Source of the DNA: Gemmatimonadota bacterium
GTDB lineage: Bacteria > Gemmatimonadota > Gemmatimonadetes > Longimicrobiales > Gaopeijiaceae
NCBI GenBank assembly: GCA_039589315.1
Contig: JBDHHQ010000013.1
Location: 147,125-211,124 of the forward strand
DNA length: 64,000 nucleotides
Direction: 5' to 3'
Both the position numbers and the translations under genes were made by a program. Below, piece after piece: positions 1 to 64,000 of the stretch. The notes below the pieces were generated by a model that was not told the DNA's origin, made no database searches, and was given only the letters and a program-made list of their open reading frames with translations. Numbering within the stretch: position 1 is the first letter of the stretch; every line of letters starts with the position of its first letter.

Positions 1-1
1 C

Positions 2-814
2 CTCGCGGCCGTCCCGGTCGCCACCATGCTGCGGTCGACGGGCGAGGTCCGGTCGCCAGGGCAGGCCGGGGCCGTCGCTCCCGCCAATACGTTGGCGTTC
101 CGTGGTCTGGGAGATTGGAGCGACGGTGCGGCCCCACTGACCCAGATCCCCCATTACCCGTACGACGGCCGCTTCACCTTCGTGCGAATCCGGTACTCGT
201 CGGGCATGCAGCGCGGCTTTGGGCGAGGTCGGGGTCCGCTGTGGGCCCACGACTACCCGGTAGGCGAGATCAACTTCCTGAAGATTCTGACGGAGACCAC
301 CAACCTCGAAGCCGTGATGGAGGGGGGGAACGTCTTCAGCCTGGACGATCCGGAGCTGACCCGGTACCCCATCGCCTACCTGGTCGAGGTGGGCGCCTGG
401 GCACCCAGCCCTGCCGAGGTCGAAGGCCTCAGGAACTTCCTCCTCAAGGGCGGCTTCCTGATCATCGACGATTTCCGGGGCGACTGGGAGCTCTACAACT
501 TCCAGGAGCATATGCGTCGCGTGCTCCCTGGACACCAGATGGCCCAGCTCGACGTCTCGCATCCCATCTTCAACTCGTTCTTCCACATCGAGTCCCTGGA
601 CCTGGCCCCGCCCACCTTCCAGGGCTATCGGCCGGCGTACCTCGGCATTTTCGAGGAGAACGACCCCGAGAAGCGCCTCATGGTCATGATCAACTTCAAC
701 AACGACATCGGAGAGTACTGGGAGTACTCGGACCTGGGTTGGTACCCCATCGACCTCTCCAACGAGGCGTACAAGCTGGGGGTGAACTACATGATCTATG
801 CCTTCACCCATTGA
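2..814 (+). CDS. DUF4159 domain-containing protein (5' end truncated by window)
   Basis: Frame is open from base 2. Motifs FTFVRIRY, WAHDYP, LRNFLLKGGFLIIDDF, HPIFNSFF and AYKLGVNYMIYAFTH are typical of DUF4159; lies upstream of moxR. Confidence 0.8.
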   Translation, partial: LAAVPVATMLRSTGEVRSPGQAGAVAPANTLAFRGLGDWSDGAAPLTQIPHYPYDGRFTFVRIRYSSGMQRGFGRGRGPLWAHDYPVGEINFLKILTETTNLEAVMEGGNVFSLDDPELTRYPIAYLVEVGAWAPSPAEVEGLRNFLLKGGFLIIDDFRGDWELYNFQEHMRRVLPGHQMAQLDVSHPIFNSFFHIESLDLAPPTFQGYRPAYLGIFEENDPEKRLMVMINFNNDIGEYWEYSDLGWYPIDLSNEAYKLGVNYMIYAFTH

Positions 815-958
815 CGCGGGTGTGCGATCAGAATGTGAATTCTACTTATTGCCGTCGGAACCCGGACGAGCCCCGCTTGCGCCGGTAGGAAGCGCGAGAT
901 CGGGGCAGCATGAGCCAACAACTCTGCGTAAGCGGACTCTTCCATAGGAGCGTGAGAC

Positions 959-2026
959 GTGGCGTGGATCGAGGATCCTTCACCGCAGCCGGGGCAGGAC
1001 GGGTCGGACCAGGCCCTCGAGACTCCGGACGACATCGACCTGGCGGACCGGATGAAGGCCGGCCGGGAGCAGATCATCACGGAGCTCCGGAAGCTCATCA
1101 TCGGGCAGGAGGAGGTCATCGAGCAGGTCCTGCTCAGCTTGTTCGTGGGAGGTAACAGTCTCCTGGTGGGCGTACCGGGACTCGCGAAGACCCTGCTCAT
1201 CCATACGATGGCCCGAGTCCTCGACCTGGAATTCTCCCGCATCCAGTTCACGCCGGACCTGATGCCCTCCGACATCACCGGCACGGACATCATCCAGGAG
1301 GACCCCACTACCGGCCGCCGGGAGCTGGTCTTCCAGCAGGGACCGGTGTTCGCGAACATCGTCCTGGCTGACGAGATCAACCGCACGCCGCCGAAGACCC
1401 AGGCTGCCCTCCTGGAGGCGATGCAGGAGCACCGCGTCACCGTCCAGGGCACCACGTACGAGCTCCCGGAGCCCTTCCACGTCTTCGCCACCCAGAATCC
1501 CATCGAGCTCGAGGGCACGTATCCCCTGCCCGAGGCACAGCTCGATCGCTTCATGTTCGAAATCGTCATCGAGCACCTGTCCGAGGAGGAGGAGCTGGAG
1601 GTCGTCCGTACGACCACGGGCATCCTCGACCCCCGGTTCGGGCACGCGGTCACGGGTCCGGACCTGATGGCGTTCCAGCAGCTCGTGCGGCGCGTGCCGG
1701 TCAGCGAGGCCATCCTGCGGTATGCCGTGGCCTTGGCCCGGACCACCCGTCCGGGATCGAACGGCTCGACGCCCGAGTTCGTCGAGAAATGGGTGGCGTA
1801 CGGCGCCAGCGTCCGGGCGGCCCAATACCTGATCCTGGGCGCGAAGGCCCGGGCCCTTACGCGCGGCCGGTATCACGTGAGCTTCGATGACGTCCGGGCC
1901 CTGGCCCATCCGGTCTTGCGTCACCGCATACTGACGAACTTCCACGCCGAGTCGGAAGGCGTGACGACGGGAGACATGGTGGATCAACTCCTCGAAGCCG
2001 TTCCCGTGCCGGCGTCGGGGATGTAG
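959..2026 (+). CDS. moxR: MoxR family AAA+ ATPase
   Basis: Walker A GVPGLAKT, RIQFTPDLMPSDITG, Walker B LADEINRTPPKTQAALLEAMQE, ATQNPIELEGTYPLPEAQLDRF. Confidence 0.95.
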   Translation: MAWIEDPSPQPGQDGSDQALETPDDIDLADRMKAGREQIITELRKLIIGQEEVIEQVLLSLFVGGNSLLVGVPGLAKTLLIHTMARVLDLEFSRIQFTPDLMPSDITGTDIIQEDPTTGRRELVFQQGPVFANIVLADEINRTPPKTQAALLEAMQEHRVTVQGTTYELPEPFHVFATQNPIELEGTYPLPEAQLDRFMFEIVIEHLSEEEELEVVRTTTGILDPRFGHAVTGPDLMAFQQLVRRVPVSEAILRYAVALARTTRPGSNGSTPEFVEKWVAYGASVRAAQYLILGAKARALTRGRYHVSFDDVRALAHPVLRHRILTNFHAESEGVTTGDMVDQLLEAVPVPASGM

Positions 2027-2031
2027 CTCCG

Positions 2032-2952
2032 ATGGTCCCTCGACAGCAGCAGCGCACGCTGGCGCCGGCGTCCCGCTTCCTCGAGCCCGCGATCCTGGCA
2101 CGGATCGACAACCTCGAGCTGCTGGCGCGGACGGTGGTCGACGGGTTTCTCCACGGCCTCCACCAGTCCCCCTACCTCGGGCTGTCCCTGGATTTCGCCG
2201 AGCACCGTGCGTACCAGCCCGGTGACGACATCCGACTCATCGACTGGCGTCTCTTCGCCCGCACGGACCGGCATTTCATCAAGCAATTCGAGGCGGAGAC
2301 CAACGCCAATTTCGTTGTCATTCTAGATATCTCCCGTTCCATGAGCTACGGGAGCCAGGAGATCAGCAAGCTCGACTACGCCAGATATCTGGCGGCTTGT
2401 CTCGCCTACTTCTCGCGCAGCCAGGGAGATCGCGTCGGCATCGTCACCTTCGACAATGAGATTGGTGAATACGTGCCGCCGTCACTCCGCCACCTCGACG
2501 TCCTTCTACACACGCTGGCCCGGGCCCAGGCCGGAGCCCCGGGCAGCCTCGCGCCCCTGCGGCGCATCGGGGAGACCCTGAACCGACGGGGCATCCTGGT
2601 GGTCATCTCGGACCTCTATGAGGAGCCGGAGCGCGTGCTCCGGGCCATGAACGACCTGCGGCACCGGGGCCACGACGTGTTGGTCTTCCACGTGATGGAC
2701 CCGGCGGAACTGACCTTTCCCTTCGACAAGTCTTCGAGCTTCCAGGATCTGGAGACCGGCGAGGAGATCCCCGTCGTTCCGGACAAGCTTCGGGATGAGT
2801 ATCGCTCCCTGATCCGCGGTCACATCGAGGGGCTCGAGCGCATGTTCACGGCCAATCGTATGGACTACGCCCTGCTGGACACCTCCGAGCCCCTCGACCA
2901 CGCGTTGTTCAGATACCTGGCCACGCGGCAGCGGATGAGCAGGACACGCTGA
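2032..2952 (+). CDS. DUF58 domain-containing (vWA-like) protein
   Basis: DFAEHRAYQPGDDIRLIDWRLFAR, MIDAS-like DISRSM, VISDL; directly follows moxR. Confidence 0.92.
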   Translation: MVPRQQQRTLAPASRFLEPAILARIDNLELLARTVVDGFLHGLHQSPYLGLSLDFAEHRAYQPGDDIRLIDWRLFARTDRHFIKQFEAETNANFVVILDISRSMSYGSQEISKLDYARYLAACLAYFSRSQGDRVGIVTFDNEIGEYVPPSLRHLDVLLHTLARAQAGAPGSLAPLRRIGETLNRRGILVVISDLYEEPERVLRAMNDLRHRGHDVLVFHVMDPAELTFPFDKSSSFQDLETGEEIPVVPDKLRDEYRSLIRGHIEGLERMFTANRMDYALLDTSEPLDHALFRYLATRQRMSRTR

Positions 2953-5075
2953 TGGGTCTCCAATTCCTCGTTCCGGCGTTTCTCGTAGGGCTCGCTGTCC
3001 TTGCCGTACCGGTCATCCTCCACCTCACCCGGCGACAGCGCAGCCGCGTGGTCGAGTTCCCGTCGCTCATGTTCCTCGAGCGCATCCCCTACCGCTCCAT
3101 GCGGCGGCGGAAGATCCGGCACTGGCTCCTCCTGCTCGTACGGGCCAGCGCCCTCGTCCTGTTGGTGGCGGCCTTCGCTCGGCCCCTGTTCACGGGCGTC
3201 GACCTGGCGGCAGGGACGGTCCTCGGCCCCAGGGAGGTCGTGATCCTGCTGGACCGCTCGTACAGCATGTCCCACGGCGATCGCTGGGACGCCGCCACCG
3301 CCGCGGCCGCGGACGTGGTGACCGGCCTGCAGCCCATCGACCGAGCCAGCTTGATCTTCTTCGACGAGGGTGCTCAGGCGGCCACGCGGTCCGTCTCCGA
3401 GCCCGGGCGGCTCACCCGGGCCCTGGCCGAGGTCCGGGTGGGCTCCATGGGGACCCGGTACGGGCCTGCGCTCAAGCTGGCCGAGAGCATCCTCGCGGAT
3501 TCGGACCTGCCGAACCAGGAGCTCTTCATCATCTCGGACTTCCAGCGAGCCGGTTGGAGCGGGGAGACCGACGTCCGGCTCCTCGCCAATGTCCGCGTCA
3601 CGCCCGTTCCAGTGGGTGGCGCGGATGGCGATCCGGTCCCCGAGAATGTGACCGTCGCCGACCTGGAGCTACGCCGGGATCTGTTCAGCGGCCGGGAGCG
3701 GGTCACGGCCGCGGCGCGGCTCACCCGGGTGGGCGGCCAGGAACCGCGAGACGTCGAGGTGACGCTGTGGGTGGATGGACGAGTACTCGAGGCGGCCGTG
3801 GCCACGCTCGACCGCGATGGAGCGGCGGGCGTCACCTTCGAGCCGTTCACCTTGCCCGGACCCTTCACCAGGGGCGAGGTGACGATCGAGGCGGACGCGC
3901 TGACGCCCGACGACGCCAGGAGGTTCGCCATCTCGCCCGGACGGGCCCGTTCGGTCCTGGTCGTGCGTGGCCCCTCTGCCGGCGGCCGGAGCACCCTCTA
4001 CCTCGAGCGGGCGCTGGGCATCTCCCGAGGAGCCGGGTACCGGGTGGACGTGCGGGGCTCGGGCGCCCTGACCGCAGATCTGACCCAACGGAGCGTCGTG
4101 GTCCTGTCGGACACACCGCTCAGCGGACCCGCCGCGGACAACCTCCGCGGCTTTCTGGAGGCCGGCGGCGGCGCGCTGGTGGTGCTGGGAGAGTCCAGCC
4201 GGGTCGCCGCGGCGGCGGCGGGGCTGCTGCCCGCCACGGTGGGAGCCCCAGTGGATCGGCTGGAGGCCGGCCGGCTCGGGTACGTGGACTACAGCCACCC
4301 GGTCCTGGAGACCTTCGCGGGGCCCGATGGCGGCGACTTTTCCCGCGCCCGGTTCTATCGATACCGGGCGGTGACGCCGGTGGACAGCGCCCGCGTCCTG
4401 GCCCGCTACGACGACGGCCAGCCCGCCATGATCGAGGGAAAGGTCGGCCAGGGGCGCGTCATCGTCTGGTCGTCGTCCACGGACAACTTCTGGAACGACC
4501 TGGTCCTCCAGCCCCTCTTTCTACCGCTGCTCCATCAGACCGTGGCCTACCTGACCGGGCACGGCCCTGTCCCCGAGGCCTACGTGGCCGGCGACGTGCT
4601 GGATCTCGGGAACCCGGAGGCCCTGGGGCTACGGCCGACCGACGAGCTACCGACGGGCGCGCGCGTCGAGGACGAGCGCGTGGCGCTGACTCCGACCGGG
4701 CAGACGGTGACGATCGAGCCGGGCACCCGGGCGCTGCTGGATCTTCCGGAGCACGGGTTCTACCAGGTTCGTGCCCCTGGCTCCGAGGAGCCCAGGCCCG
4801 TTACCGTGGCGGTGAACGTGGACATCACGGAATCCGACCTGCGGGCCATGGACCCGGAGGAGCTGGTCCTGGCCCTCCAGGCGGCTCCGGTTACGGACGA
4901 CGAGGGGCAGGTGGCTGGTGAGGCGGGTGTCGTGAGGGCTGAGGACCTGGAACGGCGGCAAGGATTCTGGCGCTTCCTTCTGATAGGGGCGTTCGTGCTT
5001 CTCGTTGTAGAGACCGTGATGTCGAACCGCCTTTCCCGGGGAAGGGCGTCAGAGGCGGGAGGTGTCCGTGCGTAG
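2952..5075 (+). CDS. BatA-domain / vWA-domain membrane protein
   Basis: N-terminal BatA motif PVILHL...FPSLMFL...LLLLVR...AFARP, vWA LLDRSYSM, class I GATase-like segment, C-terminal ESDL plus TM helix; TGATG coupling to DUF58. Confidence 0.88.
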   Translation: MGLQFLVPAFLVGLAVLAVPVILHLTRRQRSRVVEFPSLMFLERIPYRSMRRRKIRHWLLLLVRASALVLLVAAFARPLFTGVDLAAGTVLGPREVVILLDRSYSMSHGDRWDAATAAAADVVTGLQPIDRASLIFFDEGAQAATRSVSEPGRLTRALAEVRVGSMGTRYGPALKLAESILADSDLPNQELFIISDFQRAGWSGETDVRLLANVRVTPVPVGGADGDPVPENVTVADLELRRDLFSGRERVTAAARLTRVGGQEPRDVEVTLWVDGRVLEAAVATLDRDGAAGVTFEPFTLPGPFTRGEVTIEADALTPDDARRFAISPGRARSVLVVRGPSAGGRSTLYLERALGISRGAGYRVDVRGSGALTADLTQRSVVVLSDTPLSGPAADNLRGFLEAGGGALVVLGESSRVAAAAAGLLPATVGAPVDRLEAGRLGYVDYSHPVLETFAGPDGGDFSRARFYRYRAVTPVDSARVLARYDDGQPAMIEGKVGQGRVIVWSSSTDNFWNDLVLQPLFLPLLHQTVAYLTGHGPVPEAYVAGDVLDLGNPEALGLRPTDELPTGARVEDERVALTPTGQTVTIEPGTRALLDLPEHGFYQVRAPGSEEPRPVTVAVNVDITESDLRAMDPEELVLALQAAPVTDDEGQVAGEAGVVRAEDLERRQGFWRFLLIGAFVLLVVETVMSNRLSRGRASEAGGVRA

Positions 5076-8000
5076 AATGAACAGGAACGGCCACGCCCAG
5101 GTGCTGCGCGTGATTCGGCAGGTACGCCGGCGCTGGCGTCTGCGGGTCGCGCTGAGAGGCCTCGCGGTCGTGCTGGGGTTGGGGTTCGTGGCATTCGCCG
5201 CCTCGGCCCTGGGCATGGACTTCTTCCGTTTCACGCCCCGAGCCGTGACGGGCTTTCGGGTCCTCGCCTACGTGGCGCTCGTGGCGCTGGCCGTCTGGTT
5301 CCTCGTTCGCCCGCTGCTGCGCCGGGTCACCGACCAGCAGGTCGCCCTCTACCTCGAAGAGCACGAGCCCACGTTGGAGGCGGCCCTCCTGAGCGCCCTC
5401 GAGCTGGGCGACGGAGGGAACGCCGGGCACCCGTCGCCCGAGCTGTTGGGCCGGATGGTCCAACAAGCGGTGGACCGCTGTCGCGCCGTGGAGTACGGCC
5501 GGAGGGTCGAAGCCCACGGGCTTCAGCGGTCCACCGGCGTCCTCGCGGGCCTGGTGGCGCTGGTGGCGCTGGTCGTCGCGTTCGGCCCGGCTCCGCTGCG
5601 GAACGGCGTCTCCGCCCTGCTCTTCCCGGTACGGGACGCCGCGGCGGTGAACCCCTACTCCATCATCGTGCTTCCCGGCGACACCACCGTGGCACGGAAC
5701 TCGGATCAGGCGGTGCTGGCCGAGCTGCACGGCTTCGAGTCGCCGGACGTGGCGCTGGTGACGAGGAGCACGGCCGACAACACCTTCCGGCGGCTGTCCA
5801 TGCTGCCCGCCGACTCGGGGCGGTTCGAGATCCTGCTCCTCGACGTGGCCGACGAGACGGAGTACTACGTGGAGTCCTCCGGCGTCCGCTCGGAGACGTT
5901 CACGATCGAGGTCGCGGACCTGCCCTACGTCGACGAGCTGAAGCTGGTCTACCACTTCCCGGCCTACACCGGTCTGGAGCCGCGAACCGTCGAAAACGGC
6001 GGCGACATCGCCGCTCTGGCCGGCACGCGGGTCGAGCTGCACGCGAAGCCGACGATCTCCACGCCTGCGGGTGTCCTCTGGGTGGACGAGGCGTCCCAGG
6101 AGCTCGAGCGGCAGGAGGACGGCAGCTTCGCCGGTCAGATCGTCGTGCGCCAGGACGGGTACTACCGCATCGAGCTCGCGGGGCCCAACGGGGACCCCGT
6201 GCCGGCGTCGCCCCAGTACACCATCGACGTACTGACCGACCAACCGCCCGCGATCTCCTTCAACACGCCGGGTCGCGACATCCAGGCGAGCCCCATCGAC
6301 GAGGTCCTGGTGGAGGCTCGGGCAGACGACGACTTCGGCGTCGGGTCCCTGGACCTGATCTACTCGGTGAACGGTGAGCCCGAGGATACGGTGAACCTCT
6401 ACCGGAAGAGCGGCGCCGGGCTCGCTGAGGTCGTGGCCACGCACACGTTCTTCCTCGAGGAGTGGGAGCTCGAGCCAGGAGACGTGATCTCGTACTACGC
6501 CACCGTGCGGGACAACAACGGCGGCAACGGCGAGGTGATCACCAGCGACCTCTACTTCATACAGGCTCGTCCCTTCGGGCGGGACTACCGGCAGGCCGAC
6601 CAGGCAGGTGGGCCGCCGCAGGGGGGCGGCGGCGCGGCCCTGGAGGGGGCCCTGTCCGAGCTCCAGCGCCAGGTCATCGCGGCCACCTTCAACCTGATTC
6701 GGGACCGCGAGTCCTACGACGAGGAATCGTTCCGCGAGAACCTCGTGAGCGTCGGCCTGGCCCAGGGCCGCTTGCGCGAGCAGGTCGAAACCCTGGCCCG
6801 GCGCATGGCGAACCGAGGCATCTTCGAGACCGACCCGCGCATGCGGGACATCGGCGAAGCCCTCCCGTTGGCCGCCGAGGCCATGAAGGAGGCCGAGGAC
6901 CGTCTTGAAGAGCAGGCCCCGAAAGAGGCCCTTGGGCCAGAGCAGCGAGCCCTCCAGCTCGTGCTCAAAGCAGAGGAGACGTTCGAGCGAACGGTGGGAG
7001 AGGGCCAACAGGGCGGTGGTGGCGGTGGCGGCGCCCAGGCCGAGGAGCTGGCCGACCTGTTCGAGCTCGAGCTCGACAAGCTGAAGAACCAGTACGAGAC
7101 GGTTCAGCGCGGCCAGCAACAGCAGCAGGACAATCAGCTCGACGAGACGCTGGAGCGGCTGAAGGAGCTGGCCCGCCGCCAGCAGCAGGAGGCGGAGCGC
7201 CAACGCCGGCGGGCTGCCGCGGGCCAGCAGGGTGGAGGCGGCGGGGGTGACAGCCAACGCGCCCTGGCGGACGAGACGGAGGAAGCGGCGCGCCAACTGG
7301 AGCGCTTGGCCCGGGAGACCCAGTCCCAGGACCTCATGGACGCGTCCCGAAGGCTCCAGGAGGCGGCCGACGCCATGCGCCGGTCGGCCGGGTCCCAGGG
7401 CAACGCCTCCACCGCCGAGGCCACCTCGGCCCTGGACCGGCTGGAGGACGCCCAAAGGAGGCTCGAGGAGCAGCGCGACGCCCGGCTCCGGCGAGACGTT
7501 GCGGACGCCCGGCAGCGAGCCGAGGAGCTCGCCCGAGAGCAGGAACGGATGCGAGAGGACGTGGCGGACCTTCAGAGGGGCGGCTTCGGCGGCGTCCAGC
7601 AGCTCGAGCGCCTGATGGAGCGAAAGGACGCCATGTTCGAGGAGGTGGCGGATCTGGAGAGGCAGCTCGACCGAGCCGCCGCCGAGGCGCTCCGGGAAGA
7701 TCAGCGGGAGGCGGCCGGCAAGATCCAGGAGGCGGCCGGCGGAATCCGCGACGACAAGCTGAAGGAGAAGATCCGGTTCTCCAAGGGCGTCGCCCAAGAG
7801 CGGGACGCCACCTATGCCGATGCCTTCGAGGAGCAGATCGCGCGGGACATCGAGCGTCTGGGTCAGCGTCTCGAAGACGCGGAGGGGGCCATCGGCTCGG
7901 GACCCCGGGACCGCATGGCCGAGGCCCTGGACCGGACCCGCGAGCTGGTCCGGGGAATGGAGTCCATGGAGGAACGGCTCCGTCAGGGCGCGGGACAGCA

Positions 8001-8685
8001 GGGCGAGGAGCGTGGCCAGGCGGGACAGGATGGCCAACAGCCGGACGGGCAGCCGGGGGAAGGCCAACAGGGCCAAGGCCAACCAGGCGAAGGCCAACAG
8101 GGTGAGCGCCAGCAGGGCGAGGGCCAACAGGGCGGCGAGCAGGCCGGCGGCCAGCGGCGCCTGGAAGGCAGCGACCAGGCTGGCGGACGCCAAGGACGGG
8201 GCGGACAGCAGGCTCAGGGACAGCCCACGGGCGATCCCTCGGGCGGTCAGCCCGATCAGACCGGCGGGCGCCCCGACGGCGGCGGCCCCCCGCCGCCGGG
8301 CGGTGGGTTTGGCGGTGACCGGCGAGCGGAGCTCTCACCCGATCAGGTCCGACAGTTCCGACGGGAAGCGGGCCGAAGGGAACAGGAGGCCCGGGAGCTC
8401 CGCAACCTGCTGCAGGAAGAGGGCCGAGAGGTCCAGGACCTCGATGACGTGATCGACTCCCTGGAGGCATTGCAACGGACGCGTGTGTACGGCGATCCCG
8501 TGGAGCTGGCCCGCCTCCAGGACGAAGTGATCGAGGGTCTGCGCCGCTTCGAGTTCGCGCTGCGCCGTGAGCTGACCGTTGACGGCGACCGGGTATTCCT
8601 CGGCGGGTCGGACGAAGTGCCCCCCGCCTATCGCGACCTCGTGGAGGAGTACTACCGGGCGCTGTCCCGGGATCCGGGCCGGTAG
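5062..8685 (+). CDS. DUF4175-like membrane protein with Ig-like domains and long Q/G-rich coiled-coil C-terminus
   Basis: Three N-terminal TM helices, PAYTGL, DQPP and ADDDFGV motifs, coiled coil, terminal VPPAYRDLVEEYYRAL; last gene of the moxR operon (alternative start 5077). Confidence 0.75.
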   Translation: MSVRRMNRNGHAQVLRVIRQVRRRWRLRVALRGLAVVLGLGFVAFAASALGMDFFRFTPRAVTGFRVLAYVALVALAVWFLVRPLLRRVTDQQVALYLEEHEPTLEAALLSALELGDGGNAGHPSPELLGRMVQQAVDRCRAVEYGRRVEAHGLQRSTGVLAGLVALVALVVAFGPAPLRNGVSALLFPVRDAAAVNPYSIIVLPGDTTVARNSDQAVLAELHGFESPDVALVTRSTADNTFRRLSMLPADSGRFEILLLDVADETEYYVESSGVRSETFTIEVADLPYVDELKLVYHFPAYTGLEPRTVENGGDIAALAGTRVELHAKPTISTPAGVLWVDEASQELERQEDGSFAGQIVVRQDGYYRIELAGPNGDPVPASPQYTIDVLTDQPPAISFNTPGRDIQASPIDEVLVEARADDDFGVGSLDLIYSVNGEPEDTVNLYRKSGAGLAEVVATHTFFLEEWELEPGDVISYYATVRDNNGGNGEVITSDLYFIQARPFGRDYRQADQAGGPPQGGGGAALEGALSELQRQVIAATFNLIRDRESYDEESFRENLVSVGLAQGRLREQVETLARRMANRGIFETDPRMRDIGEALPLAAEAMKEAEDRLEEQAPKEALGPEQRALQLVLKAEETFERTVGEGQQGGGGGGGAQAEELADLFELELDKLKNQYETVQRGQQQQQDNQLDETLERLKELARRQQQEAERQRRRAAAGQQGGGGGGDSQRALADETEEAARQLERLARETQSQDLMDASRRLQEAADAMRRSAGSQGNASTAEATSALDRLEDAQRRLEEQRDARLRRDVADARQRAEELAREQERMREDVADLQRGGFGGVQQLERLMERKDAMFEEVADLERQLDRAAAEALREDQREAAGKIQEAAGGIRDDKLKEKIRFSKGVAQERDATYADAFEEQIARDIERLGQRLEDAEGAIGSGPRDRMAEALDRTRELVRGMESMEERLRQGAGQQGEERGQAGQDGQQPDGQPGEGQQGQGQPGEGQQGERQQGEGQQGGEQAGGQRRLEGSDQAGGRQGRGGQQAQGQPTGDPSGGQPDQTGGRPDGGGPPPPGGGFGGDRRAELSPDQVRQFRREAGRREQEARELRNLLQEEGREVQDLDDVIDSLEALQRTRVYGDPVELARLQDEVIEGLRRFEFALRRELTVDGDRVFLGGSDEVPPAYRDLVEEYYRALSRDPGR
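8041..8145 (+). repeat. Low-complexity coding repeat, (GEGQQ/GQGQP)n with ~15-nt period
   Basis: ggcgaaggccaacag-like units recur in QPGEGQQGQGQPGEGQQGERQQGEGQQG. Confidence 0.7.
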
Positions 8686-8816
8686 CCGCGCCGGCGCCAT
8701 CGCGCCGCGGGGGCCGGCCCGGCCCAAGGGCTGATCAGGCTTAGCTTTCGGCCTGTTCCGGCCGACGACCAGGGAGGAGGGTTTCCCGACCATCACTCCG
8801 TCCTGGTCCGTTCTCC

Positions 8817-11800
8817 ATGTGGAACATCCTCGGGGCACGGGGTCGCGCGCTCCTGTGCGTACCCGCCGTGATCGCCCTAGGCTCGTGTGACACCACCCAA
8901 CCTGACGTCGGCACAGTGGCAGGGTCCGTCACCGTCGAGGGCTCGCCCCTGGTGGGAATCGAGATCCGGCTCGTCGGGGCCACCAGCGTGTCTCAGACCA
9001 CTGATGAGGCGGGCGGCTATCGTTTCGAGGCGGCCAGCGGCAACTATGTGGTAGAGATGGCGACCCACCCGGCGGACGCGTCCTTCGTCGAGACATCGCG
9101 CACGCTGACGATCTCCCGCGGGCAGGTGGAGACGCTCGTCTTCACTGGCTCCTGGATCCGGACGTCGGCCATCGGCGGGCACGTCTCCACGGATCTCGCC
9201 CCGCTGGAGGGCCTTTGGGTGATCGCGTCCGGGCCGAGCACCGCTGAGGCCCTGACGGACGGGGAGGGGCACTATTCGCTCACCGGACTGCGCGCGGGAG
9301 CCTACGAGGTCACCCTCGACGGCTATGACCCCGAGCGTTACGCGTTCCCGTCGGCGAGCGCCGAGGTCTCTCCGGGGATTGACGAGACGGTTTCGGTGGA
9401 CTTCGTCGGGGTCGTCAGACCTCCCCTCGCTCCGGTCGGCGTGACCGCGGCGAGCGACGGTCCGTACGAAGTCGCCGTGAGCTGGCAGGACGTCAGCTCG
9501 TACGAGACCGAGTACAGAGTGGAGAGACGCCAGGGCGAAGCTGCCTGGGAGGTGCACCTGGTGGTGGGTGCCGACGCAGACGGGATGTCGGACGAAAACC
9601 TCATTCCGGGAACCTGGTATGCGTACCGAGTGCGGGCGTGCAACGAGGTCGGCTGTTCGGAGTCCGCCGAGGAGGCGCAGGCGCGCACGGACCAGATACC
9701 CCCCGCGCCACCGACGTCTCTGCGAGCCGCTTCGGTCGATGCCAACACGGTAGACCTCTCCTGGGGGGATCGGAGCTTCAACGAGGTCGGCTTCCACGTG
9801 TTCCGCCTGGACCCCGGCGAGACGACGTGGGCCGAGGTGGCGGTCACCCGGGCGGCGGCGACGGCCTACACCGACACCGGCCTCACGCCGGACTCGGAGT
9901 ACGGCTACCGTGTTCGATCCTGCAACGAGGTCGGTTGCTCGACGTTCACGAGCGACGCCGCTGCGGCCACTCCTCCTCTTCCCCCGGCGGCCCCCTCGGG
10001 ACTCGCGGCTGTCGCGGTGGGATCGAGCCAGATCGACCTGGTATGGCACGACGGAAGTGAGAATGAAGACGGCTTTCGGCTCGACCGACGTCAGGATGGA
10101 CAGTCCGCCTGGACCGACGCGGCCCAGGTCGGAGCCGATGTCACGGGCTACGTCGACCAGGGCCTGGTGCCCGGGACCGCGTACAGCTACCGGCTCAGAG
10201 CCTGCAACCTCGGCGGCTGTTCGGCATACACCGCTGAAGCCGGCGCCGAAACCGACCAGATCCCACCCCCTGCGCCGGCCGACCTGGCCGCCACCGCCAC
10301 GGGTGAGGACCGCATCGCCCTGACGTGGACCTTCCACGGACCCAACGCCGAGGACGTCCGTGTCGAGCGGCGTGTCGAGGCCGAGACGGACTGGGTCGAG
10401 GTGGCCGTGAAAAAACCGACGGCCACGAGCCACGTGGATCGGGGGCTCGAGGTGGGAACCACCTACGAGTATCGGCTGCGCGCCTGCAACGACGTCGGCT
10501 GCTCGGCGCATTCACCGGCCGCTTCCGCCACCACGCAGGCGCCTCCCGGGGACAACCTGTCCATCGCGGCGGTGCACCTGACCCAGGCGGTTCAAACCCT
10601 CGACGGGTCCGTCCCGCTGATCGACGACCGGGACGGCCTCCTGCGGGTCTTCGTGACGGCGAGCGCCGCCAACACGCACCAGCCCGAGGTCCGCGTGCGC
10701 CTCTATCTGGGAGCCTCCCTCGTCGAGACGCACACCCTGCCGGCTCCGTCCACGTCGGTTCCCACCAGCGCCGACCCGGGGTCTCTGGACGCGTCGTGGA
10801 ATCTGACCGTGCCCGGGTACCTGGTCGCTCCCGGCCTCGCCGTGCGGGTCGACGTGGACCCCGACGACCGGGTGCCGGAGACGAACGAGGCCGACAACGC
10901 CTATCCGTCCTCCGGCACGCGCTCGTTCGACGTGCGCGAGCCGCCTCCCTTCGGCATCGTCTTCGTGCCCGTGCGCCAGAGCGTCAACGGCCTGGAGGGC
11001 GAGCCCGGCGACGGCTCGGCTTTCCTCACGCTCGCCAGCAGGCTGTTTCCCGTCAGCGGCTACAACGTGCAGGTGCGGACCACGTACGTGACCGACGCCG
11101 CCGAGCTCCAGTCCGACGACGGCAACGACGCGTGGGCCGCCGTCCTCGGCGAGATGCTCGCGCTCCGGGCCGCCGACGGCTCGAGCGCCCACTACTACGG
11201 GGTGGTGAAAGTGGGCTACTCCGGCGGGGTCGCCGGCATGGGCTACGTGGGGGCGCCGGCAGCGGTCGGGTGGGACAAGCAAGGAAGCTCCGGGATCGCC
11301 GCCCACGAGCTGGGTCACAACCTCGGCCGTAGACACGCGCCGTGCGGCGGCGCAGGCAACCCAGATCCGTCCTATCCGTACTCCGGCGGCTCCATCGGCG
11401 CCGTCGGGTACGACCCCGGGTCGGGCGCGTTGCGGTCGCCAGCCACGTACAAGGACCTCATGGGGTACTGCAATCCCGATTGGATCAGCGACTACACGTA
11501 CGCGGGAATCCTCGGGTTCCTGGAGCGGAGCGGCGCGCCCCCCGCATCGCCGATTCGCGAGGCTTCCGGCCCGGGCCTCCTGATCTGGGGACGCATCGGC
11601 GCATCCGGCGCCGTCCTGGAGCCCGCCTTCGAGGTCGAGGCGCCCCCTCTGCTCCCCACTCGATCCGGACCCTACCGGGTTCGAGGACTGGACGACCAGG
11701 GCCGGGAGCTCTTCTCGGTTCCGTTCCAGGGAGCGGAGCTACCCGCCGAGGCCGGCGGCGGACACCACTTCGCAATGGTGTTGCCGCTCGACCGGTTCGA

Positions 11801-12101
11801 CCGAGACGCACTGAGGACCGTTCAGCTGGATGGACGCTCCGTCCAGGTGGCCAGAACCGTGCCGACGGCCGGTGGGCCGGGGCTCGACCAGCTCTCCGCC
11901 GGGTCCACCGCTGCGGGCGAGACCACGCTCAGATGGAACGCAGAGCGGTTCCCCATGGCGCTGGTGCGGGACGCGACTACGGGCCGGATCGTCTCATTCG
12001 CCCGAGGTGGCGAGGTGCGTCTGCCGGCCGTCGGCCCCGATCTGGAGGTATCCTTCTCGAACGGCGTACGGTCCCACGCGCGCCGGCTGCGGGTCCGCTA
12101 G
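8817..12101 (+). CDS. Lipoprotein with carboxypeptidase-regulatory-like domains, 4 fibronectin type III repeats and a metzincin (M66-like) zinc metallopeptidase domain
   Basis: Lipobox LGSC; four ~94-aa FN3 repeats each ending YRxRxCNxxGCS; HELGHNLGRRH zinc motif and Met-turn DLMGY. Confidence 0.8.
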   Translation: MWNILGARGRALLCVPAVIALGSCDTTQPDVGTVAGSVTVEGSPLVGIEIRLVGATSVSQTTDEAGGYRFEAASGNYVVEMATHPADASFVETSRTLTISRGQVETLVFTGSWIRTSAIGGHVSTDLAPLEGLWVIASGPSTAEALTDGEGHYSLTGLRAGAYEVTLDGYDPERYAFPSASAEVSPGIDETVSVDFVGVVRPPLAPVGVTAASDGPYEVAVSWQDVSSYETEYRVERRQGEAAWEVHLVVGADADGMSDENLIPGTWYAYRVRACNEVGCSESAEEAQARTDQIPPAPPTSLRAASVDANTVDLSWGDRSFNEVGFHVFRLDPGETTWAEVAVTRAAATAYTDTGLTPDSEYGYRVRSCNEVGCSTFTSDAAAATPPLPPAAPSGLAAVAVGSSQIDLVWHDGSENEDGFRLDRRQDGQSAWTDAAQVGADVTGYVDQGLVPGTAYSYRLRACNLGGCSAYTAEAGAETDQIPPPAPADLAATATGEDRIALTWTFHGPNAEDVRVERRVEAETDWVEVAVKKPTATSHVDRGLEVGTTYEYRLRACNDVGCSAHSPAASATTQAPPGDNLSIAAVHLTQAVQTLDGSVPLIDDRDGLLRVFVTASAANTHQPEVRVRLYLGASLVETHTLPAPSTSVPTSADPGSLDASWNLTVPGYLVAPGLAVRVDVDPDDRVPETNEADNAYPSSGTRSFDVREPPPFGIVFVPVRQSVNGLEGEPGDGSAFLTLASRLFPVSGYNVQVRTTYVTDAAELQSDDGNDAWAAVLGEMLALRAADGSSAHYYGVVKVGYSGGVAGMGYVGAPAAVGWDKQGSSGIAAHELGHNLGRRHAPCGGAGNPDPSYPYSGGSIGAVGYDPGSGALRSPATYKDLMGYCNPDWISDYTYAGILGFLERSGAPPASPIREASGPGLLIWGRIGASGAVLEPAFEVEAPPLLPTRSGPYRVRGLDDQGRELFSVPFQGAELPAEAGGGHHFAMVLPLDRFDRDALRTVQLDGRSVQVARTVPTAGGPGLDQLSAGSTAAGETTLRWNAERFPMALVRDATTGRIVSFARGGEVRLPAVGPDLEVSFSNGVRSHARRLRVR

Positions 12102-12158
12102 CCCGGGTCCGACATCGCCCGAGAGTGGCGCGGCACCACCGGGAAGACCCGGTGCCGG

Positions 12159-13691
12159 CTAACCCTGGGCGGTGGGATCCGGACCCGGCCGGCCGAGCTC
12201 GGCCTCGACGGCTTCACGGATGGGATCCACCGACGTTCCGAATCCGTACACCCGGCCGACTTCCCGCAGCTCTCGATCCAGGATCACCGTGTACGGCAGG
12301 CCCCGGTAGCCGTACCGCTCCTTCAGCTTTCCGCCACCGCGGGCGTTGGGATACCCCACGCCCCCGATCTCCCGCAGGAAGTCCCTGCCCTCGCCCGCTA
12401 CGACGTCCTCGTTCAGGCCGATGACCGAGACCTCGGAAGGGTCCAGGCCGCGGGCCCACGCATCCAGCGCGGGCATCTCCCGACGGCATGGCCCGCACCA
12501 GCTGGCCCAGAAGTTGATCACCACCACCTTGCCCCGGTGATCCGCCAGGCGCAGGACGCCTTCTCCGTCCAGGCTCGGCAGATCGAACGGCGCGAAGGCC
12601 ACCCGGTCCGGCGCAGCCGTCCGGGACAGCACCTCACTGGGCTCCAGGCTGTAGACGTGGCCCGAAGGAGACGCGAAGATCGCCGCACCGGGCTCCACCG
12701 CACCCGTTCGCAACAGCTCCCCCGTGGGCTCGAACACCAGCAGCACGTCCGCCCGGCCCAGAGCGGGCTCCGAGGCTGCCAGCACGTAGATCAAACCATC
12801 CGGACCTACCACGACCCCGTACTGGACGATCTCGAACTCCGGCGTGACTTGCCCCTCCACTGCCTTCAGGCGCGGCACGGCCGGTGGCGTCAGGGGAAGC
12901 CAGCTACTCCGCCATGTCGGGTCCCCGTCGGCGTCGAACCGGTGAAGCTCGGGCCGCAGTGCCGAGGCGTACAACACGGTCCCGCCGTCCCCGATGGTGG
13001 CCCAACCGGCGTTGGCCAGGTGGCCCAGGAATGGCGTTGGTGGAGTCGCCACGCGCCCCACTGGTCTCGGCTGATCACCGTCGTGTAGCCAGAGCAACGG
13101 ATCTCGCTTTCGCACCGGGCCCATGTTGAACTCCAGCACGGTGCGGGTGGCGACGCCCAGGCCATGGGCCCCGGCGGTCACCGGGCCGGGGAGCCCCGAT
13201 TCCGTCCAATGGTCCGGCAGGCCGTTCAGGAAGACGAGCGCGGAGCCGTCGGGCTCGACGGCCGACACGCTGCCATCCGCCCCGACCACCACGAATGCGG
13301 GCCGTGCCAGGTGCCGACCGTCTTCCGGCGCTCCCTGGAGGATTCCGCTGACGTAGCCCCGGTCGTCCAGGAGCAGAACCCGGCCCCCCTGCGTGTCCGG
13401 CCAGGCGGAGCCGCCGTCCCTCAGACCGGCAGCCGCTCGACCGTCCATGAACAGCAGGCGCGCCGGGGTCTCCGGCGCCTGTCGGTAGATGCGCAGTCGC
13501 TCCGCTGCGGAGCGGTTGGTCACGACCGTCGTCCCGTCCCGCTGCCCGACCTCGGGCGGCGTGAACGCCTCGGCCGCGTCCGCCACGGGGCCCGGCCCGC
13601 CGTCGGAGCACGCCGCCAGGAGCAGCAGCGCGAGAAGGCCGGGGCCGAAGCCCCAGCCTTCCCGGTTCGGTCTGAGTGACCGGATCATCAT
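12159..13691 (-). CDS. Lipoprotein: beta-propeller-like N-terminus fused to TlpA/ResA-type thioredoxin
   Basis: Lipobox LAAC; C-terminal [21 protein letters not shown] and GLPYT cis-Pro motif. Confidence 0.8.
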
Positions 13692-13698
13692 CTTCCGC

Positions 13699-14085
13699 CT
13701 ACATTTCCACGCTCTCGATGATAATCGTGTGCATGCCGCCACGCTCGATGGCCTTGCCCTTGACGGTCACCGCGTGCTCGGCGTGGGGCCTGAGCCGCTC
13801 GTTGTCGCCGGCGCCGGGCATGGCCTGGCTGACAGGCAGGTACAGGGTGCCGTCCTCGGCCATCAGGCCGAGCGGCACACCGCGATCGGCGCACACCTGG
13901 GCGCACTCGCGGTGCATGTCCCCCTCCAGGCCGTACACGACCTTGCAGGACAAGTCCACGACGTGGGCCGTGAACTCCACGTCCTCGCCCTCTGCCATCT
14001 CGGGCATCATGTCCTGGGCTGAGGCGGGAACGGCGCTCAGGGCCACGAAGGCCAGCGCCAGGAAGCTCAGTGAGAGTTTCCGCAT
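13699..14085 (-). CDS. Small exported protein with three Cys (DLSC...HRECAQVC), probable OB-fold
   Basis: GGAGG RBS, Sec signal ending ASA-Q, Met-rich mature N-terminus, VTVKGK beta motif. Confidence 0.75.
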
Positions 14086-14206
14086 TGGATCACCTCCAAC
14101 GACTCGTGATGAAGTCCGGCGCCGAGCCTCGTGCCCGGGCGCCAAAGTCAGGTCACCGGCGCGTTGCGCCACTTCGTGCGCGGTCCCGCTGCCTGATTGC
14201 GACCTG

Positions 14207-14872
14207 CTACCGCGGGCCATGGCCCCCATGAGAACCGGGATCGACCAACCCGTCGGAGGCGGTCGTTCCGGAGTGATCTCCGGGTGACGCATGGTGCCGG
14301 TGCTCGTCCTCGCTACCGGCATCCGACGGCTCGTCCCCCCCGGGGTTCCGGTGATCGTGCTGGGGGCCCGCTTCAGTGGATGGAGCTCCACCGTGGTGCT
14401 CATGGCCCGTGGATCCCTCCGGTGCCGCTACGTCCAACTCGAACACGGCCGCGTCCGCACCGTAGTCGAGGTTCACGTAAAGCTCCCAGAGGCCCTCCAT
14501 GGGGATGTCCACCACTGCCCGGTAGTGGGCTACGCTCGACGCCTCGGTCTCGTAGCGCACGATGCCATGCATGGGCATCTCGGGTGAGACCAGGTCCAGC
14601 GACAGTGGCAAAACGTCTGGGGGGGCTTCGCCGAGGGCGATCTCGAGCCGGACCGGACCGGGCCGGAGGGGAAGAGGATCCGCGGAGACGCTGACCTCGA
14701 CGCCCGAGGTGGACGCCGCCGTCCACGCGTCCCCGCTTGCCAAGTCGGGGGCCGGGGCCTGGTCTCCCTCGGACAGAACCTCGTCCGCTACCCCCGATGT
14801 ACATGCCACGCCCACGAGGACCAGCACGGCCCCGGTCATCAGCTTCGAGTTCGTTCGCCCGGTCTTGTTCAT
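14207..14872 (-). CDS. YtkA/FixH-like lipoprotein with His-rich C-terminal tail
   Basis: Lipobox GVAC, PEMPMHG and PMEGLW motifs, tail with 11 His. Confidence 0.7.
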   Translation of the reverse strand: MNKTGRTNSKLMTGAVLVLVGVACTSGVADEVLSEGDQAPAPDLASGDAWTAASTSGVEVSVSADPLPLRPGPVRLEIALGEAPPDVLPLSLDLVSPEMPMHGIVRYETEASSVAHYRAVVDIPMEGLWELYVNLDYGADAAVFELDVAAPEGSTGHEHHGGAPSTEAGPQHDHRNPGGDEPSDAGSEDEHRHHASPGDHSGTTASDGLVDPGSHGGHGPR

Positions 14873-14880
14873 GCCCCCCT

Positions 14881-14906
14881 AATGCCGGCACCCCGAGGGG
14901 GGTTCC
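14881..14906 (-). promoter_or_regulatory. Putative ECF-sigma promoter GGAAC-N17-CATT
   Basis: Minus-strand GGAAC (14906-14902), 17-nt spacer, CATT 8 nt before the ATG at 14872. Confidence 0.3.
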
Positions 14907-15130
14907 CACCAAAGGCGGCCAGACCTGTGATGACGGGTTCAGGCAGGTCCCGGGGCTGGTTTTGACGGCGGGCCCAGGCAGATCTTCAGGGCGAGCAGGA
15001 GAGACCAAGTCGGCCGGCGGGAGAGTCCAGGATGGCGGGGAAGAGATCCCGGGGGCCCGGGGGATCTCGGGCGGGTCGGCGCAAGGACGTCCCGACAGCG
15101 AGCCTGGGGACCGCCGGGCCAGCGCTCGGC

Positions 15131-16180
15131 TCAGCGGTCGTGGGAGTCGTCCGCATACACCCTGTCGGGGTCGAGCACGACCCGATAGCGAACGAGTGCG
15201 CCCACGGGAGGTGCTGGGTGGGGCGCGCGAACCTCCAGCGTGCCCGCCGGCGTGCCGATGGCCGCGACGGCGCCGGCCGACCCGTGGGTCACGGCGGTCA
15301 CCACGCCGGAGTAGGGGCCCTCATCGACCGCGATCACGCCCGACAGGCCCAGCACGGCCACCGCGCCACCGGCGCGCACCCGGACGGGTAACGGAAGGCG
15401 CCCGAGAGCGCAGTTGAACGAGCCGGCCTCCACGTGACCCGTCACCTCGTTCCCGAGACCCAGAAAGCGGGCGACCCGAAGAGACCCCGGCCGACTGAAG
15501 AGCTCGTCGGGACCTGCGACCTGCACGAAGCGGCCGTCGATCAACACGGCGATGCGGTCCCCGAGCCGGCCGGCCTCCTCCAGGTCGTGCGTGACCAGGA
15601 CGATGGCCGGCCGGTACGCCTGCCGCGTCGCCCTGATGCTCTCGCGGACCTCGCCGCGGAGCGACGGATCGAGCGAGGAGAGCGGCTCGTCGAGAAGGAG
15701 CAGCGCGGGTCGGGCCACGACCGCCCGGGCCAGGGCGACGCGGTGGAGCTGGCCCCCGCTGAGGGTGCCGGGCCTCCGGCCCTCCATGCCGGACAGTCGC
15801 ACGGCCGCCAACGCCTGCAGCACCCGCGGCAAACGGTCGTGGTGCGGGACGCCCCGCACCCGAAGCGGGAAGGCCACGTTCTCTCCGACGGTCATGTGGG
15901 GGAACAGCACGGGAGACTGGTGGAGGTAGACGGCATTCCTTCGCTCGGTGGGCTCGCCCGTCACGTCGCGCCCGTCGATCTCCACCGTTCCCGCCTGGAC
16001 TGGGGCCAGGCCGGCCAAGGCCCGAAGCAGCGTGGACTTGCCCGCCCCGGAGGTTCCCACGACCACCAGGAGCTCCTCCGCGACCACGTTGAACGAGATG
16101 TCCTGCAAGCCGGCCTCGGCGCCGAAGTCCGCTCGGAGTCGGTCCACCGTCAGGACCGCGGCCGCCTCTCCCGGGCTCAC
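15131..16180 (-). CDS. ABC transporter ATP-binding protein (PotA/FbpC/YnjD-like)
   Basis: Walker A GTSGAGKST, LSGGQ signature, LLLDEP, VTHD; GTGA overlap with upstream permease. Confidence 0.92.
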   Translation of the reverse strand: MSPGEAAAVLTVDRLRADFGAEAGLQDISFNVVAEELLVVVGTSGAGKSTLLRALAGLAPVQAGTVEIDGRDVTGEPTERRNAVYLHQSPVLFPHMTVGENVAFPLRVRGVPHHDRLPRVLQALAAVRLSGMEGRRPGTLSGGQLHRVALARAVVARPALLLLDEPLSSLDPSLRGEVRESIRATRQAYRPAIVLVTHDLEEAGRLGDRIAVLIDGRFVQVAGPDELFSRPGSLRVARFLGLGNEVTGHVEAGSFNCALGRLPLPVRVRAGGAVAVLGLSGVIAVDEGPYSGVVTAVTHGSAGAVAAIGTPAGTLEVRAPHPAPPVGALVRYRVVLDPDRVYADDSHDR

Positions 16181-17034
16181 AGCGCCAGGGCCTGGGTCCG
16201 CCGAATGGCCAGGCCCACGAGACCCAGAGCCAGGATTCCAGGGAGGGTGAGAAGGACGGCCCCGGTGGCCGCCAGTGCGTCCTGTCCGGCGCTCATGTAG
16301 GAGAAGACCTCCAGCGGTAATGTCGGAACGGCGCCCTGACCGACCAGCACCGTCAGCGGGACCTGGGCCCAGGAGACCAGGAAGCCCAGCAGGAACGCCT
16401 CCATCAGGGGCCGACGCAGGAGGGGTAGCGTGATCCGCGCGAGGACCTGGACCCGTGTCGCGCCCAGCGTCCGGGCGCATTCTTCCACGCTGTCGTCGAA
16501 CGCGGTGAAGATCCCCAGGAAGAAGAGGGCCGTGTAGCCCGTGGCGGGGATCAGGTGCGCCAGCAGCACCCCCACGAGGGTGCCGCCCAGTCCGAAGGCC
16601 AGAAAGGAGAACTGGAGACCCACCGCGAGGGCCACGGGCGGTGCCGCCACCGGGAGAAAAGCCGCCCCTGCTCCGAGGGCCCGGCGCCAACCCCGGAGTC
16701 GGGCCAGGGCGCGGCCGACGGGCATGCCTAGCGCGGCGGAACCCACACCCGTGGAGACGGCCAGGACGACGCTCGTCGCGCTGGCTCTCGCGAGTCGGCC
16801 CGCGGCACGGAACACCTCGCGCCACGCCTCCATCGTGAGCTCCGTCGGGAGCAGATCCGGATAGAACCACCCGCGACTCACCGACCCCATGGCCAGCAGC
16901 GCCAGGGGCCCGACCGCCGACAGGGTCAGGCCCACGATCAGGATACCGCGCATCGCCGCCAGGAGCGGATTCGCCAGCACCAGCGGTTGCGAGGGGCCCG
17001 AGGTCGCCCGTCCCGGGCTGGCCGCGGCCCTCAC
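16177..17034 (-). CDS. ABC transporter permease (YnjC C-half-like)
   Basis: Multiple TM helices, WFYPDLLP, EAA-type loop EECARTLGA. Confidence 0.88.
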   Translation of the reverse strand: MRAAASPGRATSGPSQPLVLANPLLAAMRGILIVGLTLSAVGPLALLAMGSVSRGWFYPDLLPTELTMEAWREVFRAAGRLARASATSVVLAVSTGVGSAALGMPVGRALARLRGWRRALGAGAAFLPVAAPPVALAVGLQFSFLAFGLGGTLVGVLLAHLIPATGYTALFFLGIFTAFDDSVEECARTLGATRVQVLARITLPLLRRPLMEAFLLGFLVSWAQVPLTVLVGQGAVPTLPLEVFSYMSAGQDALAATGAVLLTLPGILALGLVGLAIRRTQALAL

Positions 17035-17921
17035 GAGTGCCCCTCGGGCCCGCGAGCCCGCACCGCCTCGTGAGCCACCACGGCCAGGGCCGCCAACCCC
17101 ACGCCCAGGAGCACGAGTACGTAGGCGTCGCCCCGCTGCGCCAGGGCGCTGGCCGTGTACCGCTCCATCGTGAGCAACGGCAGCGCCAGGGGGTCGGACG
17201 GCGCCATGAGCGCCGTCGCCTCATACGTTCCGGCGACGAACGCGAACACGGCGACGACACCGGGGAGCATTCCCCTCAGGAGCAGGGGCAAGGTGACCCA
17301 CCGCAGCACGTCCAGGCGTCGGGCGCCGAGGCTCCGGGCGGCCTCCTCGAGGGCCGGGCCCCGGGCGGCGAGGACGGAGAAGGCCACCAACCCCAGAAAC
17401 GGGAGCTCCTTCCACGTGAGTGTCAGGATCAGTCCCCAGCCGGCCGTATCGTACACGAGCGCTGGCATGTCTCCCGGCGAAGCGATCCAGCCCAGAGCGT
17501 GGGCGCCCCGGGCGAGGAGGCCGCTCTGGCCCAGAACCAGCACGCCGCCCACGGCAGCCGCGATATGGGGGATGGGCAGCGGCAGGATGGTCAGCGCCCG
17601 GGCCCAACGGTCGCCGCGCCCCCAGCCCCGGAACGAGACCGCCACGACCACGGCCCCGGTGGTCGCGAGGAAGGTCGACGCCGCCGCGACCCAGAGCGAC
17701 CATCCAGCCCCCGCCCAAACCGCGCCCTCCGAGAGCACCCTCCAGACCCGTGACGCTCCGGCGGACCCGGCACCGGGCCCTACGAACCCGACGGCGCCGG
17801 CGGCGGCGTAGGCCACGCCGACCAGGACCGGGGCGGCGACTGCCAGGGCCGCCAGCAGGCCCCACGTGGCTTCGCGCCCGGCAGGCACTCCGCGGCGGCG
17901 TCCCTCGGGCGACTCGCTCAT
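17031..17921 (-). CDS. ABC transporter permease (YnjC N-half-like)
   Basis: PLPIPH and WKELPF motifs, EEAARSLGA loop; ATGA overlap with the binding protein gene. Confidence 0.88.
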   Translation of the reverse strand: MSESPEGRRRGVPAGREATWGLLAALAVAAPVLVGVAYAAAGAVGFVGPGAGSAGASRVWRVLSEGAVWAGAGWSLWVAAASTFLATTGAVVVAVSFRGWGRGDRWARALTILPLPIPHIAAAVGGVLVLGQSGLLARGAHALGWIASPGDMPALVYDTAGWGLILTLTWKELPFLGLVAFSVLAARGPALEEAARSLGARRLDVLRWVTLPLLLRGMLPGVVAVFAFVAGTYEATALMAPSDPLALPLLTMERYTASALAQRGDAYVLVLLGVGLAALAVVAHEAVRARGPEGHS

Positions 17922-19165
17922 CTACCCACGGGCCGGATCCGCCGCCGCCAGTCCTCCGCGAGCCGTTCATGGTATTCGGGCGCGACCTCGGGGAGGGCGT
18001 AGCGCTGGAGCGAGTCCGCGGGGAGCGCCCTGGGGTCCTGCTCGAGAGCCTGGAAGCGGCGGCGCCATGGCTCGGGGAGGCGGGCCGGGTCCAACACCGT
18101 TCCGTCGCCCCAGACCCCCGGCTCGGCCTTCTCGAGCTGCGCCTCGGGCGACAAGAGGAAGTCGGCCACCACCATGGCGCCCTGGGGATTGGGGGCGTTG
18201 AAGGGAATCCCCAAGTAGTGGGCATTGGCGATCGTACCCTCCCTGAGCAGCAGTGGGCGCGCCGTCTCCGGAAACAGCCCTTGCCGGACCTTCGTGGTCA
18301 CCTCGTTGTGGTTGTTGGACATCGTGAAATCCACCTCGCCGTTCGCGAACAGGCGGTGCAGCTCGGCCACGCCACCCGGGTAGGCCCTTCCCCCGCGCCA
18401 GAAGCTGTCCCGGCGGGCCTCGAGCCACTCCAGGGTACGGTCCCGTCCCCGCAGGTACGCCACGTCGTCGAAGCCGCCCTCGAACGCCTCGACACCCCCG
18501 GACAGCGCGTACATGAGGATCTTGAGAAACGTGACGCCGGTGAACGACTGGTCGTGGCTGAAGCGCCCCGGGTGCTCGTCGATCCACTGCGCCAGCTCCG
18601 CCACCGTGCCAGGAGGATCCGGCGTGCGCGCCTCGTCGTAGATCAGCGCGAACTGGACGCGTCCCCACGGTGACTCGAATCCCTCGGGATCCTGCTCGAA
18701 GTCGCGCATGACGATGGCGGAGGCGCTGTCCACATAGGCCGCCGCCGGAATCCTCTCAGCCCACGGACCCCACAGCAGCCCCTCCTGACGGAGATTGTGG
18801 AAGGTCTCTCCGTTGATCCACACCAGATCGGCCCGGCCACGCGCCCCCGCCTCCCGCTCGACCACCAGTTGATTCACCACCTCGGGGCCCCGCCCGTCCA
18901 CGACCCTCAGTCTCAGGTCGTAACGCTCCTCGAGCCTCGGCGCCACCCAGTTCTCCACGTAGGTGTTGATGGCGGGGTCGCCCCGCCACATCCGCCATGT
19001 CACCTCGCTTCCGCGGGCAGCGGCGACGATCTCGGGCCAGGGCAGCGACGCCACCTCTCCGGGGGCGGGCGGAGTGTCGTCGCGGCAAGCCGTGAGGGTC
19101 GTCAGCGCCGCGATCAGCAGAAGCACCCGAGCGCAGATCCCGTTGGCGCCGTCAGGCTGTCGCAT
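17918..19165 (-). CDS. ABC transporter substrate-binding lipoprotein, YnjB-like
   Basis: Lipobox LTAC; DLVWINGETF, ESPWGRVQF, FTGVTFLK, GTIANAHYLGIPFNA, DFLLSPEAQ, WGDGTVLD are YnjB-family-like motifs (alternative start 19315). Confidence 0.85.
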   Translation of the reverse strand: MRQPDGANGICARVLLLIAALTTLTACRDDTPPAPGEVASLPWPEIVAAARGSEVTWRMWRGDPAINTYVENWVAPRLEERYDLRLRVVDGRGPEVVNQLVVEREAGARGRADLVWINGETFHNLRQEGLLWGPWAERIPAAAYVDSASAIVMRDFEQDPEGFESPWGRVQFALIYDEARTPDPPGTVAELAQWIDEHPGRFSHDQSFTGVTFLKILMYALSGGVEAFEGGFDDVAYLRGRDRTLEWLEARRDSFWRGGRAYPGGVAELHRLFANGEVDFTMSNNHNEVTTKVRQGLFPETARPLLLREGTIANAHYLGIPFNAPNPQGAMVVADFLLSPEAQLEKAEPGVWGDGTVLDPARLPEPWRRRFQALEQDPRALPADSLQRYALPEVAPEYHERLAEDWRRRIRPVGR

Positions 19166-19331
19166 GGCCCGTCGATTGGGGTGGCCGGCCCGGCCCGAGG
19201 CGGAGAAGGCAGGAAGGTCCCTCCATCGCCCGAGGCCGGGGGGGGCAGGGCCGGCCCACGCTACTGCCGCGAGGGTGCGGTGGGCGGATCCACTGGTCCC
19301 CTCGAGCCTGGTCATCGCCCGCGGGGGGCGT

Positions 19332-22166
19332 TCAGAACGCGTACCGCACCGAAAGCTGGACCTGACGCGGAGGCGCCGCTGTCGTGTAGGCGATGGGGTC
19401 ACCGGGCCGCCCGACCTGGGTCCTGGGCCCACCTCCGGGTATCCCGTTGGCGAAGCCCGTGTAGTTGGTCGCATCGAAGACGTTGAAGACGTCCGCTCGG
19501 AGCTCGAGCAGTGTCTCCCCGAGAAAGAGACGATAGGCCCCGGTGAGGTTGAGGAGAAAGGCCTGGGGAAGGCGCTCCTCGTTACGCGCCACGCCCGAGA
19601 ACCGATCGTGGTTGCCCACGAAGCCGTTGCCGAAGATCGGACCCGATCCGTCCAGATCCCGGAAATGGGCGACCCGGTTGATTGGCGTCCCGGTCTGGAA
19701 GTCGGCAATGCCACCCAGTGTGACGTTGGGGGTCGGGCTCCAGAGCCCACGAACGGTCACATGGTGTCGGCGGTCGTTGATGGCGTGGGCCCACTCGTCG
19801 TCGAACTCGTTGCCTTCGAAGGCCTGGAAGTTGATGTCCTCCGTATCGGTCTTCGTGCTGGACAAGATCCAGTTCGCCTCGAGCGTCACCTCGTCGGCCA
19901 CCCGGCCTCGCGCCATGACGTAGAGCCCCAGGTACCGGGCCCGGCCGCCGGAATCGGTGGTCGTCAGGCGCCGGAAGCCGCCCGGCTCGGGGGTGACGGG
20001 TCGGTACTGGTCCCCGAACTCGGCTGGGCGATCCACGGTGTCGGCCGGCGTGAGCCGACGCTGGATGGCGTTAAGGTCCAATGAGCGTGGGAGGTTCCAG
20101 GTTTCGGACCAGACGCCATCCACCGCCACGGCCCATGTGTCGCCGAGCTGTCGCTGGAAGCCCGCGGTGGCCTGGCTCGACATGGGCTGCTCGAGGCCGT
20201 TGGCGAACATGACGCGCATCTCCCGAGGCGGAAGCTCGTCTTGCAGGCCTTCGAGATCCTCGGCCGTCGGCCCCTGCAGGAAGGGTGGCGGCGGGAAGAC
20301 CTTTCCCTCGAAGGTCACCACCGCATTCCCGTCTGGGCCGAACTGGACCGCGTCGGAGTACACGGCGTACGGGAACTTCCCCGCGTAGAGTCCCCATCCT
20401 CCCCTCAGCACCGTGTTCGGGGTGGCGTACCAGTTGGCCGAGACCCTGGGCTGGAAGTTGTCGAGGTCGGGGCGGCTCTGGCCTCGGGACGTGATGTCGT
20501 CGTAGTCCCACCGGACGCCGCCCTGGATCGTCAGAGACGGAGACACCCGCCAGACGTCCTCCACGAACGCGCCCACCAACGTCTGGGTCAGGTCTACCTG
20601 CTGGGGGTTCGCATCGATGGTGTAGCTCGACACCCGGACGTCCACGGGGATGTCGGTGATCGACAGGAATTCGCCCGACGCTTCGATGTTGCCCTCGTTC
20701 ACCACCGTGTAGGCCCCCGTGGGGTTGGTGGACGACCCTGTGAGCTCGAACCCCGAGGACACGACGTCGGCACCCAGCCGGAGCGTGTGATCCCGACCGA
20801 TGCGACTCTCCAGCACGTCCTTGAGCTGTAGCTGCACCTCGGTCTCGTCGAAGATGAAGTTGCTCGATCCCACCACCGCCTCCACCGTCGTCTCGTCCTG
20901 CGCCACGACGGTGGTCTGCGGCGTCTGGAAGTCGCTGGCCGACGGTGGAAAGAACCAGCGGAAGGTGCCCAGCTGCACCGACAGCTCGTTGCCTGCCCTC
21001 CCGGCACGGAAGGCGGATCGGTGGGTGAGGCTGGTCAGGCTGCCGATCCGCCGGGTGGTGATGTCGGCCTCCGGCACCACCACGCCCGACCCCTGACCCT
21101 CGCGGCTCACGTCACTCAGAGCGAAGCGAAGCGTGGTGGCCTGGGACTCGCTCCAGATCTGGTCCACGCGCAGGAATGCCTTCCAGGTCCGACGCAGCTC
21201 CGTCCCCAGGAACTGGGTGCGGGCCGTTGACCCGATCCGATCCTCCTTCTCGTCGCCGAATTCCAGCGCCGCGAACAGGTAGGTGCGATCCCTGACCAAG
21301 GGCCCACTGATGGCACCGCCCAGCTGCGTTCGCTCGAAGCCCTCGGGATCGGTCCCGGCCGGTGCGAACTCGGGCTCCGAGTCCAGCGGAATGCCGGGAC
21401 GGCGGAATAGGAATGCCTCGCCCGACCACCGCTCTCCCCCCGCGAGCGTCTCCACGTTCACGACGCCGTTGGAGCTGCGTCCGTAGGCCGGGCGATACGA
21501 GTTGGCCATGAGTGCGAGGCGTCGCATCCCGGCCAGTGGGATGTCCACGCGCGGCCCACCGAGGAACCCTTCGTTGTTGTCCAGACCGTCGACCAGGTAC
21601 TGGGTGTAGAGAGAGTTGGCCCCGTTCACGGTCAGGACCGGGGCGTCTCCGAAGAATCCGGTGGACTGGGAGACACCGGGGAGGTTGTAGGCCAGCGCCC
21701 ACGGGTTCCGTGAATCCGTGGGAAGCCCCGCCAGCTCCGTCTCTTCCAGTGTACCGCCCGTCGCGGCGTCCTCGGTGTTCAGCAGTGGCCGCTCCCGACG
21801 GCCCGTCACCGTCACCGCATCCAGCGTGTAGAGCTTCGCCAGCGTGACCGCCATCTCCTGTCGCTGACCGGCAACCTGAGGCGGCACGGCAGCCTCCTCG
21901 GGGAGGAACCCCGGCGCGCTGAAGGTGACGACACCGCCTTCCCCGGCGGGAACCACCAACACGAACCGGCCGGAGCCGTCGGTGATCGTCTCGTGGGCGC
22001 CCGGATCGAACGCGACGCGCACACCTTCGAGCGCGATTCCGACCTGGGTGCGCACTAGACCGACCAGCTGGGCGCGGTCCTGTGCCTGCAACACCGCAGG
22101 CCATGACAGGGCCATTCCTACCGACAGGGCAGCGACGACTCGGCGGCGTGACATCGGGGTCGGCAT
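19332..22166 (-). CDS. TonB-dependent receptor with N-terminal carboxypeptidase-regulatory-like domain
   Basis: Signal peptide, plug YLVDGLDNN/AYGRSSNGVVN, barrel motifs GVRWDY and NFQPR, C-terminal PRQVQLSVRYAF. Confidence 0.92.
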   Translation of the reverse strand: MPTPMSRRRVVAALSVGMALSWPAVLQAQDRAQLVGLVRTQVGIALEGVRVAFDPGAHETITDGSGRFVLVVPAGEGGVVTFSAPGFLPEEAAVPPQVAGQRQEMAVTLAKLYTLDAVTVTGRRERPLLNTEDAATGGTLEETELAGLPTDSRNPWALAYNLPGVSQSTGFFGDAPVLTVNGANSLYTQYLVDGLDNNEGFLGGPRVDIPLAGMRRLALMANSYRPAYGRSSNGVVNVETLAGGERWSGEAFLFRRPGIPLDSEPEFAPAGTDPEGFERTQLGGAISGPLVRDRTYLFAALEFGDEKEDRIGSTARTQFLGTELRRTWKAFLRVDQIWSESQATTLRFALSDVSREGQGSGVVVPEADITTRRIGSLTSLTHRSAFRAGRAGNELSVQLGTFRWFFPPSASDFQTPQTTVVAQDETTVEAVVGSSNFIFDETEVQLQLKDVLESRIGRDHTLRLGADVVSSGFELTGSSTNPTGAYTVVNEGNIEASGEFLSITDIPVDVRVSSYTIDANPQQVDLTQTLVGAFVEDVWRVSPSLTIQGGVRWDYDDITSRGQSRPDLDNFQPRVSANWYATPNTVLRGGWGLYAGKFPYAVYSDAVQFGPDGNAVVTFEGKVFPPPPFLQGPTAEDLEGLQDELPPREMRVMFANGLEQPMSSQATAGFQRQLGDTWAVAVDGVWSETWNLPRSLDLNAIQRRLTPADTVDRPAEFGDQYRPVTPEPGGFRRLTTTDSGGRARYLGLYVMARGRVADEVTLEANWILSSTKTDTEDINFQAFEGNEFDDEWAHAINDRRHHVTVRGLWSPTPNVTLGGIADFQTGTPINRVAHFRDLDGSGPIFGNGFVGNHDRFSGVARNEERLPQAFLLNLTGAYRLFLGETLLELRADVFNVFDATNYTGFANGIPGGGPRTQVGRPGDPIAYTTAAPPRQVQLSVRYAF

Positions 22167-22324
22167 GCTCCGGGAGATAGCGGCGGGTCTTCGGCATCAC
22201 AATGCCCGCTCTCGGCCTCCCGGTTCCCGACCGCGCCCGAAGCGAGGGTCGTTGCGACGCCTGGCGCGGTTGAGGATGTTCGAGCCATGTCACGGACTCC
22301 TTCGACCGTGGGACGGCAGCGGCG

Positions 22325-23626
22325 ATGACGGCCCTGGCTGGCCTTGACGTGGGCACGACCGCGGTGAAAGCCGCCGTGTTCGACGGGGACGGGCGCGTGC
22401 TGCGATCGGCACGGCGGCTACTTCCCCGCCTCGAGATCCGTGGGCCGCGGGCGTGGCAAGACCTCGATGGGGTCATCGCGGCCGTGGAGGCGGCTCTCGA
22501 GGACGTCCGCCGCCAGGGACCGATCGATCGCGTGTGCCTGGCGACCCAGCGCGACACGGTCGTTCTGGTCGACGATGCCGGCGCTGCGCTCACCCCGCTG
22601 GTGTCGTGGCGCGACCGGCGTGATCTGGTCCACGGCTCCCTCTGGGACGCTTTTGCCGAAGAGGGAGACGTGCTTCGCGGGGCGGGGAGCGTCCGCTCTC
22701 TCGCCTCCCACCTGACCTCGCGGTGGGTCGGGCGGGCGGTAGAGGCAGCGGGCACTGTGCCTCGCCACCTGTGGGGATCGGCGCTCGATCGAGTTCGGGC
22801 CGTCGGACCGCTTGCCCTGGCGCACCCCGAAGTGGTTCCCGTGGGAAGCGCGGTGGGTGCGGTGACCGGCTCGGTGCTGCACGTGTGCGGTGGCGACAAG
22901 AACTGCGAGCTACTGGGAAGCGGGGTGACGTCGGCCGGAAAGGGGGCGCTCTCCCTGGGATCCGCCATCGGCCTGGGAATGCTGGCTGATGGTTCGACGG
23001 ACCCACCGGCCGGCGTGGTGCTCACCCACGCTTCGATTCCTGGGCGCTGGAACGTGGAGACCGGCCTGGCCGGCGGCCTGGAGGGTGAGCGGTTCCTACG
23101 GGACCTGGCTCCTGTGCTCCCACCGCTCGCAAGTCAATTCGTCCTTGCGGGGATGATCGCCCCGTACTTCGCTGGGGCCCTCGACGCACCTGAGGCACTC
23201 CCGCTCTGCGACGGTATCGGCGACTCGACCCCTCCCGAAGTCGTGCACCAGGCCTGGACTCAGGGGGTGCTGTGCGAGCTGCGCCGTCTTCGCCCAGCGC
23301 TCGAGACCGCGGCCGGGAGCCCACTCGAGGACCTCGTCGTCACAGGCGGGCGGGCGGCGGACGCCGCCTGGGTTCAGTTGGCAGCCGACGCGCTGCAGCT
23401 CCCCACCCGACCGCTGGCGGATCCATGGGCGGGCGCCCGTGGCGCCGTCGCGGCCGCCCTGACGGCGGAACCCCCAGAGCGGTCGGAAGCATTCCTTCGA
23501 CGTGGGGCCGCGCTGGCCGAACCCTGTCGTCCCGACCCCCGACGTGCCGATGATGTGGCCCGCTACTACGATCGGTGGATGGCCCTGAGCGACGTAGCCC
23601 GCAGTCGGAGCGGACAGCACCCATGA
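22325..23626 (+). CDS. FGGY-family carbohydrate kinase (divergent)
   Basis: GLDVGTTAVKA phosphate-1 motif, ATQRDT, SWRDRR, GGD, VTGG. Confidence 0.85.
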   Translation: MTALAGLDVGTTAVKAAVFDGDGRVLRSARRLLPRLEIRGPRAWQDLDGVIAAVEAALEDVRRQGPIDRVCLATQRDTVVLVDDAGAALTPLVSWRDRRDLVHGSLWDAFAEEGDVLRGAGSVRSLASHLTSRWVGRAVEAAGTVPRHLWGSALDRVRAVGPLALAHPEVVPVGSAVGAVTGSVLHVCGGDKNCELLGSGVTSAGKGALSLGSAIGLGMLADGSTDPPAGVVLTHASIPGRWNVETGLAGGLEGERFLRDLAPVLPPLASQFVLAGMIAPYFAGALDAPEALPLCDGIGDSTPPEVVHQAWTQGVLCELRRLRPALETAAGSPLEDLVVTGGRAADAAWVQLAADALQLPTRPLADPWAGARGAVAAALTAEPPERSEAFLRRGAALAEPCRPDPRRADDVARYYDRWMALSDVARSRSGQHP

Positions 23627-24504
23627 AGCCGGTTCAGATCACGCGTCGCCCCCATGATCCCCTCGACGATCCGCCGGGCGCCCCACGACTACCCGAGATC
23701 CTGTTGTACCCGGGCAACCGCTGCAATCGGGATTGTCACTTCTGTTGCGTCGACGGGAGCCCCGGCGGCTCCTTCGCTCCGTTCGCCCTGGACGCGCCGG
23801 AGCGGCTCGTGCAGTTGATACAGCCGGGAGCTCGAATCAAGCTCTACGGCGGAGAGCCCACCCTGCATCACCGGTACTTCACCGGCTTCATCCGCGACCT
23901 TCGGCGCCTGGGATATGTCGGGCGCCTGACGGTGTTCAGCAACGGCGTCCAGTCGCAGCGGCTCATTCATATGTTGGAGGCCGACCCACCCGCCGATCAC
24001 CACCGCGGCACCGACGCGTACCTGAACCACTACGTCTGGCATGGAGACGGCGTCGAGCCGATACCACCCGGTCGTCGGGCCGAGCTGCAAGCCTGGGGCA
24101 CCGCCAACCCCGGCCGGCTCTGGCTGGGGCACGAGGACGTGCTCCAGGTGGGAGGCGCGGCCCGTCACACGTCCGACGACGTCGCTGGTCGGCCCGACTT
24201 TCGAGGGCGGTGCGCTCGTTGTCACCCCACCATGAAGAGCGACGGACGGATCCACGCGTGCGCCTTCGCGGTTGAGGTGGAGGCGGCCCAGTACGATCTC
24301 GGTACGATCGCGCAGTCGCCCTGGCAGCTGCGAGCCCGTCGCCAGCGCTTCCTCAGGTGGGTCGACGAGGTCTTGGAGCCTGCGGCCGCGGACCGCGAAG
24401 AGCACCCGTGCGTAACCTGCCTCCGGTGGGCGCGGGCGGAGACCGAAGGCGGGACCGCACGAACGCTCCCGGTGCTCCGACCGGAGCTGGTGCCAGCTCC
24501 TTAG
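23623..24504 (+). CDS. Radical SAM enzyme with Cys-rich (twitch/SPASM-like) C-terminus
   Basis: CNRDCHFC (CxxxCxxC), GGEP, FSNG; C-terminal CARC...DGRIHAC...CVTC; ATGA overlap with the kinase. Confidence 0.88.
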   Translation: MKPVQITRRPHDPLDDPPGAPRLPEILLYPGNRCNRDCHFCCVDGSPGGSFAPFALDAPERLVQLIQPGARIKLYGGEPTLHHRYFTGFIRDLRRLGYVGRLTVFSNGVQSQRLIHMLEADPPADHHRGTDAYLNHYVWHGDGVEPIPPGRRAELQAWGTANPGRLWLGHEDVLQVGGAARHTSDDVAGRPDFRGRCARCHPTMKSDGRIHACAFAVEVEAAQYDLGTIAQSPWQLRARRQRFLRWVDEVLEPAAADREEHPCVTCLRWARAETEGGTARTLPVLRPELVPAP

Positions 24505-24607
24505 ACGGCGCGTCGGACCCACGTGTGCCGAGGCCCTGACCCTCGCCGCCTCGCCGCGCTGGTTGGGGGCCTACCACTCCCGCGAGCTGCCGCGTCGCGA
24601 GGCTACA

Positions 24608-25219
24608 CTAGAGGTAGCGTACCGCCCAGACAATCCTCTGGAGCGTGCTCAGCCCCACGAGGAGGGCCAGCACCGTGAACAACGGGATCAGCCGGTCCGG
24701 AAAGAGCAGGAACAGGCCGTAGAACACCATGGTCTCGGTACCTCCGACGATCCCGGCCGGCATGGAGACGGTTGTCTGCTCGGCCCGCTCCCGCGCGCCC
24801 CGGTTCCGCTTCTCCAGGATGGCCGAGAGCACCGTCCAGCTCGCCGCGTTCACGTAGAACGTGGCCAGCATGACGGCCAGGGTCAGGTACAGCAGCTCGG
24901 ACGCGGGCCGGGAGAGCACCAGGCCCAGCGGCACCAGCGCGTACACGAGGAAATCCAACACCAGGTCCAGGTAGCCGCCCAGGTCACTCTGTGTCCCGTG
25001 GACTCGGGCGGTCACGCCATCCAACCCGTCGAGGAACCGGTTCCCCACCCAAGCGAGCAGAGCCCAGCCATAGGCCTGTCGGAGGCACAGGACGAAGACC
25101 GCGCCCCCCAGCATCAGGGCGAGGAGCGTGATGAGGTGGGGATGCACGCCGGGCCCCAGCGCCCTGGCGGCCGGGGCGAGCAGACGGTCCTTGAAACCGC
25201 GCAGAGCGTCGTCCAGCAT
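24608..25219 (-). CDS. CDP-alcohol phosphatidyltransferase, YnjF-like
   Basis: Signature DGLDGVTAR...[13 protein letters not shown] motif; several TM helices. Confidence 0.9.
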
Positions 25220-25349
25220 GCTACGGACCAGCTCCTCCGTTGAGGCACTCCTTTACACTACCGTTTGCGGGCACCCGGCGCATAGGCCGGGGTACGCGCG
25301 ACCGGCAGTCCGGCTGCCGTCCCCGCCGGCAACACCACAGAGGAGCACC

Positions 25350-27032
25350 ATGAGCGATCCGCGCTTCATCTACGTGATGAAAGGGCTCGGCAAGATCGTT
25401 CCGCCGAAGCGGAAGATCCTCGAGAACATCTGGCTTTCCTTCTTCCCGGGCGCGAAGATCGGCGTCGTGGGCGCCAACGGCTCGGGCAAGAGCTCGCTCC
25501 TCCGCATCATGGCAGGCGAGGACACCGACTTCATGGGCGAGGCGTGGGCGGCCAAGGGCACCGGCGTCGGATATCTGCCCCAGGAGCCCCAACTCGACCC
25601 CGAGCTCGATGTCCAGGGGAACGTGGAGCTCGCCGTCCAGGAGACGCGGGACCTTCTCCGGCGCTACGACGAGATCAACGCCGCCTTCGCCGAGCCCATG
25701 TCCGACGGGGAGATGCAGTCGCTCATCGACCGACAGGCCAAGGTCCAGGACGCCATCGACGCCGCGAACGCCTGGGACCTGGATCGCAAGATCGAGATCG
25801 CCATGGACGCGCTCCGGTTGCCGCCGCCGGACGCCGACGTCAGCACGCTCTCCGGCGGCGAGCGGCGGCGGGTCGCGCTCTGCAGGGTGCTGCTCGAGGA
25901 GCCGGACATGCTGCTCCTGGACGAGCCCACGAACCACCTGGACGCCGAATCGGTGGCTTGGCTCGAGCGTCACCTGGCAGAGTTCCCCGGGACCATCGTG
26001 GCCGTGACCCACGACCGCTACTTCCTGGACAACGTGGCCCAGTGGATCCTCGAGCTGGACCGGGGAAAGGGGATCCCCTGGGAGGGCAATTACTCCTCGT
26101 GGCTCGAGCAGAAGGAGACGCGTCTCTCCCGGGAAGAGAAGGAAGGCTCTGCCAGGCGGCGCACCCTCGAGCGCGAGCTCGAGTGGATCCGGATGACGCC
26201 CAAGGGCCGACACGCCAAGGGGAAGGCCCGCATCAACGCCTACGAGGAGCTCCTCGCGCAGGATGAGCGGGAAAAGGTCGGAACAGTGGAGATCCTGATT
26301 CCGGCGGGCCCCCGATTGGGCAGGGACGTCATCGAGTTCGAGCACGTGTCCAAGGGCTACGGAGACGTCCAGCTCATCGACGACCTGTCGTTCACCGTTC
26401 CCACGGCGGCCATCGTGGGCGTGATAGGCGCGAACGGCGCCGGGAAGACCACGCTCTTCCGGATGATCACGGAACAGGAAGGACCCGACAGCGGCACCAT
26501 CCGCCTGGGCTCCACCGTCCAGCTTGCCTACGTGGATCAGAGCCGGGACGCCCTGGACGGTGACAAGACCGTCTGGGAGGAGGTCTCGGGCGGACTCGAC
26601 CAGATCACCCTGGGCAGAGCCGAGGTGAGCTCACGGGCGTACTTGTCGTGGTTCAACTTCCGGGGCACCGATCAGCAGAAGAAGGTCGGCGTGCTGTCCG
26701 GAGGGGAACGGAACCGGGTGCACCTGGCCAAGCTGATCAAGACCGGAGCCAACGTGATCCTCCTGGACGAGCCGTCCAACGACCTGGACGTGGACACGCT
26801 GCGCGCCCTGGAAGACGCGCTGTTGGACTTTGCCGGCTGCGTCCTGGTCGTGTCACATGACCGCTGGTTCCTGGACCGGATCGCCACGCACATCCTTGCC
26901 TTCGAAGGCGAGAGCCAGGTCCGCTGGTTCGAGGGCAACTACCACGAGTACGAAGCCGACCGGCGGCGCCGCTTGGGCGCAGAGGCGGAGCAGCCCCACC
27001 GGATCCGCTACAAGAAGCTGGTGCGGGGCTGA
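25350..27032 (+). CDS. ettA: Energy-dependent translational throttle protein EttA (ABC-F)
   Basis: [20 protein letters not shown], two ABC cassettes, ELEWIR linker, C-terminal [17 protein letters not shown]. Confidence 0.95.
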
Positions 27033-27203
27033 GGGTCCCTGACTCCGGCCCCGGCGCCGTGACGATGTGGAGCGCCCACGACCCACCGGCACCCGCCCCG
27101 TCCATGGGTCGGGGATGATCCGGGACACCGCCCGCCCGGCGACCGGTCCCCCCACGGAAACCGGCGCCGGGCCCCTCGTGGCGGGAGGGATCGCGCTGGG
27201 CTG

Positions 27204-27644
27204 TTACGCCTGACGACTGAGCAGGTCGCGGATCTCGGTCAGCAGCTTCTCCTCGGCCGACGGCTCGGGCGCGGCCGGCGGCGCCTCCTCGGCTGCTTCC
27301 TCCTCGCGCTTCATCTTGTTGAAGCTCCGGACCACCATGAACACGGCGAACGCCACGATCAGGAACGAGATCAACGCGTTGATGAAGACCCCGTAGTTGA
27401 TGGTGACGGCCCCGGCCTCCTGCGCCGCCGCCAGGGTCGCATACGGCCCAGCGGGGTCGCCGGCGGACAGAGTGATGAACAGGTCGGCGAAGTCTACGCC
27501 CCCCATCATCAGGCCGATGGGAGGCATGATGACGTCGTTCACGAGCGACGAGATGATGGTCCCGAACGCCGCTCCGATGATGATGCCGACGGCCATGTCC
27601 AGCATGTTGCCCTTGACCGCGAACTCCTTGAACTCCTTGAGCAT
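27204..27644 (-). CDS. mscL: Large-conductance mechanosensitive channel MscL
   Basis: [28 protein letters not shown]...LLTEIRDLL. Confidence 0.97.
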
Positions 27645-27928
27645 TCCTCCTCCTTCTGACCCGGGATCTGTTCCACGGCCGCCCCACCACCAGACCTCGA
27701 TTGTCCTGACCGGTCTTCCTACCCGCAAGTCACATTGGGGGCCCAGCCTCCGTCATCGCCAGAGCTACCTGGGCGGGAGCGCGCTGCAGCCGCCCGGCCG
27801 GCGGAGTTCGCCGGTGGCCGGCCTCGATTGCCGGGCCTGCAAGGATCCCGGTGCGTGGGTCCCGGGTAGGGCATCTCGGTGACCACGGGGTCACCGCTCG
27901 ATTCTGCAACCTCAACCGGTGGAAGCCA

Positions 27929-28342
27929 ATGCGTTGTTCGGCTCGCGTGTTCGGTCTCGGCAGCCTCGCGATCGTCGTGGGATCCGTCTCCGGCGTGGTG
28001 GCGGCCTCGGAGACGGGTCTGCACCTGGCTCTGGAGAAGTCGTCTCCGGCCGAGGATGCAGTCCTCGACAGCGCGCCAACAGAGATCCGCCTGTTCTTTT
28101 CCCAGGAGCCACAGGCCGCAGGGACCTCTCTGCGCCTCATGGCCGCCGACTCGACCCGCGTCTCCACCGGCGACCCAGAGCCCTCGGCGGACGACACCGC
28201 GGTCTTCTCGGCTCCAGTGACCGGCGCGATGCCCGACGGGTCGTACACGGTCGTCTGGCGCGCGATGGCGAAGGACGGACACGTGGTTCGAGGCGAGTTC
28301 TCCTTCACGCTCGTTGCGGCCGACGGCGCCCCGGACCGCTGA
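27929..28342 (+). CDS. copC: Copper resistance protein CopC
   Basis: Signal peptide, HLALEKSSP, YTVVWRAMAKDGHVVRGEFSF. Confidence 0.88.
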   Translation: MRCSARVFGLGSLAIVVGSVSGVVAASETGLHLALEKSSPAEDAVLDSAPTEIRLFFSQEPQAAGTSLRLMAADSTRVSTGDPEPSADDTAVFSAPVTGAMPDGSYTVVWRAMAKDGHVVRGEFSFTLVAADGAPDR

Positions 28343-28398
28343 CCGGCGCCGGGCCGATGGCGCGTCATCCCGGCGCCTCCTCTCTGCGGGCTTGAGGC

Positions 28399-29331
28399 GT
28401 GGCCACGGACTCCCCTCTGGCACTGATCGGCCGGTGGCTCCTCTTCTCGGGCACCCTTGCCTGGGTCGGAGCCGGGACCGTCCGGTGGGGACTGCTCCCC
28501 GTGTGGTCCCGCGGCGCTGGATCCCCCGAGCCCCTTCGGGGCGCGCTGACCCGTGGGGCGGCTCGCGCCGGCGTCCTGGGCGGCCTCTTCCTGCTGGCCG
28601 GAGTCGTGTCCCGGCTGCAGACGCAGGTCGCCGACTTCGTCGACCCCTTCGACCCCGCCGGCCCTCAGGTCCGCCTGCTACTGACGGCCACCCTGTGGGG
28701 CAAGGTGTGGATCACGCAGGCCCTGCTCACCGCGGTCGGCCTGGTGGCCTTTGTGGCCGTGTTGGCGGGGCGGGGAAGGGTCGGGTGGGGTGCGGCTGGT
28801 GTGGCCGCCGTGGGGGTGGGTGCGATGCCGGCCCTCTCGGGGCACGCCGTCGGCAGCGAGAGCCTCACTACGCTCGCCGTGCTGGCCGACGTGCTTCACG
28901 TGCTGGCGGCGGGCGCCTGGATCGGGGGGCTGCTCGTCGTGGTAGCCGCGGTGGCATCCGGCCGAGCTTGGCGTGCGGACCCCGCCGGTCGAGCTCAGGT
29001 AGCCCGGCTGATCGGCCTGTTCTCGCCCATGGCGCTGGCGGCCGCGGCAGCGATCGTGGTCACCGGCCTGTTCGCCACCTGGCTCCACCTGTCCAGCGTG
29101 GAGGCCTTCCTGGGCACGGGGTACGGACTCGCCGTCCGCCGGAAGCTCATGCTCGTGGCCCTCGTGTTGGGGGCGGGCGCCTACAACTGGCGGCGCGTGA
29201 AGCCCAGGCTCGCGGACCCCGGGGGGCCCGACCGGTTGCTGCGGTCGGCGATCCTGGAGCTGATCCTGGCGGGGCTAGTGCTGCTGGCCACTTCGGTGCT
29301 GGTGGTGACTCCGCCTGCCATGGACATGTGA
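28399..29331 (+). CDS. copD: Copper resistance membrane protein CopD
   Basis: SGHA, HVLAAGAWIGGL, FS...VTG, YG..KL motifs; follows copC. Confidence 0.88.
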   Translation: MATDSPLALIGRWLLFSGTLAWVGAGTVRWGLLPVWSRGAGSPEPLRGALTRGAARAGVLGGLFLLAGVVSRLQTQVADFVDPFDPAGPQVRLLLTATLWGKVWITQALLTAVGLVAFVAVLAGRGRVGWGAAGVAAVGVGAMPALSGHAVGSESLTTLAVLADVLHVLAAGAWIGGLLVVVAAVASGRAWRADPAGRAQVARLIGLFSPMALAAAAAIVVTGLFATWLHLSSVEAFLGTGYGLAVRRKLMLVALVLGAGAYNWRRVKPRLADPGGPDRLLRSAILELILAGLVLLATSVLVVTPPAMDM

Positions 29332-29425
29332 CGGGCCCCGCAGACGCGTTCGACGACAGGGACCGAGGGACAGATCGGGCGTCGGGGCCTGGGACCGATT
29401 GTCCGGGCGGACGCCCGGGTGGGCC

Positions 29426-30748
29426 TCAGGGGCTCCCGCCGGGCAGCACCACGTCGATCCAGACCATGCGGTGGTCGGACGCTGCCTCCGCCAACGCGGC
29501 CCCTTCCGCGTCCTCGTCCGGGTCCGGCCAGAACACTCCCCCACCCGACACCGTCAGGTCGCTGCTGGGGAGCAGGTAGTCGACGCGGACGCCGCCCAGA
29601 AACGAGGCGGTGGCGCGCTCCGGGTAGTCGGGCGCACCGGGCGCTCGGCCCTGCAGCCCCCCTCGGCTCCGGGTGATGTCCCCGGGATCCTGGATGCGCG
29701 GATGATCGAGAAGCTGGGCAATGGCCGGTAGGCCGTCGTAACGGGACTCGGTCGCGCCGGGCTGGGCGTTCAGGTCTCCGGCGATGATGAACGGGGCGTC
29801 GCCGCTGAAGCCACCGCTGCGTCCCTGGTCGTCGTATAGTCCGTCGGAGCCCTCCAGGTACAACGTCCAGAAGCGGATCTCGTCGAAGTTGCGACGGCCG
29901 TTCCGGTCCTCGTCGCCGTCGAATACCGGAGGCGTCGGGTGACTCGCCCAGATGTGCAGGACCTGGCCGTCGTCGATGACGATGGGAAGATCCCAGTGGG
30001 ACTTGGACGACAGCGGGAGAAGAGCCTCCACCTCGGCGCTGTAGAAGTCCGGCGGCATGTGGTGGCCGGGCAGATCCCGCCACAGGAACGAGCGGAAAGT
30101 CCTGCTGCCCGCGCCGTCCATGGGATACCGTGACAGCACTACCATGGCGTACTGCCCGCGGTAGGTCCCGAATCCCCAGGCGTCCTCCCCGTATTCCCGG
30201 CTTCCCTGGTCCGCCTCGGTAGCCACCTTGCCGTCTCCGTTCAGGTCGAGGCCGGAGAGGACGCCGGTGTTGTTGGGCGCGATGAGCACGTACGGATAGT
30301 CGAGGGGCGCCTCGCCGGTCTTCAGGTAGAAGTCGGCGAAGCGGTGCGCATACGCGCTGAGTCCCCGGACCCCCTGTTCCCAATAGTGATCCAGCTCGTT
30401 GAGCACGAGCACGTCGGGGCGGATGCGCTGGATGATGGTGGCGGCGGCACGGGCCTGAGGGTGGGTGCCAGCGCCCGTCTCGTCGCGCTGGAAGATCTTC
30501 TCGCGGTCGAGCTCCTGGATGTTGAACGTCGCGACGCGCACGAAGTCCCGCTCGGGCCAGGGCGGAATGGCTGGCTCCGCGGCCTCTCGATCGGCCGCGC
30601 CCACCTCCTCCGACCTGTCGGCCGGCGCACATGCGGCGATCAGGGCCAGCGCGAGAGCGACCGCGCCGGCGTGGAGCGTCGCGCGCTGCCGCGCTCTCCC
30701 TACCACCGGCCCGGGTGCGCCGTGAGCCCCCCCAGGGCTTCCCCTCAT
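29426..30748 (-). CDS. Endonuclease/exonuclease/phosphatase family lipoprotein
   Basis: RVATFN, PDVLVLNE, LSSKSHWD, SHPTPPVFD, GDLN, RVDYLLPS, SDHRMVW; exact start uncertain. Confidence 0.88.
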   Translation of the reverse strand: MRGSPGGAHGAPGPVVGRARQRATLHAGAVALALALIAACAPADRSEEVGAADREAAEPAIPPWPERDFVRVATFNIQELDREKIFQRDETGAGTHPQARAAATIIQRIRPDVLVLNELDHYWEQGVRGLSAYAHRFADFYLKTGEAPLDYPYVLIAPNNTGVLSGLDLNGDGKVATEADQGSREYGEDAWGFGTYRGQYAMVVLSRYPMDGAGSRTFRSFLWRDLPGHHMPPDFYSAEVEALLPLSSKSHWDLPIVIDDGQVLHIWASHPTPPVFDGDEDRNGRRNFDEIRFWTLYLEGSDGLYDDQGRSGGFSGDAPFIIAGDLNAQPGATESRYDGLPAIAQLLDHPRIQDPGDITRSRGGLQGRAPGAPDYPERATASFLGGVRVDYLLPSSDLTVSGGGVFWPDPDEDAEGAALAEAASDHRMVWIDVVLPGGSP

Positions 30749-30818
30749 TTGCGCGTTCCCCTCGACCGTTGTTGGTTTCCCCTCTCCCCTCCCACCCACA
30801 TCCGCAGGGAAGACAACC

Positions 30819-32387
30819 ATGAGGCTATCCCCCGGATTCAATGACCGCCAGCCGAGTCCGCCCCGGCGCGGCGACTCCGAAGAGCCCCGGCAGCCCACGG
30901 CAGGTCGGGGGCCGTGGGTGCCGGGAGCGAAGGGCTTCGCGGCGGCGGGAGCGATCGCCCTCTGCCTGGTGTCGTCGTGTGGTCCCGCCGAGGCGCCCCG
31001 ATCGGACGACGCGGCCGGGGCGGACGAGGCGCCGCCCTATGCGCCGGAGGGCACGCCCGTGGAGTTGGGACTGGCGGGGTGGGCCAAGGTCCTGTGCTCC
31101 GCCGTGTTCGTGTCGGGCAGGGATCCGGACGAGGCCTTCGTCAACAGCGGCTTCTTCTTCATGGAACCGTCGGACCGGCCCCTGGTGAGCGGCCGCGTCA
31201 TCGACCGCGATTCGGGTTCGGTCACGCTCACGTGGGCCGACTCCATCAGCCGGACGGCTCGGTTCCACGGCGACCAGGGCTGCGTCATCGACACCGAGGC
31301 GGGCATCGCCTTCACCCCCGTTCCGGTCGCCAGCACGCTCCCCGATCCGGCCACCCAGGATTGGCCCATGGGGGACCGGGTGCCGGAAGCGCCCTTCCCC
31401 GCCGACGTGGACGGACAGCAGCTCGCCGCAGCGGTGCAGACGGCGTTTGCCGACACCGCCAGCCTCACGGCCGCGTTCCTGGTGGTCCACAGGGGCCGGA
31501 TCCTGGCCGAGCGGTACATGCCCGGCATCGGCCGGGACACCCAGCTCGAGAGCTGGTCCATGGGCAAGAGCCTCACCGCTACGCTCGTGGGCATCCTGAT
31601 ACGGGAGGGTCACTTCGGCCTCGCCGATCCGGCTCCGGTGCCCGAGTGGCGGGAGGGCCCCGACGACCCCCGCGCCGCCATCCGGATCGCCGACCTGCTC
31701 CAGATGTCCAGCGGGCTGCGCTTCATCGCGCCCCGGGACCCGGACTACACACCGGACAAGGGGTACCCGGACCACATGTACATCTACACGGGCGCCATCG
31801 ACGCCTTCCACCACTCCGTGACTCGTCCGCTCCAGTTTCCTCCGGCCACGGAGGGGCGGTATCGCAACTCCGATCCCCTGACTCTGGGCTACGTCGTACG
31901 CCGGACCGTGGAGAGTCTGGGCGAGGAGTATCACACCTGGCCGCAGCGGGCGCTCTTCGATCGCATCGGTATCCGCCGCCAGGTGCTGGAACCGGATCCC
32001 TTCGGGAATTTCCTGCTCACGGGCTACGACTACGGCACCGCTCGGAACTGGGCACGGCTGGGGCTGCTCTACCTCCAGGACGGCGTCTGGCAGGGCGAGC
32101 GGGTCCTTCCGGAGGGCTTCGTCGACTTCGTGAGCACCCCCGCGCCCGCCTGGACCGTGCCGGTGTACGGCGGTCTGTTCTGGATCAACGGCACCGGGGA
32201 GTGGAACCTGCCCCGCGACGCCTACTTCATGGCTGGGGGCGGCGGTCAGAGGACCTTCGTGGTTCCAAGCCGCGATCTGGTTGTCGTTCGCCTGGGGCAC
32301 TTCCGCGGCAGCGGGCCCGGGATGCGGGCGTTGAACCAGGCACTCGGTCTGCTGATGGAGGCGGTCCCGGAGGTCCGGGGGCGGTAG
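30819..32387 (+). CDS. Serine hydrolase, beta-lactamase class C-like (lipoprotein)
   Basis: SWSMGKS (SxxK), LLQMSSGL, YRN, ARLGLLYLQDGVW, GGGGQ; start may be downstream. Confidence 0.88.
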   Translation: MRLSPGFNDRQPSPPRRGDSEEPRQPTAGRGPWVPGAKGFAAAGAIALCLVSSCGPAEAPRSDDAAGADEAPPYAPEGTPVELGLAGWAKVLCSAVFVSGRDPDEAFVNSGFFFMEPSDRPLVSGRVIDRDSGSVTLTWADSISRTARFHGDQGCVIDTEAGIAFTPVPVASTLPDPATQDWPMGDRVPEAPFPADVDGQQLAAAVQTAFADTASLTAAFLVVHRGRILAERYMPGIGRDTQLESWSMGKSLTATLVGILIREGHFGLADPAPVPEWREGPDDPRAAIRIADLLQMSSGLRFIAPRDPDYTPDKGYPDHMYIYTGAIDAFHHSVTRPLQFPPATEGRYRNSDPLTLGYVVRRTVESLGEEYHTWPQRALFDRIGIRRQVLEPDPFGNFLLTGYDYGTARNWARLGLLYLQDGVWQGERVLPEGFVDFVSTPAPAWTVPVYGGLFWINGTGEWNLPRDAYFMAGGGGQRTFVVPSRDLVVVRLGHFRGSGPGMRALNQALGLLMEAVPEVRGR

Positions 32388-32506
32388 CGGCCCACCAACC
32401 GGGCCACCGGCCCTTCGGGCGCCGAATCCAGACCGTCCCAACAAGAGACCCCGATGCGGCATCCAAAAGGTCGGCAAGCCCCTCCCGACCTGTAGAGGAT
32501 GTCGAG

Positions 32507-33658
32507 ATGAGACCGTCGCCCACCGCTCTCGCCGCTGCCGTGCTGTCGGCCGTTGTGTCCGCCGCGTCCCTCCCCGCCCAGACCGTCGAGGGGACCTGGG
32601 AGGGCCGTTTCCGTGTGGGCGCGGATCCCGTCGCCCGAATCCAGCTCACGGCCGACTGGGACGGCGAGGACGGGACCTACAACACCACCGTGCGACTCTC
32701 GGAGGCCGAGCAGCGATCCCTCGCCAGTGAGGCACTCGCCAGTGCTCCCGGCGCCTTCTTCCGGGAGATCAGGCGTGAAGCGGGGACGATCCGGCTGGAG
32801 GGCCGGATCCGGGACGGAAAAGGCGTGGGCATGTTCGAGTTCGAGCCCGATGCGTCATTCCCGGGTCGCATGGCCGACCTCGGGTACGGAGGCATGGACG
32901 AAGAGGAGGTGTTCTCGGCCGCCGTGCACGACGTCGGGCCCCGGTGGGCCCAACAGCTCGCTGGGGTGGGATTCGGCCGCGTCGACCTGGACGACCTGTT
33001 CGCCACGGCCATTTTCGACGTGGACCCCGACTTCCTGCGGGAGATGGCTTCTGTCGGCCTGGATCGGCTGGAGCTCGAGGACTACGTCGCCCTCCGGGTC
33101 CACCGGATCGACGCGGCGTACGTGCGAGAAGCTCGCTCGCTGGGCTTCGGCGATCTGGATCACGAGGACGTCGTGGCCATGCGCATCCACGGCGTGGACG
33201 GCGAGTCCATGCAGGACCTCGCCGACCTCGGCTTCGAGCTCACTCGCCTGGACGACGCCCTGGCCTTCCGGATTCACGGGATCGACGGCGCCTTCGTGGA
33301 GGACGCCCGAGGCTTGGATCTGGGCAGCCTCTCCGCGGATGACCTGGTGGCGATGAAGATCCACGGCGTGGGCCGGACGACCCTCGAGGACGCCGAGGCC
33401 ATGGGATTCGGCGCTGTGGACCTGGACGATCTCCTGAGTATGAAGATCCACGGCGTGAGCCGGCGCTTCGTCCAGGGCATGGCCGATGTCGGCCACGCTC
33501 CGGACGACCTGGACCAGGCTCTCTCGTTCCGCATCCACGCCGTGACGCCGGACTTCGTGAGGGAGCTGGAGGATCTGGGGTATCAGGACCTCACCAGCGA
33601 GGATCTGGTCTCCATTCGCATCCACGGCATGGACCGGATCCTGCGCAAGCGGAGGTAG
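32507..33658 (+). CDS. Exported protein with 8-9 tandem 29-aa (R/K)IHG(V/I) repeats
   Basis: Signal peptide; beta-rich REAG domain; exact 29-residue periodicity in the C-terminal two-thirds. Confidence 0.8.
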   Translation: MRPSPTALAAAVLSAVVSAASLPAQTVEGTWEGRFRVGADPVARIQLTADWDGEDGTYNTTVRLSEAEQRSLASEALASAPGAFFREIRREAGTIRLEGRIRDGKGVGMFEFEPDASFPGRMADLGYGGMDEEEVFSAAVHDVGPRWAQQLAGVGFGRVDLDDLFATAIFDVDPDFLREMASVGLDRLELEDYVALRVHRIDAAYVREARSLGFGDLDHEDVVAMRIHGVDGESMQDLADLGFELTRLDDALAFRIHGIDGAFVEDARGLDLGSLSADDLVAMKIHGVGRTTLEDAEAMGFGAVDLDDLLSMKIHGVSRRFVQGMADVGHAPDDLDQALSFRIHAVTPDFVRELEDLGYQDLTSEDLVSIRIHGMDRILRKRR

Positions 33659-33720
33659 CGGCGGGCGGTGCGACCGGGCGGTGAGAGCTTCGGCGGGGCG
33701 ACCGGGCGGACAGACACGAA

Positions 33721-33840
33721 TCAGGGGCACTGCGGGCAGTAGGCGGATCGAGCCAGGAGGCACGCTTCACACCGGCTGATCGGCTGCTTTGCCAGGGGAA
33801 GGTTTACGCAGCCCACGCCCACGCCCGTCAGCACCCCTGA
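33721..33840 (-). ncRNA. Candidate structured non-coding RNA (unassigned)
   Basis: Long terminal stem (TCAGGGG...CCCCTGA) with G-U pairs only on the minus strand, two internal hairpins, upstream TAGACT -10-like box. Confidence 0.35.
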
Positions 33841-33987
33841 CTGTTGAACACGCGGGAGCGCGAAAGAGATCCCCTCCGCTGGACCACGTTGCCGTTTCGA
33901 GTCTATGGTTGGCCGTTCTGGCGAGCCCGGGGCCGGCGACTTCCCGCCCTGGAGCTTCGCCGCGCCATTGTTCCTCGGAGGACCCGC

Positions 33988-35979
33988 ATGCGGGGTACGG
34001 CGCCGCTGTTCGTCGTGTTCGCCTTTGCTGCATTTTCCCCGGCCGGGGCGCAGTCTCCCTCGTCCGAGGCTCCACATGGGGACCGCCGCGTTCGCTCGAT
34101 CCGCATCGAGCCGGAGCCCCTCACCGTGCAAATGGGCGATACCATCCGCTTCACGGGGGTCACCGTAGACGAGAGCGGAGCCGAGGTGGCCGACGCGGTC
34201 TGGGGCGCCACCGACGGGACCGTCTTCGAGATCCAGCCGGTCGAGGGCGATGGCGCCGATCCAGCGTTCGAGCTGTGGGGCACGGACGTGGGCGAGTCAC
34301 CGATGATGCTGTTCATCGCGGCCCCCACGCAGGACGGGAGCCCCCGGTGGCGCCGCGTCGGCAGCGTGACCGTGACAGTGCGCGACTACCCGGTCGCCGC
34401 CCTGGCCCTCGATCCGCTGCCCTTCGCGCCCTACGCCGGCAGCTCCTTCGCCCTCTCGGGAAGGGTGGTCAACGCCGTCGGACGAGAGCATGCGGAGGCC
34501 CGGATCACGTGGTCCGCCACACCGCCGGACGTGGCCACCGTCGACCTGGCGGGGCGCCTTCACGTACAGGCGCCGGGATCCTTCGAGTTGGTGGCACGCG
34601 CGGACACGGTGGAGGCCACGCTGGCTGTGCAGGCGCTCCCCAACCCGGTGACGCGACTGGAGCTCCCGGACCCGCCGTCCCGGATTCGCACCGGTGACGT
34701 GAGCCGTCTGACGGCCACCGCTCTGGCGTCTGACGGCCGCCGCGTGGCCGACGTGGCCGTCACCTACCAGGTGGAATCCACCGACCTGGCGGCGGCCGGC
34801 GCCTGGATCGGACCGGACGGCACCTTCGTGGCCGAGAGGCCCGGCAGGTACGGCATCTCCGCCACGACCGGCGAGGCTACTGCGCGCGTCGAGTTGGAGG
34901 CGTTTCCCCGGGACGTGGAACAAGTGACCACATTCGTCGCCCACGTGCCCACCGTACGGGCCACCGATGTGTGGGTGTTCGAGGGTCTGGACGGCCGGGA
35001 CTACGCCTACATCGGCACGCTCACGGCAGCCACCATGTACGCCATCGACGTGACCGACCCAGCCGCTCCCGTGATGACCGACTCGGTCACGGCGGACGGT
35101 CGACGCGTCAACGACGTGAAGATCAACGACGACCGCACTCTGGCCATCATCACCAGCGAGAACGCTTCGAACCGACGGAACGGCATCACCCTTCTGGACA
35201 TCAGCGACCCGGCGCACCCTTCGGTCCTTTCCCACTACACCGACGGCCTCACCGGCGGTGTGCACAATGTCTGGTTCGTCGGGGACCTGGTATACGCCGT
35301 CAACGATGGTACCCTGGACGTTCACGTCATCGACGTGTCCGATCCCACCGCTCCCACGGAGGTCGGTCGTTGGGGACTCGACCGGCCCGGCCGCTACCTC
35401 CACGACGTGAGCGTCATCGACGGCCTGGCCTACCTGTCCTACTGGAACGACGGCGTGGTCATCCTGGACGTAGGCGCCGGGATCCGGGGTGGAACCCCCG
35501 TTCAGCCGGTCTTCGTGTCGTCTTACAAATACCGCTACGAGATCAACGGCGCCCAGTACGGAAACACCCATCACGCCATCCGTTACGGAGACTACCTGTT
35601 TCTCGGTGACGAGATCTTCGGGTGCCCGGGGTGCACGGGACCCCGAGGCTACGTGCACGTCGTCGACGTGCGTGAAATCGAACGGCCCCGGGAAGTCGCG
35701 TTCTACCGCGTGCCCGAAGCGGGCAGCCACAACCTCTGGGTCGAGGACGGCCGGCTCTATGTGGCCTACTACCAGGGCGGACTCAGGGTCGTGGACGTGT
35801 CGGGAGAGCTGCGGGGCGACCTGCGCGCGCAGGGCCGGGAGATCGCGTCCTTCGAGACCAGCGGGACCGGCGGTACCATGTCCTGGGGGCCCCAACCGTT
35901 CAAGGGCCACGTCTTCGTGTCGGACATGAACTCGGGGCTGTGGATCGTGAAGCTCGAGCCCGAGCAGGTGGTCCCCTGA
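33988..35979 (+). CDS. Exported Ig-like + LVIVD-repeat beta-propeller protein
   Basis: Signal peptide; Ig-like segments; repeats ATDVWV, VNDVKI, GVHNVW, LHDVSV, GSHNLW, GLRVVDVS. Confidence 0.82.
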   Translation: MRGTAPLFVVFAFAAFSPAGAQSPSSEAPHGDRRVRSIRIEPEPLTVQMGDTIRFTGVTVDESGAEVADAVWGATDGTVFEIQPVEGDGADPAFELWGTDVGESPMMLFIAAPTQDGSPRWRRVGSVTVTVRDYPVAALALDPLPFAPYAGSSFALSGRVVNAVGREHAEARITWSATPPDVATVDLAGRLHVQAPGSFELVARADTVEATLAVQALPNPVTRLELPDPPSRIRTGDVSRLTATALASDGRRVADVAVTYQVESTDLAAAGAWIGPDGTFVAERPGRYGISATTGEATARVELEAFPRDVEQVTTFVAHVPTVRATDVWVFEGLDGRDYAYIGTLTAATMYAIDVTDPAAPVMTDSVTADGRRVNDVKINDDRTLAIITSENASNRRNGITLLDISDPAHPSVLSHYTDGLTGGVHNVWFVGDLVYAVNDGTLDVHVIDVSDPTAPTEVGRWGLDRPGRYLHDVSVIDGLAYLSYWNDGVVILDVGAGIRGGTPVQPVFVSSYKYRYEINGAQYGNTHHAIRYGDYLFLGDEIFGCPGCTGPRGYVHVVDVREIERPREVAFYRVPEAGSHNLWVEDGRLYVAYYQGGLRVVDVSGELRGDLRAQGREIASFETSGTGGTMSWGPQPFKGHVFVSDMNSGLWIVKLEPEQVVP

Positions 35980-36063
35980 GGTCGCCGGTCCCACGGCGTG
36001 CGCCCGGTGGAATGGCCGGTATCGGCGGGATGATCTCACGGTCTTCCAAGGACCGGTGCTGCG

Positions 36064-39000
36064 CTAGCTCGCCCCTGCGCCCTCGAGCTCGGCCACGGTG
36101 CTCTGGACCCGGTCGAGGTCCCGCTGCATGGTGTCCATCTCCTCCCGGAGTTGGTCATAGCGCCCGTGCGCGTCCCGCCCGGGCTTCTGATCGGCCGTGG
36201 TGAGCATGCTGTAGAGGTACTCGATCTGCCGCGTGAGCATGCGCGGTGAATAGCTCGCGCCCTCGGTGACCATGGCCGTGCGAAGGCGCGTCAACTCCTC
36301 CCGAGCCTCCGCCGCGCTGCCGCCGGACGCGCCATCGAGACGCTCGAGGGCTCGCTCGATGGTGGCCTGGGCGTCATATGCCTCGCTCAGCATGTCCCGG
36401 GTCTGGAGCGCCAGCGCCAACTGCTCCTCGAGGTCGGCCTGGGTGACCCCGTCCTTCGCCACCCGGGGATCGATCGTGACGGCGAGATCCGCCGTGCGGG
36501 TTTGCCCACCGACGCTCAGGCGCACCTGATACGCGCCCGGGAGGGCCATCGGACCGGCGCGTTGCTCACCGTCTGCGTCCTGCGGCCCAGGGTGCCGAAG
36601 GTTCCAGTAGAACCGATGTGTGCCGGCCGTCGACGCCACCCGGGGCTCACCCTGGACGCCCTGCCACGGCGCCCGCATGCCCTGCCCCTCGGTCACCTCC
36701 TGGCCGGTACCCTCCGAGGAGAAGGAGCGAACCACGCTCCCGTGGCCGTCCACGATCTCTAGCGTCACCTCGCCCGTCTGGTCGGACGCCAGGTGGTAGT
36801 CGATCATGGCCGGCAGCGTGTGTCCCCCACCGAACTGTCCGGCCGCCATCATGGGATACTGGGGATCCGCCGGAGATGGGCCGTCGCGCATCCCGTCGGT
36901 GCTGAAGCGCGTCCGATGCAGGGACCGCGGCTCGAAGAGGTGGTCGCCACCCGAGGCCATGACCTCGTCGAGCTGATGGAGACGGGTCACGTCGTCCATG
37001 ATCCAGAACGACCGGCCCATGGTGGAAAGCACCAGATCACCCTGGACCACCTTGATGTCGGTGATCGGGGTGACCGGCAGGTTCTGCTGGAACGGCTGCC
37101 AGCTCATGCCGTCGTCGAACGACACGAACATGCCGAACTCGGTGCCGAGGTAGAGCAGGCCCGCACGGTCGGTGTCCTCCCGGATCGCCCGGGTGGGAAA
37201 GTCGGCGGGTACGCCGTTGGCGCCCGTGGTCAGCCGGGTCCAGGTGGCGCCGTAGTCATCGGTCCGGTAGGCGTACGGCTCCCAGTCGCCCAGGAGGTAC
37301 CGGTACCCGGCGAAGTAAGCCTTGCCTGGCGTGTGCGGGGACACGTCTATGGTCTGGATGCGACCCTCGGGCGGCATGTCGGGAGGCGTGATCTCCGTCC
37401 AGCTCTGGCCGCCGTCCCGGGTCACGTGCAGCGGCCCGTCGTTGGCACCGGTGTAGATCACACCAGGCTCGATGGGCGACTCCTCGATGGCGTAGAGGAC
37501 GCTGTAGTGCTCCTCACCGGTGATGTCCCGGGTGATGGGCCTGCCGCTGTAGACCTGCCGCTCCGGCCGGAACGCCGTCAGGTCCGGGCTGATGCGCTCC
37601 CAGGTCTGGCCGCCGTCGGTGGTCGCGTGCACGAACTGGGATCCGTGGTACACCCTGGACGGGTCGTGCGGTGAGACCTCGATGGGCACGACCCGCTGAA
37701 ATCGGTATGGCAGGTCCTTGGGGTTGGCGCCGTACATGTCCACCGCGCCCACGTAGTACTGTTGCTCCATGCCGGTGATGTGGCTGTAGCGGCCGAAGCG
37801 GCCCTTGCAGTTGGAGAAGACGACGTCGGGGTTGCCGGGCTGGGGAACCGCCGGTCCGGTCTCACAACCGCCGATGGCCTTCCAGGCACCCTGCCAACCG
37901 GCCGGGGACCCGTCCTCAGGCGGCATGCTGGGGACCATGATCGTGGTGTTGTCCTGCTGACCGGCGTACAGCCAGTAGGGGTACCGGTCGTCTACGTCGA
38001 TCTGGTACAGCTCGGCGGTGGGCTGGTTCAGCTGGCTCGACCAGGTGTGACCCCCGTCGAGCGTGACGTTGGCACCGCCGTCGTTGGACTGGATGAAGAG
38101 CTCGGGATTGTCCGGGTTGATCCACATGTCGTGGTTGTCGCCGTGGGGCGTCGACACACGGTTCCAGCTCCTCCCGCCGTCGTTGGACCTGTAGAAGCGC
38201 TCGTTGTTGACGTAGACGGTGCTCGCGTCCGTGGGGTCGGCGTCGACATTGGTATAGTAGAACGGACGATTCATGATGCCCGCCTCGGTGCTCACGAGCT
38301 CCCACGTCTCGCCCCGGTCTCCCGACCGGTAGAGGCCTTCCTCCTCATCGATGGCCTCGACGAGGGCGTAGACGATATTCGGGTTGGCCGGCGTGACGGC
38401 CAGGTCGATCTTGCCGATCAGCCCTGCCGGCAGACCGGTCGTCTTCTTCTCCCACGAGTCGCCATAGTCGGTGGACTTGTAGATTCCCCCGACGCCATCG
38501 GCACCCGAGATGATTGACCACGGCTTCCGTTCCGCGCGCCACATTGCGGCGATGACGGTGGACGGGTCGTCTGGAACGAGCTCCAGGTCCACCGCCCCCA
38601 CGCTGTCCGCCACGAAGAGGACCCGCTCCCAGTTCACGCCCCCGTCCCGGCTCCGGTAGACGCCCCGGCGCTCCGACGGACCGAACGCGTGGCCGATGGC
38701 GGCGACATATACGGTATTGGGATCTCGGGGATCGATCTCGACCGCCCCGATCTGCCCCACGTCCTCCAGCCCCACGTGGCTCCACGACTGTCCGGAGTCG
38801 GTGGATTTGTACACGCCCTTGCCGGTGATCACGTTGCTGCGGATTCCGTCCGATCCGGTGCCGACGTACACCGTGGTAGGGTCGGAGCGGGCCACCCGAA
38901 TGGCCCCGATGGAACCGGTGGCGAAGTAGCCGTCCGAGATGTTCTGCCAGGTCGCACCGTAGTTGGTCGTCTTCCAGACCCCACCGCCGGTCGCCCCCAT

Positions 39001-39216
39001 GTAGAAGGTGCCCGGGTGGCTGCGGTGGCCGGCGACGGTGGTGACGCGCCCACCCCGGGAGGGTCCCACGTTCCGGTACGCGAGCCCATCGAACATGGAC
39101 GAATCGACGGTCTGGGCCCGGATCTCGGACACCATGACGAGGACTGCCAGGGCGCAAGCGCCCATGACGGCTACGAGCCGACGAAGTCGGCGTACGTACA
39201 AGGAGGATCGAGACAT
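36064..39216 (-). CDS. Vps10/BNR (Asp-box) repeat glycosyl hydrolase-like protein
   Basis: GPSRGGRV, repeated S/T-x-D-x-G-x-T/S-W Asp boxes, HGDNHDMWINP, QQDN, C-terminal helical domain. Confidence 0.85.
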   Translation of the reverse strand: MSRSSLYVRRLRRLVAVMGACALAVLVMVSEIRAQTVDSSMFDGLAYRNVGPSRGGRVTTVAGHRSHPGTFYMGATGGGVWKTTNYGATWQNISDGYFATGSIGAIRVARSDPTTVYVGTGSDGIRSNVITGKGVYKSTDSGQSWSHVGLEDVGQIGAVEIDPRDPNTVYVAAIGHAFGPSERRGVYRSRDGGVNWERVLFVADSVGAVDLELVPDDPSTVIAAMWRAERKPWSIISGADGVGGIYKSTDYGDSWEKKTTGLPAGLIGKIDLAVTPANPNIVYALVEAIDEEEGLYRSGDRGETWELVSTEAGIMNRPFYYTNVDADPTDASTVYVNNERFYRSNDGGRSWNRVSTPHGDNHDMWINPDNPELFIQSNDGGANVTLDGGHTWSSQLNQPTAELYQIDVDDRYPYWLYAGQQDNTTIMVPSMPPEDGSPAGWQGAWKAIGGCETGPAVPQPGNPDVVFSNCKGRFGRYSHITGMEQQYYVGAVDMYGANPKDLPYRFQRVVPIEVSPHDPSRVYHGSQFVHATTDGGQTWERISPDLTAFRPERQVYSGRPITRDITGEEHYSVLYAIEESPIEPGVIYTGANDGPLHVTRDGGQSWTEITPPDMPPEGRIQTIDVSPHTPGKAYFAGYRYLLGDWEPYAYRTDDYGATWTRLTTGANGVPADFPTRAIREDTDRAGLLYLGTEFGMFVSFDDGMSWQPFQQNLPVTPITDIKVVQGDLVLSTMGRSFWIMDDVTRLHQLDEVMASGGDHLFEPRSLHRTRFSTDGMRDGPSPADPQYPMMAAGQFGGGHTLPAMIDYHLASDQTGEVTLEIVDGHGSVVRSFSSEGTGQEVTEGQGMRAPWQGVQGEPRVASTAGTHRFYWNLRHPGPQDADGEQRAGPMALPGAYQVRLSVGGQTRTADLAVTIDPRVAKDGVTQADLEEQLALALQTRDMLSEAYDAQATIERALERLDGASGGSAAEAREELTRLRTAMVTEGASYSPRMLTRQIEYLYSMLTTADQKPGRDAHGRYDQLREEMDTMQRDLDRVQSTVAELEGAGAS

Positions 39217-39375
39217 CGCTGCAACTCCGAGTGTCGGGTGCGACGAGCCCAACGGCGCCCGCCCGCCCTGACCTGCATGTGTGAGCCACTGAGATTCGCC
39301 ATCTGGCTGGCCACGGGCAAGCTTCTCGGGGTCGAGGCCCGGCACGGCCTTCCCGTGAGACCTGGAAGTAGTCGG

Positions 39376-40137
39376 TCAGGCGCCCAAGCTGGCCGCCTCG
39401 TCGGCGATGTGTTTGCGCAGGAGGTCGGTCAGCCGACCCGGTGCGCCACGGCCGTGACCGAGGCAGTCCCGGGCCGTGATCACGGCATCCGGGTCGAACT
39501 GCTCGACCGCCCCGGCGCGCTGGTAGAACCTGTTGACCGCCGCCGTGGCCGGGGCCATGTCGGCCTCGACGAAGAGGACCATGTGGGCGACGACGTTGCC
39601 GCCCGGGCGATGCGTCGGCGCCAGCCCCCCCCGCCAACGTTGGGACGTGCCCGCGATCTTCCTGCCCTGCGCCACCAGGTTGAAGCGTCCGTCGCAAAAA
39701 GACCCGGGCACCTCGCCGTATTCGACCGCCACGCCCAGGGTCGCCAACGCCTGCCGAACCGGCCCGCACAGGGCCTCATAGACGGCCTCCAGCGCATGGG
39801 CGGCCAGACCCCCCTGGCCGAGGAGCAGGGAAGCCTGGAGGATGCCCGGCCCGTGTGGCACCGCCGTCCCCCCGCTGTCTCGGGCGACGACGGGCCAGCC
39901 CTCCGCGCCGGCCGCCTTTGCCGCTGCCTCGGCCCCGGGCAACCTGGCCTCCCGGGCCGTGATCACCAGGGTCCGCTCGTTCTCCCAGATGCGGTACGTG
40001 GGCGCACGACTGCCGGCGCCGATCTCGCGGGCCCAGCCGAAGTCACGCTCGACAGCGGCGGCCGCGTCCATGGGCGCCCGGTCGTCGAGGACCTGGAGGT
40101 CCCGGAGCGCTGTCCCGAGCTCTGGTGGGTGTCCCAT
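39376..40137 (-). CDS. Lipoate-protein ligase A family (BPL/LplA/LipB catalytic domain)
   Basis: RDSGGTAVPHGPG, FCDGRFNL, GRKIAGTSQ. Confidence 0.85.
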   Translation of the reverse strand: MGHPPELGTALRDLQVLDDRAPMDAAAAVERDFGWAREIGAGSRAPTYRIWENERTLVITAREARLPGAEAAAKAAGAEGWPVVARDSGGTAVPHGPGILQASLLLGQGGLAAHALEAVYEALCGPVRQALATLGVAVEYGEVPGSFCDGRFNLVAQGRKIAGTSQRWRGGLAPTHRPGGNVVAHMVLFVEADMAPATAAVNRFYQRAGAVEQFDPDAVITARDCLGHGRGAPGRLTDLLRKHIADEAASLGA

Positions 40138-40247
40138 GTTCGAATTCGCCGCGGAGTGGAGGACGCCGGGCCTACCCCTGGTGTGCTACACCGGTTTCCC
40201 GGTATTTCTGTCGCCGCCGATCGGAGCCCGCTACACAGGTTCTAGCC

Positions 40248-41450
40248 ATGCCCCACGTCTTCGCCTACGAATCGGACCCCTACCAGAGGGAGATCTCCGT
40301 CCGCCTGCTCGAGACGGGGACCGGAGACGAAGGTCCCTACGCGGTCGTGAATGACACCGTGCTCTATCCAGGCGGAGGAGGACAACCGAGGGACCGGGGC
40401 ACCCTGGCGGGCGTCGGGGTGGCGGCCATCTCTCCCGAGGACGGGGTCGTGCGTCTCGCCCTGGAGCGGCCGGTCACCGGTGACGCGGCGGATCTGGTGG
40501 TGGACTGGAGGCTGCGGTACGACCGGATGCAGCAGCACACGGCCCAGCATCTACTGACCGCCGTCGCGGCGGATGAATATTGCTGGGATACGACTTCGTT
40601 CCACCTCGGCGAGGAGGTCTGTGACATCGAGCTGGACACGTCATCCATCTCCCGCCATGACCTGAGCCGTCTCCAGAGCGCGGTCGCGGACCGGGTCCGC
40701 GCGGCGCTTCCGGTCCGTGCCCGCCGGGTGCCCATGGACGAGTACCGGAAGATGACGGTGCGCACCCGCGGCCTGCCCGAGGGCTTTCGGGGCGAGGTGC
40801 GCCTCGTGGAGATCGAGGGCTTGGACCTGACGACGTGCGGAGGAACGCATGTCGACCGCACGTCCGAGTTGGAGACCATCTGTCTGCTGGGCACCGAGTC
40901 CGTGCGGGGCGGCAGTCGCACGCGGCTTCGCTGGCTGGCCGGGCGCCGCGTGCGCGAGCGTCTCCTCCGGCACGAGGACCGCAGCCGCGATCTCCGACAG
41001 GCGCTGGGCGTCGGCGACGATGAGCTCGCACAGGCCGTTCTGTCTGGTGGTGAGCGCCTCAAAGCCGCCGACCGGAGGATACGGCACCTGGAGTCCGCCC
41101 TGGCCGGCGAGGTCGCGGCCCGGCTGGTCCGCGGAACGGACCAACTCGTCCACGCCGACTTCGACGACGTGGAACCGAGCTTCGTCCAGGCCGTAGCCCG
41201 CACGTTCGCTGCCAGCGAAGTGAGCAAGGTGGCGCTGCTGACGAGCCGGGGGCCCAAAGGGCCGTTCTTCGTAGTCGCTGGCGGCGGCGCCCTCGGGGGA
41301 GACGTGCAGGCCGTGGGCGCCTGCGTCGCCGAAGCCCTGGGTGGCCGTGGTGGCGGCTCCGGGAGCTTCTTTCAGGGCAAGGCCGTGTCCCTGGACCGGC
41401 TCGGAGAGGCCATACAGACCGCCGCGGCGAAGCTGGCAGAGCGGCCGTGA
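40248..41450 (+). CDS. Alanyl-tRNA editing protein AlaX-L (with DHHA1 domain)
   Basis: YPGGGGQP, MQQHTAQHLL, CGGTHV zinc ligands, C-terminal GGRGGG. Confidence 0.9.
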   Translation: MPHVFAYESDPYQREISVRLLETGTGDEGPYAVVNDTVLYPGGGGQPRDRGTLAGVGVAAISPEDGVVRLALERPVTGDAADLVVDWRLRYDRMQQHTAQHLLTAVAADEYCWDTTSFHLGEEVCDIELDTSSISRHDLSRLQSAVADRVRAALPVRARRVPMDEYRKMTVRTRGLPEGFRGEVRLVEIEGLDLTTCGGTHVDRTSELETICLLGTESVRGGSRTRLRWLAGRRVRERLLRHEDRSRDLRQALGVGDDELAQAVLSGGERLKAADRRIRHLESALAGEVAARLVRGTDQLVHADFDDVEPSFVQAVARTFAASEVSKVALLTSRGPKGPFFVVAGGGALGGDVQAVGACVAEALGGRGGGSGSFFQGKAVSLDRLGEAIQTAAAKLAERP

Positions 41451-42037
41451 GCCAGCTCTCTGCCGTCACGGGCCTCGCGGTCGCGAGCTTCGTGTCGACG
41501 AGCCTGGACAACTTCACACTGCTGCTGGGGTTCTTCGCCGACGACGAGTACCCCAAGCGCCAGGTCGCCGGCGGCTACGCGCTATCAGTCGTTCTGGTGC
41601 TGCTCCTGGCGTGGGGGGCTTCCGCCGCCGTCGAGATGGTGCCGCCTGGGTACCTGGGCTACCTGGGCGTCGTCCCCCTGGGTCTCGGGCTGGTCGGCCT
41701 CTACCGGCTGCTCCGCCACGCGGGCCCGGCTGCTGTCGCCCAACCCCAGCGGGGCAAGGGCTTCTTCCCTGTGTTGCTCGTCATGCTGGCGAACAGCGGT
41801 GATTCGTTCAGCGTGTACGTCTCCGTCTTCGCCGACACTGCGGAGCGGCTCGAGGTCCCCATCCTCACCGTCGTGGTGACGTGCGCCCTGCTCGCCGCCG
41901 CCGCGGCCCGCTGGCTCGTCACCCGCAGAAGCCTCGGACAGCCCATTCAACGCATCGCCAGGCTCGTGCTGCCGTTCCTGCTCATCGCGATCGGCGCCTA
42001 CATCCTCATCGATACGGGGACGGACGCGCTTCCCTAG
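41447..42037 (+). CDS. Cadmium resistance transporter CadD family
   Basis: FVSTSLDNF and LANSGDSFSVY motifs, 5-6 TM helices; GTGA overlap with AlaX. Confidence 0.8.
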   Translation: MSQLSAVTGLAVASFVSTSLDNFTLLLGFFADDEYPKRQVAGGYALSVVLVLLLAWGASAAVEMVPPGYLGYLGVVPLGLGLVGLYRLLRHAGPAAVAQPQRGKGFFPVLLVMLANSGDSFSVYVSVFADTAERLEVPILTVVVTCALLAAAAARWLVTRRSLGQPIQRIARLVLPFLLIAIGAYILIDTGTDALP

Positions 42038-42191
42038 AGCGCCACTTCACGCGGTCCGATCCGTCCTGGGCGCAACACCGTGCCACGCGGAATCCCGCGC
42101 GGCGTCTCAGGGGTGCGGTGAGTCCAGGCTGAAGTCCCCGGACGAGGCGAGATCGCTCACGGGCCGCGGCTTCGACCGGACGGGTCCCAGC

Positions 42192-43382
42192 TCACTGGAC
42201 TGCTGGAAAGACGTACCGTCTCAGCATGTCCATGGCCTGGTTCGACAGCACGCTGTCGTTGCCGCCGGTGAAGACGGCGACCAGGTCGAAGTCCGGATAG
42301 ACGAAGATCCACTGACCGCCGCGACCGGACGCGGCCACGACGTCGAAGACCTCGTTGGAGAGGTCGAACGGGTGCTCGTGCCGGGGCAGCCGGATCCTCC
42401 ACCACTGATAGCCGTACCCGGCTCCGGGCGCCCGGGCGCTGGTGGACTCACGCACCCACGACTCCGAGACGATGCGCTGGCCGTTCCAGATCCCTCCGTT
42501 CAGAACCAGAAGCCCGATTCTCGCCGCGTCGCGGGGGCGTAGCGCCAGGCCGCCTCCGGTCTGGACGGTGCCGTCCGGATAGCGCCACCACGCATAGTCC
42601 GAGATACCCAGAGGACCGAAGAGGAATCGCTCGGCAAACTCGTCCGCCCTGAGACCGCTCGCACGGTGGATGACCTCGCCGAGGGTGATGGAAAGGCCGC
42701 TGTTATAACGAAAATGTCGGCCCGGCTCGTTCACTGCCGGCAGCCCCAACGTGAACGCCACGGGGTCCCCGGACCGATGCAGCTGCACGTGGCTGTTTCG
42801 CGAATCCGAGTAGGGGTGGGTGTGCTCGTCCCATTCGAGTCCCGCCGTCATCGTGAGAAAGTGCTCCAGCGTGAGCGCGTCCTTGCGCGCGTCGGCGAAG
42901 AACGCGGCGTGCTCGGGGAAGAACACGGAGATCCTCTGGTCCACGTCCTCGACGAGCCCCTGATCCTTGGCGATGCCGAAGAGCAGGGAGTTCACGCTCT
43001 TGGTCACCGAGTGGAGGTCGTGGAGATCGTCACGACCCCACTCCACGAAGCGATCGCCGGTGGTTGTCCGGCCCGAGGCGTACTCCTCGAGCACCAACCG
43101 GCCCCCACGGACCAGCAGCACGCCGTGGATGTTCACATAGCTCCCATCGCGGATGCGCTCCACGAGCTCTACCAGGGGCTCTTCCCGAACGCCGACGGCG
43201 TTCAGGTGGGCGGTGGCCCAGCCGTCTCCCGCCTCGGGCGGCACCTGGTACGTGTAGGACGGTGCCGGGCGCGTGGGGGCGTCGTCACAGGCCACCCCAG
43301 CGATCAGAATGAGCGACGGAAGCAGCCAAGTCCGGAAGCAGCGGAAGACTCGACCGAGGGCTGCGCGGGGCCGGGCGCTCAC
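42192..43382 (-). CDS. Serine hydrolase (6-aminohexanoate-dimer hydrolase / class C beta-lactamase-like lipoprotein)
   Basis: HSVTKS, LTMTAGL, FRYNSG, GRGGQ; lipobox GVAC. Confidence 0.9.
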   Translation of the reverse strand: MSARPRAALGRVFRCFRTWLLPSLILIAGVACDDAPTRPAPSYTYQVPPEAGDGWATAHLNAVGVREEPLVELVERIRDGSYVNIHGVLLVRGGRLVLEEYASGRTTTGDRFVEWGRDDLHDLHSVTKSVNSLLFGIAKDQGLVEDVDQRISVFFPEHAAFFADARKDALTLEHFLTMTAGLEWDEHTHPYSDSRNSHVQLHRSGDPVAFTLGLPAVNEPGRHFRYNSGLSITLGEVIHRASGLRADEFAERFLFGPLGISDYAWWRYPDGTVQTGGGLALRPRDAARIGLLVLNGGIWNGQRIVSESWVRESTSARAPGAGYGYQWWRIRLPRHEHPFDLSNEVFDVVAASGRGGQWIFVYPDFDLVAVFTGGNDSVLSNQAMDMLRRYVFPAVQ

Positions 43383-44032
43383 TCCGTACCTCCGAGCGGC
43401 ACGACATAGCCGACCGTCAGGTAGAGCGCGCGGTTCCTGGCCGCCCCCGGGGGCGTCGTCTCACGATTGATGTTTGTGAGCCCGCTGTTTGCCCACAGAT
43501 CGACGACGACGCACCCGGGGCCGGCCCCGAAGCCCATGCCAGCGCCCAGGGCCAGACCGAAGTCCACGGTCGCTCGCTGCAGCCCCGCCAGGACGTCGTC
43601 GCACTGCACTGACCCCACACCTGGCACACGGCGTGACTCGCAGCCGACCTCGAAGCTCGCCACCGGACCGGCGAACAATCGGGGCGCAAGAGCGACGGGA
43701 AAATCGATCTGGAGGAAGAGAGGGACCTCGAGGTAGGCGAGCTTCACCTGCTCGTCGTCGCTGTCGAATCCCTTCTGCGTGAATGCTAGACCACTGCGAA
43801 TCGCGGTCGCGCTACCCACTCGGGTGAGCACGATGGCGGCGAGGTGAATGCCGGGAGTGGCCTTGGCCAAGGCGTCGGCCGTCGGGTTCTCGAATGACAC
43901 CCGCGCGGCGTTGAGGCCCCCCGCCAGCCCGGCGGCCCAGCGCTGCCCGATCAGCGGTGAAACCATCGCGAGCCACATCACCCCCGCCAGAAGCGGGGGC
44001 CCACGTCTCGAGAGCATCACCCAAGACCGCAT
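43379..44032 (-). CDS. Outer membrane beta-barrel (PorT-like) protein
   Basis: Signal peptide, GGLN, FTQKG, YLEVP, FAGP, SGLTNI, terminal LTVGY; start uncertain. Confidence 0.75.
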   Translation of the reverse strand: MRSWVMLSRRGPPLLAGVMWLAMVSPLIGQRWAAGLAGGLNAARVSFENPTADALAKATPGIHLAAIVLTRVGSATAIRSGLAFTQKGFDSDDEQVKLAYLEVPLFLQIDFPVALAPRLFAGPVASFEVGCESRRVPGVGSVQCDDVLAGLQRATVDFGLALGAGMGFGAGPGCVVVDLWANSGLTNINRETTPPGAARNRALYLTVGYVVPLGGTE

Positions 44033-44353
44033 CCGTACAACCTCCAGGATGTCCTCGCGGTCACCCGACGCGCCTTCCTCTGGAACATACCCCCGGTAGC
44101 AGCCGGTCCCCGTCGGGCAAACCGCTCGAACGGGTGTGGTGGAGCCTCCGATCGACAGACGAGCCAGCTCCCCGACCGCGGGGCCTCCGGGGGGAGAGGA
44201 CGGTCCCGCGGGGCCAGCCCTTCCTCGGGCGGCGGCCAGCGGTCCCGCCAAAGCCCCTCCATCCGGGCGGACAGCCCACCGGTGACGTCGTCGTTGTCCG
44301 TGACCGGGGCTCGCCCTACCATGGGTCACGAGGCAACGACAGGAGCGGTGCGC

Positions 44354-45046
44354 GTGACCGAGACAGACCCCTCGACCGACGGTCTCAGCCGACCCGGTGG
44401 GGGCACCACAGCGGGAGGTCTCCCCGAGCCCGTGACGGCTCCGGCCGAGTCGGAGCATCGTCCACACTGGTCCCGACGGGACTTCATCAAGGGCGTGATC
44501 GCCTCCGGCGTCGCCGTCTCCGCAACGTCGTACTTCACCTCGGCCTGCACCCGCCCCCCTCCCGCCGTGGCCGGCGGGGTGGAGCGCCTCATCTCCCTCA
44601 CCGTGAACGGCCAGACCCGACGGGTCGACGTGCTCCCCAACGAGACCCTGGTGATGACGCTGCGCTACAAGCTCGGCCTCACCGGCACGAAGCTGGGGTG
44701 CGACCGGGGTGAGTGCGGGGCCTGCACGGTCATGATCGACGACGTCGCCCACTACGCCTGCTCGCTACTGACCCATCGTGTGCGCGGTCGCCGGATCACC
44801 ACGGTGGAGGGTCTGGAGGGGCAGGGCGGCGAGCTCCACCCGGTTCAACAGGCCTTCATCGACGAGCTCGGACCGCAGTGCGGATTCTGCACCCCGGGGC
44901 AGGTGATGTCGGCGGTGGCCCTGCTGGCAGCCAACCCGAGTCCCACCCGAGAAGAGGCCCGGGCGGCCATGGCCGGGAATCTCTGCCGCTGCGGCGCCTA
45001 CGATCATTACCTGAACGGGGTCCTGCGCGCCGCGAGGGAGGCTTGA
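44354..45046 (+). CDS. 2Fe-2S subunit of xanthine-dehydrogenase-family molybdoenzyme with Tat signal (PaoA/YagT-like)
   Basis: SRRDFIK twin-arginine motif; GCDRGECGAC, QCGFCTPG, NLCRC; AGGAG RBS. Confidence 0.92.
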   Translation: MTETDPSTDGLSRPGGGTTAGGLPEPVTAPAESEHRPHWSRRDFIKGVIASGVAVSATSYFTSACTRPPPAVAGGVERLISLTVNGQTRRVDVLPNETLVMTLRYKLGLTGTKLGCDRGECGACTVMIDDVAHYACSLLTHRVRGRRITTVEGLEGQGGELHPVQQAFIDELGPQCGFCTPGQVMSAVALLAANPSPTREEARAAMAGNLCRCGAYDHYLNGVLRAAREA

Positions 45047-45047
45047 C

Positions 45048-47450
45048 GTGGCCTACGACCTGATCGGCAAGAACTTCACGCCCCCCGACCTGGTCGGGAA
45101 GGTCACCGGCAGGGCCAAGTACGCCGAGGACTTTCGCGCTGACGGCATGCTGTTCTGCCGGCTGCTCACGAGCCCAATGCCCCACGCACGGGTCCGCGGC
45201 ATCGACGCGACCGAGGCACTGGCCATGGAGGGGGTCGTCGCGATCCTGACGGCCGACGAGGTGCCAGCCGTCCCTGCGCCCCAGAACCCCATCCTGACCA
45301 ACGAGCCCCACTACGTGGGCGAGCCCATCCTGGCGGTTGCGGCGGTGGACGAGACCACGGCCCAGGACGCCATCGGGAAGATCGTCGTGGACCTGGAGCC
45401 GCTGCCGTTCACGGTGGACCCGCTGGAGAGCCTCCGGGCCGATGGCGCCAATGCCCGGGTGGACGGCAACACCATCGTTTCGCGGGAAGGCGTCCGGGAG
45501 GTCAAGTGGTCGTCCGAGAGCTTCGCGGCCGTCGGAGAGGGCCAGCTCCCCATGGGCCCGCCGGGCGCCGAGTGGTCGTACGGCGACGTCGAGGCAGGCT
45601 TCGCGGACGCGCTGGTGGTCCTCGACGAGAGCTTCGTGACGGCGGGCACGTCCCACCACTCCATGGAGCCCCGGAGCGCCATGGCCTACTGGCAGAACGG
45701 GAAGTGCTACCTGTACGGGTCCAGTCAGAGCCAGAGCTTCGTCCAGCCGGGCTTGGCCAACCTCATCGGCATCGAGCCCGAGGACCTGGTCTTCGTGGCG
45801 GAAAACTGCGGCGGCGGGTTCGGCTCGAAGGGAGGCGCCTATCCGATCATGACGATCCCGGCCCACATGGCGAGGAAGACCGGGCGGCCCGTCATGATGC
45901 GGATCAGCCGGCTCGAGGAGTACTGCATCGGCTCGGCTCGGCCCGGCTTCCAGGGACGTATCAAGATGGGGTTCCGGGGCGACGGACGGGTGACCGCGGT
46001 GGACCTCTACGTCGTCCAGGAGAACGGGCCCAATTCCGGCTTCGGGGATTTCAGCAGCGCTGCGGGCGCGGTGTCGCTCGTCTACACGCCCCTCGCCATG
46101 CGCTTTCGCGGTATCCGCATCCTCACCAACACGCCGCCCCGCGGGGCCCAGCGCGGTCCGGGTCAGAACCAGATCGCCGCCGCCGTGGAGCCCCTCATCG
46201 ACAAGGCCGCACGGGAGCTGGGCGTGGACCGGGTCCAGATCCGGCGGATCAACGCGCCCGACAGCGACTCCCGGTACGGCGGCGAGCAGGGACCCATCAC
46301 CAGCGCCCATCTGCGGGAGGCCCTGGACAAGGGCGCCGAGCGGTTCGATTGGGAGGCCAAGCAGGCCCAGAGCGGCCGACGCTCCGGCTCCAAGGTCATC
46401 GGGGTGGGCGTTGGCCAGGCCTACCATTCGGCCGGGTCGAGCGGCTTCGACGGCCTGGTCCGGCTCACGCCCGACGGTAAGCTCCATATCCACACGGGTG
46501 TGGGCAACCTGGGCACCTACTCCTACGCGGGCACGTCCCGCGTGGCCGCAGAGGTGCTCAAGTGCCGTTGGGAAAGCTGCGTGATCCACCGCGGCAACTC
46601 CAGCCGAGGTCTGCCCTGGAACCTGGGTCAGTTCGGCAGCAACTCATCGTTCACCATGACCCGCACCAATTACGTGGCGGCCATGGACGCGGTGCGGAAG
46701 CTCAAGGAGATCGCGGCCGGCCAGTTGGGTGGATCCCCGGACGACTACGACATCGGCGACGAGTCGGTTTTCGCCCGAAACAACCCGTCCCGGAGCCTGA
46801 GCTACGCGGCGGCCGCCGAGCGTGCGATCGCCCTCGGCGGAGAGTACAGCGGCCACGAGGTCCTCGAGGACATCAACCGGTTGACTCGAAGAGCCGTGCG
46901 TGGCCTGGCGGGCACAGGCCTCATCGGTGTGGCGAAGGACAACCTCGAGCGGACGGGGACGGTTCCGGCCCTCGCTGCCGGATTCGTGCAGATCGAGCTG
47001 GACGTGGAGACCGGCAAGTTCCGGATCCTGGAATACCTGGGCGTCGTGGACTGCGGCACCGTGATTCACCCCCAGAGCCTGTCCACGCAGATCAAGGGTG
47101 GCGCGGTGATGGGCTTCGGTATGGCCTGCCTGGAGCGTCACCTCTACGACCCGCACCTGGGTCTGCCGGGAGCCATGGGATACTACCAGACCCGGCCTCC
47201 CTCCTACCTGGATGTGCCGGCGGAGATGGAGTGGGACGCGGTTGAGGAGCCGGACCCACAGAACCCCGTCGGCGCCAAGGGGATCGGCGAGCCGGTCATG
47301 GGCTGCGCGGCCGCTGCGCTCCTCTGCGCGATCTCGGACGCGCTCGGAGGGCACTACTTCAATCGCACGCCCGTGGTCCCGGACATGATCGTCAACGCAG
47401 CCGCTGGCCGGCCCCAGTCCCATGGGCCGCTTCAGGTGAACTCCCCGTGA
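45048..47450 (+). CDS. Molybdopterin-binding subunit, xanthine dehydrogenase family (PaoC/YagR-like)
   Basis: KVTGRAKY, GGGFGSK, AQRGPG, VDCG, GAKGIGE. Confidence 0.93.
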   Translation: MAYDLIGKNFTPPDLVGKVTGRAKYAEDFRADGMLFCRLLTSPMPHARVRGIDATEALAMEGVVAILTADEVPAVPAPQNPILTNEPHYVGEPILAVAAVDETTAQDAIGKIVVDLEPLPFTVDPLESLRADGANARVDGNTIVSREGVREVKWSSESFAAVGEGQLPMGPPGAEWSYGDVEAGFADALVVLDESFVTAGTSHHSMEPRSAMAYWQNGKCYLYGSSQSQSFVQPGLANLIGIEPEDLVFVAENCGGGFGSKGGAYPIMTIPAHMARKTGRPVMMRISRLEEYCIGSARPGFQGRIKMGFRGDGRVTAVDLYVVQENGPNSGFGDFSSAAGAVSLVYTPLAMRFRGIRILTNTPPRGAQRGPGQNQIAAAVEPLIDKAARELGVDRVQIRRINAPDSDSRYGGEQGPITSAHLREALDKGAERFDWEAKQAQSGRRSGSKVIGVGVGQAYHSAGSSGFDGLVRLTPDGKLHIHTGVGNLGTYSYAGTSRVAAEVLKCRWESCVIHRGNSSRGLPWNLGQFGSNSSFTMTRTNYVAAMDAVRKLKEIAAGQLGGSPDDYDIGDESVFARNNPSRSLSYAAAAERAIALGGEYSGHEVLEDINRLTRRAVRGLAGTGLIGVAKDNLERTGTVPALAAGFVQIELDVETGKFRILEYLGVVDCGTVIHPQSLSTQIKGGAVMGFGMACLERHLYDPHLGLPGAMGYYQTRPPSYLDVPAEMEWDAVEEPDPQNPVGAKGIGEPVMGCAAAALLCAISDALGGHYFNRTPVVPDMIVNAAAGRPQSHGPLQVNSP

Positions 47451-47460
47451 GGGCGCGGCC

Positions 47461-48450
47461 GTGTTGAGGGACATGATCCCGGGCTTCGAGCTGTACCAGC
47501 CCACGGACCTGGAGTCGGCGTTGGCGCTTCTGGACCGGTTCGGAGAGCGGGCGTGGCCCATGGCGGGAGGCTACGACAGCCTCGATTGGTTCAAGGATCG
47601 GGTAAAGGAGCCGCGCGCCGTCATCGATCTCGAGGGCCTCGAGGAGCTCCGGGGAATCGAGGAGAACGCCGGCGCGATCGAGATCGGTGCCCTGACCACG
47701 CTCACCGACGTGGAGCGCGACGACAAGCTACGTCGCGACTTCCCGTTGCTCGCGGACGCCGCCCGGCAGGTCGCCAGTCCCCAGATCCGGAACGCGGCCA
47801 CCCTCGGTGGAAACCTCTGCCAGGATGCCCGCTGCTGGTACTACCGTCAGGGTCTGACCTGCTATCGCGCGGGCGGCAACGTCTGCTACGCCGACACTCC
47901 CCAGGGCATCAACCGGGAGCACTGCCTGTTCGGGGCAAGTCGGTGCGTCGCCGTCACGCCCTCGGATACGGCACCGGCGCTGGTGGCGCTGGACGCGTCC
48001 ATGATGATCCGCAGCGCCCGCCGTGAGCGCGTGGTGAGGGCCGAGGATTTCTTCATGCGCCCCTCCGTGGATATCACCCGCATGACGGTCCTGGAGCCAG
48101 GTGAGCTCCTGACAGGGGTCCGGATCCCCGACACATGGGCTGGCGCCGGCTTCTACTTCGAGAAGGTCGCGGACCGGAATACCTGGGACTTCGCCCTGGT
48201 GAGCGTGGCCGCGGCGATGAGGATGGACGGGGAGCGGATCCAGGAGGTGCGTGTCGCCTGTGGCGGCGTGGCGTGCACGCCCCGGCGGCTCAAGGAGGTC
48301 GAGGGGTTCCTGACGGGCCGCGATCGCGACGACGAGTCCGCGGAGCGCGCGGGAGCGCTGGCGGTCCAAGGGGCCACGCCGCTCAACCACAACCACTTCA
48401 AGGTTCCCCTGCTGGACAACCTCGTGAAACGGGCAGTTCGGGGCGCCTGA
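47461..48450 (+). CDS. FAD-binding subunit with 4Fe-4S insert (PaoB/YagS-like)
   Basis: AGG, ASPQIRNAATLGGNLCQDARCWYYR...C...C...C, PSD, NHFKV. Confidence 0.93.
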   Translation: MLRDMIPGFELYQPTDLESALALLDRFGERAWPMAGGYDSLDWFKDRVKEPRAVIDLEGLEELRGIEENAGAIEIGALTTLTDVERDDKLRRDFPLLADAARQVASPQIRNAATLGGNLCQDARCWYYRQGLTCYRAGGNVCYADTPQGINREHCLFGASRCVAVTPSDTAPALVALDASMMIRSARRERVVRAEDFFMRPSVDITRMTVLEPGELLTGVRIPDTWAGAGFYFEKVADRNTWDFALVSVAAAMRMDGERIQEVRVACGGVACTPRRLKEVEGFLTGRDRDDESAERAGALAVQGATPLNHNHFKVPLLDNLVKRAVRGA

Positions 48451-48933
48451 AGCTCCGCGGAGGACGTCAGGCTACCCCCTCCTCGTCCTCCGTCGCGAGG
48501 CCGTTCAGCGCCTCGTGCATCCGCGCCGTCGACGGAGCGCGGGGCTTCCGAGCGAAGCACCGGCCCTTCCCAGAGCGCACCGGACAGGTGACGGCGGTTA
48601 CGTCAGCCCCTCTCACCTCGACTGGGCACTGCCAGCCGGCGGCTGCCGAGGACGAGGTGACACCCCTCAGTCCATCCCGTCCGCCACTGGAACTCGGCCC
48701 GCACCTGAAATGGTTCTTTCAGTTGAACGAATGAAGATAGGTAGGGCATGTCGAGGAAGTGCCGCGCCCAGGGGGGCCGCGGCGCTGGAATCCGTGGACG
48801 GGCGTCCCGGATCTAGAACCGGGGGGGTGTAAAGGACGTGGTGAGGGCGGGTGCAGTCGGAACGGACGAAACCAGAGTTGGCTGCTTTTCCGGAAACGCG
48901 GGGGTTGCGAAGCCCTCGAGCTGGGCACGGACT

Positions 48934-49341
48934 ATGTTCCGGACGTGCCTGTTGACCCTGATCCTCGGAGGATGCCAGTCCGCCGCAGGGAGCGCTGCGA
49001 GCGGCTACGGGCCCGGAGTGCCACCGTCCGACGGGCGGGAGGCCGAGTTCGTCGTCGAGAGCCAGATTCCGGGCCCGGTCCAGCTCTACGCGGTGTATGG
49101 GGCCCTTCGCGTCCGATTGGGGACGCTCACGGCCTGGCACCCCACGCGCTTTCCCGTTCCCATCGAGTTGATCGGCAAGGGCTCGGGTGTCCGGCTCCTG
49201 GCGCGCGCCGTGGGGGATCGACGGGAGGTCAGAACCGAGCCGTTCGCCGTGCAGACCGGCGACCGGGTCCTGTGGACCCTGTTGCAGCCCATCGAGAGCT
49301 CCGTCGCGACGCTACGGATCGAGTTCGGCGGACTCCTATGA
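48934..49341 (+). CDS. Hypothetical lipoprotein
   Basis: Lipobox LGGC; beta-rich mature part (RVRLG..., GDRVLW). Confidence 0.6.
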   Translation: MFRTCLLTLILGGCQSAAGSAASGYGPGVPPSDGREAEFVVESQIPGPVQLYAVYGALRVRLGTLTAWHPTRFPVPIELIGKGSGVRLLARAVGDRREVRTEPFAVQTGDRVLWTLLQPIESSVATLRIEFGGLL

Positions 49342-49402
49342 CGGCGCCGCTTGCCGACCCCACCGAGAAGCAGGTTGAGGCCAACAAGCCGCGGACCTGG
49401 CT

Positions 49403-51676
49403 TCACCCGCCCGGATGGTACTCCCGCTCGGTGTGCCCCTCGAGCTGCGAGCGGTAGAAGTAGACTTCCCGCAGGTTCCCGGTGCTGTACCGCTCGGCCT
49501 GGTCGTTGAAGTGCGGTGAGGCCGGGTCCCCGCTCTGGCCGCCGGCGGTGATGGCCCGGGCCCGGAGGGTGTCGCCGAACTCCACCACGGCCACGAAGCT
49601 GTTCCCGCTGGTGCCGTAGAGCTTCCTCGAGCCGTCGTGCCTCCGCGCGCCGAAGGAGGCCAGCGACCCCCAGCGGCCCGACGTGAAGCCCACGGGAATG
49701 CTCGGCCCCTCATCGTCGAACGGATGGTCGATGTCCCCAGTGAGACGCTGGTAGCGATTGATCTCGCCCCACGGCGTCCTCCAGCTGCCGAAGTCCTCTT
49801 CGAGCCGGTCGGATACCGCAGCCAGCGTTTCGAGCCGCTGCTCCGCCGAAGTTCGGGTGGCCATGTACTCGTAGACGGACACGCCGGCTGTCCGGGCATC
49901 GTCATTCACTTGCCGCATGAGCTCCTCTCCCCACAGCACCGCCAGCGCGGTGGGCACCGACTCTACCGACCACCGGTGGTCCCAGCCCCGCAATGCCTCG
50001 ATCTGCTCCCCCAACCCTTCCTTGAACGGGCTCGACGCGGGGGCCTGATCGTACGCCGCGACGAGGGAAGGAATGAGCTGCTCGAAAGCAGGAAGCTGGG
50101 TGGAGTACGCGGCCTGGATGAGGGAGCTCAGCGTGAAGTCGGCCTTGTTCTCGAGGACGCGGATCGCGTGAATCCCCCTGGGGTTCTCGCTGCCCCGGTC
50201 CATGTACGACGGAAAGTCCTCCGGTTCGGGGCTGTCGGGGCCGGCGGCCGAGTACGGCCAGTTGTTCGTGTTCTGGATCCAGCCCACGGACGGGTTCAGC
50301 GAGTTGGGGCTCTCCTCCACCGGGTGCACACCCTGCCAATCCGTGGTGGGGTCGCTACCGTCGACGGGCTCGTCCCAATCGAAGCGGGTGTCCCGCTCCG
50401 GCACGAAGTTGGAGTGGAAGTAGGCGATGTTGCCGTCGGCGTCGGCATAGACGGTGTTGTTGGAGGAGTTGGTGTGGAGCCGCAGCGTCTCCACGAAGTC
50501 GTTGAGCGACCGCGCCTTCGTCCGTAGGTAGGACTGGGTCAGCGCACTGGTGGGCTCCTCCATGAGCCGGATGCTCACCCATTTGCCGTCCTCCTCCCGG
50601 ACCACCGGGCCGTGATGGGTGCGGTAGACCGTGAACTCTCTCCGGGCCATGCCGGTGTCCGTCCTGTACGGGACCGTGACCCGCCTCGCCGTGATCGGTC
50701 GCTCCTCGTCGCCGTACAGGTAGTAGAAGGCGTCATCCCGCTCGACCACCGTCTCCAGATACTCGTCGATGTTGTCGACGCGGCTGGACGTGTGCATCCA
50801 ACCCGCGCGGTCGTTGAAGCCCTGATAGACGAAGAACTGACCCCAGGTCACGGCGCCGTAGGCGTTGAGCCCCTCGTTGCTGACCACGTGCACCTCGGCC
50901 CGGAAGAAGAACGAGGTATGGGGGTTGATGAGGAACAGGGCGTTACCGGAGGCGCTGTTGGAGGGCGCGATGGCGATGCCGTTGGACCCGGTGGGCTCCG
51001 GCAGGAACGCGCCCTCGGCCGACGGCGCGACCTCATCCGGGCCCACCCCAGCCTCGTCGGGGACCGGGCCGAGCCCCCCCGGCGCCATCCCACTGGCCAC
51101 GACCGATGCATCGCCTCGTTCCTCCACAGCCATATTCTCGGGACGACTGCCGTAGAATGCCTCGAGGTCATCCAGGTCCACGCGCTCGATGTCTCCGCCG
51201 ATGCTCCCCTCGCTGAACGTGAGGGCCATCCACGGCTCGAAGCGGGTGATGACGCGGGGCGTGACCTCGGGGTGGGCGTGCAGGTAGAAGTTCAGCCCAT
51301 CGGCCCACGCATCCATCAACGACTTGAGCAAGTCTGGGCTCGCCGCGTACTGCGCTCGCATGTCGTCGGGGTCGACGAAGAGCTTCATCCGGAGGTCCCG
51401 GTAGATCTCCTCCTCGCCCTCCGCCTCAGCTAGTCTGCCCTGAGAGTTGAGGAAGTTCGTCTCAACGCGATTGAAGTCGTCCTCCGCCTGGGCGTACATC
51501 AGCCCGAACACCGCGTCCGCATCCGTTTCGCCGTACACGTGGGGGATGCCCCAGTCATCCCGGATGATGGTCACGCGCTCGGCGCGCTGCTCCCACGCGG
51601 CCACCTCGGCGTTCGGCGCTTCTGGGGGTGAGCACGAGGCCCACGTCCATGCGAGGAGGAGGACGATCTTTCTCAT
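49403..51676 (-). CDS. Penicillin acylase family Ntn-hydrolase (acylase), exported
   Basis: IIRDDWGIPHVYG, YAQAED, nucleophile G-SNG, NPH, QNTN, GGQSGDPASPHFNDQA. Confidence 0.93.
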   Translation of the reverse strand: MRKIVLLLAWTWASCSPPEAPNAEVAAWEQRAERVTIIRDDWGIPHVYGETDADAVFGLMYAQAEDDFNRVETNFLNSQGRLAEAEGEEEIYRDLRMKLFVDPDDMRAQYAASPDLLKSLMDAWADGLNFYLHAHPEVTPRVITRFEPWMALTFSEGSIGGDIERVDLDDLEAFYGSRPENMAVEERGDASVVASGMAPGGLGPVPDEAGVGPDEVAPSAEGAFLPEPTGSNGIAIAPSNSASGNALFLINPHTSFFFRAEVHVVSNEGLNAYGAVTWGQFFVYQGFNDRAGWMHTSSRVDNIDEYLETVVERDDAFYYLYGDEERPITARRVTVPYRTDTGMARREFTVYRTHHGPVVREEDGKWVSIRLMEEPTSALTQSYLRTKARSLNDFVETLRLHTNSSNNTVYADADGNIAYFHSNFVPERDTRFDWDEPVDGSDPTTDWQGVHPVEESPNSLNPSVGWIQNTNNWPYSAAGPDSPEPEDFPSYMDRGSENPRGIHAIRVLENKADFTLSSLIQAAYSTQLPAFEQLIPSLVAAYDQAPASSPFKEGLGEQIEALRGWDHRWSVESVPTALAVLWGEELMRQVNDDARTAGVSVYEYMATRTSAEQRLETLAAVSDRLEEDFGSWRTPWGEINRYQRLTGDIDHPFDDEGPSIPVGFTSGRWGSLASFGARRHDGSRKLYGTSGNSFVAVVEFGDTLRARAITAGGQSGDPASPHFNDQAERYSTGNLREVYFYRSQLEGHTEREYHPGG

Positions 51677-51857
51677 GGCGTACGATCCGGCACAGGGATG
51701 GCCGGCTCCAGGTCGGCCGGGGTGAGCATTCTACGGGCGCCCACCCGGCGTGACCAGCCGCCTACCCGCGTGGCTCCCGGCCTCCTCACCCGCCGAGCTG
51801 AACCAAGACCCTCAGGGAGTCGATCGGCGAGTCCCTCGTATGCGTCGTCTCGCTATG

Positions 51858-51889
51858 TGTACTGTCCTGTATATATACGACACTGTACA
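51858..51889. promoter_or_regulatory. AT-rich imperfect palindrome, probable transcription-factor operator (GntR/YtrA-like)
   Basis: TGTAC-TGTC-CT-GTATATATAC-GACA-CT-GTACA in a high-GC divergent intergenic region. Confidence 0.5.
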
Positions 51890-51923
51890 GATGGGTCCCC
51901 ATCAACTCGAAGGAGGCCGCGGC

Positions 51924-52073
51924 ATGCTGTGAGTGTGCCTTGACGACGTCCGCGGACCCGCGCCGATCTGAGCCCTGAGGGCAGGATCCGGTGGCGGAAG
52001 TGACGCGGGGGTGGTACTTCGTGCACAGTGCTCCACCGTCCGCGGCCTGACGCCCATCCATCCCCCAGAGACC
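51924..52073 (+). pseudogene. Possible decayed GntR (YtrA-like) regulator remnant
   Basis: AAGGAGG RBS + ATG; frame reads ML*VCLDDVRGPAPI*...GVVLR...STVRGL..IHP with two TGA stops, loosely matching a YtrA N-terminus. Confidence 0.3.
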
Positions 52074-53261
52074 ATGAAGACACTCGAGTCCGCAGCTCCC
52101 AACGTCCTCCTCGCTCTGCTCCTCACGGCAGTCGCCCCGCTCGTCGCGGCTCCCGCGGCTGCGTCGCAGGGCGGCAGCGCGCGAGGCGACGCCGGGACCG
52201 ATCAGGATGCTCAGGCACGGCACTTCGTGGCGTCGACCCCGGAGAACACGAGCTGGGGCTGGTATCCCGTCGACAAGCCCCCGGTGCTCACCGTCCGACC
52301 CGGAGAGACCGTCCGCATCAACACCCTGACCCACGCGGGTGCCGTGCAGGACGCCGAGCCCGTCGCCTACCTCGCTGAGCTCGGCGTCAGCCGCGACGAG
52401 ATCCTCGACGACATGCTGGAATTCTGGGCATCGAGGGAGGGGCGCTCGAGGGAAGGACGCAGCGGACACGTGATCACGGGGCCCATCTTCATCGAGGGAG
52501 CCGAGGCGGGCGACATGCTGGAGGTCCAGATCCTGGACGTCGAGACCCGGACGTCGTGGGGCGTCAACAACACGAGTCCCCGGGGCGGCGTGTTCTCTCC
52601 CAGCTATCCCGGAGCCCGCCCAGACGACGCAGAGCTGGACATGGCGCCCACCCGGCACCTGATTCGAACGGGCGCGGCCGGCGGGCGACAGGTGGCCTTC
52701 TTCTCGGACGACATCCAGGTGCCGTTGGCACCCTTCTTCGGCATCCTGGCCGTGGCCCCCGATCCGGTCGTGGGCGAGCCCGGCGTCACGGTTCCGGGAG
52801 TCCAGGGCTCGCGGCCGCCCGGCGCCTTCGGCGGCAACCTGGACGTGAAGGACCTCACCGCGGGCACGTCGGTGTACCTACCTGTCTTCCACCCGGGCGC
52901 GCTCTTCTACGTGGGTGATCCCCACAGCGCCCAGGGTGACGGGGAGGTCAGCGGCACCGCCATCGAGCAGTCCCTCAGCGGCGTCTTCCGGTTTGTCGTT
53001 CACAAGGACGCGACGATCTCCGGCCCGAGGGCCGAGACCGACACGCACTACCTGATCATGGGCATCGATCTGGACCTGGACCGTGCGGCCCAGAAGGCCA
53101 CCCGAGAGGTCGTCGACTTCCTGGTAGCGGAAAAGGGCATGACACCGGACAAGGCGCTCTCCCTGGCCAGCATCGCGGTGGACTTCCGGGTCAGCGAGGT
53201 GGTCGATCTGACCCAGGTCGTGACAGGCTTCATCCCGAAGGCCGTCTTTCTCGAGCGCTAG
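52074..53261 (+). CDS. Acetamidase/formamidase family protein with signal peptide
   Basis: GHVITGPIFIEGAEAGD, GGNLD, GDPHSAQGDGEVSGTAIE. Confidence 0.92.
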   Translation: MKTLESAAPNVLLALLLTAVAPLVAAPAAASQGGSARGDAGTDQDAQARHFVASTPENTSWGWYPVDKPPVLTVRPGETVRINTLTHAGAVQDAEPVAYLAELGVSRDEILDDMLEFWASREGRSREGRSGHVITGPIFIEGAEAGDMLEVQILDVETRTSWGVNNTSPRGGVFSPSYPGARPDDAELDMAPTRHLIRTGAAGGRQVAFFSDDIQVPLAPFFGILAVAPDPVVGEPGVTVPGVQGSRPPGAFGGNLDVKDLTAGTSVYLPVFHPGALFYVGDPHSAQGDGEVSGTAIEQSLSGVFRFVVHKDATISGPRAETDTHYLIMGIDLDLDRAAQKATREVVDFLVAEKGMTPDKALSLASIAVDFRVSEVVDLTQVVTGFIPKAVFLER

Positions 53262-53270
53262 GGCCCAGGG

Positions 53271-53786
53271 TCAGCGAACGAGCTCCTCGGGAATCGGATC
53301 ATCGGGCGACTCGAAATCGGTAGTGATCGCCGCGATCCACCAGCGCTCCCCGTCGTGTACCAGCTCGATGCTGTCCAAGCCCCGGCCTCGCATCGGCGAC
53401 TGCGGTGGGCCCAGGCGAGGCTCGAAGATCACGAAGGCGTGTGCGATGCTTCCGAAGGACCGAACCGCCATGCCCCCGATCGTCTCCGTGAAGCCGGTGC
53501 TCTCCAACCCGGCCTCGCGGAAGAACTCCTCCCAGTCCCGTATGAACGCGTCCACGTCCATCACCCGCATCGGCTGGCTCCCCCGAGGCGAGAAGACCAG
53601 CACCGCCTCCTCCAGAAAGACGGCGCGGAACATTTCCCAGTCCGGCTCGGGGCCGGGTCCGAACGAGACCATGTCGTAGAGAGCCTCGATGAGGCCCTCG
53701 GGGGTATGAGCCGCCTCCTGTAGGTCGGGCGGCGGCGCGACCAGGGCCAGGGCCAAGGTGAGCACTGCCGGAACGGGCGTCATCAT
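53271..53786 (-). CDS. Exported NTF2-like hypothetical protein
   Basis: Signal peptide; ALYDMVS, FGSIAHAF, RGLDSIELVHDGERWWI. Confidence 0.75.
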   Translation of the reverse strand: MMTPVPAVLTLALALVAPPPDLQEAAHTPEGLIEALYDMVSFGPGPEPDWEMFRAVFLEEAVLVFSPRGSQPMRVMDVDAFIRDWEEFFREAGLESTGFTETIGGMAVRSFGSIAHAFVIFEPRLGPPQSPMRGRGLDSIELVHDGERWWIAAITTDFESPDDPIPEELVR

Positions 53787-53810
53787 ATCTCCTTGGTAGG
53801 CGGGCCGGCC

Positions 53811-54020
53811 TCAGCTCGTCGTCTCGTCGACGACGACCCCGATGGCAGCCAATCCAGCAGGCAGCACGTTCGCTCGACGCGCGATCCACGCCGCGCCGAC
53901 CAGCCACCCGCCGATCGGCACCATCTTCATGAAGTCCCCGGAGAGCGGCAGGTGGAGGGCATCCCCTGCGATCATCGGCCGGCACGACACCCAGGGCCAG
54001 GAGGCCCGCCAGCTCCGGGC
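53811..54020 (-). pseudogene. Possible membrane-protein gene fragment
   Basis: Hydrophobic LAGLLALGVVP continues after a frame change as MIAGDALH...GGWLVGAAWIARRANVLPAGLAAIGVV. Confidence 0.25.
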
Positions 54021-54028
54021 TGCCCCAC

Positions 54029-55264
54029 TCAGGGCGTCACGTTCCTGTAGACCACGCCACTCTTCATCACGAAGACCACGCGACGCAGGGCGGTGATGTC
54101 CTCGGCCGGGTTGCCGTCCATGGCGATGAGGTCCGCCTGGAAGCCCGGCGCCAGCGTGCCGATCCGGTCGGCCATGCCCAGCGACTCCGCCGCCAGAGAA
54201 GTCGCCGAGACGATGGCCGCCATGGGATCCTGCCCGCCCACCTCGACGCGGTAGATGAGCTCCTCCCAGTTGCGGCCATGGCTGCCGGCCAACGCGTCCG
54301 TGCCGAAGACGATCTTCAGGTCGGGCCGTGCCAGCGCCTCGGCAAACACCGCGCGCATGCCCTCCAACAGCTGCTCCATGTGCTGGAACCCTTCCTCGGT
54401 GTAGTTGCCGATGCCGAGAAAGCGCTCCTTGTTGTCCAGGTAGTTCTGGATCACCAGCGACGTGTGTGGATCGTAGAACACCCCCGCGGCGGCCATGGCG
54501 CCGAGCGCCTCGGCGTTGGCGAGTCCCCCGTGCTCCAGCGTCGTGCACTCGGCCCGTGCCGTGCGCATGGCGGCTTCGGCTGCATGGGCGTGCACGACCG
54601 AGCGCACCCCCAGGCGGCGCGCTTCGTCACAGGCAGCCGAGAGTTGATCCTGGCCGAGCGTCGGCACGCCGCCCTCGCGGATGCTCTTCGAGGCGAAGAT
54701 CTTCACGGCGTCGGCTCCGGACTCGATCCGCTCTCGGACCCCCGCCCGGAGCTCGTCCGGCGTCCCCTCGGTGATCCACTCGTAGGTGGTGAGCAACCGC
54801 GGACCCGGCAGGACCCCCCGCGCGATGGCGTCCCGCACCGGACCGTCGATGCGGGCGCCCATGCTCTGCACGGTGGTGATCCCGGACATGAGCGTCACGT
54901 AGGCGTTTTCGGCCACGTACAGCGCAAGCGTCTCCCTCGACTCCGGGCTGTCGTCCCGCGCCCTGTGCACCCGTCCGTCGGCGTCGAAGTGCGACGCGAT
55001 GTGCACGTGTGTGTCGACTCCCCCCGGCATCACCGTGAGGCTCGACAGATCGTAGGTCGGCTCCCGGGACGACTCGCCGTCGACACTGGCGATCACCGGT
55101 CCCTCGATCACCAGCGTCGAGGCCCCCAGCGCATTACCCTGCCCGTCCATCACTTCGCCGGCGCGGATCACGATCGGCTCCTGGGCGAGCACCGTCGGCG
55201 GCACCACGAGGAGCAGGGTCAGCGCAGTCGCAGCTGACCTCGGAGCTGGTCGGGTCGTCGTCAT
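54029..55264 (-). CDS. Amidohydrolase family protein (Xaa-Pro dipeptidase-like), exported
   Basis: PGGVDTHVH, GADAVK, HAH, LEHG, FGTD, ADLI; signal peptide. Confidence 0.9.
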   Translation of the reverse strand: MTTTRPAPRSAATALTLLLVVPPTVLAQEPIVIRAGEVMDGQGNALGASTLVIEGPVIASVDGESSREPTYDLSSLTVMPGGVDTHVHIASHFDADGRVHRARDDSPESRETLALYVAENAYVTLMSGITTVQSMGARIDGPVRDAIARGVLPGPRLLTTYEWITEGTPDELRAGVRERIESGADAVKIFASKSIREGGVPTLGQDQLSAACDEARRLGVRSVVHAHAAEAAMRTARAECTTLEHGGLANAEALGAMAAAGVFYDPHTSLVIQNYLDNKERFLGIGNYTEEGFQHMEQLLEGMRAVFAEALARPDLKIVFGTDALAGSHGRNWEELIYRVEVGGQDPMAAIVSATSLAAESLGMADRIGTLAPGFQADLIAMDGNPAEDITALRRVVFVMKSGVVYRNVTP

Positions 55265-55307
55265 CGAGCGAGCCTCCGCACGTGTCTCTCCTTCGCCGGT
55301 GTGTCCG

Positions 55308-58300
55308 CTATCCTTCGGGCGCGACCAACACCGTCGTCTCGTCCCAGGGGTCCAGCGGCTCGAGCCCGAGCCGCTCCAGCTCGCCGTTCACCGCGGCCAG
55401 CTCGTTGGCCCAGATCGCGTCCAGCCGAGTCGTGTGGCCCTCGAGCTCGTCGACCATGATCTGGAATACCTCGCGCATCCCGTCGTTGGGCTGTCCGTCG
55501 CCCCGTTCCACCATCGACAGCAGGTTGGCCAGGCGGTTGTTCACCTTGATGGGGAAGTTGAGCGGGTCCTGATTCGACCGGTTCCTGACCTGGTAGATGT
55601 CAGCCTCCACCTCGCCGGCCTGGATCAGGAATTCGTGGGCGGCTTCTCGCAGGCCCGGGTCCTCCGAGCTCTCCAGGCGCTCCATGAGCTGCGTACGGGC
55701 CCGCCGGATCTGCACAACGGACGAATTGGCCGCGTTGACCTCCTCCCAGATCTCGCGGCTGAAGGCGTACTGGACACGGAGATCTTCATCCGCCACATCC
55801 GTGATCCACGGATGGCGGCGGATCTCGACTTGCGTGGTCTCGATGTGCTCGTCGGCGGTGAGACGCGCGGTGTACGTGCCGGGTGGCAGAGTGGGTGCGA
55901 TCGCGGATCGGACTCCCCAGAGGATCATGCCGGGGAAGGCCACGGCCTGTTGCCCGCGCAGATCCCACTGCACATGGTTCAGACCGGCCTGGGCCGGGAT
56001 GGTCTGGGGAGCCCAGCGGTCCCGTTCTTCCTCGTCGTCGTCGTCATCCTCCCCATCCTCGTGCTCCTCGTCCTCCGCGTGCGCCTCCTCATCCTGTTCT
56101 GCCGCCGTGGCCTCGTGCGCCTCCTCGGCCTCGAACGTACGAAGCACCTCACCGCTGGAATCCAGGATCTCCAGCATCGCCTCTTCCGGCGCCTCGGCCA
56201 GCCACCAGGACAGCGTCACGCCATTGGCCGACCGGTACGCGACGGGGGGATCGAACAGGACCACATCCTGGGTGGTGGTCGTCGCGCTGAGCTGCCTGAG
56301 CGGCGCCATGTTGTCCAAGACCCAGAAGCCCCGGCCATGGCTGGCGATGGCAAGCTCGTTGTGCTCGACCATGAGGTCCACGACAGGAATGTCCGCGAAC
56401 CCGGGATTCAGCTCCTGCCAGTTGGCGCCGTCATCGTACGAGATGTAGACGCCGTGCTGGGTCGCGGCGTAGAGGAGCCCCTCACGGTTCGGATCCTCAC
56501 GGACCGCGTGCACATAGGCGTCCTGCCGTATGCCGTCCACGATCTTCGTCCAGGTCTGACCGTAGTCGTCTGACCTCCAGACATGGGGCGCGAAGTCGTC
56601 CAGGAGGGGTCGTCGAACCGAGAGGTACGCCTTACCCGCCTGGAAGGCCGACGCGTCGATCATGCTGACCCGGCCAAAGTCGGGCATGTCGGGCGGGGTC
56701 ACGTTGTCCCACGTCTGGCCTCCGTCCCGAGTCACGTGGACCAGGCCGTCGTCGGAGCCCGTCCAGATCTCGTTGATGTCCACCTTGCCCGGTCCCACGC
56801 TGAAGATGGTGGCGTAGACCTCCGGACCGTTCATGTCGCCCGTGATCGGCCCGCCCGAATGGCCCAGTGTCATTGGATCGGCCCGGGTCAAGTCACCGCT
56901 CAGCGCCTCCCAAGAGTTGCCGCCGTCTGTGGTACGCCAGAGGCGCTGGGACGACGTGTACAGGACGTTGGGATCCACGGGCGAGAAGATGATGGGGAAG
57001 GTCCACTGCCACCGCTCCACCATGTCGATGGCCGGCTCGCCGGAGTAGAACCAGGGGTACGGGTTCACCTCCCGCGCCGTGCCCAGCCGTCGGTTGTACT
57101 TGTCGATGTAGCGGCCGTTGTTGACACCGGCGTAGTAGATGTCCAGATCCTGCGGATCCGGCGCGATGTACCCCGGCTCGCCGCCGCCCACCCGGTACGC
57201 CACCTCCATGGAGCCCTCGGTCACGGTCCGGGGCTCTTGTCCAAAACCGCCACCGCCCGTGCCGAATCCGGCCCGGCCGGCATTCCACGCGGACGGCAGG
57301 CAGAGTGTGCTGTTGTCTTGCTGCGATCCGCATACGTGGAAGGGGACGTGGGCGCTGGTGACGACCTTGTAGAACTGGGACGTCGAGAATTCCTGGTCCG
57401 TCCATTGGCTGCCGGTCGTGAAGCTGACTGCGCCGCCCCCGTCGTTCCCGACCACCAGGTGGTCCGGGTCGTCGGGATCGATCCAGAAGTCGTGGAAGTC
57501 GCCGTGGGTCCCGTTGTTGATGACCTCGGTGGTCTCACCGCCGTCGGTGGAGTGGAAGAGAGACGTGTTCTGCATGTAGACCACGTCCTCGTCCTGGTGG
57601 TCCGCAAACACGTGGGTGTAGTAGAAGGCCCGCTGACGGATGGCCCGCTCGGCGTTCACGAGCTCCCAGGTCTCGCCCGCGTCGTCACTGCGGAAAAGCC
57701 CGCCGTCGTCATGCTCGAACAGGGCGTACACCCGGCTGGAGTTGGCGCTGGACACGGCCAGGCCGATGCGGCCCACGACTCCTTCCTGAGGCATCCCTGG
57801 GGCCCGGGTGATCTCGGTCCAGGTCTCGCCACCGTCGGTGCTCTTGAACATGCCGGAGCCCGGCCCACCCGAAGAGGCCGTGTACTCCTTGCGGAAGGCC
57901 TGCCAAAGGGACGCGTACATGACGTCCGGGTTGTTCCGGTCGATGGCGATGTCGATGGCGCCAGTCTCGTCGTCCCGGTATAGCACGTTCCGCCACGTGT
58001 CGCCGCCGTCGGTGCTCTTGAAGACGCCCCGTTCCTCGCTGGGCACGCTGTATTTCCCGAATGAGGCGACGAAGATGACGTCCGGATCGTCGGGGTGGAT
58101 GCGGATCTTGGAGATGCCGTGTGAGTCCCGGAAGCCGACGTGCTCCCACGTCTCCCCAGCGTCGCGGCTCCGGTACACGCCGTCCCCCGGCATGATATTG
58201 CCGCGGATACACGTCTCACCGGTACCGATGAAGAGCAGGTCGGGGTCGGTCTCGCTCACAGCCACGGCGCCCACCGACGCCGCCGTGATCTTGAAGTCCG

Positions 58301-58574
58301 TCACCGGGCCCCAATTCTCCCCGCCGTCAGAGGTCTTCCAGAGCCCACCGCCGACGGCGCCGAAGTAGGCCTCCATCGGACGCCCCTTCACGCCACTCAC
58401 GGCGATGGAGCGTCCGCCGCGGTCAGGACCGAGGTTGCGCCAGGCGTAGCCGGCCAGGAACGCGGAGTCCAGGGTGACCTCCTGAGCCGCGAGAACGGAG
58501 GGCGCCGCGGGTAGCGTCATGGCGAGGACGGTGAGCGCCGCCAGCGAGGAGTCGCGGAGTCGTTTGGCGTACAT
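55308..58574 (-). CDS. Vps10/BNR repeat glycosyl hydrolase-like protein (paralog of 36064-39216)
   Basis: GPDRGGRS, many Asp boxes (STDGGETW), HGDFHDFWIDP, QQDN. Confidence 0.85.
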   Translation of the reverse strand: MYAKRLRDSSLAALTVLAMTLPAAPSVLAAQEVTLDSAFLAGYAWRNLGPDRGGRSIAVSGVKGRPMEAYFGAVGGGLWKTSDGGENWGPVTDFKITAASVGAVAVSETDPDLLFIGTGETCIRGNIMPGDGVYRSRDAGETWEHVGFRDSHGISKIRIHPDDPDVIFVASFGKYSVPSEERGVFKSTDGGDTWRNVLYRDDETGAIDIAIDRNNPDVMYASLWQAFRKEYTASSGGPGSGMFKSTDGGETWTEITRAPGMPQEGVVGRIGLAVSSANSSRVYALFEHDDGGLFRSDDAGETWELVNAERAIRQRAFYYTHVFADHQDEDVVYMQNTSLFHSTDGGETTEVINNGTHGDFHDFWIDPDDPDHLVVGNDGGGAVSFTTGSQWTDQEFSTSQFYKVVTSAHVPFHVCGSQQDNSTLCLPSAWNAGRAGFGTGGGGFGQEPRTVTEGSMEVAYRVGGGEPGYIAPDPQDLDIYYAGVNNGRYIDKYNRRLGTAREVNPYPWFYSGEPAIDMVERWQWTFPIIFSPVDPNVLYTSSQRLWRTTDGGNSWEALSGDLTRADPMTLGHSGGPITGDMNGPEVYATIFSVGPGKVDINEIWTGSDDGLVHVTRDGGQTWDNVTPPDMPDFGRVSMIDASAFQAGKAYLSVRRPLLDDFAPHVWRSDDYGQTWTKIVDGIRQDAYVHAVREDPNREGLLYAATQHGVYISYDDGANWQELNPGFADIPVVDLMVEHNELAIASHGRGFWVLDNMAPLRQLSATTTTQDVVLFDPPVAYRSANGVTLSWWLAEAPEEAMLEILDSSGEVLRTFEAEEAHEATAAEQDEEAHAEDEEHEDGEDDDDDEEERDRWAPQTIPAQAGLNHVQWDLRGQQAVAFPGMILWGVRSAIAPTLPPGTYTARLTADEHIETTQVEIRRHPWITDVADEDLRVQYAFSREIWEEVNAANSSVVQIRRARTQLMERLESSEDPGLREAAHEFLIQAGEVEADIYQVRNRSNQDPLNFPIKVNNRLANLLSMVERGDGQPNDGMREVFQIMVDELEGHTTRLDAIWANELAAVNGELERLGLEPLDPWDETTVLVAPEG

Positions 58575-58844
58575 GGGAAGCGGGGTCTCGGGGTGACGAC
58601 GGGTGAACGTGCGTCAAACTACGGTGACGCCCCGCTCCGGCAATGCCGACCGCTTCCCCGCCGCTCTACCGGGGACGCACTACAATGGCACCTCGGGGTA
58701 TGGGGCCCGATTGGCCGTCCTCCATTCCGATCGCCCTGAAACGACCATGGCCCAACGCCCCGTTACGAGTCGCAACCGACCCCTGCTGGCCTGCGACTGC
58801 GGCGAAACACCCGGCGGGGACCCGGAGTTCCGGTGGGGTCGCGA

Positions 58845-60056
58845 ATGAGCCAAGCTGACGTTCTCACCGCGGTCCTTCTCTCCCTGCCCTGGGTCCTGTT
58901 CGGGCTCTACGCGGCGCTGCTCGTGCACAGGCCTCGGCCCCTCGCCCCCCCCAGCCCCGGTGCGACGGGGTCCCCATCGGCCGGTCAGCACCCCACCACG
59001 CCGGTCTCCATCATCGTACCTGCCCGGAACGAGGCGCGGAACATCGAGACCTGCCTAGAGTCCCTGGCGGCGCTGGAGTACCCCGATTTCGAGATCGTCG
59101 TCGTGGACGACCGCAGCGACGATCAGACGGCCGAGCTCGCCCGAGGCGTGGCGCGTGTCAACGCTCGAGATTTGCGCGTGGTCGAGGGCACGCCGCTACC
59201 GCGGGGCTGGTTCGGAAAGCCGTGGGCCTGCGCACGGGGCGCACAGGAGGCGAGGAACGAGCTTCTCCTGTTCACGGACGCGGACACGCTACACTCACCC
59301 GACCTGCTGAGCGCCGCGGTCGAGGCCCTGCAGGAGGATCGAGCAGACGCAGTGACGCTGGTGGGAAGCCAGATCCTGGACAGCTTCTGGGAGCGGCTCG
59401 TGCAGCCCCACTTCTTCTTCGCCCTTGCGCTCCGCTATCGCGATCCCCGACGGCCGTTGCCACCGGACCGAGCCCGAGACGCTATCGCGAACGGGCAGTA
59501 CGTCCTCGTGCGCCGGTCCAGCTACGCGAGAGTCGGCGGCCACGGTGCCGTCCGTAACGAGGTCGTGGAGGACCTGCGGCTGGCCCAGATCCTGGTGGCC
59601 GCCGGGCAGCGGCTGAGCGTGCGCGAGGCTCCGAATCGACTGAGAACCCGCATGTACGCCTCCCTCCGCGAGATCGTCGAGGGCTGGTCGAAGAACACTG
59701 CGACGGCGGCCCGTCAGACCTTTGGCGGCGCGCTGGGTCGGGTCGCGCTGCCTGTCGCCGTGGCGCTCATGCTCGGCTTGTGGGTGGCGCCGCCCCTGAT
59801 CCTCACGGTCGTTCTTTGGACAGCCGGTGCCGCGTCGCTGCTACTCTGGGGCACGCTCGTCACTGCAATGTCCGCGATCCTATGGAGCGCCGTGTCCTGG
59901 GTCATGGGGGCTCCGATCCGGTACGGCCTCCTCTACCCCCTGGGAGCCGCCGTCACCGCCTGGATCCTGGTGCGCAGCTGGGTCCGGGGAGACCGCATCC
60001 GGTGGAAGGGACGCCTCTACGAATCTCCGACCGGTTCGTCTACGGCTTCCCACTGA
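58845..60056 (+). CDS. Glycosyltransferase family 2 (carotenoid/hopanoid glycosyltransferase-like)
   Basis: VPARNE, VDDRSDD, GWFGKPWAC, FTDAD, ANGQ, VEDL, RMY...GWSKN, C-terminal WKGR. Confidence 0.88.
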   Translation: MSQADVLTAVLLSLPWVLFGLYAALLVHRPRPLAPPSPGATGSPSAGQHPTTPVSIIVPARNEARNIETCLESLAALEYPDFEIVVVDDRSDDQTAELARGVARVNARDLRVVEGTPLPRGWFGKPWACARGAQEARNELLLFTDADTLHSPDLLSAAVEALQEDRADAVTLVGSQILDSFWERLVQPHFFFALALRYRDPRRPLPPDRARDAIANGQYVLVRRSSYARVGGHGAVRNEVVEDLRLAQILVAAGQRLSVREAPNRLRTRMYASLREIVEGWSKNTATAARQTFGGALGRVALPVAVALMLGLWVAPPLILTVVLWTAGAASLLLWGTLVTAMSAILWSAVSWVMGAPIRYGLLYPLGAAVTAWILVRSWVRGDRIRWKGRLYESPTGSSTASH

Positions 60057-60143
60057 TCCGTACGGCCATGCGGCGGCACGCGGCCTGACCGATTCGTCCG
60101 CGCCTGTCCGTCCCGTTCACCGCACCCGGAAGGCTGCCCGCCT

Positions 60144-60363
60144 CAGGTCGAAGCGTTCGTCGAGGGCAGTGTTCGTCGCTCCGGCGACCGGCTGCGAGTG
60201 ACCGCACAGCTCGTGGATGCCCAGACCGGGTTCCGGCTCTGGAGCGAGAACTTTGGGCGGCCCGAGGACGCCATGACGGCCGTGCGGGGTGGTGCCTGAT
60301 CTGGCGCCCCTGCGCAGCGATCCGCGCTACGACGCGCTGCTCGGACGAATGAGGTTGCGCTGA
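60144..60363 (+). pseudogene. Internally deleted, frameshifted remnant of a TolB-like/TPR protein
   Basis: VEGSVRRSGDRLRVTAQLVDAQTGFRLWSE followed, in a shifted frame, by the typical C-terminus PDLAPLRSDPRYDALLGRM. Confidence 0.75.
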
Positions 60364-60426
60364 TCCGGCATGCCACCAGGGAGGGTCCTCAGTCACCTGG
60401 TCGGAGAAAGAGCGCCTGCGGTCAGC

Positions 60427-61587
60427 TCAGGGGTTCAGAGCGAGCTCGATCTCACTGCCTGGAAACGGATCCGATTCCGCGGTTAGACGGGAGGACAACA
60501 CCCGAAGCGCGTCTTGCGATCCGATGCGACCGAGCGCCCACGCCGCGTGCCCCCGCACCAGCGGCTGTGGATCCTCGAGGGCCCGAACCAGCACGGACAC
60601 AGCCTCCTGGGCTCCCCAGTTGCCGAGCGCCACGCACACGTTGCGAAGCATCCCCTTTCGACGCGGGCGGGCCAGCGGCGAGTCCTCGAACTCGCGTTGG
60701 TACTGCTTTTCGGACATGGCAAGGAGGCGCTCGGCAAGCTCGATGAGGAGCGGGCCATCGAGATCCGCCCGGGGCGAGTAGGCCGGCTCGGTGGCTGGAC
60801 CGGCGAACCTCTCGTTCCACGGACACACTTCCTGACAGATGTCACAGCCGAAGACGCGGTTCCCCATGGGACGGCGAAGCTCCTCCGGAATCGGCCCCCG
60901 GTGCTCGATGGTCAGGTAGGAGATGCAACGTCGGGCATCCATGACCGGTGCGCCGTCGGCCCCTCGGCCGAGGAGAGCCTCCGTCGGACAGGCGCTCAGA
61001 CAGCGGGTGCACGTGCCGCAGTGGTCCGTTGTGAAGGGTGGATCGAAGGGAAGGGGCAGGTCGAGGAGCAGGACGCCCAGGAAGAAGTAGGATCCATGCC
61101 GAGGGTGAATCAGCATGGTGTTCTTCCCGAACCAGCCGAGCCCGGCCCGCTGTCCGAGCTCCCGCTCCAGCAGGGGTCCAGTGTCCACGTAGGTCCGACC
61201 GACCACGGTCGTACCGGCCTGGGCTCGCAGCCAGCGCAGAAGGGCGTGCAGCTTGGTGACCATCACCGCATGGTAGTCACCCCCCCGGGCGTACCGGGCC
61301 ACGACCGCGCGGGCCGGGTCCTCCGGGACCCACTCCCGATCGCCTGCTGGATAGCCCTGGGCGACCACCACGGCGGACCGAACGCCCTCCAGCGTCAGCG
61401 CCAGGTTCTCTCTTCGGGCCACCGCGTCGGGCCTCGCCAGATAGGTCATCTCGCCGTGGGCGCCGTCGCCCAGCCAGCGTCGGTAGCGCTCGATGTGGTC
61501 GCTGGACCTCGGATCGGCGATTCCGATCCGGTCGAAGCCCATCTCTCGCGCCTGGGCCTTCAGACGCTCTGCCAGATTGGTCGTCAC
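60427..61587 (-). CDS. queG: tRNA epoxyqueuosine(34) reductase QueG
   Basis: ARYARGGDYH, VDTGPLLER, GWFGKNT, CGTCTRCLSACPT, RCISYLTIE, GCDICQEVCPWN, HEAT repeats. Confidence 0.96.
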   Translation of the reverse strand: MTTNLAERLKAQAREMGFDRIGIADPRSSDHIERYRRWLGDGAHGEMTYLARPDAVARRENLALTLEGVRSAVVVAQGYPAGDREWVPEDPARAVVARYARGGDYHAVMVTKLHALLRWLRAQAGTTVVGRTYVDTGPLLERELGQRAGLGWFGKNTMLIHPRHGSYFFLGVLLLDLPLPFDPPFTTDHCGTCTRCLSACPTEALLGRGADGAPVMDARRCISYLTIEHRGPIPEELRRPMGNRVFGCDICQEVCPWNERFAGPATEPAYSPRADLDGPLLIELAERLLAMSEKQYQREFEDSPLARPRRKGMLRNVCVALGNWGAQEAVSVLVRALEDPQPLVRGHAAWALGRIGSQDALRVLSSRLTAESDPFPGSEIELALNP

Positions 61588-61817
61588 GAGTCCATCTTAC
61601 CAGGAGTGTGGCCGGTGGGCCGTCGGGAACCACGACAAACTACCGGCCTCTCCGTGTGCTCGCAGGCCGTGCTCACGCCTGGCGGCGCCGGGCCCCGCTC
61701 CCTACCGTGGCGGCGGCCGTACTCCACGCCGTCCGATCCGCCCTTCACGGGGCTGGCGTCCCGATGGGTGATCGAGGCGGTTCGGCAGGCTTCCTTGCCC
61801 CATCGGCGCGACAAGTC

Positions 61818-62945
61818 ATGAGCGATCCTTTCCGTCGTTTCGAATTCCCGATCCTGGAAGAGCGCATCTACCTGAACTCGTGCTCCCTCGGGGCCCTCTC
61901 CCATCGGGCCGAGTCTCACCTGCGGGAGTTCCTGGACCGGTGGCACGCCATGGGCGCCTCCGCCTGGTACGAGCATTGGCTCGGCCGCGTGGAGGATCTC
62001 AGGTCCCGGGTCGCCCGCCTGCACGGCGGCGAGGCCGCCCAGATGGCGTTGATGCCCTCCACGTCGGTAGCCCTGGCCACGGTGGCCGAGAGCGTGCCCC
62101 GGGAGGGCCGGAACCGGATCGTCTGCACCGAGTTGGATTTCCCCACCCTGGTGTACCAATGGCACGTGCGGCCGGACCTGGAGCTCGTGGTGCTGCCGAG
62201 CCCCGACGGCGTTCGTATCGACCCCGCACAGTTCGAGGCGGCGGTGGACGAGCGCACCTTGTTCCTCGCCACCAGCCACGTCTTCTTCGCCACCGGGTTC
62301 GTCCAGGATCTCCCGACCCTCGCCGACATCGCCCGTCGATCCGGTGCCATGACCCTCATCGACGGCTACCAGGGGGCAGGACAGGTCGAGCTCGACCTGC
62401 CGGCTTGGGGGGTGGATTTCTACACGTCCGGCCCCCTCAAATGGTTGTGCGGGGGGCCGGGGCTGGCCTACCTCTACGTGCGGGCGCCCCTCGTCACCCG
62501 GCTCCAGCCTCGGCTCACGAGCTGGTTCGCGCACCGGCGGCAATTCGACTTCGACGTGACCCGTTTCGAGTACCGAGACGACGCCCGGCGCTTCGAGATG
62601 GGCACACCCGCCCTACCCACCGTCCACACGGCCCTGGGCGGACAGGAGATCCTGGACGAGGTTGGCATGCCGTCCGTGGTGGCGCGGAACGCCGAGTTGA
62701 CGGCCCACCTGATCGAGGCTGCCAGCGCCGCGGGTCTCGATCTGAGCGTTGCGAGCGACCCGGCACGGCGCTCCGCCATCGTCACGGTGCGGCACGACGA
62801 ACCCGCGGCGGCCGTCCGTCACCTCGCCGCGCATGGGATCATCGTCGACTACCGACCGGGCCACGTGCGGGTGAGCCCGCACTTCTACAACACCGCCGAT
62901 GAAGTGGAGCGGTGCGTCGAGGTGCTGGCAGCGTTCCCCGGCTGA
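61818..62945 (+). CDS. Class V PLP-dependent aminotransferase (kynureninase/cysteine desulfurase-like)
   Basis: YLNSCSLG, DFPT, DGYQGAG, LKWLCGGPG (PLP Lys), RFEMGTP, RVSPHFYN. Confidence 0.9.
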   Translation: MSDPFRRFEFPILEERIYLNSCSLGALSHRAESHLREFLDRWHAMGASAWYEHWLGRVEDLRSRVARLHGGEAAQMALMPSTSVALATVAESVPREGRNRIVCTELDFPTLVYQWHVRPDLELVVLPSPDGVRIDPAQFEAAVDERTLFLATSHVFFATGFVQDLPTLADIARRSGAMTLIDGYQGAGQVELDLPAWGVDFYTSGPLKWLCGGPGLAYLYVRAPLVTRLQPRLTSWFAHRRQFDFDVTRFEYRDDARRFEMGTPALPTVHTALGGQEILDEVGMPSVVARNAELTAHLIEAASAAGLDLSVASDPARRSAIVTVRHDEPAAAVRHLAAHGIIVDYRPGHVRVSPHFYNTADEVERCVEVLAAFPG

Positions 62946-62949
62946 GGGA

Positions 62950-63276
62950 TCAGGCCTTAGGCTGTTTCAGCTCCCAGCGCTCGCCGTCGCGGGTGCGGTA
63001 CTTGTCCAGCACCCGCTCGAGCGCCTCGTCCAGGTCGATCCCTTGCTCGTTCGCGAGGCAGATCAGCACGAACAAGATGTCGGCGAGCTCGATGGCCAGG
63101 TCCTGCTCGGGCTCGCCTGGCTTCTTCGGCTTGCTGCCGAACCGGTGGTTGATCTCCCTCGCAAGCTCACCCACCTCCTCCACGAGGCGGGCCAGCATGG
63201 CCAGCGGAGGCCAGTAGCCCTCCTCGAACTGGGAGATCCAAGCGTCGACGCTCAGCTGGGCTTTCTTCAGGTCCAT
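62950..63276 (-). CDS. MazG-like nucleotide pyrophosphohydrolase (YpjD-like)
   Basis: EEVGELARE, ELADILFVLICLAN, KYRTRD. Confidence 0.92.
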   Translation of the reverse strand: MDLKKAQLSVDAWISQFEEGYWPPLAMLARLVEEVGELAREINHRFGSKPKKPGEPEQDLAIELADILFVLICLANEQGIDLDEALERVLDKYRTRDGERWELKQPKA

Positions 63277-63407
63277 GGTCGGGGAACCGAGTCTGGGCAG
63301 CGCACCGTGTCAACCGCAGCCGGCGTCTCGCGGTGGAGCTTGGCCCTGCCGATGACATGGGAACGGCTCCCCTGCGTATCTCTCGTGTTCCCCGTAGGAG
63401 GAGGCGC

Positions 63408-64000
63408 GTGACTCGCAGGACAAGCCCCGACGGAACCCTGGCCCTGACGCTGGCCCTCGCCCTGCCGGCGTGCGCCGACCAGTCGGAGCCGGCCGGACCC
63501 GGTGGACCCGTGACCCCGGATCCGCCTCCGGTGGACACCATGCCCCCACCCGAGGGCCTGGAGCTCGAAGCGGCCCTGTTCCTGACCGGGCTGGAGGCCC
63601 CCGTCTTGCTCACTCACGCCCCCGGCGACGGTCGGCTGTTCGTCGTGGAGCAAGCTGGCCGCGTTCTGGTGGCCACCGCCGACGGCCAGCTCACGGGCGG
63701 CCCCTACCTCGACCTCACCGGCGAGGTGAGCTTCCAGGGCGAGCGCGGTCTGCTGGGATTGGCGTTTCACCCTTCGTTCCAGCAAAACCGTCGGCTCTTC
63801 GTCTCTTTTACGGACCGAGCCGGTACGTCGAGAGTGCGCCGTTTCACCGAGGCCGCATCGGGTGATCGGGCGGATCCAAGCTCCGGTATCGACATCCTCA
63901 GCCAGTCCCAGCCGTTCTCGAACCACAATGGCGGACATCTGGCCTTCGGGCCCGATGGCATGCTCTACCTCGGCCTCGGCGACGGGGGCTCCGGCGGCGA
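63408..64000 (+). CDS. PQQ-dependent glucose/sorbosone dehydrogenase lipoprotein (3' end truncated by window)
   Basis: GGAGG RBS + GTG, lipobox LPAC, GDGRLFVVEQ, GERGLLGLAFHP, NHNGGHLAFGPDGMLYLGLGDGG. Confidence 0.9.
   Translation, partial: MTRRTSPDGTLALTLALALPACADQSEPAGPGGPVTPDPPPVDTMPPPEGLELEAALFLTGLEAPVLLTHAPGDGRLFVVEQAGRVLVATADGQLTGGPYLDLTGEVSFQGERGLLGLAFHPSFQQNRRLFVSFTDRAGTSRVRRFTEAASGDRADPSSGIDILSQSQPFSNHNGGHLAFGPDGMLYLGLGDGGSGG

Follow-up and report, generated by a model that had tools for sequence, protein, structure and literature searches.

A Ynj-type import and lipid-synthase locus with an FGGY kinase and a radical SAM enzyme of an unnamed family: a candidate scavenging system for a sugar-like ligand

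Which compound is handled by a locus that places a TonB receptor and an ABC importer beside a kinase, a radical SAM enzyme and a CDP-alcohol phosphotransferase, and do these enzymes act on it one after another? The locus lies in a 64,000-nt window (the whole stretch of DNA analyzed) of a Gemmatimonadota contig, JBDHHQ010000013.1, for which the initial annotation had proposed a single linear chain of import, phosphorylation, modification and lipidation. Our results divide it instead into two modules, a core (receptor, YnjB, two permeases, ATPase and YnjF-type transferase) and an accessory pair (FGGY kinase and radical SAM enzyme). The reading that we tentatively favor is a scavenging system in which one scarce sugar-like ligand, most likely an arsenosugar or a close 5-substituted ribose analogue, meets two fates.

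Organization and identity of the genes

All eight genes of the locus are intact. On the minus strand, a 944-aa TonB-dependent outer-membrane receptor (19332..22166; PF25183 barrel, Plug and CarboxypepD_reg domains) is followed by a YnjB-family substrate-binding lipoprotein (PRK11622; 17918..19165, lipobox LTAC), two ABC permeases (permease 1, 17031..17921; permease 2, 16177..17034; both PF00528 with an EAA-loop motif) and a YnjD-like ABC ATPase of PotA-type length (15131..16180; PF00005 with Walker A, LSGGQ and Walker B). As the annotation had described, the ABC genes are joined by 4-nt overlaps, ATGA between binding protein and permease and GTGA at the permease/permease and permease/ATPase junctions; both GTG starts, of permease and ATPase, are inferred, and 16980 and 16953 are possible alternative starts for permease 2. 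Receptor and binding-protein genes do not overlap, with 166 nt to the likely ATG and a second in-frame ATG 16 nt past the stop. The kinase (22325..23626, plus strand; PF00370/PF02782) is divergent from the receptor, 158 nt from its start, and is coupled by ATGA to the radical SAM gene (23623..24504, plus strand), again as annotated. The YnjF-type CDP-alcohol phosphotransferase (24608..25219, minus strand; PF01066 with the full CDP-alcohol motif) does close the locus. Since it lies on the minus strand, converges on the radical SAM gene across 103 nt and has its own GGAGGAG, it forms a third transcription unit.

The proposed Ynj identity of the importer was borne out. The binding protein scored 395.6 bits against the YnjB family model NF008633 (cut-off 203), its sole NCBIfam match, and is 35% identical to E. 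coli YnjB; no sequence relative was found in the PDB at E<=0.001. The ATPase and the phosphotransferase are likewise 35% identical to YnjD and YnjF, while permease 1 aligns to YnjC 60-262 (28%) and permease 2 to YnjC 349-492 (30%), corresponding approximately to its N- and C-terminal halves. With YnjC-type permeases and a YnjD ATPase adjoining the binding protein, the genes encode a YnjB ABC importer. Equivalog cut-offs for polyamine (PotA/PotC), thiamine (ThiP/ThiQ), aminoethylphosphonate (PhnT/U/V) and ferric iron ABC systems were far from reached.

In E. coli K-12, ydjXYZ-ynjABCD, ynjE and ynjF (b1750-b1758) are described as FNR-activated (PMC3688515), and ynjBCD and ynjF are still annotated as putative. 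Both systems contain the YnjB-family protein, a YnjC-type permease, the YnjD ATPase and the YnjF-type transferase, whose gene is convergent in each, whereas the window adds the TonB receptor, the kinase and the radical SAM enzyme and splits YnjC into two genes. DedA/TVP38 and AhpD-like partners are encoded away from the locus in the window's genome, and ydjY and ynjA gave no tblastn match at 1e-6.

The transferase is one of five PF01066 genes in this genome, yet its distribution follows that of YnjB. Among 301 genomes sampled from the phylum, 11 carry YnjB, and a YnjF-type gene (E<1e-80) was detected in 10 of these 11 vs. none of the other 290; the query alignment contained 8 of the 10 positives and excluded G288 and all 290 negatives. 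Three weaker matches (~1e-37) sit in genomes without YnjB. The transferase adjoins YnjB in 8 of 10 phylum loci and is annotated in 10 of 15 plasmid YnjB-like neighborhoods from several phyla, which upholds its earlier inclusion in the system. Scores against the PI(-phosphate), archaetidylinositol and DIPP synthase families stayed below cut-off (NF040950, 60.7 vs. cut-off 180; NF045883, 30.1 vs. 170; NF041135, 39.9 vs. 580). Receptor orthologs (52-66% identical) head YnjB operons and adjoin YnjB in 9 of 10 phylum loci; identity is 61% in locus L082 and 31% in Chondrinema.

Both Pfam domains, the fold, the phosphate loop and the catalytic Asp place the kinase among FGGY carbohydrate kinases. Its AF2 model (pLDDT 91.3) matched gluconate, xylulose and glycerol kinases with TM 0.72-0.84, with which it shares DxGTT and the conserved Asp in GGDKN; the motifs DVGTT, TQRDT and GGDKN are conserved, and TQRDT resembles the glycerol-kinase substrate motif. 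However, it is only 14-20% identical to these enzymes, falls short of glycerol and xylulose kinases of known structure by ~50-70 aa, and scores far under every NCBIfam cut-off (XylB, 64 vs. 380; GntK, 33 vs. 649; GlpK, 29 vs. 590 bits). With 13 relatives at E<=1e-10, it represents a small, distinct subfamily.

The radical SAM enzyme belongs to a small family (a search of 1.84 billion representatives gave 31 clusters at E<=1e-30) that reaches no NCBIfam cut-off and in which eight Cys are invariant in 161/161 sequences. A CX3CX2C motif, a GGE motif, auxiliary-cluster Cys in the C-terminal part (197, 200, 213, 263 and 266) and fold matches assign it to the SPASM/twitch class, and from the Cys pattern and fold an auxiliary [4Fe-4S] cluster is predicted. 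The closest fold match of its AF2 model (pLDDT 89.8) was EpeE, followed by anSME, CteB, BtrN and SpeY (VIA Z of 15.6 for EpeE, 12.4 for BtrN and 11.9 for SpeY); such a match of a predicted model by itself indicates no reaction. A partial barrel and a Cys-rich C-terminal domain are common to the window enzyme and EpeE (YydG), BtrN, SpeY and BlsE, but identity is only 13-18% and the Cys spacing differs (CxxC-x12-C ... CxxC). Neither an RRE domain nor a precursor peptide was seen, and the window's family is often fused to DUF547 (fused or adjoining in 123 of 160 loci). ArsS identity was rejected, as TIGR04167 (cut-off 300 bits) gave no match at E<=0.001.

Linkage and separability of the two modules

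The kinase and the radical SAM gene do recur with ynj genes in other genomes, a test that the initial annotation had itself set. In L082, receptor, YnjB, permeases, ATPase, kinase and radical SAM form one operon, with all seven genes on one strand, and L083 has ATPase-kinase-radical SAM. In a cyanobacterial clade the radical SAM gene occurs with YnjB in 16 of 17 loci, in the order APH kinase-YnjCCD-YnjB-radical SAM, whereas a sample of 180 other cyanobacterial genomes contained no YnjB. The APH kinase, unrelated to FGGY, was present in 11 of these 17 loci, and the other six sequences end too soon. Beside other family members, APH-fold or PEP-synthase-like enzymes thus take the place of the FGGY kinase, with a split PEP-synthase-like phosphotransferase immediately upstream of the radical SAM gene in L068 and L072. 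Because unrelated kinases fill this position in other phyla, the candidate substrates are limited to compounds that require phosphorylation. We conclude that the accessory pair is tied to the importer by more than chance.

At the same time, the modules are separable. In the phylum sample, the radical SAM gene is missing from all 10 other genomes that carry YnjB, importer and YnjF were also found without an adjacent kinase, and none of 16 cyanobacterial-clade carriers has a YnjF-type gene. As the core occurs without the radical SAM gene, and importer, kinase and radical SAM occur without YnjF, a branch fits better than the linear chain first proposed, which is not supported.

Arsenic neighbors and competing explanations

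Arsenic is our best lead on the ligand. A quick tree places the radical SAM gene of L003 in one clade with that of the window (SH-aLRT 99), and L003 is an arsS-arsM island with the order ArsS (421 bits, cut-off 300), ArsM-like, radical SAM, ABC importer and phosphoesterase-ArsM fusion, flanked by ArsN2-like, ArsC-like and MIP channel genes. The radical SAM gene is GTGA-coupled to ArsN2 in L068, and ArsN2 follows it immediately in L072. TIGR04283 lies 311 nt downstream of it in L045, and a TIGR04282-04283 fusion lies ~1.4 kb away on the opposite strand in 18 loci; the "arsenosugar" label of both families is the NCBIfam annotation. Each was detected in 44 of 50 carrier genomes, a figure weakened for TIGR04283 by about one third of the phylum background also being positive. 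The arsenosugar set (ArsM, ArsS TIGR04167, TIGR04169, TIGR04282, TIGR04283) has neighborhoods and the partners DUF547, TVP38, AhpD-like and rhodanese in common with the Ynj system. A Chondrinema receptor-Ynj operon is headed by a DUF2064 gene, and one from Pseudoalteromonas has DUF547 inside. In the window's genome, genes that commonly accompany Ynj systems (a MerA-like flavoprotein, TVP38 and DUF547) form one run with TIGR04282, and TIGR04283 adjoins a radical SAM-ArsM fusion. The window itself contains none of the arsenosugar genes; besides TIGR04282 and TIGR04283, ArsM-like domains are encoded elsewhere in its genome.

Other counts point away from arsenic. No ArsS in the window's genome exceeds the cut-off. 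TIGR04283 is not enriched with YnjB (2/11 vs. 101/290 phylum genomes, Fisher p 0.34), and none of 15 plasmid YnjB-like neighborhoods has an arsS or arsM annotation. ArsS was absent from 29 genomes of the large DUF547-fused clade and ArsM from five single-chromosome Thermoanaerobaculia carriers, while ArsM at E<=1e-30 occurred in two of four other fused-clade genomes tested; many carriers lack both arsS and arsM. The nearest genome that combines both modules, G301 (a MAG, completeness not given), lacks both glycosyltransferase families, TIGR04282 and TIGR04283, and ArsS in 13 of 16 cyanobacterial carriers vs. 67 of 180 background genomes means little. The arsenic link raised in the initial annotation has support in the radical SAM neighborhoods, which represent few independent lineages, and is weak for the transporter itself.

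A possible but less probable explanation keeps the branched design but gives it a ligand free of arsenic, either a riboside modified at position 5 or a heteroatom sugar (of the methylthio-, seleno-, 5-deoxy- or phosphono-ribose type), with tailoring enzymes shared by the nearby arsenic genes. Near the core, sulfur and selenium neighbors are just as common, namely rhodaneses, ynjE, SoxYZ (L082), a SelD-associated oxidoreductase (TIGR03169) and EgtB/EgtD (L180, and L186 by sequence likeness), and AhpD-like proteins recur as well. PhnD/PhnE or PhnS-like importers stand in for YnjBCD in L078 and L003, some carriers lack both ArsS and ArsM, and a distant Marinovum YnjB-like operon (weak match, E 6e-32) encodes a nucleoside ribohydrolase, isomerase, kinase and aldolase. 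Yet this leaves unexplained the radical SAM gene within an arsS-arsM-arsN2-arsC island and its coupling to arsN2.

We consider it improbable that a polyol or cyclitol is imported, phosphorylated, oxidized or epimerized and phosphatidylated in line, as in phosphatidylinositol-phosphate synthesis. The transferase's highest NCBIfam matches, all far under cut-off, are archaetidylinositol-phosphate, DIPP and PIP synthases; the fold neighbors BtrN and SpeY are twitch-class dehydrogenases, whose substrates are cyclitols; and both the window and G301 contain all parts. The two null counts for separability (0/10 and 0/16) and the three transcription units of the window oppose this model.

ArsS adenosylates DMA(III) to DDMAA (PMC13598754). 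A similarly slim prospect is that the radical SAM enzyme is a second ArsS-like enzyme, which would attach a 5'-deoxyadenosyl radical to a lone-pair donor such as a trivalent arsenical brought in from outside; the locus would then synthesize the sugar instead of scavenging it. The fused clade has TIGR04282 and TIGR04283 in 26 of 29 genomes each while lacking ArsS, and the other candidate of the window's genome, the radical SAM-ArsM fusion, was not found there with the query used. However, true ArsS accompanies the family in L003 and most cyanobacterial carriers, the five Thermoanaerobaculia carriers lack ArsM, a kinase encoded upstream suggests that the substrate is a sugar, and TIGR04167 does not match. 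Finally, although the pair is divergent in the window, lies on a separate contig from the importer in G301 and belongs to a family whose large fused clade lacks YnjB (0/29 genomes), mere chance adjacency is very improbable given the L082 operon and the independent cyanobacterial linkage.

Proposed route and its meaning

In the two-fate scavenging system that we favor, receptor and YnjBCCD importer would bring in a single scarce sugar compound with a free hydroxyl, most likely an arsenosugar (organoarsenic riboside) or close 5-substituted ribose analogue. Judging from its enzyme family, the YnjF-type transferase may move phosphatidyl from CDP-diacylglycerol onto a free hydroxyl, giving a phospholipid; with a glycerol arsenoriboside the product would be an arsenosugar phospholipid, and the kinase would not be needed. 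In the accessory fate, the FGGY kinase would phosphorylate the sugar after import, and the radical SAM enzyme, of twitch type, would take a hydrogen from the sugar phosphate, leading to oxidation or epimerization. Four of its C-terminal Cys may hold the auxiliary iron-sulfur cluster, while the remaining one could give a hydrogen back; the product would feed TIGR04282, TIGR04283 and DUF547 enzymes, whose genes lie on other contigs.

The literature searched yielded no importer or uptake enzyme for arsenosugars and no lipid-step enzyme for arsenosugar phospholipids. A bolder extension, which we regard as unlikely, would make receptor-YnjBCD the missing bacterial arsenosugar importer, YnjF (including that of E. 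coli) an arsenosugar-phospholipid synthase and the radical SAM enzyme, with three unrelated kinase types, a remodeler of arsenoribose phosphate; together they would make up a branch of the arsenic cycle devoted to scavenging, spanning at least six phyla. The window unites an importer with soluble enzymes, kinase and radical SAM, whose substrates are directly screenable, and, regardless of which ligand proves correct, the small, strictly conserved radical SAM family with no named model is a candidate source of new radical chemistry.

Gene layout and the YnjB-YnjF core

All eight genes of the initial annotation were found in their places and intact. The minus strand carries the TonB receptor (19332-22166), the binding lipoprotein (17918-19165), two permeases (17031-17921 and 16177-17034) and the ATPase (15131-16180). 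Overlaps of ATGA, GTGA and GTGA link the four genes from the lipoprotein to the ATPase, the GTG starts among them being presumptive. Divergent from the receptor, on the plus strand, lie the FGGY kinase (22325-23626) and the radical SAM gene (23623-24504), coupled to each other by ATGA, and the CDP-alcohol phosphotransferase (24608-25219, minus strand) converges on the latter with a ribosome-binding site of its own. The G+C content of the locus equals that of its surroundings (0.68-0.73), and the closest named homologs of the window's proteins come from Gemmatimonadota. Scans for promoters, terminators and repeats gave nothing above chance or convincing.

Downstream of the ATPase on the minus strand (12159-14872) are three genes, encoding a family-less His-rich lipoprotein-like ORF, a small CxxC/Met-rich exported protein and a TlpA-type thioredoxin fusion; no counterparts were seen adjoining homologous loci. 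By their appearance, CopC/CopD-like genes occupy 27851-29331, and the translations at 959-8685 resemble a run of MoxR-type ATPase, DUF58-like, BatA-like and long coiled-coil genes.

The window's binding protein scores above the YnjB family cut-off and shares 35% identity with E. coli YnjB; identity between the transferase and E. coli YnjF is likewise 35%. Among 301 evenly drawn genomes of the phylum (tallies include the unpublished genome G157), YnjB was present in 11. In the ten YnjB loci other than the window's, a receptor was encoded nearby (up to 20 kb around) in nine and a transferase in eight; the exceptions were locus L182, where a more distant YnjB has neither nearby, and locus L184, whose transferase lies elsewhere in the genome. 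A transferase profile gave matches at E<1e-80 in 10/11 YnjB genomes vs. 0/290 others, eight of the ten positive genomes having sequences in the profile; three weaker matches, near 1e-37, all fell in genomes without YnjB. Also near YnjB in these relatives were genes for a MerA-like flavoprotein (7/10), TVP38/DedA (5/10), split AhpD-like proteins (3/10) and DUF547 (1/10). No window-type kinase was found near YnjB in the ten relatives, nor was the kinase subfamily detected in genomes G288, G057, G098 and G302; a weak N-terminal match in G103 was discounted as probably an ordinary FGGY kinase.

On plasmids, 76 records held a YnjB-like gene. In the 15 neighbourhoods examined, two of which (Marinovum and Microbulbifer) are weak matches that may belong to another subfamily, a CDP-alcohol transferase was annotated in ten and a radical SAM of a family different from the window's in one (Chondrinema), and arsS or arsM in none of the 15, whose gene tables are incomplete. 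Large plasmids from Klebsiella, Salmonella, E. coli, Citrobacter and Providencia, many of cattle or milk origin, carry a travelling TVP38-flavoprotein-ynjBCD-ynjF cassette (e.g. L202, CP063738.1). In Deinococcus taeanensis a lysophospholipid acyltransferase (L198:9048-9935) lies inside the Ynj operon, where no CDP-alcohol transferase is annotated; it is a second lipid enzyme in that transferase's slot. Chondrinema litorale, a cultured, tractable isolate from a red alga, carries DUF2064, TonB receptor, YnjBCCD and radical SAM genes (L197:7990-16440, NZ_CP111049.1). Its radical SAM was rejected as a member of the window's family, since the HMM match (E 3e-6) was confined to the cluster motif, and a search run without positive control found no gene of this type in four relatives or in the window's genome itself.

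The radical SAM family and its neighbourhoods

The window's radical SAM is one of a small, close-knit family that no named model covers; one search gave 34 proteins and another 31 clusters at E<=1e-30. Among openly accessible papers, the literature searches returned no listing that describes it. A single-protein search of the 301 phylum genomes found it only in the window's genome, and none was found in plasmids. In the ESM Atlas, it and the binding protein matched generic clusters only. Eight cysteines are invariant in 161/161 sequences; the scan patterns contained Cys213 and none of the other seven. The predicted model (pLDDT 89.8) falls among SPASM/twitch enzymes, with EpeE as the best fold match, followed by anSME, CteB, BtrN and SpeY. 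Some radical SAM epimerases use a conserved extra cysteine as hydrogen donor (PMC8326336), so the five C-terminal cysteines could serve one auxiliary cluster and such a donor.

The locus set comprises the top 80 of 177 from genomes and the top 80 of 261 from metagenomes. As the heuristic gene caller misses or truncates some genes (the window's kinase among those missed), marker counts rest on tblastn; from the phylogeny, a quick tree with long-branch warnings, only clades with support of 99-100 were used. The radical SAM is fused or adjacent to DUF547 in 123/160 loci, five more end at a contig edge, and L114 groups with the DUF547 set, leaving 31 informative loci outside it. The fusion clade (123 loci among L004-L161; e.g. 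L088:9263-10801) spans Binatota, Acidobacteriota and others, and its DUF547 has a conserved CxxxxC motif.

An FGGY kinase precedes the radical SAM in L002, L082, L083, L084 and L085 (cut). In L082 the receptor, YnjB, permeases, ATPase, kinase and radical SAM share one strand, with an ArsR-family gene ahead. Loci of the cyanobacterial clade run from an APH-fold kinase through permeases, ATPase and YnjB to the radical SAM; YnjB is present in 16/17 of them and the kinase, which has no match to MtnK at E<=1e-5, in 11/17, the remaining six ending before the kinase position. With YnjB in 0/180 other sampled cyanobacterial genomes, the link to the radical SAM is specific, the clade's members being kin and not independent. 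Together with the single-strand set of L082, these counts bear out the proposal that the kinase and radical SAM are tied to the importer. In the complete Egbenema chromosome (L010:8705-9905, G308), YnjB is apparently frameshifted into two pieces.

Other loci keep part of this arrangement. PhnD/PhnE and a phosphate-type porin replace the importer in L078, where kinase and radical SAM are kept, and a different ABC importer occurs in L068 and L072 together with a split PEP-synthase-like phosphotransferase. As three unrelated phosphotransferase types share one position, this suggests that the radical SAM substrate is phosphorylated. Six loci (L077, L089, L097, L100, L103, L122) have no importer/kinase pattern; in L103, galK-galT ahead of the radical SAM was discounted, being absent from the three sister loci.

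Branched or linear architecture

The initial annotation had proposed one linear chain of import, phosphorylation, modification and lipidation. This is not supported across homologues: the window's radical SAM was found in none of the ten YnjB-bearing phylum relatives (whole genomes), and a YnjF-type gene in 0/16 cyanobacterial-clade genomes, including one complete chromosome, with a nine-sequence profile that a divergent YnjF could escape. Among the 50 carriers of the radical SAM family (50 of the 80 genome loci), this profile matched strongly in G301, G336 and G343, and ten weaker matches lay near 1e-20. The window and G301 have both modules, in G301 spread over three contigs. On these counts and those for the core, the importer is found joined to YnjF without the radical SAM and to the radical SAM without YnjF, and we consider a branched architecture probable.

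Arsenic as a candidate ligand

Several neighbourhoods point to arsenic. L003, a member of the window's radical SAM clade (SH-aLRT 99, quick tree), has the order ArsS, ArsM-like, window-family radical SAM, ABC importer, phosphoesterase-ArsM fusion, and is adjoined by ArsN2-like, ArsC-like and MIP-channel genes; ArsS is above its cut-off, and the ArsM, ArsC and MIP matches are below theirs. ArsN2 directly follows the radical SAM in L068 (122.5 bits) and L072 (126.4 bits; cut-off 125). A TIGR04283 gene lies downstream of it in L045. In 18 loci of the fused clade a TIGR04282-04283 fusion is encoded on the opposite strand at a distance of about 1.4 kb; those of these loci that carry a name are from Binataceae or related lineages. 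TIGR04282 and TIGR04283 each occur in 44/50 carriers, the background for comparison being that of the phylum (TIGR04283 in 103/301). The Chthoniobacterales arsenic island of L003 and L218 (JBBRQH010000081.1) also has two PhnS-like binding proteins, a metallophosphoesterase and a SigZ-type sigma factor.

Elsewhere in the window's genome, contig C31 (14065-16539; L162:8066-10540) encodes, immediately behind a TIGR04283 gene, an 825-aa fusion of N-terminal domain, radical SAM/SPASM and ArsM-like methyltransferase. The fusion reaches no named family cut-off, was not found in 50 other genomes when its sequence served as query, and is a possible ArsS substitute. On contig C30 (L163:5622-9192), a tight run of MerA-like flavoprotein, TVP38-DUF547 fusion and TIGR04282 genes, located downstream of an oppositely oriented recA, comprises the genome's best matches to the usual Ynj partners.

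Against arsenic, TIGR04283 occurs in 103/301 phylum genomes and just 2/11 with YnjB, and neither TIGR04282 nor TIGR04283 was found in G301. ArsS was found in 0/29 fused-clade genomes, nor over its cut-off in the window's genome; ArsM was found in 0/5 single-chromosome Thermoanaerobaculia and 2/4 other fused-clade genomes tested. ArsS in 13/16 cyanobacterial carriers compares with 67/180 in a background including many small genomes. Around the core, genes linked to sulfur and selenium are frequent neighbours. An importer without synthesis genes is what putative scavenging would predict.

Under the branched architecture, the receptor and ABC system would most likely import a scarce riboside-like compound, on which YnjF would place a phosphatidyl group. 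Arsenoriboside phospholipids have a glycerol-phosphate-diacylglycerol linkage. Phospholipids that contain an arsenoriboside are known compounds (PMC11009773). Where present, kinase and radical SAM may divert the sugar to a phosphorylated, oxidised or epimerised form, destined for DUF547/TIGR04282/TIGR04283 enzymes. This whole mechanism with an arsenic compound as ligand is a tentative reading, somewhat short of likely. One source describes arsenosugar uptake mechanisms as largely unknown, in human toxicokinetics (PMC12608789), and another lists ydjXYZ-ynjABCD as FNR-activated predicted proteins (PMC3688515); among openly accessible papers, no listing returned by the searches gave ynjB or ynjF a function. 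The locus is a real, conserved, uncharacterised system that varies on the ydjX-ynjF module of E. coli and includes, as a separable accessory branch, an unnamed radical SAM family.
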